From Octopus vulgaris (taxonomy: Eukaryota), in the NCBI GenBank assembly GCA_951406725.2, contig OX597827.1:25792001-25856000 (forward strand): a stretch of 64,000 bases of DNA. The letters are read 5' to 3'. Shown in pieces: positions 1-64,000 of the stretch. The number at the start of each line of letters is the position of its first letter. Position 1 is the stretch's first letter. Under the pieces are notes generated by a model. That model saw only the letters and a program-made list of their open reading frames with translations. It had not been told where the DNA came from and ran no database searches. The position numbers and the translations under genes are program-made.

Positions 1-252
1 ATCAATTCTATAAATTAGTAACGTTGGTAAAACTCTATGGTTTCTCTTTTATACATTTCTACCTACATCTTTACTAAAGCTACTGTTTCCTTCTTAATCA
101 TAACATCTTTATGACATATATATGTGCGTGTGGTTTGTGCGTACGCGATTGTTAGTGCGCCTGCTGATAGCCAGGTCTATATAATTCCCTCTCTCTCTGT
201 CCCTCTGTCTCTATGTAGCTATCTCTCTATTATCTATCTATCTATCTATCTA

Positions 253-322
<70 letters not shown>

Positions 323-2133
323 CACATCCATACCTACATACAATGTATATGCATATATGTACATACGTATTTATTTGTGTGTATTTGCGTGTGCGTGTGT
401 ATGTATGCTTAAATGAACGTATGTACTCATATAAGCTCACATCCATCTATGGCGGGCGAAGTGTAAATCTGTCATCCTAATTTGTAGAAATCAATCTCTA
501 CCTTCATTTGAAAGTTTCTTTTAGCCGATACGCACATCTGTTTGATTCTCTGAGATCAGAAACGTCTTTGATGATTACTTGGTTAAACATTGTCACTTTT
601 AGCCTCTGAATTCAGTGAATAACTGATGAAAAAAACGTTATTTTTTATTCCGTATTTTCTCTTTTCTTTTCCTTCCTGTTTTAGTTGCCCTTGACAGATG
701 ACTAATGAAAGACTTCGAAATTACAAGTTACTTACATTATGTCAGATCAAATATCGTCAGCCAGAACAAAAATATGTGGAAAATGGATATTTTTCTCTCT
801 TTCATGAGCAATGATGATCGATAGTTTTCTGGTTCTAATATAGCTGCGTTTGCCGTGTATTTTCAATGGAATGCAAATTGCGCTACTTAATTTACCCGTG
901 TCACAGTTCTTATGTCCGAGGAGTGCCCAGAAATTTGAAATCTCAAGTGAGTTCGCATTAAACGATTCTACAACGTTAAATCTAATGGTAAAATTAAATT
1001 TCATTGAGGACAACCTCGATGAACTTGCACTAAAATAAAAAGAGCAAATATACAAGTTCTTCGCACTTAACTCCATATATATTTTTTCTCTAGCGTGAAC
1101 ATTTTTTTAGCAGCTTGAGCCGATGCATAGATGGCAGACAGAGAGAAGAACACAAGGGTTGATGTAATACATGCTCAAATATATGGCATCGTAATACCAA
1201 TATAAATACTATTAAGCATAGAATCACTACCGTTGCATCAGAAATGTACGTTCGCCAGACAATAAATATCAACAGCTATTATTAGTAATAGTAGTAGTAG
1301 CGGCAGCAGCAATTGTATTAGTAGTAGTATTATTATTAGTAGTAGTAGTCTTTCTAGATCCCTACCACATTACGATTATAAATAAAAACTTGTGAAAATA
1401 ATTCAGTGGAAGCCATCGCATGAGAAACTACGCGGAAGTAAATTCTAACACACTTAATCCAGAGATCTTCAGAAAGCGAAATAAAATTAATTATACGGTG
1501 AGAAAAAGAAAATCTCACCACCATTTTTAGTCAATGATTAATTTTGTGGAAACTTTATAGATGTACATAAGATAAATCAGGCATATTTTCTCCTTATTCT
1601 ATCATCAATAGCAAACACGTATTTATTTATACGTAACTTGTTATTTCTCTTTGAAATAACTACGGAGTGGTTTTTTTAATGAGTGCAGCGTCTCTATGAA
1701 ACGAAATTATATTGTTCTAGTCTTGTACATTACTTAGTGATTCTTTCATCCTTTTATCAATACTTTGATAACGGGGGAAATGTTGCGTTTCAATTATGTT
1801 GCTAGAACAATACAAAATATGGCAGCAGTGGTCCCTGGTATGTCGAAAAAAGAAAGAAATAATATAATTGTACGAAAATTCATTTTCAATTTTGTTCTCC
1901 GTAATATTGTGCGCTATTTATTTTAGCATTAAATTAATTATTATGTTGATGAGGATACATTTACTAAGACAAAAGAACTCTGTCTTAAATATGACGTGTG
2001 TTTTCATCGTTAAATATCCAACGAATTAAAACGTTGATTGGAACAATCGCTTTAAATATAATCGCACCTGCACACAGACATGCAAACACACACATAAGTA
2101 TGGACATATATTAAGTTATACACACACGTAAAT

Positions 2134-2198
<65 letters not shown>

Positions 2199-2203
<5 letters not shown>

Positions 2204-2350
2204 GTAATATAATATGTGACAATTATTCGGTTGCCATAGTAAAACTCCGAATATGGCAACCGAATAATTGTCAGGTATTATATTACAGATAAATTCCTCT
2301 ATTTACATAATAGCGAGGTCTTATTCATTCTTTTGTTGTCATACCATTAC
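2199..2350 (+). mobile_element. Miniature PLE-derived fold-back (3' end only) in (TA)n
   Basis: Inverted arms 2199-2238 and 2252-2291 with a 13-nt loop. Tail 2292-2350 (aattcctctatttacataata..gaggtct..ttcttttgtt) matches the Penelope tail at 22609-22670. (TA)n on both sides. Confidence 0.8.
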
Positions 2351-2387
<37 letters not shown>

Positions 2388-3849
2388 TTATTTTGATTTA
2401 TCAAATTGTTAATATTTATATTTTCATCTTGATCACTTATCTCAAAAGTATATTTTTTCTGGAATTGTGCACAACATTATTGGGATATTTTATGAATTTG
2501 TTAAAGTTATTGTATGACATAAAGTTTAAGAAAAAAAAAAAAGTTTGCAAAAAATTTTCCTGCTTTCCAAAACTCTGTAACATCGATATTTGATAAAATG
2601 AAAATCTGAGAAGAAAACATATTCCATTAAAGGGCACATCCCAGATAATAACAGGTTGACTGTAAACAGATTCAAATTACAAAAGATATAACTATTATCT
2701 TTAGGTCAAGATATCTAAAGTAAAACCTTAGGCAGAATGAAAATGGTTTAAAAAAATATTTAACAAAACGTAGGCCAATTTGAACACGGATCACGAAAAA
2801 AAGTAAAGCTGCTCTATAATTATTTTCAGAAGGAATTTTATTTCAGAAATGTGTATTCCTTCAATTTAGTTATAAAATTTATAATTTTTTGATTCTAGAT
2901 ATTTTTGTAACAATTGCTTTTCCATATACTTGTTTTGGTTTTTTTTTTTTTGTAACCGTTATTATCTTTTTTTTTTCTTTTCAGAAAATTTAATTTCTAA
3001 ATGCAAACAACTAATTTTCTTGGCGTTATTCCTTTTCCTGAGATTGATTCATCTCGCATTTATAAATATTCTTATATTTCTCACAACTAACCATAGTGAT
3101 TATATGTCTATTTCGAGAAATGATCTTTTTCTAAAGCTCTTCTGCTGAGATTAGACCACTAACTTTCTTCTTTCTGTGTCTAACAACACTAACTTTGGAA
3201 CACAACATTCTCCAATAATTTTAGGAGACATATGTCTAGATATGTTTACGCACGTAGACGAGTTTCTAATTATATTCATATTTAAATTCGATCCATTCGA
3301 TTCTCAAACGTAGTTGAAAAATATCGCTCCATTTAGGAAAGAAATGGAAGATCTCTCTTGAAATCTCCAAAGCGGCACGTAAAATATAAATTGTGCTCCC
3401 TCGTTCTTCGACTGGGTTTTTGTTTGTCAAACTTTGTAGTATTTGAGAGCATCACTTTTATTACCTTGGGTCACTTGCTAGAGGCATTGAGAGAGGAAAT
3501 ACATGACTTGCAACAGCAATCAAATGCGTTGACAGACATCTCAAGCCATCCCCGATATCCGTTCCCGGAGTTCGGTCTAATTAAACCTTTGTCGACTTCG
3601 ATTGAATTTACACAATTACGCAAACACCAAATTAATAACTTATTGGTGTATGGCTCAACTTCAGCTCTCGTTAAAGACTCGAATGGCATTGTTATTTATC
3701 CTAACCATTGACGACCTACAATCATGAACATCCCAATCCATTTGAAGAGCTCACAACCATAATTTTGACAAATTCCACCGTAAGCTATATGATATCTGTT
3801 CCAACTATTGGTTTCGGATTTTGGTACAGAGCTAGCAAGCAAGTACAAG

Positions 3850-4030
3850 GTAAGGAGGTAATTCGATTACGTTTACCTCAGTACTTGACTGGTACTTATT
3901 TTATCGATCCCGAAATTATGAAAGGCAAAGTCGACCTCGGCGGATTTTAACTCAGAATGTACAGACGGATGACATGCTGCCAAGCATTTCATCCGGCGTA
4001 CTAACGATTCGGTTAGCTAGCCGCCTTATA
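3850..4030 (-). mobile_element. tRNA-derived SINE, family A (core gtcgactttgcctttcat...gtcgataaa..aagtaccagt)
   Basis: Reverse complement of the copies at 53172-53800. Confidence 0.75.
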
Positions 4031-4083
4031 GCCAATTGAAATATATACACAAACACATTTTTCTCTAGGCAGTATCGTATATA

Positions 4084-4126
<43 letters not shown>

Positions 4127-4131
<5 letters not shown>

Positions 4132-6008
4132 GCGGCCAAAATGTTCAGAACGGCATTGCTTTCGTCAGAAAAGTAGATATAATTTTTTATCAAAGTTGTT
4201 TTATAATCTATAATTTTCAACGACAATAAATACGATATTATTTGTTATTGCTTGAGATTTTGGTGTAATTTGAGAGGATAATACAAAAGTTATGGATGAT
4301 TTAGTGATTTACTGCAAAACCCATGGCGGTCAAAAGGATCAGAACGGTTGAAAAAATAACAAAATAATCAAAAATGACAGAGAATACTGGAATTATTTAA
4401 TATTTAGTGTGAAGCCCTTTAACTTCAATCACACTCTGACATCTTCGACTGCATGAGGAAATTAAATTTTCAATTTCTTGCTGGGTGATCTTATTCCATT
4501 CTTCCTGAAGGGCATTCCATAATTGCTCAGTTGTTTTAGGATTTCTGGCTTTCGAACGTCCTCCTAGAATATTCCACACATTTTCAATAGGATTGAGAAA
4601 GAAATAATATAATTGTACGAAAATTCATTTTCAATTTTGTTCTCCGTAATATTGTGCGCTATCTATTTTAGCATTAAATTAATTATTATGTTGATGAGGA
4701 TACATTTACTAAGACAAAAGAACTCTGTCTTAAATATGACGTGTGTTTTCATCGTTAAATATCCAACGAATTAAAACGTTGATTGGAACAATCGCTCTAA
4801 ATATAATCGCACCTGCATACAGACATGCAAACACACACATAAGTATGGACATATATTAAGTTATACACACAATCCATAACAATAACCTTTTCAGCCTTGA
4901 GGAAGTTCATGACCACCTTAGCCTTGTGACATGGGGCATTGTCCTGCATGAATATGGGTGGTCGCTTAGTTGAATTTCTCAGCACAGGCAAGACATGATC
5001 TTTTACAAGTTGTTTATAAACACCTGCATTTTACTTTCCATGTAATCGCACCAAAGGGCCCACACCATCTCCAGATATCATTCCCCAAACCATGACACTT
5101 CCTCCACCAAATTTAACACTAGTCTTAAGGCATTTAGGCAACAATTTTTCACCTACTTTTCTACGAAAGTACCATTTCCCATCTGAGCCAAATGACATAA
5201 ACTTAGATTCATCACTGAAATGCACCGTTTGCCATTTTTCTTGAGACCACAACACATGTTCGGTTGCAAAGTTAAGACGACACTTTTTATTCTTGGAGCT
5301 GATCAGTGGCTTCACTGCAGGTGCTCTTGATTGTAGGTCATATTCAACTAAACGACCTGACACAGTTTTTCGAGATAAACTTTTCTTCAGTACAATGTTC
5401 ATTTTCCGAGAAACAGCAGCAGCAGTTTTAAATCTGTCCTTTTTAACCAACTTTACCATAGCACGATCTTCTCTCTTGGTCGTTTTTCTTGGCCTACCTG
5501 TAAACTTTCTTGCTTCACACGAACCACAATCATCGTAGACCTTAAGAATACCGTGTACTACACTTTTTGACTTGTTAACAATCTTTGCAATAGATCCAAT
5601 ACTTAAATTATCCTTCCTTCGAAACTTAATAATCTACTGACGAAATGGTAACGGAGTAAGTGGCATTATATTAACAAAGTACACTGCAAATATTCTTACT
5701 AATGTTTAGTAAACGAACCGTCACGTAAACAAATTCAAAACATTAGAGTTCGCCGGTTAAATATACTAAAACACGAAGTAAAAGCAACCGTCATGATCCT
5801 TTTGGCCGCCATGGGTTTTGCAGTAAATCACTAAATCATCCATAACTTTTGTATTATCATCTCAAATTACACCAAAATCTCAGACAATAACAAATAATAT
5901 CGTATTTATTGTCTTTGAAAATTATAGAATATAAAACAACTTTGATAAAAAATTATATCTACTTTTCTGACGAAAACAATGCCGTTTTGAACATTTTGGC
6001 CGCAACTG
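4127..6008 (-). mobile_element. Tc1-family DNA transposon with IR/DR-type ~224 bp TIRs
   Basis: TIRs 4127-4350 and 5785-6008 ([c/t]agttgcggccaaaatgttc...cgcaactg), TA flanks, and an internal direct repeat gcgg(c/t)caaaa.g.tcagaacgg at both ends of each TIR. Confidence 0.95.
4397..5666 (-). pseudogene. Tc1 (DD34E) transposase, disrupted
   Basis: Motifs VHFSDESKF, SVKFGGGSVMVWG, FMQDNAPCH, LNPIEN(V)WNIL. In-frame stops and a 276 bp insertion at 4596-4871. Confidence 0.92.
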
Positions 6009-6021
6009 TATATATATATAT

Positions 6022-6185
6022 ACAGGATGGGCTTCTTGCAGTTTCGATCAATCAAATCCACTCACAATATTTTGGAAGGCCGGGGCTATAATAGGGAATA
6101 CTCGCCCAAGCTTCCACACTGGAACCGAACCCGAAACCGTGTGGTCAGGAAGCACGCTTCTTTCCACATAACCATCCCTACACCC
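6022..6185 (-). mobile_element. SINE family B (CORE-like) 5' half
   Basis: Reverse complement of the ggttc.gttcca.tg.g...cttggg...gtgagtggatttg head seen at 19150, 27363 and 40165. Confidence 0.7.
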
Positions 6186-7106
6186 ACTACATTATATCTC
6201 ATATTATTTGAAACTGGATCTTCTCATCAACGTATTATCTGGCATTAAATATACACATTTCTAACATCATTGGAATGGAGGGTTAATATGAAACTGAAGT
6301 AAAAACACAATCAATCTGCAAAATCTTAATCTCTGGAACTAAATCGTCTCGAAAATAATGTGTCAGAGAAACAGAGAGATGAATCTTAAATAAATGACTT
6401 TCTAGAGTATTTGCAAAATTCTTAAAGAGAAAAATTCTTAATTAGAAAAAAAAATATTGTGCAAATCATTTGACCCATAATTAATCCTGCCTCGTTTTGA
6501 ATAGACTTGATTTGCTATAGAATAATGCTTTACACACATTAAATGATCTATCATATTGCTATTTATTTAGCGACATTTATAAACTTGTGTTGTCATATGT
6601 TGCGCCTAGATTATCAGTGAATTAAATATGGATGTTAACTCTCATTCCTTCCGAATGCTCAATTATTCTCTTACTACTAAAACGGCCAGAGTCAACGACT
6701 ATTCAGGAGGTTGCGAGAAGCAACGAACATTTTACAAAAAATAGGTAAATGAATGGAAATCGAACCGGTGAGTTTGTTACTTAGTAAAGCATTAAAACAG
6801 AATGATTCTCTCCAGACACAATAAACTAAAACACTAGTATAAGATCTAAAATATCGCATTACAAATAAACTCTCAGGAAGGTTTCTGTCTTATTTTCATC
6901 AATAACAGCCTTTCTTTCAAGTATGATCCAAGAATGAATTACTAAGTTGAGGAAATGATGGTTCTTTTAAAACGAATCGCGCTAGTATTTGACCACTGAT
7001 AGACAAAACGCGAAATCTACATCTGCGAAATTTGAACTCGAAACGTAAAAACCGATGAAACACTGCTAAGTATTTTGATTGGTATGGAAACGATTCTGCC
7101 AGAGTG

Positions 7107-7413
7107 CCACATTTAGATGCAGAAGCGGGAAAGACCACATGTAGATGTAGAAGCTAGAAAGACCACGTTTAGATGTAGAAACGGGAAAGACAACCGTTAG
7201 ATATAGAAGCATGAAAGACCACCTTTAGAGTCAGAAGGGAGAAAGACCACCTTTAGATGTAGAAGCTAGAAAGACCACCTTTAGATGTAGAAGAGAAAAG
7301 ACCACCTTTAGATGTAGAAGAGAAAAGACCACCTTTAGATGTAGAAGCGAAAAAGACTACCTTTAGATGTAGAAGCGAGAAATACCACGTTTAGATGTAG
7401 AAGCGTGAAAGAC
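7107..7413. repeat. Minisatellite, ~28 bp unit CCACCTTTAGATGTAGAAGCGAGAAAGA, ~11 copies
   Basis: Directly visible tandem units with no unique spacers. Confidence 0.9.
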
Positions 7414-7588
7414 TCATTGAATAGCTTATTATTAGAAGAGTTAATCTTAAAACGAGATCTGAATGTTTATCCACTTAGATTTTGATGAAATCTTCTCTCT
7501 TAATACCTGTATAGGTTTGTGTGCGTATGTGTATGTAATGGACGTCGGAACATACAAAAACGTGAAACTCGGAGTGCTATAAGGTAAG

Positions 7589-7651
<63 letters not shown>

Positions 7652-7715
7652 GCACACACACATACACACACACTCACACACGTGCTGATATATATATATA
7701 TATTCACACATATTA

Positions 7716-7758
<43 letters not shown>

Positions 7759-7771
7759 GTATATATATATA

Positions 7772-8430
7772 CGTATTTCAAAATAGAAAATTACCCTTTA
7801 ACAGGCAATTTTAAATGCTAGAAATAGCAGCCAGCACGGCCAAAAAACAACAATTTTTTATACCAAATTTCGAACCAAATGAAAAATAAAAACCTTTACC
7901 TTGTTGGTCTTTCTCGCTTCTACATCTGAAGGTGGTCTTTTTCGCTTCTACATCTGATGGTGGTCTTTTTCGCTTCTACATCTAAAGGTGGTCTTTCTCC
8001 CTTCTGCTTCTAAAGGTGGTTTTCTTGCTTCTACATCTAAAAGTTGTCTTTTTCCCGCTTTTACATCTAAAGGTAATCTTGTCTCTGAGTTATAAGCTAG
8101 TTGTTTAGGCTGGTTACTGACGAGGATTCGCCTGGGAGATAATATGGTCTTGCTAAATTATCTTTTAAAAGATAGCAAACGACATTATTCTGCTTAAGTA
8201 ATCCGAAACCATGGTATAACCGTTATGTAACAAGGTAAATGATTTTCATTTGCTTCGAAATTTGGTATAAAAAATTGTGGTTTTTTGGCCGTGTTGGCTG
8301 CTATTTCTAGCATGTAAAATTGGCTGTTAAAGGGTAATTTCCTATTTTGAAATACGAATATGTTGTCTATTGACTTTTTATACATGCTAGGCCACTGGTG
8401 GTGATATTTATAACGAGTATTCGCCACCCT
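7772..8430 (+). mobile_element. PLE-type fold-back unit with hammerhead, in (TA)n
   Basis: Inverted arms 7772-7905 and 8229-8356, unduplicated tail 8357-8430. The loop holds an inverted minisatellite copy (7906-8082) and a hammerhead. Confidence 0.8.
8112..8221 (+). ncRNA. Type I hammerhead ribozyme, canonical core
   Basis: Stem I ggtta/taacc, core CTGACGA, stem II ggatt/aatcc with a long extension, GAAA, palindromic stem III ACCATGGT, predicted GUA cleavage after 8216. Confidence 0.88.
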
Positions 8431-8497
8431 ATATATATATATATATATATATATACATACATATATACACGCGCACACTCGCTCAGACACACATATG

Positions 8498-8542
<45 letters not shown>

Positions 8543-9109
8543 GTATACATACATATCCATTACATGCACACACACGCACACACACACGCACACACACACA
8601 TCAGAGTCCCTTGTGTCGAGCTCAATACATATCTACTAATAGCTAATAGTTTTTTTCTTCTTAAACATTTGCCACCACCAAATCAATTTAGTTTGAGAAG
8701 TTCCCATTCGTAAAATATTGCTCGCGTACTTACTACCATATTATATATAAATATACTTAATAACTATTTTCTTTATTGTGCTCTACTGTGTTCCTGTCTA
8801 CGCAAAAATCTATCATTCAACTGAAGTCAGAATCAATTTCCTTCTCCCAATATTTGCTGCTTTTTTGGTATTTTTTTTGTAGTTTTATTTTTGTTTTGTC
8901 TTTCTCATATTCGTTAATAACAATAATAACATTGCTTTGGAATTGAGGACTGAAGATAGGAGTAGAGATTTAGACAAACTGATTGCTTGATGCAAGATTT
9001 CTTTTTATTTTCTCTGCGTCGTCTCGTAAGAGAGCTGAGAGGCAAAAAAGGCAAAGGTGGATGGGAGGTAAGGCGAATGTCAATTTCTATCAAAAAACCT
9101 ATAATAATT

Positions 9110-9186
9110 CAGTCGTCGTCATCGTTATCAGCGTTGTAGTCATCATCACCACCACCACCATCACCACCACCACCACCACCACCACC

Positions 9187-9255
<69 letters not shown>

Positions 9256-9352
9256 GTAATCATCATCACCATCATCACCACCATCACCACCATCACCATC
9301 ATCATCAGCATCATCATCACCATCACCACCACCACCTCCACTACCACCACCA

Positions 9353-9391
<39 letters not shown>

Positions 9392-9410
9392 TCTTCATCA
9401 TTGCCCTCAT
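9110..9410. repeat. (CAT)n/(CAC)n trinucleotide array
   Basis: Simple repeat. Confidence 0.95.
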
Positions 9411-11538
9411 TATGCTACAACTGGTAGAATTTTTCTTTTACTTTTCATTTCACACATCCTGACTTAACTTACCCCCTTTATTTAATGTGTTTTAATCTTT
9501 AAATAAAAATCGGAATTAATTAGCTAGCTGCAACAACAACAACAATAACGTAAGCTAAACAAAATCAGCGACGGCAGAAACAATAATGAATATTTTCTAT
9601 AAATTCTTCCATCGATATATGCTTTTGTTGAACATCATCTTTAACCCCTGCTGGGGTTGATTTGCGCTCTAAAGGGTGTCACAGATGAATAATCGGGTAA
9701 GCGATTTCTGTATTAGCATTGTAGCAGAAGCTTGTTCTCTCTTTACCTTTAGCTATCCACATTCTTATTCTTTACTTTTAGATACCCATTTTGACTCACT
9801 ACGTGGTAGTCAGGTCCATTTAGCATTACGCGGACTGTTCACCCCTTAACGCGATAGAATGGCCACGCGTCCCTACATCAGCTTTTTAAGGAACGATTTT
9901 CTCCCTAATTCCTAAGGGAGGTGAATTTGCTGCCAGTGAGATGGATCGTCGACAATGAGAACCGTGTATTCCACTGTGCAGCTCAGCAAGAAGAGGATTG
10001 TAACCAGAATCCTTGATTCTATGCTCTGCGTTTTTCCAACATTTCATCTTCAAATTCTGGAAGCATTTTTGTATCTATGTAACATATCTGACAATTATTC
10101 ATATTCTACCGGTTTATTGTATTTCCCTTTGGCGTCGAAATAAATGTTGCATTGCACTCAACTTTTAACTGGTCTATGTATTGTCTAAATGTTATTCACA
10201 CTGACTCATATTAACCAGAAGACATAATTTACCACGGCTTAAGCCACATTGCAAACATCTTGTTAAAGAATAAACTAATGGCACTGAAATCCTTTGCAGG
10301 TTATGATTATTCTTAATGGCTCCCACGGAAAGATAACTTTCTATTCATCATGTCTATACTGTTCTATGTCGGGTACATGGTCGTTGATATCGACGAGTAA
10401 CATGCGGATTGCGTACAGTGTTGTAAGAATTTCAATCAGCCAATAATTAGTAACTTTCTAGCAGGGATTAGCAAAAGATCTTCCAACAAGTCTTCATATA
10501 AATATATCTTTGACAGATTCACGTTCCATTACAATAAAGCGTTCGCGAAGTGTGGATTTGTGTGTGTATACGTGTGTGTGTGTGTATGTGTGTGTGTGTG
10601 TCAGATGCTATTTCAATGCCTCTTATGTTGCAGTTAGTTGTTTTTGGCAATCAGCATCGCTTCCAACACAGCATGCTCCAAAATAAGAAAAAAAAACCCA
10701 ACACATGCAAACGTCTTCCAAGTTGCCCGTCAAGAACCAGCAAAATTAATCTAATTAGTCATTGAACACCTTTAGAATAATTTCAGTGAAGTGACTCTCA
10801 CATTTACGAACGGATTCCGAGTATGTACGTGACATTCATAGCCAATGTTGTCAAGTGTCACTCGCCACATCATGCACCAGTCGAATACGTTCGTGTTCAG
10901 AGACAGAGAAACATCTTTGTTGTATCCCTCGGTTCTCAGGGAATACAAGAAAGAGTAGCCTGATATTTTTAATCAACTATCCCTCTTAAATTACACATTC
11001 TATAAAATCACTGTATTCATTCTCTGAAGGACGCTACATATTGCAATAATTGTCTGTGTCGCTCAATATATGTAAACTGAGCGATCATATGGCTTCTGGT
11101 AATCCTTGAGTTGTTTGTAGGGTTCTGTAAATTTTAATCCATCAAAACGTCTACAATTCAAAATATAGTACACCTTTTTTAACATGACAGAGTTATCTCC
11201 CCCTTACCAGCACTCACCAAGTAACCGACACTACCACGTGATCCGAACTGGCCAATGGTGGTTCGTTTGACATTCAATATGAAGCATCCACCACAACATC
11301 CGAATGAAAATGTTCAAAAGATCAAACATCATTTGTAGGGTGTGAAGCTTCAATAATGCTATTCTGAGAGATGCTGTCAATAAAAATGATTACACAAAAA
11401 CACACACACACACACGCACACACACACACACACATACACGCACGCACACACATACACATACACGCACGCACATATATATGCACGCATGACTATATGAATA
11501 TATGTATTTACATTATATACAATCATATGTGTGTGTGA

Positions 11539-11579
<41 letters not shown>

Positions 11580-12539
11580 TGCCATTTTAGGAGAATATGA
11601 ACAATGCATATGCGCATAATTTATTTCAGCAAACGGAAATGAAAGAGCATATTCGATAAACATAAGGAAATTTACATTTCTACAACTTAAAGAGAATTGT
11701 TATTGCATTAAAAGCATATGTCTAATTTGAAAACATAGCAAAGTACATCGCTTGAAATAATACGAAACTTTCTCTACAACATTCTGATTATGCAGAGAAT
11801 TTCTATTGATTTTGCTTCTGTATATTTCTCTGGACAATTGCGTGTTGTGCCTTCAGGATACGTCTGTGAATACCAGATTAATTTACCGTTGCTAATCAAC
11901 TCAGATTACTATTTTTCAAATTTAGAGACAAAAATTCATTGTTCGAAATAGTCATTAAATATAATTGTTTTTCGATAAATTCGCCCCAGAACACAAATTT
12001 ATCGAATATGAATTATGAAGTCGGTGGTTTAATTAAAACAGACAAGATACTACTTTCTGAGTATTAATTTTCCTACTGATGTTTTAAGCCAACCAAACAT
12101 TGTTAGATCAGTTGATTGTAATTTTGAACAGAGAGAAAAAAAAATAAGAAAGACAGTGTGAGAGACAGAGAAAAAATTGTTTTGAACTGTGAAGTTCTTT
12201 TATGAATAATTTAAAATTTTATGTCGAAAGACAGAATTTTCTTAAATTGGATGCACGTATACTGGTTAATCAGCATTAATAATACATCAACTTCATTTTT
12301 TTTTTTGTAGGACAGACATATTTCTTTTGATTAATGCATTATTATGATGATGGGGAGAAGACACGGGTGGATGGTAGAATCGGTAGTCAGTTGGTCTATA
12401 TGATTTATTGTATTCAGTTAGACTATGATCACGTCTGCTATTAAAATCCGTTGAGGTCAACTCTGCATTTCACCTTTAGGTTGGCCATCCAATAGCTAGG
12501 TTCGATAGCTTTAATGGACCAGATTAGCTTCAAATTTTC

Positions 12540-12735
12540 GCACAGGGCCAGCACGTTTTAGGTGCGGAGTAAGTCAAACTACACCGAATAACCAGTGTTC
12601 AGATGGTACTTATTTTTCCGGCTCCTATAAGATGATAGGCCATAGTCGACCTCGGCAGAATTTGAACTCAGAGCGTAAAGGCGGACGAAATACTGCTAAG
12701 CCTTTTTCTCGGCGTGCTAACAATTCTGCCAGCTA
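12540..12735 (-). mobile_element. SINE family A
   Basis: gtcgacctcggcagaatttgaactcagagcgtaaag...ggcgtgctaacaattctgccagct. Confidence 0.75.
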
Positions 12736-12859
12736 TAAGTGTTAGCAGTAGTAAATCAGATTACTTTCCAAATATTGTCTTTGCGAAATTACAACTTATA
12801 ATTATATTTGAAAGGATGCATTCCTGAACAACAGAATATGTGCTGTAGCGTACCAGATG

Positions 12860-13400
12860 TACTTACTTGCATTTGTGACGGCGTTCACCCAGGGTGGGTT
12901 GAGCCGGCTTCTTCTCTGGTCCAAACGGCATCACGAACCATGGCGGCCTACGCTTGACGGTCCTCTGTGAGGTCACTGGAAATAGCGAGTCATTCGCGGT
13001 TCCATCTACGCAGATCGACCACCTGCGGACCTGAGAGTTCGGAGAGGACCTCCTTTATCGTCGTTGCCCAGGTCTTCAGCAGCTCACCCGTGCTTTTGCG
13101 CCAGCTGGGAAGTGGAGATGGGAGGCGGAAATCGCGAATCAGCTCACCCTCTGGACGCCGGGCCGCATGACTGAACCAACTTAAGCACCGTTGTAGAAGC
13201 ACCGAAAAGGAGAGCCGGAGATTTAGGCGATGATGAAGACCGGCTGTAGGAACCCGCTCAATGCGTCGGCAGCGAAGAATGAGGCGGTGACAATCATTGT
13301 CGAACACCTCCAGCCTTCGCTGATCAACTACCCTCCTAGGCCATGTTTCACAACCTATCGTACCAGATGCTTCTTCCTCTATTATCGAACACCTTATTTT
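12860..13400 (-). mobile_element. RTE-like LINE 3' fragment
   Basis: GCETWP...RRLEVFDNDC...LSWFSHAARRPEGELIR...LKTWATTIKE is typical of RTE ORF C-termini. It ends in a short (AAGT)n tail near 12860. Confidence 0.75.
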
Positions 13401-15911
13401 ATTGTCATCTCTCTCTGGCGTAGTTAAAATAGATACCATTAATACGCTCTTTAGTCGACTGAATTGCCATTCCTCGTTTCCATTCCTCGTCTGTGGAACT
13501 CAGAGCTCATGTATAAATTCGTTACAATGTCTGCGATTGGTTGAAACGATAAAAAAATGTCTCTTTCCAAATTAAATCTTCTATCTCATTGACATTGAAT
13601 TTATATCTAAGATCGATTTCTAGCATTACGCTACAATCCATAAAAAGAGTGACAGAAGTGCACGAGACCCCCCCTACCTATAGTGTGTCTCGGAGATTTG
13701 AGCTTGTGAAAAGTCCAAACCAATAATTATCAGAAGCAGTAAAGGAAAGAAATATTTAACGATCCTTGATGTTATATCTATTTTCTAAAATCGACTGTTT
13801 TTCTTTTTTTCACTCGTTTAAATAAGTACTAAATTAACTCTGATTTCTTTTCCTCTAAGAATTGGTTGAATGCCAGCAAAATAAATCCGTATTTTTTATG
13901 TGTTAACCTCATGACATATCGAAGCAAAGTTTTTAAGTAATGTTTATGCGTTTATGGAAGTGAAAACAACGTTACACAAGCAGAATTTCTCTTTAAACAA
14001 AGAGTATTTGACTCGTACAGAAACACGCTAACCACAAATATGTCGCTATTAAGCATGGCAGACATGACAAATAACTCTATTTCACTCAACACAGACTTAC
14101 TAATGCCTTGAAAGAATGCCAGCGACTATGCAGAAGATTATTACATGAGAAATACTTGACAAAAGTACTTAAAGCAAAATAATGTCGTGCATTACGGTAT
14201 GTGTTCACCGGAAATTTAAATATAAAACTAAACAAACGATAGGAACGAAATTTCTTCGCAGGCACTCGATCTTGTTATTGCAATGAAACTTAACTCAAGT
14301 CACTTTCTCCACAAACGGACATATTGTATTTTTAATCGAAATTACATATTGTTTTTTTAAAAAATAGAATGGTTTCATTGAACATAAACAGAATGGTCAC
14401 ATCTGACACAGCTTTGATCATAGTTTTAGCTTAACCTTTCATGACTTTGGAGAAAACTGGTTGATGTCAGTTACTAGTGTACAATGTGACATGGTAAACA
14501 TAAGCAAGCTAGAAATTGAAATAGTGTTGTGTTTCGGCCTGAAATTCACATGTTGCATCTCATTTACCAAAGTTAATTCTATTATTATGATTACTTCATT
14601 CATATCTTGATTTTTCTAAAACAAGAGCCAATCAAAAGTCATGCTTTACTTACAAGGCATTCTCGAACTATGACGCGATTAGACATTATAGGCTAAATTT
14701 TTCCCTGATGTTGGCTAGTGAACTAAATCATAAGTTCAGCTTGCAGCCACAGATCCTAGTCATCACTAAACAGGTTTTAGCAAATATTTATTAGGTGCAT
14801 CTTCACAATATTCCATAATTATTATGTAAATGAAAGCTGTAACTTTAAATTTGAAACTTATAGCTGACTAAGTATTTGGGTCCTTTATGGAAAGCTGTTA
14901 AATATTAAATCAGTTTCAATTGCTGTCTTCAGCACGCGTAAGTCTAAATCCTATGGTATACGATTTGGATTGCGCATAAGTTATTATGTTATACATTGTT
15001 TAGGAGTTAAGAAAAAGAAGAGACTATTATCATTATAGACTTTCCCAGAATGGTGTTATTAATGTAACCCATACCCAGCGTAGATATCTACAATTACAGT
15101 CATGTAAGTGGATAAGAAACAAGCAATCAGGTCTGAATCAATTCCCCGGAGTGAGGTCTTATAAATTTATCCAAAGACATAAATGAAATTGCCGCTGATT
15201 AGATTCAGATCAGCGTTTATCTGAAAGAAGTTATCATCAAAAGCGTTTCAGACATGACCACTTCGTCTATTCGCCTGTCAATGAATTAATTATACAATGC
15301 GTCTTGTTGTTTATGAATGTGATGTTTGAAATGAAGATTTAATAGGCATTTCTCGCAGGTTAAATGATCGAACGTTCTCTCAATGTGGTAATCTCGGAAT
15401 GAGCAACGACTTAAATTTTCACCATTAGAAAAATTAGGAATAGTTTTATAAAGCTGATCATTGCGAGACAGTTACTAAATTTCAAGCAAATCGCTCTTGT
15501 AAAATATAACATTTCCAATACGAGACATCATAACTGGACAGCTAGGAAAGTCTCAATTATTTATTAATTTAAACACAAAGTAAATAACAGATTCATCTGA
15601 AAGATAAGGGAACTCAATGAGACATGTATAATTTATTATAAAATTGAAATGAATTAATTATCAAAGTGCTGACGCAGGCCGTTAATTAGCAAAACATATA
15701 TGGTGCTGATTTGAATGAACGGAAATTAGTTATATATCTTAAAAGTAGATACAAAAGGCGCGAGCGTTGTTGTAGGGTAAGATGTTTGCTTCCTAAGCGC
15801 ATGATTCCGTGTTCAGTCCCACTGCGTAACACTTTCTGCCGTTTTAGCGGATGTGGTAGATGCAAATTTAAAGGAGCCGGTCGTTTATGTGTATGTATAT
15901 ATATATATATA

Positions 15912-18105
15912 TTAGGGTTATAACTATACTACATTTCGATGAATAATTTCATAAAAGTCAGGAAACTAAAATCTATTTTGCTTTATTTAAAAAAAAAAAA
16001 CGTCACTCCAGCTTGAGAAATCGAACACCACTTTTGACCCAAATCATGCAAAATTCTAGGGGGTGGTTCATAACATCAGCTCAAGCTTTTACCAAACTTG
16101 GTTTGTTGACTCAATGCAATGCAGAAATAGTATATTTGAAATTTCAGCTTTCTAGTATTTTCTGAGTTATGGACTTTTAAAACTATAAACACTAGGTAGC
16201 ATTAGATTCACACTTCAGTATTTCCGCTGCCTAAATCCTTGTAAACGCGAAAGAGATTTGGAATAAATGTGTATTTATCCTTTTTTAAGATTACTGAATT
16301 GAAATTGCTCCATGCAAAGGTTCGAAACTAGGCTATTTTAAGACAAAGGCTACTACAAGCATTCGATAACATACAAAATTAAAAACAATGCATATTTTTA
16401 ACTTTATAGGTTTAATTCCAATTCTAAATAACTGTATATAAAAAAGAATGATGAATGTTAGCAAATTTTTAAACAACAAAGAATTAATATGTTTTATTAG
16501 ATAAAATAAATCGAAGCTGAAGTTTCTCCTTTTTACAAATATCATAAAGATTTTGAAGGCAGTTGATTGCCTGTTCTGCACTCTGATTTGTTCTAGGTAT
16601 TTCCAGTTTTGATGGTACCAGACTCCAAACGTTTTTATAGAGTTCAATGCTTTTTTTATGAACTTGAAGGCTACCACATAACTTCTGATAATCATGTACA
16701 ACTCTTTTCTCTTGTAGAAGAATATATGCTAAAAGTGCTAGTATTGCTCGAAAATTCCATCTTGCATTAGATAAGTTGGGTATTTTCGAAACTTTACAGT
16801 AGTAAAGTTGCCGGTTTATTCAAAGAAACGAAAATCTCTGATCAAAGGAAACAGAAATTTCATGTCATCTCGCCATTCTGCTGATTCAGTAATCTTTTCT
16901 TCACCATTGTTGAAATTAACCTGGAGTTTCTCGTAATTACTTAGACGTTCTGGGATGAATGTATATTCAATATTGGGAGATGACTTTTTCTCCATGTTCG
17001 TTATCCATTACAAAACGAAGAACTCTGTCTAACAAGCAATAAATTGCGGTTCTTTGAAAGCCTTTTGATCAAGGTCTTTGCAACTGAATAACAATGCCAT
17101 TTCTTTTCCCAGTGTTCACACTCGCTCCATCAGCGACAATCATCTTTACACAGTTCCATAAATTGTATTCATCTAAAACAGCTGTTATTCCTTTTACAAT
17201 TGTATCGGCATTTCTGATTAGTAATTGGAGTGTTTCTAACTTAACTTCTCATTGTTCATTCTTTAAAACTAGCACTTGGTATTCTTGGTCACCAATACGT
17301 TTACCATAAAAATGCAATGATCGGTTTTCTAAATTAAGTGTTTTATTCATATTCTTTTTTAGTTTAAAATCTTTTTTGATAGTTGACCTGTAAATACCAT
17401 ATTGGGAAGGAGTCTCGACGTAGATTTCAACTTGAGATAATTGTCAACAAACCGTTACTGCTTTTAGGGTTGATAGCTTGGAAAATATTACTAACTTGGC
17501 TGCAGTTCCAGCGTTGCTATACTTCCTCCTTGCTTGTGTGGATTCTTCATCTGATTTTTCGGACTCTTGATATTCACTTTCGGTCTCTGCTTCAGACGTG
17601 GACGATGACACTGGAATTGCTCTGGTTGAAGTTGGCACTAAGGATATTTTTCTTCTTTTAGATGGATGGATAGTTTTGGAAGTGGCTGCCTTTCCACTTC
17701 CATACCAAACCTGTACCTTGCTTTCAATTTGAAGATAATATAACCTTCTATCCTCACTGCACAGCCATTCACCGTTTTCCTTTGTGATATCAAAAATTCC
17801 TTTCAATGAATTGTATTTTCTTCGTTTTACACATTTATCGTTGCTTGTACATTTTGAATTGATGAATATAGAAAATATAATTTCTTTTCCCATAAAAAAA
17901 ATTACTTCTTTCGAAATTCCTTTTGTTTTTTCTTTCCCTTCTTTGATGGTAACTCCAAGGAACAAGTAGCGACCGACAATTTCAAGTTTCAATGCTATAC
18001 TGCAGTTGTTTTCCAAAGAACGCTCTTCTAGAGGAACAGGTCTTCTTTTCCTGTGTGAATCTTGAAATTGCATGAGATTCTTTTCCAAGATATTTTTGTA
18101 ACTTT
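15912..18105 (-). mobile_element. hATm-like DNA transposon remnant (degenerate transposase)
   Basis: Minus-strand fragments WLCSEDRRLYYLQ, MIVADGASVNTGKRNGIV, LDRVLRFVMD, EWRDDMKFL, IPNLSNARWN. A TTAGGGT terminus at 15912; the other end is truncated. Confidence 0.7.
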
Positions 18106-18140
18106 GAGTGACACAAAAACGGAGACGGAAAAAAGCTCGC

Positions 18141-18182
<42 letters not shown>

Positions 18183-19510
18183 TATTTGTGTGTGTGCGTG
18201 TATATGTGTGTGTGTGCATATGTTTGTGTGCCTGTATTTGTCCGCCCCAACATCGCTTGACAACCGATGCTGGTGTGTTTACGTCCCCTTCACCTAGCAT
18301 TTCGGCAAAAGGACCGATAGAATAAGTACTAGGCTCACAAAGACTAAGTCCTGGGATCCATTTGCTCGAATAATGGCGGTGCTCCAGCATGGCCGCATTC
18401 AAATGACTGAAGCAAATAAAAGAATAAACTACTATTTTCTATTTTCTCTCCCTGTTTATTTTGGACGACGTCTCGTTTCACCTACAACACTAAGATGTGA
18501 ATTCCTAGGTGAAGAATCCCACAACTATTAATACTAGCACGCATAACTCCAAAAAAATTAAAATGACGAAAACACTATCCATTCAGTTTGGTTAATCCCT
18601 CAGCTACACTTCGAAACAGCTGCGAATAAGGAGACTGATGAAACTGCACCGAAAAGATACCAGGTTGCATATGCAACAGTGTGCAGTCGATGCAGCTGAA
18701 ATGCGAGTAGGTTCGGTAAAGGATGATGCAATTAACTGTTATACAAAATTATGGATGTGAAAAATCTCCGTTCTCCTTATCCTTATTATCTGGTTTTGTG
18801 GTAAGACGCTTGCTTCCCAAACACATGGTTCCAGGTTCAGTACCACTGCGTGACACTTTCATTGAATTTGGTACACGGAAACTGGAGGAAACCCGTCATG
18901 TATATATACATATATACATATTCATCTATGTGTTTGTGTCTGTGTTTATTCCCCCTCCACGCCTTCGCTTTACAAACGATGCACGTGTGTTTACGTCCTC
19001 GTAAAGGAGCGCTTCGGGAAAGGAGGACGATAGAATAAATAATATAAATACTAGGCTTGCAAAGGACAAGTCCTGGAGTCGATTTCTACGACTAAAACTC
19101 TTTGAGGCTATGTTCTAGCATAGCGGCAGTCAAATGATTGAAACATATAAAATCACATGTTTTTAAGTTCAGTCCCGCTGCGTGTCAACTTGGGCAAGTC
19201 TCTTCTACTAAACCCTCGGGCCGACCAAAGCGTTGTGAGTTGAGTTGGTAGACGGAAACTGAAAGGAGCCTGTCATATAAATATTTATATCTGTGTGTGT
19301 GTGTATACGTTTGTGTGTGTGATTTTGTCCACCCACCAGCGCTTGGTAACTGATGCTGGTTTGTTCACGTCCCCGTAACTTAGCGGTTCAACAAAAGACA
19401 CTGATGGAATCTGTACTAGGCTTACAAAGAATAAGTCCTACGCTCGATTTCTTCGACTAAAGGTGGTGCTCCAGCATGGCCACAGTCAAATGACTGAAAC
19501 AAATAAAAGA
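18105..19510 (+). mobile_element. Cluster of three SINE family B copies (bipartite, internal microsatellite)
   Basis: Copies at ~18105-18425, 18790-19150 and 19150-19510 share ...gcggttcggcaaaag..accgatagaataagtactaggcttacaaag...ctccagcatggcc.cagtcaaatgactgaaac. Confidence 0.8.
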
Positions 19511-19571
19511 ATATGCTGATATATATATATATATATATATCTATACAATATGTTACATTACTCGGTAGTCA

Positions 19572-19634
19572 AGATAAAACTCTGAGTTTCAGATGCCGAA
19601 GTGGAAATCCACAACACCATCTCTTCGGTTATCT
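19572..19634 (-). ncRNA. Hammerhead-like motif (variant core CCGAAGA) in PLE 3' UTR, left arm
   Basis: Stem I agataa/ttatct, CCGAAGA, stem II gatg..gtgga/tccac..catc, GAAACTCAGAGT-T. Confidence 0.65.
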
Positions 19635-19828
19635 GGCTATTTGAAAACGTTATGAAAAAATACCGTTAAAAATGAAGGGAAATTACTCTGTTATAACTCT
19701 GCTTTGCCTGCGTACTTATACATCGCTCGCATTTTTCGTCATAAAAATTATATAAAAATACATAAAAATATATAAAAATATATAAAAATATATAAAATCT
19801 TCTTGGGACATAACACAGAAAGCATGTT

Positions 19829-21080
19829 CTATCCGTTTTCTTTAGGGGACCAAAAACGTAACAGAAATTTAGTCACATATGGGCATGATCCGAAAAGCTC
19901 TGTCCTTGTATTTAGACATGTGGTAGGGTCTAAGCTGCTTTTCCAGATAAGCCATCTCTCCATGTCGCATAAACCGCACCTTCCGCTGCCGTTAGTATAG
20001 GGCTTACATCTGGCCAAAATCTTCCATTGTATGTTATAATCGACACCTTTATCTCTTAAAGACCAAATATGATTGGATAATTGTGTCGCTTTTCTTTTGT
20101 TCCAGTGCCTAAAGCTCAAAGTGTGGTTATTGAACCTGGCCTTGAAATTACCCTCTGTCAGGCCCACGTATTTCTTCGTCGAAACGGTGTCTTTAGTGGT
20201 TATAGAGTTTACGGTAGCTTCATATATGATGGTCTTGGACATGCAAGCTCCATTTAGCGGGCACAATTCTTTATTCCTGCATGAACAGCTGTTTTCTTCT
20301 TGTGTTTTTTGTATGTTATGATTGATTATGTTTTTAAAATTGGTAGTTGAACTAAAACTAATTTTTAAATTGTGTCTATTGAAGAGTTTCCTATAAGCAT
20401 GGTTAACTGGAAAATGTCTATCTATCAGTGCTAGGAAATATTTACCTATATTGAAGGCCACCTCGGGTGAGTAAGGGGGCGTAAACCAGATGACCTTCCT
20501 ATTTCTATTATTCCTTTTCCTTATTGTTGGGCTGGTGATAGGTGTATATTTTATGTTTTCGCTAAAACCACTATCTTTTAAAGCTTTATTATAAACTGGG
20601 GCAACGCTATTGAAGATGTCCTCATTAGATGAGAGGCTAGAAATCCTCTTACTAATATTTTTAACTAAATTTTTGAATACTATAGGGGGATGGCATGAAC
20701 CTACATTAATATAACTTAGTCTATCATTGGGCTTCCTATAAGGCTTATAAATATTATTATTAAGATCTAAAGAAACGTCTAAGAAATTGACAACCGTCAG
20801 GTTAGTGTCTATAGTTATACTAAGTCCGAAGTGTTTCATTAACTGGATAATATCCTTCCTAAAACGATCTTGTGCTGGTCCATTTGTATTAGCTGTTAAG
20901 GCGAGGGCATCATCTTTGTAGATGGCGAAATGTACGTTAGGGAATGTCTTACTGAAGGTATCTAGGAGAAAGAGTCCAATTAGATCACAGATGCCTGCCC
21001 CATCATATGAACCCATGCTCACATCGAAAGCGCCCTCCGTGTCGGTGTTTTTTACCCACTTTGCATTCTCACTGAAAAGT
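19829..21080 (-). CDS. PLE reverse transcriptase (C-terminal part) plus GIY-YIG endonuclease; open but 5'-truncated
   Basis: FDVSMGSYDGA, IYKDD, VNFLDV, YRKPN, CSCRNKELCPLNGAC, IIYEA...KYVGLT...FKARF..H, CGLCDME...LN.R.E. The motif style resembles the Naiad-type PLE group (inference). Confidence 0.9.
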
Positions 21081-22317
21081 AATGCAAAGTGGGTAAAAAC
21101 ACCGACACGGAGGGCGCTTTCGATGTGAGCATGGGTTCATATGATGGGGCAGGCATCTGTGATCTAATTGGACTCTTTCTCCTAGATACCTTCAGTAAGA
21201 CATTCCCTAACGTACATTTCGCCATCTACAAAGATGATGCCCTCGCCTTAACAGCTAATACAAATGGACCAGCACAAGATCGTTTTCGGAAGGATATTAT
21301 CCAGTTAATGAAACACTTCGGACTTAGTATAACTATAGACACTAACCTGACGGTTGTCAATTTCTTAGACGTTTCTTTAGATCTTAATAATAATATTTAT
21401 AAGCCTTATAGGAAGCCCAATGATAGACTAAGTTATATTAATGTAGGTTCATGCCATCCCCCTATAGTATTCAAAAATTTAGTTAAAAATATTAGTAAGA
21501 GGATTTCTAGCCTCTCATCTAATGAGGACATCTTCAATAGCGTTGCCCCAGTTTATAATAAAGCTTTAAAAGATAGTGGTTTTAGCGAAAACATAAAATA
21601 TACACCTATCACCAGCCCAACAATAAGGAAAAGGAATAATAGAAATAGGAAGGTCATCTGGTTTACGCCCCTTACTCACCCGAGGTGGCCTTCAATATAG
21701 GTAAATATTTCCTAGCACTGATAGATAGACATTTTCCAGTTAACCATGCTTATAGGAAACTCTTCAATAGACACAATTTATAAATTAGTTTTAGTTCAAC
21801 TACCAATTTTAAAAACATAATCAATCATAACATACAAAAAACACAAGAAGAAAACAGCTGTTCATGCAGGAATAAAGAATTGTGCCCGCTAAATGGAGCT
21901 TGCATGTCCAAGACCATCATATATGAAGCTACCGTAAACTCTATAACCACTAAAGACACCGTTTCGACGAAGAAATACGTGGGCCTGACAGAGGGTAATT
22001 TCAAGGCCAGGTTCAATAACCACACTTTGAGCTTTAGGCACTGGAACAAAAGAAAAGCGACACAATTATCCAATCATATTTGGTCTTTAAGAGATAAAGG
22101 TGTCGATTATAACATACAATGGAAGATTTTGGCCAGATGTAAGCCCTATACTAACGGCAGCGGAAGGTGCGGTTTATGCGACATGGAGAGATGGCTTATC
22201 TGGAAAAGCAGCTTAGACCCTACCACATGTCTAAATACAAGGACAGAGCTTTTCGGATCATGCCCACATGTGACTAAATTTCTGTTACGTTTTTGGTCCC
22301 CTAAAGAAAACGGATAG
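21081..22317 (+). pseudogene. Second (forward) copy of the PLE ORF, with frameshifts and a stop
   Basis: Same protein as the minus copy, but with 1-bp deletions near 21095 and 21670 and an AAA>TAA change near 21781. Confidence 0.9.
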
Positions 22318-22511
22318 AACATGCTTTCTGTGTTATGTCCCAAGAAGATTTTATATATTTTTATATATTTTTATATATTTTTATGTATTTTTATATAATT
22401 TTTATGACGAAAAATGCGAGCGATGTATAAGTACGCAGGCAAAGCAGAGTTATAACAGAGTAATTTCCCTTCATTTTTAACGGTATTTTTTCATAACGTT
22501 TTCAAATAGCC

Positions 22512-22574
22512 AGATAACCGAAGAGATGGTGTTGTGGATTTCCACTTCGGCATCTGAAACTCAGGGTTTTATCT
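22512..22574 (+). ncRNA. Hammerhead-like motif (variant core CCGAAGA) in PLE 3' UTR, right arm
   Basis: Same as the left arm, but stem III reads ACTCAGGGT. Confidence 0.62.
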
Positions 22575-22670
22575 TGACTACCGAGTAATGTAACATATTG
22601 TATAGATAAATTTCCTCTATTTACATAATATTGAGGTCTCTTTCTTTCTTTTGTTATCTTACCGTTTTAT

Positions 22671-22730
<60 letters not shown>

Positions 22731-22854
22731 ATGTGTGTGTATATATATATATTTGTACAATCAGTAAATTGTCGCCATATTTTATTTTTTATTTCGCACA
22801 TGCGCTTTGTGTAATTTGGATTGTGTCGACTAAACTATATACTAGGGTCAGTCT

Positions 22855-23446
22855 GTGAGAAAGACAGCACAGAGAGTGATAAAAATCATGCATCCAGTCA
22901 ACATCATAGTGTTTGGTGACGTTATGCCCACATTCATTTTCCCACACGGCCTCAGACTCAACACGGAGTCCTATATCATGTGCCTGGAGGAGTTAGTGCC
23001 GCCCTGGGTGAAGTGGGTGTCTGCTGGAAGACCCTATGTTTGGCAACAAGTCTCTACACCATGCCACACAAGCTGGAGAAACCAGTTATGGCTGTCAGAC
23101 AATTTCGGAAACCATATCATTCCTAACATTCGGCTACCTGACTCCCCAGACTGTAACCCCCTTGATTATTATTATGTGTGAGGCGCAGTTGAATGAGAGA
23201 CGAACAAAACTTCATGTAACGCCAAAGATGAACTTAAACAAGGAGACCGTTCTGAAGAGTTGCAGGAGATTCCGAAGTCGTCTTGAGGCCACGGTTGAAA
23301 CCAACGGTGTTTTTATTGAATAAATTTTCTCATTAGTATTTAAAGATAATTTTGTGTAATTTTGGTGAATATATCTGTCAAAATGAGATGTCAGTGTTAT
23401 TTTAATTTTTTCGTAATTTAGACAACAATTTATTCACCGTACCCTG
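22855..23446 (+). mobile_element. maT/DD37D-like transposon 3' remnant
   Basis: RPYVWQQ.STPCHTS...PDSPDCNPLDYYV. The right end is ...caccgtaccctg followed by TA. Confidence 0.75.
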
Positions 23447-23984
23447 TATATATACACACACACATGCACACACATACACACACACACACACAGGTGTATG
23501 TAAGTATGTTTGCGTGTGTGTGAATGTCCAAAGTTATATTGGAGCCGTATTGTACTTGGGCGAAACAATTTTAATTTTAAAAAAATGTTCCAGTCTTTTG
23601 TCCATGACTGAATGTGCGTGTGTCTTTGTCTGTGGCTTTGTGTTTGCCTCACCTCCTCCGCACTTTGACTGTGGTTGTTGGTTTGTTTACATCTCCATAA
23701 CTAGCGTCCGAATAAAAGTGACCGATAGAATAGATAAACGACTTTAAAAACATAGAGACCGGAGTCGAATCGTTCGACTAAACTCTCCAAGACGTTGCCT
23801 AAGCATGGCCGCAGACTTCTGTCTAAATAAGTAAAGGATTAACGGCAAACAATGAAGGATAACGCAATTTGAGAGACAATATTAGTAGGAATATAGCTTT
23901 AAAAAATGTTTTTTAATAAAAACCGTTGCGGGTTGGCGACATTTTATTTTGCTTTGAAAATAAATTGAACCAAGGATAAAATAT

Positions 23985-24146
23985 CGATTGATTTTCGTTA
24001 TTTTTCCTCTCTGCCTGCGTGGATTGTTTGTGAGTACTTTGTTTTTGTCCGGGAATCTCTTTTTAAAGTAGAGGAAATAGCTAAGGGTCTCTGGCTGCTA
24101 TTTCTAAACTTCGGTATGCGGTAAAGCAAATCTTTGCTGAACCCTA

Positions 24147-24152
<6 letters not shown>
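23985..24152 (+). mobile_element. 5'-truncated PLE-type 3' tail ending in (TA)n
   Basis: Homologous to 48560-48710 (ctgctatttctaaa..tcggtatg.ggt.aagcaa..tttgctgaacccta), which follows a hammerhead. Confidence 0.65.
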
Positions 24153-24192
<40 letters not shown>

Positions 24193-26686
24193 TATAAAAT
24201 ATATTTAGTATGTGTGTATATATATGTATATACATACATATATACATATAGAGTGAGAGACAGAGAGACAAAGAGAGAGATGCTGGTATGTGTGTGTGTG
24301 TGTTCTTGTACAATATTTTCTAATTTAGAATTTAAAAAATTTAATGCTAGATTACAGACGTGTTTGCTGCGCGGGTGGTTAAGAGCAGGAATTCACAGAG
24401 GGGGATGGTGTGAGAGAGAAAACAGCACCAACGCTGACCAAAGCGCAGAGTGAAGGAGCAAGCTGTACGCTAACGCCAGTTTAAATATGCAGTTGTAACT
24501 GCTGCTAAAAGCAAGCATTCATTCTCGCTTGCAACTGGATATTTTCGACCATCTGCACAGTGGTCAGTGTTTAGTGGTCGAAATTACTACAAAAGCGACA
24601 TCAGATACAGTTTTCTTTTGATATTGTGTCGAAGCTTTTCTTGTATTATTTTGTTTGATTTCGAATGTAATAATAAAAATAAAGCATTAAAATTGTGTGT
24701 ATCTCTCTCTCGCTCTCTCTACCTTGCTTCACTGCTTTAATAAATAATATAAATATTAGATATGCGCGCGTGCTTACGTATATATATAGCGTGTGTAAGT
24801 ATGTGTGTATATACATGTGTGTTTGTGTATGTATTTTATCTAAGTAAAGAGGCTTGTGTGGGTGTATTAGCGAGTGAATAAATAAATATGCTTGAACGAG
24901 AATTTTATTTTCGATATTATTGTGTTTGTTGCTTATTCGCGTGTTTCCATCTATGAAATACAACTCTCACAGCCAGTAAATCTATTCAACATAATTATGC
25001 TTATATATATATATATGTTGTGTATGTAAGGAAATTAATAGAAGACACACCACACGCACACACACACGCAGAACACGCACATATACACACACATACACAC
25101 GCAATACCCATAAGGCTGTTCTGTAGACACGTCTGTCTTATCTGAATCGACGGTTTTCGAGACTCCCAATGTAAATAAAACGCAGCAAGCAGTAAAACAC
25201 GTTTGTAGAAGCCACGTCCCGTATATATCGAGATAAAGAGAATCAATAACGTTATTAAACGAGAACTGATAGGTTGGCGAAATCTCAGGAAAATGGTATT
25301 TGTCGGTGCTTAAAGTTATATAAGGTAAATGTCATCTTAAGTTTAGTAAAACTAGTCCAGACTGAGAATCTATAAAGAACCAAAATAAAAAAAAAGAACT
25401 TTGAATGCTTTCGCGTGTGTTTGTCCAGTTCTGTTTGGTTTCTTATTCTTCAGCTTCAGACATGTTTTGTGCTGAACAAATTGATAGTATTAAGGACTCG
25501 TATGTCAAACACAAATCCACTAATATTGGAGAGTAATGTAACTGAGTTAGTGGACATCCATACACATAGATTGTATTAATACTTACATTATCGATCCTTC
25601 GGTTACCAACATGATAAAGAAATAGAATATGACAACCAATTTACTAACATATCGTATTTTGTCTGTTAATTTATCGATAATAATCATAGTATATTATATA
25701 GAAACAGGGCAACAGTTTTGAGAGGAAGGCTGCGGTGGAGTTAATCGATGCTATCGTTTACAGTACTTGACTGGTATTTATTTTATCGACCATGGAGAGA
25801 TGAAAACAGAAGTTGGCCGTACCGGAATTCAAACACAGAACACAAACTATTAGAATGAATAATTCAGAACAACGACAATAATTATGATTCGAACTTTAAC
25901 AGAATGTTACTATTTCTGAATGAAGGGACACAAATCTGCATGGATAGGAACAAGAGTATTTTGTTTACTAAATATTAGTTAATAGACAATAAAATAGCAG
26001 AATTAAAGCGAAAAGAATCTGAACAGAAACAGCAATGAGTTGGGATTGAACACGGTGCTCTACTGAGTCTGCCATCCATTATTGTAATATTTCTTTCACC
26101 AGGTCAGAAGTTCGCGGGGTGGGAGAGGATTACAGTCGGTTATATAATTTCTAAATAGGTACAAGGCCTAAAATTTTGGTGGCGGGCTAAAAAATTCCAT
26201 CAACAACAGTACAAAACTAGTATTTATTTTATTGACCCCAAAGGACGAAAGCCAAATGGCGACATTTGAACTCTGTTTTTAAAGGCAGGCGAATTGCCGC
26301 TAAACATTCTGCCAGTTCGCCCTCTTATTTCAAGTGTGTTTCTTGAGTGGTAATTTAATTTGTCCACTCTGGATACGACGAAAAGCAAAACGTGCATTGA
26401 TGGTATTTTGGGACCCTGTCAGTAAATAACCCGAACAAATAATATAAGATATTTTAATCGATGCTCTACTGATTCACCGAAAACCCTAATTTCTTAACAG
26501 TTTATTCTATAAAAATGACAAAAATACTAATATATATTCTCATATATAAACGTTTCTATTCCCCAAAACATATGAAGAACGAATCGTGGCAAGAAGCACA
26601 ACAAATAATACAGTCAATCACGCATATAGATTTCTTGGTTTGATTTATCCAACATATAACCAACAGTCAGGGTAGATGTATTTTAA

Positions 26687-27785
26687 TCTATATATATAAA
26701 ACTGAGAATGCGTGTATGTCTGTCTGAGTGAATCCCTAAAACTTGAGAACTACACAACCAATTTCATTCAAATTTTACACATGCCTTACTTAGGGTCCAT
26801 GTAGCGTCATGGGCAAAACAATTTCTAACTTCTTGCCTAGGGCGAGCCCACAGCAATATCATATCTTCTCCACTATTTCAGTATTACGTGTTAAAAGTGA
26901 AACAAAAACACCTCTCTATTGTAATGTCAGATACATTCACTTTAATACTGAAACTATTAAAGTCAAACTATTATATAAGAGGGATGAACCATTAACAGTG
27001 GGCATCCATTTTGCTAGAAGATCCGCTATGATCTTATTTGCTGCATCACTGGTTTTCAATTCATATTAATGAAATTAATATTCAAATTCTCACCCTTTTT
27101 ATCATAAATTTAAATTTAAACCCAGGACCATGTATTTTGGAACGAAGTTTGTTACCACACAGCCACACCTGCACCTAAGTATGTGTGTGTGTGTGTGTGT
27201 ATGTGTGTATGGCTGTATATGTATACATTTATTTATATACATAGAGATGTATATGTATATATGTATATGTATAGATGTATATATATAAAGATGTACATGT
27301 AATATGTACGCATATATGTTCACATATATACACCCATACACACATACACACACACACATACATAGGTGCAGGTGTGTTTGTGTGGTAGCAAACTTCGTTC
27401 CAAAACACACGGTCCTGGGTTCAGTTCCACTGTGTGGTGACTTGGCATGTGTCTTCTGCTATATAGCCTCAGACCAACCAAAGCCTTGTCAGTGTATTTT
27501 GTAGACAAACTGAAAGAAATCTATCGTATATATATGTATGTACATATGTAAGTCTGTGTGTGAGTCTTTGTGTTTCTCCCTCATCAGTGCCTCACAATTG
27601 GTGTTCGTTTATTTACATCCCCATAATTTACTGGTTTCACAAGATTAAGTACCAGGCTTATCAACATAAAAAAGCACTACGCTGTGTCTCATATTTTAGT
27701 TTGCCCACTCGGTTGTATCTATAAATTTATCTTTGTGTGTGTGTGTATAAATATATATATATATAATACACACACACACACACAC

Positions 27786-27842
<57 letters not shown>

Positions 27843-29409
27843 CATGTATGTATATGTGTACATTCATATTTATTATATCAAAGACAATGTCTTATGTGTT
27901 GGTGTATTACTTATACATTCGAAAACTGTTGCACCGATCATAATAAAATTTGAAACACAAAATCGAAGTCTAGGGAGAAGGTTAATACTGTGTGTTTCGT
28001 ACAAAATTACTGAATGGATCTTTATGATATTTGAAACTTAGATTCAATGCATAAAGGCGGGTATAAGGCAATACATTTGGTTTGAATTTCAGATGGCTTA
28101 AAGGGGGCAGAAGCCCCATGAATATTCATAAATTTTCAACCATAGGTAAGTGACACACATCAACAAGTATTCTCAAATTTTCCACTTCACATGAGGATTC
28201 TAAGACACCCTAATGGGGGCCTTAACTCCCAAATTTTAGTCATTTCTTTTATGATCCAAAACTAAATCAAAAGTACTGAATGGCTCTTTACGAAATTTGG
28301 AAATTATATTCTATGCATAAGGGCCACAACCCCCATGACAATTCATATATTCTTGCTGTTGATGAAATTTTAACCATAGATATGAAGTAATATTTATAAA
28401 ATTTCATCTTCTTACAAGTTAGAATGACACCTTCATGGGGACTTAACACCCACAATTAGTTGTACTCTTGGAAGCTGTGGGGTCATCCGAGCATAGAAGA
28501 TGAGCATTATTTGTAATTCAATGGTGCAACAGTGTAAGAGTTTGCTTTGACATACACTTAGATTGTGATTTCTGCAATGTGCTGCATAAATTGTCAAGTA
28601 AATGAGAGGCATCTTTGCCTCCACTAATTCAGTTGCAAAGTGTTGAGTAAAGTTATTTGATTGCAGATCTCATTTCAATCTTTTTTATTATCATACATAG
28701 TCATACATAGTCCCCACATGGTAACATTGATTTCAAGGGCTTCCCAGATGAGTGACTGGTTATTCAAAGACATTTATAGATTGTATATTTATTCTGTCCA
28801 GTTACATATCAGTATAGTGGTCATTTGCAAACTCCAACTTTCATTTCTCCTTAGCCCTCACATCACACAGTAGTTAATGTTGATTTCAGTTGGGTCACGC
28901 CCTTCCAATGGCTATAGATTCGTGATGCATCTTACGGCTGTGCCTGTCACCTGCATTGTAATAACTAGGGTCCTGTAGCTGACTGCTTATTGTGATCATT
29001 CATCTTTTGGTTTCCTGTAGCTTTGCTCTCTTTTACAAACCCAGTGAACATATAGTTCCTATTTCAAAGAAATTCAAACAATTGATATAAAACCCAAGTT
29101 AAAAAGATTTTCAACAAGTCAACTTCTTTGGTTGACATTAAGAGCTCCATGACTCCATTTTTCAGGAGTAAAATCCTTTTAACAGGTTCTATAAGACTGG
29201 AATTTTGGAATATGGGCATAAAAATCAGTAGTATGGGATACATGTGGCGCGCTTACAATTTTGTATGGGTGTGTAAAGAGGGAAATAACCCTCATCTGCA
29301 ATTTTGATGAAATTCGAAACAGGTATTCCAGTTCATTACAGAAAATATAACAGAAAAGTCTAATTCTTTAATTGTATGTAACTCGGGCAACGCCGGGTAA
29401 CTCTGCTAT
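26687..29409 (+). mobile_element. Probable non-autonomous Helitron with nested SINEs
   Basis: 5' A|TCTATATATATAAAA...gtctgtctg...caaccaatttcattcaaatttt. 3' GC hairpin ctcgggcaacgccggg followed by CTAT|T (a degenerate CTAG). Internal sub-repeats near 28008 and 28275. Confidence 0.65.
27363..27665 (+). mobile_element. SINE family B
   Basis: Head gcaggtgtg..tgtgtggtag...ggttcagttccactgtgtgg and a degenerate 3' half. Confidence 0.7.
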
Positions 29410-30738
29410 TTGTCTATAAGCGTCTCTTCTCATCTGTGAATTGCACGACAATCTGTATTAACAGTTGACTCTATGCGCGCATTGGCTCCTCAATTACACT
29501 TCATCTCAAATATAAACATGAACATTCCGCCATATTTGCCACTTTTGATATATGTTAAATATCCCTGGTTATAAAGCGAATGGCTTTTTCTTCTTACTTA
29601 ATGGAGAGTTTCTGAAATGGCCGCTTCTCGCTTCTCTCGAAAATATGTTTCTTCTCCCACCTCACAACGAGCCTTCAGATCCCTTCAGATTTGATTTGTG
29701 CCTAATTTTCTCATTTCGATATTTGTTACTATTTTCAAGAAATTTGTTTGTCATCGTCCACTCTGAAACCGAGCAAGAAGTCACCATTTTGCCATCCCCG
29801 GACAAAAAGTATCTTCTACGCGACAGCTGACTTCCGAGATGGCCTTTCTGGTCAACCTCAACGCTCCAGCCGCAAGAGCAATAGGCAGTGCTATTGGAAC
29901 AGCTATCTTCGAATCCTATTAATTTTTTTGCGACACATAGGATAGAAAGCTGCGAAAGGATTTTCGTTTTTATGACCCAACTCACAAAATTCAATTCTCT
30001 GATTGCGCCTTCAGTTGTTTTGCATCAACCCCAGCGCCTGAAGTAGGATACAACTCGGGGGAATCCTTTTAATGATTATACGGAATTGTAAACTCATGCT
30101 TCTCATTTGACCATATTGATTTATAAGAGAGACAATGAGCTAGATGTATCACTTAATATGTTCTTCACTGTTACCCTTATATTCCGACATCCCAAAATAA
30201 TGAACGAATATTCCCCGTACAATCTGTATTTGTCTTCGAACTTCGTTCTCAGCCTTTCTTTGTGCATTTCATACTCGTACAGACATTCCTAATGATCTTC
30301 TTAATTGCATAAACATCTTTTTTGTGAGAAAAATGTCGAGCAACTCCTGATAACAGACTGGAAGCATTTGCAATATCATTAACCTAGGATTTCTGATTCT
30401 AATGAAGAATGGCACGAACAAGCCTGATGCTACTGATTTATTAGGATCATTGGCACTTTAGACTGAGGTGTGTAGTTCTATAGAGCAAGGGGATTTTAGG
30501 GATAGGAGTCACTGACAACAGACTGTCAGACATTCGCAGCTAAGTTCGATGGGTTTGCAGTTAGATTTTCGGATTCGTATTAATGTTTATGTTTAGGCTT
30601 CGATTTGGTAGAGGGTTAGATACTATGGCAAGAATACCGTTTCTTTACAACATGTCCAGATGTTGCAACTTTCGTTTGTTCTCTGAAGAAACGTATCTTT
30701 ATACACACACACATATATATATAAACATATAGATACAT

Positions 30739-30741
<3 letters not shown>

Positions 30742-30791
<50 letters not shown>

Positions 30792-30805
30792 AACACACAC
30801 ACACA

Positions 30806-30878
<73 letters not shown>
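30742..30878. repeat. (CA)n microsatellite
   Basis: Simple repeat. Confidence 0.95.
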
Positions 30879-30881
<3 letters not shown>

Positions 30882-33599
30882 GGACTGGCTTCGGAACAGT
30901 TTCTTTGAAGCAACTTCTACTCAGAATGTATGAGGTAGCCTTTGAACATAACAGAATTCACTTGCCGCACAGTCTGAACGACGATGGTTCTATATGAGTG
31001 AACAGCTATTTTTCTAACGAAGCAACCTCACGCGCACCATCATTGTTATAACTTTTGAGATATATTTCTGTGGTCAATCCAACGTGTAGCAGTCAATTAC
31101 TGACGTTATTTCAAATCCCTTGACCAGACACATGTCCTTCCTCATATCAATATCAAGAGTATCAAGAAATGTTTACGGAATAGTAATATTGGTATTTATA
31201 AAATTTCATCATTGAAACACACTTTGTATTATATAATTCTTATTAATTATACATCGCCTAGCATCTTGGCAAAGAATAAAATCGATCCCAGCAATGTTTT
31301 GATCAACCACAGAAAAAGCAAGGTGGAATTGAATGCGTTAAAATTTGAACTTAAATCGAAGGGAAATTGTTCAATTTATTTTGGTCTGTATCTTCGAGAT
31401 TTTGGTATTTACAGACAGCCATGTATAGCCATATTGATATCTATCCTTTCTAATATGAGCGCAAGGCCTGTAAGTTTGGTAGATGGGCTAGGCAATTACA
31501 TCGATCCCAGTGTTTTACAGTATTTATTTCATCGACCCTAAAAGGATAAAGGGCAGACTTGATGAGGGTACGTAAAACTAGGAGCTTTTTCCTCCGGTGC
31601 AGGAATGATCTTGCCGTATCACTACCTTAATATTACATACATAATGGCAACACTAAGGGGAATTACTAGCAGGAATTTTAAAGCATCAGAATGTTGCAAT
31701 ATCTATCCCGACTCTCCGAATTCAAATTTTGCCATGGTCAGTTTTGTGCTTTATCATTTAGGGATTCGATAAGGGAGTTACCAGTTCAGAGCTAGTACTG
31801 TATCTTTTTCCCCACTAGCAATCACATCTTGGAGGTTTGACTGGCCAGAGGTGGAAGAAAAGAAAGTCTGTCTGCGATTGTTCAGGATTGCTAAATATAT
31901 TCGGGATAGCTGGAACCATATTTCTATTTACTTTAGGCCTAAACCTAAAAGTTTGGTGAAGAGTCGCTCACATCGACCCAATAATCAACTAGCACTTATT
32001 GCATCGACCTAGAAAGGATGAAAGGGCAAAGTTGGTCTATGCAAAATTTCAAAAACAAAGCGTGAATGCCACTCAGCATTTCGTTCAGTGAGCTAACGAT
32101 TCAGCCAGCTCGATGCCTCCTGCGAGATCCATATTAATACCAAACCATTTTGAATTGCATATGACGTCTCTAATTCAATAGCAGCACCGTAGAATAGAAG
32201 TCATTTCAATTGTAGTTTATATTTCTAACCTCGAAACTCTCCTTTCACCTACATCCCCAATGTATTATTTTGCTCATTCTTTACGTCAATCAATCTCGTT
32301 TTCATTCTATTGACGCATCTGCAAATTTATGTCAAGAGAGAACACTTCAGAAAAGACAAATCAACTATTTTCAATTTAAAAAATGCGACTCACACTATCA
32401 ATTATTGTGCCGTTGTATCGTAATCATGTTGCCAGATATGTTGAGTAACAGTGCAATTCACGAAATAAAAATTTTTGATAGAGTGTAACAAATTTTTCGT
32501 ACATGAAATAATATTGCTGGAAATACGCTACACATTTGGAGAGTAGTGATAACATACGACTATACAATTACATCATTGAATATCTTTTCAATTATTTTGA
32601 ATAATTTTTAGTAATATATTTTATATATCTCATTCATATGCTCTTTCGTCAAATTAAAATTTGTAAAAAAATAATTTATTATTATTATTATGTATCAACT
32701 GTAATTTGATGTGAATATTTCCTGTGTACAATTTGTTCTTTCTGTAAATTATCTCGATAAGTAGAGACATTGGAAATTTTACTAATAGACATAAAAAAAC
32801 AAATGCATCAAAAATAATATCAGAGTAACTATTTTCTATGCTGCAATAATTGCAGTTCTCAATGTGGTTATAAATCTTTCTTTTATTTCTCTTTCCTACA
32901 ATTCTTTCATTAATATACTATTGAACACAAAATAGCTCACACAATATCGATTCCTCTTTATTAATAAGATTCAAAACTATATATCGTGTAATTTATAAGA
33001 ATCCTATTTCCAAGCGACCCTTTAGTTATTCTGTGCGTTCGTTGTATCTATTTTGTAATCTTAATAATGGCATCATTTTATTCGTAAAATTTAGTCTTTT
33101 CTAATTTTTCTGATATCAAATGCTATTATATTGCCTAGAGTCAAAACATAGCATAATTTAATCTAGTAATGTATTTTGTATTTTCATAAATGACTATTTT
33201 TCTTTATCAGATCTATCATAAATAGGTGGTCGTTTTGTTTTTACTTTTAATTCAGAATGAAAATGCATTGCCAGGAAACGATGCAATGGAATAATAATAT
33301 ATCCTAGAGTTGCTTAAACAAACCTTATACAAGCTGTACTTGAAACGGAATAATGGAAAACGAAATATTATCAGAAGAAAGAAGCTGTTGGCGATAGTGA
33401 AAAAGTTGTGACGAACACTTATTCACAGAAAAGGATTGTAATAATTTATTTCGACCTCAATTCATAGTTTATCGACCATTAAATAGCAAAAGCTATGAAC
33501 TCAATATCGGAGTATTGCTGACTTCAGGAGTTAGAAAAGTAAGGTGAACTGCAACAGCAATAATGGTGAGAATGCAAAGATTTGAAAGTCCATTCCCTC

Positions 33600-33760
33600 G
33601 GGGAAGCGGTTACGTTGATCACAGCAACCACAGTACTTCGCTGGTAGCTTCTTTATCGATCCGAAAGAATGAATGGCAAAGTCGACCTCGGCGGAATTTG
33701 AACTCAGAACGTAAAGTCGGAAGAAACACCGTTATTTTGGCCAACGTGCCAGCTAGCCGA
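33600..33760 (-). mobile_element. SINE family A
   Basis: ggcaaagtcgacctcggcggaatttgaactcagaacgtaaag. Confidence 0.7.
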
Positions 33761-33767
33761 CTTAATC

Positions 33768-33823
<56 letters not shown>

Positions 33824-33827
<4 letters not shown>

Positions 33828-34330
33828 GCCCTGATGCAGTACCAGGCAGTGACTCTCAGGGCTTCTAATCTTAACTGATTGGAAGTATTATCATATACAT
33901 GGTTTTGTCTTGGTATAAAAGATGGGCTACAGAAAATATGCCCAATACCACAGATTTTCTTGTCAGATTGACCTTAAGCAGTTGAGCATGTCCCTTAGTG
34001 ACTGACGCTATGTGCTTCTCTGACCACGTGCATAAGTATTGGAGGAGCATCATAGCCATGTGTTGAAAGGAATTCTTTGGGGTTTGGAAACATGGGTGCT
34101 TCGTTCATCATCCTTACACAAACCTTATTCAGGAACCTTTTGAGCGGAATGGGCTACTCGACCAGAAGAAAATTCTAACAGGGCCCCACCTGCAAGTTCA
34201 TCCGTTCTTGATGTGAGATCACCATGTCGCGCACATGTGGTTGTGATGCATGTTCCTGGTGTACCCTTATTAGACGGGTAGTGATTATGGGTATATTGGG
34301 CTTCATATAATTGTACCCCAATGTCACTCA

Positions 34331-34331
<1 letters not shown>
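33824..34331. mobile_element. Unclassified ~500 bp insert between two (AAT)n arrays
   Basis: Complex, GC-richer segment bounded sharply by (AAT)n on both sides; no ORF. Confidence 0.45.
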
Positions 34332-34366
<35 letters not shown>

Positions 34367-34386
34367 TTAATAATAATAACAATTAG

Positions 34387-34530
34387 GAGAAGAAGAAGAA
34401 GAAGAAGAAGAAGAAGAAGAAGAAGAAGAAGAAGAAGAAGAAGAAGAAGAAGAAGAAGAAGAAGAAGAAGAAGAAGAAGAAGAAGAAGAAGAAGAAGAAG
34501 AAGAAGAAGAAGAAGAAGAAGAAGAAGAAG
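34387..34530. repeat. (GAA)n array
   Basis: Simple repeat. Confidence 0.95.
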
Positions 34531-35004
34531 AACCCTTTCTACAACAGGCACAAAGACTGAAATTTTACCGGGTGGGTTTAGCCGATACGACCCAATCCAG
34601 TGATAAAGTGGTATGTTTTTCCAGGCTACATCCTTACTAACATCATGGAATCTCCCCTGAGTTCTATTGTAGGAGAAATTGTGACTTGAGTCCCACGGCC
34701 CTTTCATAGGCTCTCTTAAATTCGACACCATTTGAACTCAGATCACCGCCAAGCATTGTACACGACTCTCTATAAGCTCTGCATCTTCGTCACCTTCAGA
34801 ATGATAATTAGAAGGTAAAAGATACACAATAGTACAATTTCATACCTCTAAGAGAGCTCAAGTGAAGTATCAGTCACGTAATGTTGCAAATAAATATCAG
34901 TTTTTCATAAGTTTCATCGGGGATTTTAAATGCAAAACAAAACGTTCTTCTATTTACATAAAGTATTTGTCAAGCTTTTATTTTGGAAGTATATATATCC
35001 TCTG

Positions 35005-35200
35005 TATTTAAGGTCTGAAATTTTGTGGGAAGGGTCTAGTTGATTACATTGATACCAGTGCTCAACTGGTACTTATTTAACTGACCCCAAATAGATGAAA
35101 GGAAAATTGGATCTCGGTGGAGTTTGAACTTAGAACGTAAATAAAGAAGACATACCGCTAAGTATTTGTCCGGCGTACTACGAATTCAGCCAGTTCGCTT
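35005..35200 (-). mobile_element. SINE family A
   Basis: actggtacttattt...gatgaaagg...tttgaacttagaacgtaaa. Confidence 0.65.
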
Positions 35201-35204
35201 CATA

Positions 35205-35274
<70 letters not shown>

Positions 35275-35649
35275 GCTAGCTAGCTAGCTAGTTATCTATC
35301 TACCTACCGACCGACTTTTACATTGAACAATTCACTTGACGGTAGGATCAACAAAAACTTACTCAATGAAATATCAATCAACGAATATAATACGTTGTAT
35401 GTGAGGTACTTCAGGTTTGTTCTCGATTAGTGAAATAGCTGCATGGATTTGTATAGTATACCGAAAACGACCCGGCAGTCGTTCAGGCTGAACATTTACC
35501 AGCTCGTGCACAGTGCACTACACAAATCCTTCTGATTACTTCACTATCAAAGCATGAAGTAGCTCGTTTATCTACTGTGATAATCAAATTATGCATGTAT
35601 TTATGCATTGATGTATGTACATGTGTGTACATATGTGTGTATGTATGTT

Positions 35650-36395
35650 TCTTTTATATTTTGATTATCATAAATGTTCCACTGAAGAGGGAGTCGGTTT
35701 CCAACAAAGATACAAGGCTCCATTTTTGGGATGCTGTCAACACAGGCAAACTCAAATTTGGAACTTGAGAAAAGTCTTGCATATTTTTATAGATCCACCC
35801 ACAGACTGGACTTGTAATGTACGAATCAGCCGGTCAATATCTTTCTCAAAATTCCAGTTTATCTAGATTCTCCTTTAACAAAACCTAATTGAATATGAAT
35901 TTATAGTCTGGATATAGAAGCTGGAAGTTTCGAAGCAGTTGTCCATAGATATCCTGTTTTTCTTTGATTTTCAAAAGGATATTTATATCTTCAGGGCAAC
36001 TAACCTCTATGATAGTAGATACCTTTGCCCCTCTATGCCAAACAACAATATCCGAGCTGTTATGCTTACATTTGACAGACATTTTGATGGGAATATTCCA
36101 TCAGTATTCCTTGAATTGGTGTTTATGAATGTATTCCATAACAGGGATTTTCTAAGTTTATTTCAAAACAGTCTTCTTTGCGGATGGCATTGTAAATTGT
36201 TTTAGCAACAACATCGTACCGCTTAGGGAGGTAGTATCGTGACGACATTTTAGGACAGCTATAAATCACATGCGTAATATTTTCCAGAGAAACATGACAT
36301 AGGCTACATATGCGGTTGCACATTGAGATCAAAAGGGCGTCACTGTCTCTCTCGTTCACCTGGTACTTTGTGGTAATCGCCTGTTCCTGGATTGC
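35650..36395 (-). mobile_element. R4/Dong-like non-LTR retrotransposon 3' fragment (CCHC plus RLE endonuclease)
   Basis: CSLCHVSLENITHVIYSC (zinc knuckle), RYDVVAK, EY.WN, HNSSDIVVW...IIEVSCP...KEKQDIY. Flanked by (TACA)n on the element strand. Confidence 0.8.
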
Positions 36396-36513
36396 AAACG
36401 CATAGGCTTATGTATGTATGTATGTATGTATGTATGTATGTATGTATGTATGTATGTATGTATGTATGTATGTATGTATTATGTATGTATGTATGTATGT
36501 ATGTATATATGTA

Positions 36514-36555
<42 letters not shown>

Positions 36556-36681
36556 CATACAGAGAGAGAAAGAGAGATGTAGAATATTTTAATGCGTACA
36601 CCAGTGTGTGAGTGTGAGTGTGCATATATATGTGTACTTTGTGTGTGTGTGTGTGTGTGTCTGTGCGTGTGTATCTCTGTG

Positions 36682-36714
<33 letters not shown>

Positions 36715-37129
36715 ATCTCTGTGTTTTGCAGCAGTGTGTAGCAAACCGAAGTAACTACTTGAATCAATATGGTAAGAAAGGTAAACCACTAAAAACCGAT
36801 GCTCAGTTTGTCTACAACCAGAATACATTAAAAAGCGAACACCGAACATCAAGTATTTTTATTATAAGACTCTGTTCAATTTGTCTCCTGTCCTACTGTC
36901 TTTCTCCCTTTCATTCTTTCTTAACGTTTCGTATCCGTTTCATATAATCATATCTATTTGTATGTCCCATTCTCTTCTAATTCTCCGATTCAAGCGTCTG
37001 AACGAAATTTTATTGTAAGTTTAAATTCATTTCTTTCATATAAACAGTATATTATCCTACATTATATTAGATTTATCATATTTGACTCGCATATATATAT
37101 ATATATATATATAAATACACATGTATATA

Positions 37130-37182
<53 letters not shown>

Positions 37183-38522
37183 TTCGTTGAGAATATTTAG
37201 TCGTTTCTCCAGTTGTGTATTATTCCTTTGCAGAGAAAAGAAAAAAAAGTCAACTTTGAGGAAGAAACGGTTGATAATTTCTGCGCTACATTCACAGTCA
37301 TTCAACGTTTTATTCAGCATATGTATTAATAGGGTCGGAGGTTTCGAGGAGATTAGAGGACGTAAGGCGCATTTCTGCAATATTTCTCTTCTTGTTCTTA
37401 TAGATCTGGTTTTAATAATCATTTCTTTGTTCTGTAGTAATATTTAGTAATGGCGTCGCTTTATTCAATACGGAATGTCATGTATAGCCAAGTGAGTACC
37501 ATACCATAAAATGTGATTCACCAATCAGATGTAATATCTTGTCTTACGTAAAATTAATATATTTAGTGGTTTATAGTAAATTATGGGGTGACGTAGCATT
37601 GCAAACTGAAGTCCCTTATGAAGAGACATTTACTTCAATTACGCCTTTAATGTTATAAGAAAAGATACGAATGTCTTAGCATCTGATTTTACTGCTCTAA
37701 GTATCAGTCAGTGAAGTGTTTAGTTGCACAAATATAAATATATTAACAAAATTAAGCCTGTGTAGCAATTCTGAGAGATAATTTATTCTATGGAGCGGAA
37801 TTATCATGTAAATATCAATCGATCGCTCAATTAGATCGATAAAGCTATCTGTTTCTTCTTTTTCTTTTCAAAAACAAATGTCTAATTTTCTATTCCCTCG
37901 TAGATCTGTATTATAAAATAGCTTAATAATAGTTATTTTACCTCCATTGTCTGTAGAGTAAAATTAGTATTCAATGCTGTTCACCCGGTGTGATGCACTT
38001 TGTGATGGAATTGTGGCTTAAATATCATTGGTAACAATACAGACGAACACTTCAATGTTATAGACTTGAGGATACGAAATTCTCTGGGGATTTATGCTTC
38101 TCTTTTTCTTTTTCCTCTTTCATAAATATTCTTCTTCTATCGATCAGGCCGAAATCAAATCGATTTTATTGCCATCAATCCGAAAAAAAAATCATCATTT
38201 CAAAGAGGTATTTCATTAAATATAACAGTGAACGTGCCAGATATAGCTTTAAACTACCGGCAGTAGTATAATATGAAAAGACTTCTTTTCAATATTTTAT
38301 ATCTCCGAATGTCAGAATTGTAATTGATTTTCCGTGATATGAAATCCATTTTCGATTTATTAATATCTCTACCAACGAAGAAAGGATAAAGCATGTAGGT
38401 TTTTTTCTCTCTACTTATTTATTCTTTTTTAACAGACTTGATCAAAAGAATAAACAAAGTCTAATATCCGTTTTTTTTTCTACAGTAAGAAAAAGTACTC
38501 CTTTCAGAAAAATAAAAAAGGC

Positions 38523-38578
<56 letters not shown>

Positions 38579-39149
38579 TAAAGAAAATAACTGAAAGAAA
38601 ATACGTTTGTAAATAATGCAAAATATAGATGTTAGTATTGCTTATTACAATATTTATAGTGCCAATAAATGGCGGAACATTGTAAGAAAGAGAAAATTAA
38701 TTAGATTTACAAATGGCACCGTGTCATCCGTTTCTTCTTTTTTATGTTGGTTTAACTGTGTGAGTTTTGGTATTGTATGACAGAATTTATTCCGAGATTA
38801 CAATGTTCTGTCAAGCCATGCTATAGGTTTTCTTAACCTGGTGGAAATTATTACTAAGGTTATGGGTTTCGCTTTATAACACCGAATTGTCTTCGAGTTA
38901 ATGGTTTCTAAAGGTATTCTGTATCACATGGAAGATTATTGGCATGTCTATTGTTAGGAAACTGATACACGAGATCACTTTCGTTGTAGATGCCGTCTCA
39001 ATTACTTAATAATAATCATGATAATAATAAAAATAATAACAACAACACAAACAAAACGAGCTCAGCAGCAGTGGCAGCACAAATAGCAGCATCAAAGATA
39101 ACAACAAAAACAACAACAACAATAACAGCAGAAGCAACAATAATAATGA

Positions 39150-39865
39150 TATAGATTGCGTGAAATAATGAGGGATACAAATACCTTGGGGTGATGCAAA
39201 ACGATAGAATAATGGTGGGAGAAATGATAAAGGAAATCTCTAAAGATTAGAAGAGGAGAAATAGGAAGGTGCTCGAAACAAAAATAAATGGAGGGAATAT
39301 CATTAAAGCAATAAATACATGAGCTATGCCAGTACTGAAATGCTCTGCTCGCTTTCTGAAATGGACAAAGGTCAACCTACAAAATTCGGATAGGAGAATT
39401 AAAAAGTTCGTCACATGGCACAACACTCACTAGTGTAACAGTAACACTGAGAGATTCTGCCAACGAAGAATGGAAGAAAACAGACGATTACTAAACGCGG
39501 AAGATACTGTTACTCCGTGATTTTGGGGTTGAAAAATTAAGTTGTGTGAAGAGAAGGAACACTGTCGGCAGCTAGAGATTTCCCAAAAGTGTCTGAAACA
39601 GATATAAAAGACAATAGTGCAAGCAGATCGAATGAAATAGAATTACATAGCCAATCCATACAACCGAGAATGTTGGAAGTAACGAACGCTGGATCTGTCT
39701 GACGGGTGGAAACCTGAAGCGAGAGATGGAAATGCTGATTATTGCTGCTGAGGGTCAAATTTTTAGAACAAATCCTATAAAGGCACAAATCAACACGGTT
39801 CAGACGACAAATGTAGAATCCGCAATTAAGGAGAAAAAAGTATCATACCACAGCTTAGTGAGCTA
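39150..39865 (+). mobile_element. Degenerate R4/Dong-like RT C-terminal fragment
   Basis: EGYKYLGV...RKVLETKINGGNIIKAINT*AMPVL..., with stops. It follows an (AAT/AAC)n tract. Confidence 0.65.
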
Positions 39866-40125
39866 AAACTAGATAAATAAAAAAATAATTGGGATACCGA
39901 ATTTTCCAAAAGAAATACGAGCATAGGCAGATCTTCAGAACTATAGTCTATGTAGTGATTTCTGAGAAAGGAATGGAACTCGGGATCTTGGGGTTAGTAG
40001 TCCGTGCTATAAACCACTACGCCATATGCCCGTATCAAATATACTTGAACTGCCTTGACAAAAGGTTTGTCTTCCCTAACTACTTTAACCTATATATTTA
40101 CGCGTATGTGTGTAAGTAAACATAA

Positions 40126-40164
<39 letters not shown>

Positions 40165-40165
<1 letters not shown>

Positions 40166-40490
40166 GTGTCCCACTGCGCGGCAAGTGTCTTCTACTATAC
40201 CCTCGGGCCGACCAAAGCGTTGTGAGTGGATTTGGTAGACCGAAACTGAAAGGAGCCTGTCATATAAATATTTATATGTGTGTACATATGTGTATGTATG
40301 TGTTTCTTGTTTGTGATTGTGTTTGTCCCCCCCCCCCCAGCATCGCTTGGCAACCCTTAGCGGTTCGGCAAAAAGTCTCCGACAGAATAAGTATTAGGCT
40401 TACAAAGAATTAGTCCTGGGGTAGATTTATTTCACAAAAAGTGGTGCTCCAGCATGACCGCAGTCAAATGACTAAAACAAGTAAAAAAAG
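40165..40490 (+). mobile_element. SINE family B
   Basis: gcaagtgtcttctactataccctcgggccgaccaaagcg...ctccagcatgaccgcagtcaaatgac. Confidence 0.8.
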
Positions 40491-40505
40491 TACATATATA
40501 TATAT

Positions 40506-40536
<31 letters not shown>

Positions 40537-40573
40537 GTATATATACATAGTAAAAAAGTACATATATATATAT

Positions 40574-40836
40574 GAAACAAGGTGGAAAAAAAAGAGTACT
40601 CAAATACCAGTGGTAGAGTAATATGTTTAATTTAAAGCAGCAGAAAATTCAACAAAACCTGTTACTCTGAGTTTCCCGTTGCCGTTCATCGGACAGTTTT
40701 TGCTAAAATAGAACCGATAGAACTGGATAGAATTGACATATCGGTTCTATTCTAGCAAAAACTGTCCGATGAACGGCAACAGGAAACTCAGAGTAACAGG
40801 TTTTGTTGAATTTTCTACTGCTTTAAATAAAGTATA
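40574..40836 (-). mobile_element. PLE-type fold-back unit with a hammerhead in each arm, in (TA)n
   Basis: Arms ~40621-40719 and 40739-40836, 19-nt loop, unduplicated tail 40574-40620. Confidence 0.82.
40659..40696 (-). ncRNA. Minimal hammerhead-like motif (variant core CCGATGA)
   Basis: ctgt-CCGATGA-a-cg(GCAA)cg-g-GAAACTCAGAGT-A-acag. A mirrored copy lies at 40762-40799 (+) with one stem II change. Confidence 0.68.
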
Positions 40837-40961
40837 TATATATTGGCCTGCTCGCTTAGCCAGCGGGGTGGCGTCATTTGAAGACTAAAACAATGCGAAG
40901 CGCATTGTAACCAGCGATATGTAGCAACATCTGATAGTCTGGGCGGTCACGATGATCACGA

Positions 40962-41052
<91 letters not shown>

Positions 41053-41479
41053 ACACATATATATATATATGTATACATACACACACACACATGTATATAT
41101 ATATATATATATAAACATACATACACACACACACACATACACGCATGCGTACACAGGCATACACACACGTGTGCGTGTGTATGCGTGTGTATGTGTGTGT
41201 GCAGCATGCGTTTGATTGCTGTTTGAGCATGCGCATAGTATCATTTATGGAGTTTCACAGGTTTAGAACGCAAAGTTAGTATATGAAGCAGAACTCCCCC
41301 CACCCGAATATTTCTATATATGCATATAAAATATATGCATGTATTTTTATAAATTGTCCGATATCTTGAATATGTGTTAAATACTTTATACACATCTGTT
41401 TAGTTAAGGACTCCATTCTCGATTCTTGGATGCATATTGTTCATAAAACCGATATCCAAAAATATACTCGGGTTGGATT

Positions 41480-42000
41480 GGTGTCAAGTGGTTGAAGAGT
41501 GATGCTTGAAATTTGGAAGTTTAAAGAGATTCTTCTGCATGCAAATGGCGGATGTTTCTTTCCTAAATTTTAAAATGTTCACTGTTGATGTTAACATGTA
41601 TACTTTGTATATGATACAGAAGTCGCATTGGCTGCACCGTCACCTGTATTTCCTGGCCTTAGATATGATGCTCAAATTTGTAGGGGGGTGGGGTCCACGT
41701 AACTCTTTTTAAGTTACCATGGTAAAAAATACGTTTTCGTTTTATATCTTTTATCTTTGACTAAGCGAAGTCAATAGTTGTGTGTATCATTCCTTGAAGA
41801 AATATGCAGTTATTCCGACATAAGTTTTCATTATTCCGTTTATGCCAGTCATGTTGACCTGTACACCAGTCCCTATTTTCACGCACATATCGTTCAGAGA
41901 ACATTTACATTTATCTACAATTAAAAGATTTATGAGGTGTGCTCCTAATTCAAAAATCACATTTCCTATCTTGGAAAAATAACCAATATCTATTTAACAC
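41480..42000 (-). pseudogene. Degenerate PLE GIY-YIG endonuclease remnant
   Basis: Hand translation across frameshifts gives KCSLNDMC..LVY...MKTYVGITAYFFKE...LSIISKARKY...CSQCDFC...RKETSAIC, colinear with the 19829-21080 C-terminus. Confidence 0.65.
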
Positions 42001-42471
42001 CGAGCTGCCATTAAAGATCTTGTGGTACTTATGTAACATTAATTGCAAACTGGTCGAAGAATAAATAAATAGATTGATAAATTATTTGTAATTTTCTAAA
42101 ATACATCACAAATTCTGAGAGCAAAACATGAACAGGTGAATAGCTAAAATAATTACGGAGTGCATAGACTAAAAAAAAGGAAACAAAACAGAAAACATTC
42201 CTGAATATAAGGTACAAAATTGTGAGTGGTATTTGAAAGAATTATTCCCAGTTTCAATGTAATTTAGTGAGATCCATCATCATTTTATTAACTTTATTAG
42301 CGATATCTGTATAACCTTTCCACATTATTTTTATTGGGATTAAGAACCAAACAAAGGTACCAGAAGACATAGACTTAGATACATGCTTACAAACATACAT
42401 ATAAACATACTATACATGCATATATGTATGTACGTACGTATGTATGCATGTATGTGGATATGGGGAAACTG

Positions 42472-42578
<107 letters not shown>

Positions 42579-42870
42579 CAAGAGTAAGTGAGGGGAGAGT
42601 GCGAAAGACTGACAGAAAGTAACTTTTATTCAATAATTCTACTTCTACATGTATATGCATGCATCCACTCTACATACTCGGACTTACTCACGCACACACA
42701 CGTAATACATATATATTTGCATATAAATTTATCTATATGCATACGTATATACGTATGTATATATATATATATATATATATATGTTTACGTATGCATATAT
42801 ATATAATTGTATATATATATGTGTGTGTATAGATATATATATAAATATATGCATTTATATATGTGCATTT

Positions 42871-42902
<32 letters not shown>

Positions 42903-43375
42903 ATATATGTATGTATATATACATATATATAGATATATATGTACGCGCGCGCGCGTGTGTGTATACATGCATACATACGTATATCCAGGCTTAAAAAGTA
43001 ATGCAAATGCCTATTGAATCAGTTTACGGCATGCTATCACGCACGAAACAAATCATAACATTTTTATTGCAACACACATCCTTGTCATATTTTGTATGTT
43101 TGTCAACAAAATATTGTAAACTTACCTTATTTTATTACCGTACAGATAAAATTTCATTTCAATATTTCACTTGAGTATTTCCAACATTTCAGTAACGTAA
43201 GAATTTCCATGATCTTATATTTTTGTCGTCTTAACATAATGTGGTGGCCATTTTAAAGGAGGTGAACTTAAATAGAAACGTGAATATGTTTGTTCTTAAA
43301 TGAAAAGCAATTTCACGTTGAATCCTAGCTTTCACATAAAGTGAAATATATTGATTCCTGAAGTGACTATCTATC

Positions 43376-43576
<201 letters not shown>

Positions 43577-43814
43577 GTATATATATATCTTAGTAAGGAA
43601 AGACACACAAAAAAGAAAGAAGAAAGAAAAGGACCATTGATGCGGTCACAGAAGTGTGACGAAAGAACTCTAGCCGAAATGCGATTAATATAAAATAAAG
43701 CTGAAGCAAGTGAACACCAAATATATAGTGCGCGTATTTTTCTTGGCTAAAGTTGCAACATGACCATCCCCAAATGCAACAACACACACACACACACATA
43801 TATATATAAATATA

Positions 43815-44062
43815 ATCATATCAATGCGAAATGGAAATTAATAGAAATTCTCATTTCCAGTGGCCTAGCATGTAAAAATTTAGTCCATAAAATACAGTGT
43901 ACATTTAAACACACAAGGAATCCAAAATGTTTTTATTTTTTCATTTCTTTCTTGTCGAATTTTATCCCTACTTTTGTAGTTATAGGACGTAGCTGTTCTA
44001 TCTAGCGTGTTGAATCCCATGAGTGGCATCCTTATGTGTTTAAATAAACACTGTATTTTATG
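43815..44062 (-). mobile_element. Small fold-back unit related to 7772-8430
   Basis: Arms 43886-43919 and 44029-44062. The tail shares ccagtggcctagcatgta with the reverse complement of the 8357-8430 tail. TA-rich flanks. Confidence 0.6.
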
Positions 44063-44709
44063 ACATATATATACATCATAGTGATTACTTCGTGTTGCCA
44101 TAATAGCAGGCTCAGTTAATCGACATCATTCTCTTGATAGATATAATGTCTGTATGTCGCCTCAGGACAATATGAACTGGATAGAATTTGATGTCTCTAT
44201 AAATCTGAGGTAAAGTAACATACACTTGTACGACACGTATCCCACTCTCTAAGGATCACAAACGTGAATCCTATACTCGGCAGCGATACCAACTGCTTGT
44301 TTAAATTCGGAGTGTTCCCTTAGATTATTACTTGTAAAGGGTACGTACAAATCGGCAGTTATTTGAAAAAAGGCGATTTATACAAAAGAATAATGCCGTT
44401 GTCTCTCATGATTTCAAAAGTCCTTCTGCTTTTATGCCCTAGGACGTCCAAAATCATGATCTTAATCGAAACGGATTAGTGTGATTGCCAGTTTAGTCGC
44501 CAACAAGCCCATCAATCAACATATTACAGTTGCTTACACGTGGCCAATTGCACTTTGCATTTAGCTGTTACAAGCCCGCACACACAAATATTTATGTATG
44601 TGTGTGTGTACATATACAGCCTCGAGTCTATTAAAACCTTGTGAGCGGATTTGGTAGAGAAAAACTGAAAGGTTCTCGTTCTGTGCATATTAACGCCTCT
44701 ATCTTTCTT

Positions 44710-44850
<141 letters not shown>

Positions 44851-45110
44851 GTATGTATTAATTTGTTAAAATGGAGAAGAGATGTTGAAATTTGAAATAA
44901 TTTTAATACATGCATGCGATCGTTTCAAACAGCGATATTAACCTCAGATTTAGTTTATACACATTGTTTAGTACGCTCTCAATTTGCATGAGGATAAATA
45001 TATATATATTTTCCGTCCTTGTTTCCTTGTATCCTCTATCTGGATGTTTTGTTGTCCGATTTTTGTATCACTTCGGTGTCTAGTTATTTTGCGTTCTTGT
45101 CCCATTTTGT

Positions 45111-45234
<124 letters not shown>

Positions 45235-45235
45235 T

Positions 45236-45266
<31 letters not shown>

Positions 45267-45312
45267 TACATACATACATACATACATACACACACACACA
45301 TATATATATGCA

Positions 45313-45349
<37 letters not shown>

Positions 45350-46184
45350 TTAGGGAGTTGCCTAATAATGGTTTTATCTCTAATTTAATTTATATATATA
45401 TATACATATAATATTAATATAAATACTATATAAATATATGCATATATACATACGTATATGTACATAACTACATATATATGTATATATATATGCATATATA
45501 GGAATATATACTTATATATTATATACATGTAGATAGATACGTATATACGTATATATATATTTGAGTTTGTGTGTACATGTGTGTGCATGTGTGAGCGTGT
45601 ATGTAGGTATTATGTACATATGTACCTACCTATGAAAGAAACAACTGGTGAAGCAAAACTTGCTGGTATGTATATATGAGTCTACGTATAAGTATACCTG
45701 TATCTGTTGTAATATACCTTCGTGCACCTACGCGCATGTGTGTGACTCCGTGTTTTTATTGGTTCCCATTATCAAACAGCATATATGGAATATATACGTT
45801 TTCATTCCTTTTAACATCATATTAGATATAATTGCTCGATGAAAATCAGTAAACTAAATGATGTGGCAGAAGAAAGAAGAAACGAGATAATAATTATAGC
45901 CAATTCTTTTACGTGGAGACTACGTTTCGAGACTTACATGTTTGTAAACAAAGCAATTAATGTTTCGTCGTATACCTGGTAGAGACAAACATTTCTGTAC
46001 AAGAGAGCGGGAAGAGGGAGGGGAACGGAAGACGAGGAAAACTGAAGAGGAGAGTGGTAAACAGACAGGTGAATATAGAAATACACACATACACACACAC
46101 ACGTATATATATATGTGTGTGTGTGTGTGTGTATGTATGTATCCACTTATAAACAAATAAACGTAATTAGAAATGTATACATGT

Positions 46185-46232
<48 letters not shown>

Positions 46233-46503
46233 CTGACAATATCTATCTCTTTATATATTTCCATATATGTATATTTATATGCCTATATCTACATGTGTAT
46301 ATATATATGTATTTGTATGTATAAATTTACGCTCAGGGGAGCACTTGTAAATTGATATATAAATATAGAGACACACGGACATACAGACAGACAGACAAAG
46401 GGGGAGAAAGACAGAGATATAGATAGACAGACAAATAGATAGATAGGTAGATGTGGAGACTGATGCAGGCAGAGTGAGGAAGCGAGAGTGGTTCGATACA
46501 TAC

Positions 46504-46557
<54 letters not shown>

Positions 46558-46829
46558 CGAGTGAGAGAGAGAGAGAGAGAGAGAAAAGAGAGGAGGAGAG
46601 GCAGAAAAGGAAAGACTAATAAAAGATTGGTGAGGTTTGCCATTAACAATTAGAAAGATGAAAGAAATCACTTCCTTTCATTTCTGTGCCGCATAATAAC
46701 CTTTAATGTTGAAATCGGTGTTTCAACAACATAACAATTGTTGATGGGATAGCAAATAAATAAACTAAGAACAAAAAGACAATAATGATAACGTTAACAC
46801 GAAGAAGAAAAAGAAGAAGAGCAGCAACA

Positions 46830-46859
46830 ACGATATTATTATTACTATTATTATTATTG

Positions 46860-46923
<64 letters not shown>

Positions 46924-46924
46924 A

Positions 46925-47013
<89 letters not shown>

Positions 47014-47020
47014 TATTATT
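46830..47020. repeat. (ATT)n array
   Basis: Simple repeat. Confidence 0.95.
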
Positions 47021-47136
47021 ATCACGACCGCCAATTTAATCATTAAAATTAAACATACATAATTATACATGACGCAACCGCATGCACACGTATCAACACA
47101 TACGCATATATATATGGCTATATACTTCCCTACGCG

Positions 47137-47168
<32 letters not shown>

Positions 47169-48184
47169 TGTTTATGTATATATATATATATATATATATA
47201 TACAGTGAGAATTTACAAAAGAACAATAGACGAAGATGGTTGTGTAAACAACAAACAGATGTATTAGTATAAGGCTCGGGAAGTAAAGAAGAGTCTACGC
47301 TCTTCGACGGAAACGAAAACAGAAATAAACAGGGAAAGAATATGAAAAAGGTTTAGTGGCTAGCGAACTATCATGGCGAATGCCGGACAGAGGTGTAACA
47401 CAGGAGTGCTAGGAAGAAGGGGAGATAATAAAGTAGTGGTGATCCGAAAATGAAGGTGTGAGTGTGTGTGTATGTGGGAGCGTGAATGTGCATGTGGATG
47501 GGGGCTGGTGACCTTGACGTGTATATATATGAATATTCATGTACAGAGATATATTTCTCAAAGACTCAACAGTATATCTATATTATTTTCTATTCTAGGC
47601 ACAAGGCTCGAAATTTTGGGGGAGGAGGCCAGTTGATTAGTTCGACCCCAATGCACATTATTGGTGGTGATGGTGATGGTGATGGTGATGCCGATTCTGA
47701 TGATGGTGTTGGTGATGATGTTGTTCATGGGGATGCAGGTGAGGCTAATTGTGATGACAGTTACAAGTGTCATCTCTGCCAAACCACACCATCATTATTA
47801 ACTTCACGATAACCATCTGTTCCATGATGATGCTGAAGAAAATGATAATGCCGCTGCTGCTGATAATGATTCATCTATCTGCTTCACTCTCTCTCTCTCC
47901 TTCTCTCTCTTTCACTCTTTATCTCTCCCTCCATCTCTCTATCTATTTATCTACAGTATAAATATATGTGCATATAGGTGTGTATATGTACATAAGTAAA
48001 TGCAGCTTACACAAATATATCAATATGTTTATATTACTTAATGCTGACATGTGTATTCGCATTTCCTGCTGTATTTCAAGTTTACCATAGACATTCTTAT
48101 CAACATATGCCTCTGTTTTGGTCTTGGTTCGGTCCTTATTCATTCTTATTCGATAATCAAAACTGTTGACAATGTTCATTATAT

Positions 48185-48221
<37 letters not shown>

Positions 48222-48329
48222 CCCTCATTTATGTATGTATGTATGTATGTATGTATGTATGTATGTATGTATGTATGTATGTATGTATGTATGTATGTAT
48301 GTATGTATGTATGTATGTATGTATGTATA

Positions 48330-48722
<393 letters not shown>

Positions 48723-48959
48723 ATATATATATATATATATATATATATGAGTTCCAGATTATCTTTGCAGTTTTGGCAATGTGTATCTATTCTTCTGTGA
48801 AGTCTTGGTTGGATGGACACACGGTCACATTGAAGGAATCGAAAATTAAATAGCTCTCGTATTGCCGACCGATCTCGCTTTCTATGTCCTCTAAGTCTTT
48901 GAATAATATGCATCTGTTTGCTGCTCTCCTGTCTAGTCAATTTAGTTCAGTATACCCAT

Positions 48960-49365
48960 GAAGTATTGTTAAGAAGTCTGTTTTCCAATCACATGGATGT
49001 AGGTTCATCTCCACTGCGTGGCACCTTGAATAGGTGATTTCTGCAACATCCTCGGAGTTTTGTGAATAAATGTGATAGATGGAAACTGATAGCACCCAGT
49101 TGTTCATATATGTCTGTATGTGTACGTGTGTAGGGTGTGTGTGTGTATGTGTGTGTGTGTGTGTGTTTGCGTTCGTCTTTCTGTTGGTCACCCAGCACCA
49201 CTTGACAACCGGTGTTCTTTTACAACCCCGTAACGTAGCGGTTTGGCGGAAGACATCCATAATATAACCACAAAACTGAAATAAGTTACTGGGGTGAATT
49301 TGTTCGAAAAGCCCTTTAAGGCGGGGCCCCAGCATGACCGCAGACAGTAACCGAAACAAGCAGAA
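48960..49365 (+). mobile_element. SINE family B
   Basis: ggttcatctccactgcgtggcaccttg...gcggtttggc...ccagcatgaccgcag. Confidence 0.7.
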
Positions 49366-50267
49366 AAATATAGAAAAATATCAGCTTCGAAACTAAAAAG
49401 AGAAACGCATCAGTTATTTTTTAAAGGGACTGATTATTGGTAGGGCCTATATTGTAATAATTTGTAAAATATCATGATTGCTTTAGTATAATAATGTTGT
49501 ACTATTCATCGTTTGGTTATTTAATAATATTTATTTTGTTCATTCTTATATATATTTTGTTATTATAATTAAAGTAAAATGTAATGACTGATTTTTTGTG
49601 TAATTACTTAGAATAATAGGTAATATTAGTTGAATAGTAGAGTTCGTTATTTATGCAAATCGGTAAATTCGAGACACTGAAACCAGTTTTATTTATTACT
49701 ATATATCCAATGTTTTGTTGAAATATTATTGCCAGATTCTTATTTCGTGATGATATATCAAAATAAACTAAAACACTTTAAATGACGTCACATTTGCCAA
49801 TCTTGAATATATTGTTTAAAACATGGTTGCCCACAGCTAACCAGGGTATTTAATTCAGTTTCATTTGTCTAAGCATTCACACCATAGTTGAAACCCTAGA
49901 TATATTTAATATTTCATTATAGCATGGAACACAATACTGCTTCAAGCGTCAGTGATTTGTAATTGTTAATATATATATGTACAGTATACGTTGTATGCAT
50001 ATGGTAGTGTAAATATGAGAGATACACACACACACCAGTACACGCACATATGTATAACACCACATCTATCTGTATTATATATTTAGCTGTCTATATTTTA
50101 TATATATATATACATACATTGATAGATATATAGATATATAGATAAATAGATATAGATAGATAGATAGATAAAGAGACACGCAGACAGATAGTTATATATA
50201 GAGAGATAGATAGATAGATAAATAGATAAATGGATAGATAGATGGAGAGATAGATAGAGATAGATAG

Positions 50268-50349
<82 letters not shown>

Positions 50350-51369
50350 TTAGATAGATAGATAGATAATGATATTAGCATATCAGCTAAGACATGTATC
50401 ATATATTCTGGCAAATACTCGTCTCCAATAGGAGACTAGCTTCATTCCAATTTTAAACACAAGGAACTTGATTCAATATTATCTAAAAGCAATTTTAGTT
50501 CTGATATACACAGCCACGTTGATGAAACACAGAAGAAATAAAGATAAAATTAGCGGCTCTCTTGTGCTACTTAATTACTATTTTATCTTTATAATTCGTC
50601 TACTGCTGCGTGTCAGTATGATAAGCAATTCTAGTATTGATGTATAGGCTTATTTTTCTCCAATCACTCATTTTTGTTGTATCGCCATTCGATACTCATT
50701 CTATAAAGTCGGTTATGCTCCTCTGGTCATCTACGATTTATAGTAATAGGACAGCTATCACAAAATATACAGCGACATTTCTGTATTAAAAGAGAATGTT
50801 GTATGCATTTATGTGAGCAGAAGTCCAGAGAGACATATTTAAACCTCTAAATATATTTACTGCAATAACAGTTCTGTATCCAATGAATTAAATTAAAGAA
50901 GTTTTGATGTTTGGCCTTCAGTTGTTAATACAGAGTGCAGAGAAGGCGTAAAACGGTTCAAAAATATACAAATTCAGAGAACACAGCCATACCTCTAGCA
51001 AAAAGAATTATTTTGGAAAATAAAAAGACAACTTATTGTCATCATTTAAATTCAGAAATTGTAATAAAATGAAATATATTTCTTTACTCCATCATTTACA
51101 AAATTGATCACTTTACAATTCAAATCATCTTCAACATAGCAAGGAAACCAACATGTATTTGATTATAATATGTAAACGTAAAAGCAACAACAAATATCAT
51201 TTCAAATTTCATGGTTTACTTGTCCTTTGAAGCACGAATTTCATATAGAAAAGGCTGTCTACGAAACACGACCTATGCAGCTACTTAGTGGTCCTGTGAT
51301 CACCGTTCCTACCACAGATGAATTCTTTCATTCTGTCCTTGACCAGTTCTATATTCCGTTTAATGTAGA

Positions 51370-51476
51370 ATATTATCTTTTGCCGAACCGCTAATTTACG
51401 GGGACGTAAACGCACCAGCATAGGTTGTCAAGCGATAGTGGGGGGACAAACACAAACACACAAATATATACATATA

Positions 51477-51524
<48 letters not shown>

Positions 51525-51900
51525 ATCCGAACATGAACAAAGAGAAAACACAACAACGCGAGGACGTGGAACAAGTTTAGTGTTATTGGACGCTCATGAA
51601 AGGAAAGAAAGAAGGAGGACTTAACGTTTCGAGTGGAGCTCTTCGTCAGAAGGAAGGGAAGACGGAGAAAGAAAATCGCCAACGATACACACGCGGTCAC
51701 ATACACACACACACATACACGCACACACATATATATATACGACGGGCTTCTTTCAGTTTCCGTCTACCAAATCCACTTACAAGGCTTTGGTAGGCCCAGG
51801 GCTGTAGGAGAAGATACTTGTCCAATGTGTCACGCAGTGGGATTGAACCCAGAACCATGTGGTTGGTAAGCAAGCTGCTTAACACACAGCAACTCTTGGG
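51370..51900 (-). mobile_element. SINE family B with a nested hammerhead-bearing insert (51521-51700)
   Basis: Head at 51740-51900 and 3' half at 51370-51460. The insert sits in the internal microsatellite. Confidence 0.75.
51620..51652 (-). ncRNA. Minimal type I hammerhead-like motif
   Basis: ctt-CTGACGA-a-gag(ctcca)ctc-GAAACGT-T-aag, with a palindromic AACGTT stem III. Confidence 0.7.
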
Positions 51901-53171
51901 CCTAGTTGAACAAAATTACAAACATCAAAATATGTTTTCATGACAACAAATTCGGCGGGAATTCCTATATTCATTACAATCTTTCGGAGCTTTGCGCTGT
52001 TTTGGGAAAAAACATCGAATCAATTGAAATAGATACGCCTAAAATAATACACTTGCGTTATTATCCCAGTATGTTATGTCAAAATGAAATTATGTCTTAC
52101 TAAGTCTGATTCTTCCCCTAAACCACATTCACACAATATTTTTCTCTCGCGTGCATCTGGACTTTTGACTTTTGTTCTGTTGAATTAACATTTCTTTTTC
52201 ACTTTTTACCATGAATATCATTGTTCAAAATGTTATTTCTGTCAAAGTAGCAGAAGAGGCCTTCTTTATAATTGAATTGTTGCTTCGAATACGGAATTCT
52301 CTCGACTGATGTCTATAGGAGAAAGTGAATTCTAGTCTGCCGCAGTTGTAAAGAAAACACTTCCCCGGAAAACAATAGCTAATCCAATCTCTGGAGCACA
52401 GGGATTCATTACATTGAAACTCCATAAATGAAACAACGAAATAATAATGATTTAAATTTAAATAATTTATTATAACGAATGATTTGTTGAAGATACTTAA
52501 GTATTCCTAATATCGGTTTATATGTCTATCTACCAGCTGTAGAGTATGATACAGCTAATATTCTTCTTAAGAAAGGGACACACAGACATTAGCTAGATTA
52601 ATGTTACGTAATTAATCTACTCGTAATCTGGTACGTATGTTATATCAAAGATATAACATAATTTATAATATGTGCCATGAAGTGAAGTATTGTTTATGGT
52701 TGTTTCTCTCATATTAGTTTGTATCTAAGTTAGTAACGTTAGTTCATTAGGGAATAAGGTCGGAATCACAACGTATTTTGTGAAGGACTTTCGTGTTGTG
52801 TGATTTCATTGTTTGGAAAAGTTTCCCGTAAAGAGAAAATGAGTCAAGTGTAGAGGTTGTAGTATAAAAATCAGCTCTGGAGGGCAGGATTAGAGGATCA
52901 TGAATTGAAACTTTGATGCGGCCCTTTCTGTTGAGGCTTGGTCTTCAGAGAAGAGGTTTTCTCGGCTGCAGGGACGATCTTTTAATGAAAGAGATGCCAC
53001 CGGGAATGAGTTAATTGTTCATTGTTGTATGTGTGTTTCCGTGTGAAGTTATGTATCCTTGGATACCAGCTTGTTCGGGTTATTTGGAAGAAAGATATTG
53101 AAAGAACTTCAAACAAAATTGTGTGGTAGCTTGAAATATTTCTAACGACATTTACAATATCAAAGATGTCT

Positions 53172-53800
53172 AAGGCGGCAAGCTGGCAGAAATGATAGCA
53201 CGCCGGGTGAAATGCTTAGTGGTATTTCGTCTGTCTTTATGTTCTTAGTTCAAATTCCGCCGGGGTCGACTTTGCCTTTCATCCTTTCGGGTTCGATAAA
53301 TTAAGTACCAGTTGCATATTGGGGTCTAACTAACCGACTGGTCTTCTCCCCAAAACTTCCGGGACTTCTGCCTAGAGTAGAAAAGAATATTAACCTTAAC
53401 CAAGGCGGCGAGCTGGCAGAAACGTTGGCACGCCCGACGAAATTCTTAGCGGTATTTCGTCTGTCTTTACGTTCTGAGTTCAAATTCCGCCGAGGTCGAC
53501 TTTGCCTTTCATCCCTTCGGGGTCGATAAACTAAGTATCAGTTACACACTGGGGTCTATATAATCGACCTAATCCCTTTGTCTGTTCTTGTTTGTCCCCT
53601 TTATGTTTAGCCTCTTGTGGGCATGATGCTTAGCATTTCGCCCGTCTTTCCACTGTGAGTTCAAATGCCGTCGAGGTCAGCGTTACCTTTCATTCTTTCA
53701 GGTTTAATAAATTAATTACTAGTTGCGTACTGGGGTTGATCTGATCGATTGGCTCCCTCCCTCAAGATGTCGGGCCTTGTGCCTAGGGTAGAAAAGAACA
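53172..53800 (+). mobile_element. Three tandem SINE family A copies
   Basis: aaggcggc.agctggcagaa...gagttcaaattccgccg.ggtcgactttgcctttcatcc.ttcggggtcgataaa at 53172, 53402 and (partial) 53625. Confidence 0.85.
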
Positions 53801-54586
53801 TCAAAAATGTCTGTTGTTATAAAAATTGCCTTGAGTAGTTGCACATGAAACAATACTTCTCCACTTCTTAGGCCTGAGTAAGTTAATGTTTTCTTTGTGC
53901 GGTAGGTGAATTTCTGTTGCCAGAGAATGCAGGTCTCTCCAATTTCAAATTAAAGAAAGATATAGGAATTTATTTCTTTTAGGAGATGGTTATCTGTTAA
54001 GTGTGCACGTTACGAATGTTAGCGTAGGAATAGAAAACGTCTCCCAAAAAGTGTTTCTTGACGAATATATACAGTATATATATACTAATATTTTAAAAAA
54101 ATTAAATATAATCTACAGTCAGTTATGACAAGTATCAATACAGTGTGATAAAATTACTTTAAAATAATATTAATGTATATCAAATATTCAGCCTGAGCGT
54201 ACAATGTAGACTTCGTTTACAATCTGTAAAATTGCGTACAATCATAGGATGTATCTGCTATTTTATCAAGCAGTCTAAATATATTGGTAATATTAGAATA
54301 TCAGGATATTAGAACATTACTGTCACATCTCCACTGATACCTGATAAACTGAATGTTGTTAATATGTATATGAGAAGCTTGTCACTAGCAACGTGATATT
54401 TTAATTAATAATCGAATTTCTCTACTATAAGCACATACTAGTGGCACATTTCTACAACAACAAATCACTGATGAATACCATCTAAGGAAGATAAGGATTT
54501 GAAAAACTCTGTCACTTCAGCAAGATATTTGACAAAAATTCATGGCAGATGTCGAAAAGGAATTACTTTTCACGTGTTACGTAACC

Positions 54587-54697
54587 TACGAGGGCTGTAT
54601 GGAAAGTCTTGAGCCTCAAAAGAAACAAAACATGGTACATGATTTCTGATGAAGGTACAAGACTTCAAGGCTCAAAACTTTGCAGACACCCCTCGTA
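54587..54697. mobile_element. Mariner-type MITE (~110 bp)
   Basis: ~30 bp TIRs tacgagggctgtatggaaagtcttgagcct / aggctcaaaactttgcagacacccctcgta, with TA ends. Confidence 0.8.
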
Positions 54698-54789
54698 TTA
54701 ATGTATATCATATATTCAGCTTGAGCGTACACTGTAGACTTCGTTTACAATCTGTAAAATTGTGTACAATCATCGGATATGTCTGCTGT

Positions 54790-55067
54790 CAGCTCATTAG
54801 GGCCGGTTTCCCGGTTTCCTTGGCGTATAGGTCCCCCCTCCTGGACGGGACGCCGGTAAGTCGCAGATGAGCTGCAAGATGCAGGAGGAAAGAGTGAGAG
54901 AAGGTTGTGGCGAAAGTGTCGGCAAGAATTCGCCATTACCTTCTGCCGGAGCCGCATGGAGTTTAGGTGTTTCGCTCATAAACACACACATCGCCCGGTC
55001 TAAGATTCGAACCCGCGATCCCTCGTCCTCGTGTCCGCTGCTTTAACCACTAGGCCATGTGCCTCCA
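54790..55067 (-). mobile_element. tRNA-derived SINE family C, 3'-truncated
   Basis: A box tggcctagtgg and B box ggttcgaatc on the minus strand; homologous to 59325-59605. Confidence 0.85.
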
Positions 55068-55351
55068 CCCCCTCGTATTTAGGGCTGGCAAATTCCTTAA
55101 CAGTCGCTATCAATTGATACACGTAGATGCGATACACACTGCTAGTCTCTTCTCATATCTCGAATATTACATACCTTGATCTATAAAGCTTACTGGTCTT
55201 ATAATTAAATGAAACCCTACAGGCAATTTACAGGCATACTAATTCTCAGTCAATAGAGATAGAAAGATTTTTTCTTGTAATTTATGTTACACGCCAGGAA
55301 ACCTGTGCTTCTGACTTCCTATTCTAAAGACAGTCAATACTGAGTTTAAAC

Positions 55352-55617
55352 CTGTGGTTCTTAACCATATTTTACCCATTGATTCTTATTTGACTCAATT
55401 GGACCCTCATAGATACTCAATGTTTAAAAAAATCCCATTATAATTTTATAATTATGCATTTTTGGAATATTATTGAGAATTTTATGAAAAATATGTTAAA
55501 ATATGTTGTGCATTATAGAACTATAACCAATTTATTGCATATAAACTTTAATAACAAAATCTTATATGGATCAACATCCCCACCAAAGATCCTGTGGTCC
55601 CCGGTTGGGAACCACTG
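55352..55617. mobile_element. hAT (Charlie-like) MITE
   Basis: TIRs c(t)gtggttcttaacc / ggttgggaaccactg, with 8-bp TSD-like flanks gtttaaac / atctaaac. Confidence 0.7.
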
Positions 55618-57770
55618 ATCTAAACGATCAATAGAGCATTCCATTTCCTTTCAGGCTACAATGCATCTCTCAAATAAATTCATAGATATATTTTCACATC
55701 TTTCATATTTTATCTCTCTCTCTAGAATTATTGCTCACATAACTCACTTATTCTGCAAGTGTCAAATTGCAGAAGTTAAAAAGAAAACATTCGCCTGTCC
55801 ACAAGTGTTTCCTTTTTTATTATAAATCAGCTGAATATTTCATTTACGCTACATATCTGTGGCATCTCAACCTTGATAAATACAGTGACATGATGGTGTT
55901 ATTATCCTTGTTAAACTTTCTGAACAGCAAGCACTGATTTCTGACATTGTATTGTTGCTTAAATGGGACCAGGTGCTGATAGAAGACCCGATCAATAAAT
56001 TTTGATCGATCGTTATCAATATTTGCGAGTTAAAAGTACTTCCACCAGTCTATTCTTTGAGAAACTGAAATATGCAACTTCTCAGATCTGAACATAGTTA
56101 TAGTGATACATATCCTGCTACTGCAACAGTGTCGCAGTAGATGCCTTCTCTGTTCGCTCATTTTGGTGCATGTGCCCAAACTAAAATGCCTAAAATATCG
56201 TAATTTAGTCGTATTGTATCCCCCAAACAAATAAGGCACGTTGAAGTTATTTGGACATTAGAAATACACATGAATAATTATTAGCCATTGCGGACAATTA
56301 GAAGAATGTTTGGACCACTAACAATAGACCTAATGTTACGAGAAAGCATTATCCACACTGGTACGCCATGATGTTTCGGACATTTCTATCGCAACACATA
56401 CAGACGTCGTAGAAATATATCTCCCAAAGTATTTTGACCCCTTTCCGAAGGTACATTTTATAACAGGCTACAACTTCTCGCTTTCTCATAATATGTTTCT
56501 GCTCATACAATTAAACTTTTGTTATATTCTGAACAATCCTAACAAATTCTCCCCGCTCTTCTCCCCCATTATTTATCGCTTTCAACTGATATCGCACTTA
56601 GAGCTCTCCCGAATTTACTTCAAATGAATCTCATGCATCTGATAGTCTCTCAAAGCCAATATCGAATATCGGCATCAACCATATTCAATCTAAATAGTCT
56701 GGTATTTCCTACGGACGCAGTTGTTACTGACTCATTGTTATATCGAAAAAATAATTAAAATTTGCATTAGTGGCCGCATTTCAATTCTCATACCCTTCTA
56801 ACTTGGGATATCTGAGTGGTTTTATGTTTCAGAATTACAATAAATTACTTGTGTACTATAATTTGTGTCGAAAACTGGAGATCTCTAGAAAAAAAATGAT
56901 TTCAAAGTTTGAGGAAATAAATAGTTGCTAGTATGGGTGAGCTTAAAATTCTTTGTCTCAATGTCCGGTATCACATAACTATGATTCGAATATAATGAGA
57001 CATACGGAGGAGCGGATTGTGTGTATGTTTGTATGTGCAGGAGTGTGTGTATGTGGGTGCGTGTGTATACAAGTGTGTGCGTTTTGTACCTGTGATTCAT
57101 GTGGTATTTATTTCTTTATTGCCCAAAAGGTGCTAAAAATAGAGGGGACAAACGAGGACAGACAAAGGGATTAAGGAAATACTTTACATGAAATATTGAG
57201 TAATCCCGTAGTTTAATGCAAAGCTGTTTTATTATAATTCAACATAAAAATAAACATTAATATATGTGTATGTATGTATGTGTGTATGTATATGTACACA
57301 TATTTATTTACATCCTTACACACATTCATACATTCAAACATACAAAACTAAATATATACATACAGGTACACAATATTTTCTTATCCGAAATTCCGAGAAA
57401 GAACTTTTTTCGTGGAGGTTGTCTGTTCGCCAAGATGGAATTTGCGCCGGACTTTATCGTACGCAACCCACAGTAACATTCCCTACACATCTAGCGCCAA
57501 ACATGGCCAGTCACACCCTACACATAGCCACCGCCCATTGTGTGTTAGCGCCATTCCCAGTCAGATATGCTTCTGAGCAGCAGATTTCTCTATGGATAAT
57601 AGTGAGAAGCATAAAAGTTATTTATGGTTATCGGTCGTTAAGTGCATATTTGTGTATATGTTAGTCCAGCATGTAAAATTTGCTGTTAGACGTGTATTTC
57701 GCTGCCTCATCTTAAGACCATCCAGTTATTAGTATAACTACAAAACCTTAAATTCACACACACATACGCG

Positions 57771-57851
<81 letters not shown>

Positions 57852-58120
57852 TCTCTCATGCACACAAACACACAACACATGCATATATAGTTTAACAGTG
57901 ACAGTTGGTAGCTTTGATCATTCGTAGCTACGTTTGGCTTAGAACGGAGCAAGTTCTGTGTGAAAATATTAATTCTGCGAAAGGTTATTAATTTCGTTCT
58001 AGGTAACCATATCTAAATACTTATTTAGGTAATACTCTTCTTACACCCTTGTGCACACACTAACCTCACCATAATATTATTGACGTCGAGACATTCAAAC
58101 CCACCACGTAACATATTTGA

Positions 58121-58182
<62 letters not shown>

Positions 58183-58493
58183 TTTATGTATGTATGTGTG
58201 TATGTATGTATGTATGTATGTATGTATGTATATGTAGGTATATGTATGTATGCATAGTTAATTCGAGGAAGATAAGTTCTCATTGGGGATTATATAATCC
58301 AAGGTATTCTACTGGTTCAATACGTGTCATATAATGATAAAGTCATTTGTATAAGTTTAGGATTATTAATATTGAGGGAAAAACAAGGTAGAGAAAATAT
58401 AGAATAAATGGCTGTAATTACCGATTTATTTTCGTGTTGTAGAAAAAACATTACAAATAATGCCATCAAAAGTAAAGGAAAAAACGTATGAAG

Positions 58494-58573
58494 AACCTAC
58501 ATATATGCTTCTGTGAAATCAATAAGCAAATGGGAATCTCCAAAACATGTTTAATGTCAACTTCTTCAGGGTT
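58494..58573 (-). ncRNA. Degenerate hammerhead motif upstream of a tail ending at a microsatellite
   Basis: aacc-CTGAAGA-...-GAAG(C)ATATAT(G)T-A-ggtt; A15.1>G change and weak stem II. Confidence 0.45.
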
Positions 58574-59324
58574 GACTGCCGGCTGTCACAAATGTAAATC
58601 AATCCAATTTGTTAATCCATTCTCCTTTTCAAAACACTAAATATTTTGTCATCAATGAAATGTCACATTTTGTGCATAAATTAACTTACGTTTTTATTTT
58701 GTTTATATATTTATGTGTATTTCTTTGCAAGGCGCCGAAGCAAAGCTAATATCTATCTATCGATTTACCTATCTATCTACTAATATAAACAAATAACAGA
58801 CGAATACATATATGCATATATGTATAGCTAGATATCTGTGTGAGCGTGGGCGTAGACATATGTGTGAGCGCGTAAACACACACACACACACGCACACATA
58901 AATATACAGACACGCACACGTTCATTATAAACGTAGACAGATTTATGTTAACAAAGTCGGGCAAATTTGATATATTTTAAATTTCCTGTTACATGTTTCA
59001 GTACAGCTTAGGAAATACATATAGAATATACATATTATTATCATAAATAACAATTAGCAATTAATATTATTTACAATAATATTATATTCATTATGAATTT
59101 TCTACACTGTACTGAAACAAGCGTGGCGTGGAAATAAAATGTACAAAATTTCCCAGGATTTGTGTTGCGATATAGTTACTCGTCATATCCTAGTATTCTT
59201 CACAACATTAAACTAGTGCGTAGAATCGCTTGATTTAAACTAAAACATCTACATATATACATTTCATTACTGAAATGTTCAGATGTGCTTTTCGAAGATT
59301 ATAAGCTCTTCTATACATTCATTC

Positions 59325-59605
59325 GAGCCACATGGCCTAGTGGTTAGAGCAGCGGACTCGCGGTCGAGGGATTGCGGGCTCGAATCTCAGTCCGGGCGAT
59401 GTGTGTGTTTATGAGCGAAACACCTAAGCTCCACGCGAATCCGGCAGAAGGTAATGGCGAACTTCTGTTGACTCTTTCGCCACAACTTTCTCTCACTCTT
59501 TCCTGCTGGTCCGTCGCAGGTGGGGAATCTATACGCCAAGAAACCGGGAAATCGGCCCTTATAAGCCAGACATGGCTCGAGAAGGAATAAACAAAAACGT
59601 CTATA
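59325..59605 (+). mobile_element. tRNA-derived SINE family C
   Basis: catggcctagtggttagagcagcggactcgcgg...gggctcgaatctcag. Confidence 0.85.
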
Positions 59606-59696
59606 CATACACACATACATACATACATACATACATACATACATACATACATACATACATACATACATACATACATACATACATACATACATACAT

Positions 59697-60190
59697 TGTT
59701 GTGACAACCTTCGGCCATGATTGACCATGGGATTTCACATAGAATGTTACCCTCTGGGGTACAAGTCTGGACAAGGTTGTTTATGGTAGACCAGCACTCA
59801 CCCATGCATACCAGCTCCGCCTGTCCACCTCACTGATGTTATCCAAGGGAAAGGGAAAGGAGCTCATACAGTTTCGCACCAGTGACTTCGCAGCTCATTT
59901 ATTAACGTGCAAGTGGCTGAGCACTCCACAGACACGTGTACCCTTAACGTAGTTCAAGGTGAGGTTCAGCGTGAAACAGAGTGTGGAAGGGCTGGGCCAT
60001 TGAAATACAAGTGCAACAGAAACAGGAAGAAACAGTGAAAGTTGTGGCGAAGGAGTACAGCAGGGTTCACCACCACCTTCTGCCGGAGCTCGTGGAGCTT
60101 TATAAACACTCAATTCCCAGTCTGAGAATCGAAACTGCGATCCTACAACCGCGCGTCCGCTGCTCTAACCACTGGGCCATTGTGCCTCCA
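59697..60190 (-). mobile_element. SINE with family-C-like tRNA head and longer RTE-like tail
   Basis: tggcccagtggttagagcagcggacgcgcgg head near 60180; bounded by (TACA)n. Confidence 0.7.
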
Positions 60191-60288
60191 CATACATTCA
60201 TACATACATACATACATACATACATACATACATACATACATACATACATACATACATACATACATACATTCATACATGCATACATATA

Positions 60289-60536
60289 CTCTATCCTGAT
60301 TACAAGTTCAAGTTTATACCTGTAATTATTGGGGCATTGGGATATGTAACACACTGCCTAAATACCAATCTTGAGAAATTATGCTTCTCAAAACAAGAAA
60401 GTAGAAAGCTAATTCAAAGACTGTATGTCCAATCCATGACTGGAACTGTAAAAGTCTGTAAAACCTTCCAGAAGTTTAACATTTAAGTATATATGAGCAA
60501 GTCTAGATATGCAACTATATGCATGAGAAGACATAA

Positions 60537-60570
<34 letters not shown>

Positions 60571-60960
60571 CATACATACATACATACATACATACATACA
60601 TACATACATACATACATACATACATACATACAAAAGCATCTACAGTCATAGAGGTCAGCTGTCCTGTTGATGTGAATGCGTCTTTGAAAATCAAAGAGAA
60701 AGACGATTACTATCGACAATTGATTCGAAACCTCCAGCTTCTAAATCTGGAATACGAATTTACATTCATACAAAATATTGGAGCTCTTGGTTTTGTAAGT
60801 GAATGCCGAGCCGTCTCTCTGAATAAGCTTGGATTTTCAGAAAACGAAATCAACCAAATGACTCACACACTGCAAATACAATTTGTAAACGGAGCAGTAA
60901 AACTATGCAAGACTTTTTTTCAGGTTTAAAATGTAAAGTTGCTTTCGTTATCTGTAACTT
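60289..60960 (+). mobile_element. Two tandem R4/Dong-like 3' fragments separated by (TACA)n
   Basis: 60289-60540: LYPDYKFKFIPVIIGALGYV..TGTVKVCKTF. 60632-60960: IEVSCPVDVN..KIKEK..IGALGFV..GAVKLCKTF. Confidence 0.8.
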
Positions 60961-61094
60961 TTCTGTAGCGTTTTGTAGTGCAGTGTATATATCAACATAA
61001 AATGCGAATTCATATTTGTATATGGTTTGCAAGCTTCGTTATGTGAATTTGTTTGTTGAAAGAAATTTTGTAGTGTCTAGGGAGACTCTTCACG

Positions 61095-61330
61095 CCAATA
61101 TAATTAACATAGACACTGGTTAAATTGTACTCATTTATTAGATATCCGCCTTTTTTTCTCAAAGTTACTTCGTTGCTTTTTTGCTACCATTTTGCAATCG
61201 ATAGTCACTTAGTCACTGACTCACTGAGAAAGTTGCAAAAAAGCAACGAAAGAGCTTTGACAAAAAAAGGGGGACAAAATCGGATGTTTAATGAGTGGAA
61301 TTGAACCAGCGTGTGTGTTAATTATATTGG
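61095..61330. mobile_element. Degenerate palindromic MITE-like element
   Basis: ccaatataattaaca..ctggtt.aatt../..aatt.aaccag..tgttaattatattgg, plus inner ttcgttgcttttttgc / gcaaaaaagcaacgaa. Confidence 0.65.
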
Positions 61331-62229
61331 TAAGATGACTCAGCATAGGCAGAACATAAAATGCTAAGATCTACTACAAATATAAAACTTCCCATTTACT
61401 TGAGATATTGCTTCTCTTGGTATCAGGAAAACAATGTAAAATAAATTTAATGCATAATTAATTGTCTTATAATTATATCGCAATGTCAATAGATTTTAAC
61501 TTTAAACGAGGATTTCAAATGAGAGGCTGTTATTATCTTTAGTATCTGCCATATGTTGAGTAAAAATATACTTTGTATATTATATGCCATGTCATACATA
61601 AAACCTGACTTCATAATAATGACTTTCTTTATGAACAGAGAAGAATTGAATTTGTCCTCAGCGTTGTATCGGTAGCCATATTTATGCAGATAAAACAGCA
61701 TGGGTAACGAATATCAACAGCGACGGCTTCATTGCGGTCGTCGTCTCACATGTTAGTGATGTTTAACAATCTTCTTTTAAATCTTTAGCACTCACACCAA
61801 TCTGTCATGACTAGTGGTTATTTATTTACATTGTTTTGAATTAATCCAGCATTATCTCGTTTCTTGAAGAATTTGATAATGTGATTCTTTATTTTTATAA
61901 TAGACATTGCAGGATAGGTGTAAGAGGTCAAATCTGGCCAGTTCAACCATATAACAGCTACAATATTTGTGAGCCGGATACAGTTAAAGGTTCAAATCGC
62001 ACCCAACTTACTCGTAAATATGATGAATACAACGAATCTTGTATTTACTGACATTTATAAATACCATATTGTCACAGCTGCAACACATTTTTTCATTGTT
62101 CTGCAGCATCAGAAGGCAATATCGGCTAAGTATTTTATATTCTAGATGGTGGCTCAACGAAACATGTGTTTTTACTTGCGATATAGAATCATTTGTGACT
62201 AAAGAATATAACATTTGTTTTAAAGAGTA

Positions 62230-63460
62230 TACGTGGTCTGATAGATAAGTATCTGGACTATTGCCATAGTAACGAAGCTAAAGCAAGCAGAGTGAAACCG
62301 CTTCACACAGATTGCGCTTGAACTCCGCTGTGCATGTGCACTAAGTTTTTAACGTTCTAGCTCACGTTCGCTGTTTACAGAAGTGCTTGGAAGGAAGGTG
62401 TGTAGCGTGTGATCGTCGCATTGACCGTGACAGAGAAAGTTGAGCAGAGAATCTGTATCAATTTTTGCCAAAAGCTTGGTGATACCTGCAGAAAGTGTAT
62501 AGAAAGGATTGTATGAATGTTTCAGGTGTTTGCAAGATGGTCGCAAAATTTCGATAGTGACGAACGTTCTGGAAGGCCTGCTACCAGCAGAACTGAGAAA
62601 AACATCGCAAATGTACGTACAGCTGTGGGGGTAAATCATCGAATAACCATCCGTCAGTTATTATTGAAGTACAGATTAGTTACGGTTCCGTCCAGTCCAT
62701 TATCATTGAAGATTTGTGTATGAGACGCGTATCTGCCGAATTTGTGACAAAACTGCTTTCAGCTGACCAAAAAGCCACTCGGGTTTCAGTTGCACAAGAT
62801 CTCCTTGACTAAGTCGAGAATAATGAAAACTGTTTGAAAACGGTCAAAACGGGTGATGAATCGTGGGTCGATGTCTATGATCCGGACACAAAGGCTCAGT
62901 CTTCGCAGTGGAAGACCCCAACGTCATTGAGACCGTAGAATGCACGAATGAATCGAAGCAATATGAAGACACTGTTGACTGTTTTCTTCAACTACAAAGG
63001 GAATGTTCATCGTGAGTGTGCTCCTCCTGGTCAGACAGGGAAGAAGTGCTACTGTGACGTTTTGCAGCGTTTGCGGGTTGCTATTCAACGGAAAAAGCCA
63101 CAACCGGCGCATGCGTCCCGTGAGTGTCAATTGCATCGTGACAACGCATCTGCCTATTCAGCACAGCTTGTAGAGAATTTTATGGCTAGGCACAGCATTC
63201 TCCATGAACGAAAGGCGCCGTGTTCCTCACATCTCATCTCTTTCTAATTTTTCCTCTTACCAAAAAGCAATGCGACGATCACGCGCTACACACCTTCCTT
63301 CTGAGCACTGCTATAAACAGGGAAAGTGAGGTAGAACATTAAAACCTAGTGCACATGGAGAGCAGAGTGCAAGGTCAATCTGTGCCAAGCACCTTCACGC
63401 TGCATGTTTTAGCTTTCACACTATGGCAACAATCCTGATACTTATTGATCAGCCCACGTA
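62230..63460 (+). mobile_element. Mariner element with ~190 bp TIRs and a degenerate transposase
   Basis: TIRs 62230-62423 and 63268-63460 with TA ends. Motifs EQRICINFC, DERSGRP, VSAEFVTKLL, KTGDESWV, LHRDNASAY, and a degenerate YSPDL. Confidence 0.9.
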
Positions 63461-63925
63461 TTGTATGATATACAGCAAGCAACTGCTTCCCTTTTGACTG
63501 TATTGTAGTTTGTAGCTGAACTGATCACTTAATTTCACTGAGAGTTAATTGAAATTAGTGAATAAAACGAATAGGTGGGTTGACTTTAATTGGAATATAT
63601 TACAATTTGAGATTCCACAGATATCTATTGTAGTTAATGATCCCACAAGACGTTTTTACTCATAGAGAATTGCAATTTGTGACTAAAACAACAACAGTTT
63701 TAGGACAGCCAAAACATTTGTTCTAACTAAGTTTTATATTGTAGTTTCTTATATGCACATTCAGCTGGAATCTTCGTACCAAATCTATCGTCCCTTTCAT
63801 TTATTAATCATAATAATGAAGTAGATCCAGTGTAGATTATATTGTTACTGTGGATGACATCAGGTAGCCCAAACGGTGAATGAGCTTTAATCGACATACT
63901 AATAGACATATGCTCGAAGCCTAAG

Positions 63926-63970
<45 letters not shown>

Positions 63971-64000
63971 ATACATATTGTTGTTGGCATCCTTTTTGTC

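Follow-up and report, generated by a model that had tools for sequence, protein, structure and literature searches.

The numbering of hammerhead ribozymes and the role of their uridine turn are well established. Type I hammerheads of Hydra-clade Penelope-like elements (PLEs), described by Craig et al. 2021 (PMC8557442) for elements such as Penelope-3_HM, Hydra-2_aMil and Hydra-1_oBim, lie in the 3' UTR and combine a short stem I with a quasi-palindromic helix III that has a one-base loop, and the elements themselves insert in (TA)n, occur as inverted truncated copies and bear tails. An ACTC-N-GAGT helix III occurs in 5 of the 26 Hydra rows of File S2 of that paper (in Penelope-3_HM exactly as ACTCAGAGT), and the core is CUGA in all 26; as the descriptor used for these rows required CUGA, a C at position 4 (C4) would be missed in them. 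Dimeric PLE hammerheads (Cervera and De la Pena 2014, PMC4209133) are also type I, with a palindromic helix III and many single truncated copies; for the minimal motifs a dimer mechanism was proposed and low in vitro activity was reported, and the core variant described there has U3-A8 and an extra base 5' of stem II. The U4C change is known from viroid-like RNAs. It is a natural PLMVd variant with much lower in vitro activity that permits infectivity (Ambros and Flores 1998, as cited in PMC3088659), it recurs in the citrus-associated viroid-like RNA CtaHVd-LR1 (PMC9608096), and CCGA hammerheads of ZV1(-) and of both strands of betavdl786 cleave during transcription (10.64898/2026.09.16.752053), these RNAs being replicating and circular, with type III motifs in the zeta/betaviroid case. 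A mutational scan found nearly all single changes in the CUGA turn to be low in activity (PMC9901934), and insertion in vitro continues with catalytic mutants of a PLE hammerhead (PMC11167929).

The window analysed here is the whole stretch of 64,000 nucleotides of Octopus vulgaris DNA (contig OX597827.1, positions 25,792,001 to 25,856,000). The type I hammerhead motifs that it contains are real and lie in PLE 3' ends, one pair in an element that we call family A and one in a second, unrelated unit, element C (Table 1). They share with the described PLE motifs the 3' UTR site, the short stem I and the palindromic helix III, and with the viroid-like RNAs the U4C change, an unusual feature that is the consensus in family A. 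What sets them apart is the combination of C4 with an unpaired U 3' of stem II (family A) or with an A.G mismatch and a 2-bp stem II (element C) and, relative to the viroid-like RNAs, the type I topology, the unstable helix III and, for family A, fixation in a multicopy retrotransposon family. Family A may work as a dimeric PLE hammerhead would, yet it departs from the canonical core.

Table 1. Features of the window, with positions counted from its first letter; cut sites are predicted.
Feature	Position	Strand	Description
Family B remnant	2196..2345		Sister family of A, of which a short fold-back of the 3' end remains, broken off within helix III (TCGGAGT, minus strand, 2245-2251); coreless
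Family A insertion	19535..22665		Hydra-clade PLE, 5'-truncated, as a fold-back flanked by (TA)n tracts; arms 19535-21052 and 21095-22611; one-sided tail of ~55 nt, 22612-22665
Family A mirror motif	19572..19634	-	Helix III ACTCAGAGT, same as family consensus
RT-GIY-YIG ORF	19835..21061	-	Open C-terminal 409 aa; YKDD; CxCx5C linker
Family A hammerhead motif	22512..22574	+	Stem I 22512-17/22569-74, 6 bp in register; core CCGAAGA 22518-24 (C4 = 22519); stem II 22525-37/22542-54, 13 positions with 3 mismatches; extra unpaired U 22555; GAA 22556-58; helix III 22559-67 with private A>G at 22565; cut after 22568
Element C	40570..40831		Fold-back with no ORF; arms 40627-40719 and 40739-40831; tail on one side, with (TA)n at its end
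Element C hammerhead motif	40659..40696	-	4-bp stem I; core CCGATGA; A.G closing a 2-bp stem II, GCAA loop; helix III ACTCAGAGT; cut after 40663
Element C second-arm motif	40762..40799	+	One G>A breaks a stem II pair

Family A is represented at 19535-22611 by a young fold-back copy, truncated at the 5' end, of a Hydra-clade PLE; its two arms share 99.6% identity. Its ORF has 311 homologs (top identity 52%), and the second copy of the ORF, on the + arm, has a one-base gap and so falls into two frames, 21083-21700 and 21784-22317. The match to the Pfam GIY-YIG model falls under the Pfam cut-off (E 0.027); the GIY-YIG endonuclease region, C-terminal to the reverse transcriptase (RT), can be aligned with homologs of ~700 aa. 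The linker reads CSCRNKELC (CxCX5C); of the CxxC and CxH motifs that flank a conserved E and N, the first reads CGLC, and the second is retained in the + arm and changed (H>Y) in the mirror arm. The N-terminal motifs RWK and DKT and the CxCX5C linker, the Hydra-clade hallmarks given in PMC8557442, were found in the consensus of the homologs, the window copy being 5'-truncated, and family A has the (TA)n target, inverted truncated copy and one-sided tail of an insertion architecture that the same paper describes for the clade. When one RT stretch of the published Hydra-1_Obim was translated by hand and set against family A, 35 of 55 residues were alike, and both elements read DDAL where the aligned homologs read DDG. 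On a quick ORF tree family A grouped with P0001, P0002 and P0017, separate from all 78 metagenome loci, which leaves no close relative with a readable 3' UTR; a search of viral contigs showed no relative of the ORF.

All four copies, and the family A consensus, read CCGANGA in place of the canonical CUGANGA, with GAAA, A15.1-U16.1, H17 and stems I to III in register all present. An earlier, sequence-only reading had placed CCGANGA cores at 22512-22574, in its mirror at 19572-19634 and in the unit at 40659-40799, and these placements are borne out, with CCGAAGA at the first two (+ and -), CCGATGA at 40659-40696 (-) and 40762-40799 (+), and stem I in register. In the canonical hammerhead the 10.1-11.1 pair stands directly before G12. 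Family A instead closes stem II with a G-C pair and then has the extra U 22555, unpaired between C11.1 and G12, which is consensus (C in 7% of depth) and whose register was seen in 0 of the Hydra-type rows compared; element C has A.G at this place, where 57 distinct related motifs have U.U (37), G-C (16), G.U (3) or A-U (1). These departures at the base of stem II, present in both elements, were omitted from the sequence-only reading. Helix III had been claimed to be the same throughout, which is correct for the mirror copy and element C; the + copy of family A reads GAAACTCAGGGT at 22556-22567, AGAGT being found in the mirror only, and its G at 22565 is private to the + arm (A at ~99.8% of depth in run X1). 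The pattern CCGANGA-N8-34-GAAACTCAGAGT therefore has three matches in the window, the fourth copy being missed on account of GAAACTCAGGGT, and it had none in any of 100 shuffles. Each pair of motifs represents the two arms of one fold-back, so the four count as two independent events; direct tandem copies of the motif were not found in the window, its copies being inverted, on opposite strands. The Rfam hammerhead models gave no match to the motifs of either element at E up to 10, and an Rfam scan of the window showed no hammerhead among 150 of its 246 matches, those listed.

Contigs from four public runs (X1, X3, X7 and X12) were aligned to 22412-22665. Family A, whole or partial, is present in at least 20 runs from 10 studies. 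Across the core (22518-22524), the 3679 contigs of run X1 (likeness at least 80%) show no other base at 4% of depth, unlike nearby positions, where variants of 5-14% are seen, and the variants listed for this run include neither an insertion after A9 nor a loss of the extra U; depth here is summed over contigs, which makes it no measure of copy number, and X1 may derive from the same sample as the window. Run X12, from a different study and under a different organism label, yielded one contig that spans the whole stretch and retains C4, run X3 gave two contigs covering the tail only, and run X7 gave none. The family variants of at least 4% within 22512-22574 stand at 22541, 22546 and 22555, all of them unpaired and outside the core. 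As unpaired non-core positions make up 13 of the 63, the p-value for three such variants is ~0.007, a post hoc figure on non-independent copies that leaves out 22565, where the window arm itself carries the variant. The consensus of family A is thus C4 in the run contigs, and not CUGA.

Related elements were represented by 79 PLE loci, taken from the best 80 of at least 514 confirmed stretches, and 44 of the 50 3' motifs found in them were aligned. The fold shows strong covariation in this alignment: 90% of cells are paired (62% in shuffles) and two-sided changes occur at 12 of 14 pairs. A model built from the 44 motifs gave 77 matches in the 79 loci at E up to 1, the 71 best of which reduce to 61 distinct motifs. 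All 61 of these strong motifs have U4 and none has C4; among all 77 matches there are 75 with U4, one with C and one with A, the last two both weak and in locus L023. The CCGA copy there (L023:2419-2472, 25 bits) looks decayed, which indicates that C4 also arises in single copies. Since the model prefers U4, a scan anchored on helix III with two core mismatches allowed was added, and its + strand matches, 67 in 58 of the 79 loci, include no C4. With U4C as the consensus of family A and absent from the 61 distinct related motifs, decay of the window copy does not account for it, as the sequence-only reading had argued. Against the same model the element C motifs scored 21.6 bits (E 0.0034, minus) and 20.9 bits (E 0.0052, plus), the mirror copy of family A reached E 0.58, and the + copy was not listed at E up to 5.

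The shared helix III is another matter. ACTCAGAGT is the commonest helix III of the relatives (8 of the 61 distinct motifs, each with U4), which makes it a clade-wide trait that normally accompanies U4, and its sharing is no evidence of a special class; we rejected it as a sign of a new one. Because CCGA cores are moreover known, and cleave, in viroid-like RNAs, the conserved variant ribozyme class proposed from sequence is an overstatement. By-eye comparison with Hydra-1_Obim shows that both stem I and helix III differ in family A with pairing kept, which indicates that the fold was maintained along this branch. Scans for the C4 core together with this helix III pattern returned 12 viral and at least 120 prokaryotic stretches; among the matches listed, two of the 120 prokaryotic and none of the 12 viral ones have an in-register stem I of at least 4 bp, and a loose stem test was passed by one prokaryotic and no viral match, so that these matches are treated as chance.

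Element C has no alignment with family A outside the helix III region of the motif; homology between the two beyond the motif was accordingly rejected, and the earlier description of two otherwise different elements, with unrelated stems, stands. The arms of element C are identical in 89 of 93 columns. From its motif and architecture, this ORF-less copy probably represents another Hydra-type PLE family, of which it would be the 3' end. It is known from one insertion only, with C4 in both arms, which dates the change to before that insertion, and it would share C4 with family A either through convergence or through a common descent that the sequence no longer shows.

Folding was predicted with nearest-neighbour models, which ignore Mg2+ and tertiary contacts, and all of the values that follow are predictions. 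As a monomer, the active hammerhead fold makes up <0.2% for either element; family A is dominated by a helix that captures A9 (77%), and a dimer whose cores are open is 7 kcal/mol less stable than the dimer minimum. The palindromic helix III is predicted to pair between copies, as expected for a dimeric hammerhead, in an 8-bp homoduplex of -7.4 kcal/mol. For three window copies the predicted core-to-helix III pairing is 0.91-0.98 with U4 and 0.05-0.35 with the native C4, and C4 raises the active monomer fold ~36-fold in family A and 23-fold in element C relative to U4. In the eight relatives with the same helix III, C4 would lower the median core mispairing from 0.59 to 0.04, and they keep U4, so C4 is not required, though relief from mispairing may make it advantageous. 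The mispairing predicted for element C differs from that of family A.

The reading that we favour, with middling confidence, is that family A carries a weakened yet still selected dimeric hammerhead, which would still cleave itself slowly. It builds on a motif behind an RT-endonuclease ORF, with stems I to III in register and C4 fixed in the family; the helices and the other core bases are preserved and spared by variation within the family, and two unrelated elements share at position 4 a change that permits cleavage elsewhere. Two motifs of a tandem transcript would fold together, helix III forming between them, and cleavage would follow GUU in family A and GUA in element C, more slowly than with CUGA; a possible reason for the change is that C4 is predicted to abolish mispairing of a CUGA core with the UCAG of helix III. 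Several observations weigh against this. Each element has a second defect at the base of stem II, and these departures, with the weak model scores, count against full activity; the active fold is predicted to be rare, the eight relatives keep U4 with the same helix III, one CCGA copy (L023) looks decayed, and element C is a single insertion. In the published work, active CCGA examples are of the viroid type and PLE motifs are slow even with CUGA (PMC4209133), single changes in the CUGA turn mostly give low activity (PMC9901934), and insertion in vitro is unaffected by catalytic mutations of a PLE hammerhead (PMC11167929). The main rival, which we hold to be possible but less likely, is an effectively dead ribozyme: a master copy of family A would have lost catalysis recently (U4C plus the extra U) and spread anyway, insertion having no need of cleavage. 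The fold would persist either because too little time has passed since the loss or because the RNA structure serves the RT-endonuclease, and element C would have decayed separately. The second defects at the stem II base in both elements and the predicted misfold that captures A9 would fit such a loss, as would the single decayed-looking C4 copy among the 77 model matches in relatives, the dispensability of cleavage in vitro for an anole PLE (PMC11167929) and the spread of Naiad PLEs without canonical hammerheads (PMC8557442). Loss of catalysis is harder to reconcile with the remaining core bases, cleavage triplet and helix III palindrome, which are intact in both elements, or with family variants that shun paired and core positions; neutral decay is unlikely to strike the same position with the same base twice, and natural CCGA cores cleave (10.64898/2026.09.16.752053).

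At the other extreme, C4 and the altered stem II base could together form a distinct, co-adapted core, a fully active subclass present in several Hydra families of the host lineage. Both C4 motifs are altered in the 10.1-11.1 region, both changes are consensus in family A, and the folding predictions have C4 releasing the core from helix III. The stem II changes nevertheless differ between the two elements, there are only these two and one is a single copy, the published octopus Hydra element has CUGA (PMC8557442), and other repeats in the same window carry CUGA motifs, so we hold co-adaptation to be decidedly unlikely. A related and bolder proposal, still improbable in our view, is that several Hydra-clade families of the host lineage independently fixed C4 as negative design against CUGA:UCAG zipping, which with a remodelled stem II base would give an active dimeric subclass invisible to CUGA searches. 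The sequence-only reading had also suggested an off-switch, in which the core CCGAAG pairs with the CUUCGG of stem II and the ribozyme stays off until a trigger refolds it. The 6-bp complement (22518-23/22545-50) is there and can pair, and in the mirror copy this fold is predicted at 12% of the ensemble, falling to 0.01% with U4; in the + copy it amounts to 1% and other misfolds dominate, no covariation was seen, element C mispairs differently, and T22546C (8% of depth), at a position unpaired in the hammerhead fold, breaks one of the pairs. A switch is therefore very improbable, and we rejected it as a minor predicted fold that a family variant disrupts.

The U4C change is known from viroid-like RNAs, but its fixation in a PLE family is apparently unreported; the literature searched showed no PLE with a CCGA core, though an earlier mention elsewhere may exist. 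Hammerheads in PLEs may process the transcript or be dispensable passengers, and family A, having spread with two departures from the core consensus, provides a natural test. Cleavage by it would mean that hammerheads tolerate a wider core than the CUGA descriptors used to count them allow, and that censuses overlook whole families; failure to cleave would mean that a PLE family multiplied without it, and what PMC11167929 showed in vitro would then hold for a genome too. Either outcome would be of specialist interest and would establish no new kind of system.

Other repeats of the same window have canonical CUGA hammerhead motifs, at 48466 and 51649, which rules out a genome-wide switch to C4. 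The remnant at 2239-2251, which had been grouped with the variant motifs, belongs to family B and is by alignment homologous to the helix III, cleavage site and tail of family A; being coreless, it is silent on position 4. Loose contig ends at 22612 in runs X1, X3 and X12 match sequence upstream of this remnant. Element C, the family B remnant and family A have a common plan, i.e., a fold-back with a one-sided tail and (TA)n ends.

The family A Penelope-like element (PLE) fold-back and element C, the ORF-less fold-back, both of which carry a CCGA-core (C4) hammerhead motif, each adjoin one copy of the same dispersed repeat, and the insertion point of both lies at or near the (TA)n tract that terminates this repeat. 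In public sequencing runs aligned to 22412-22665, three long contigs, all diverged, share a start with 19 loose ends at 22509, which lies nine bases ahead of the family A core; upstream of it their sequence is AT-rich. Depth summed over contigs, which is not copy number, rises about 40-fold between 22412 and the family A motif. Together, these starts and this rise hint at either many short copies beginning at stem I, or relatives conserved only from there.

Among related PLE hammerheads (79 loci, from the best 80 of 514 confirmed stretches), folding predictions for 56 motifs with the usual U4 core base have the core paired to the helix III region roughly half the time, at a median of 0.48, which may reflect a general monomer off-state of the clade, or an artefact of the folding model. 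Two related loci carry U3-A8 core covariants, a variant already described for schistosome PLEs (PMC4209133).

Features of the window and of related loci (L027, L051)
Feature	Position	Strand	Basis or note
Tc1/mariner-type element	4113-6022		inverted ends + transposase fragment
Transposase fragment	5031-5633	-	Pfam HTH_Tnp_Tc3_2 E 6e-18
Helix III look-alike, GAAACTCGGAGT then G	7565-7575	+	sequence match
Dispersed repeat copies	19193-19545, 40180-40523		75% alike
Additional imperfect fold-backs	27119-27421, 58951-59163, 61095-61330
Hammerhead motif, CTGATGA core	48461-48545	+	model match E 0.14
Minimal hammerhead motif, CTGACGA	51620-51652	-	pattern scans
U3-A8 core covariants, Hydra-type PLE hammerheads	L027:2392-2438, L051:1930-1981		related-locus motif scan/alignment

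The motif with the canonical CTGATGA core, with a long stem II, helix III ACGCGT and a (TA)n tract immediately preceding it, probably terminates a PLE of another type. The minimal motif has an extra A, stems II and I of 3 bp each and helix III ACGT, and folding prediction did not support a hammerhead there. No core lies upstream of the helix III look-alike, which is isolated, and scans of the window found no hammerhead motif in the three additional fold-backs. In the Tc1/mariner-type element, inverted ends of 238 nt (95%) flank the transposase fragment.
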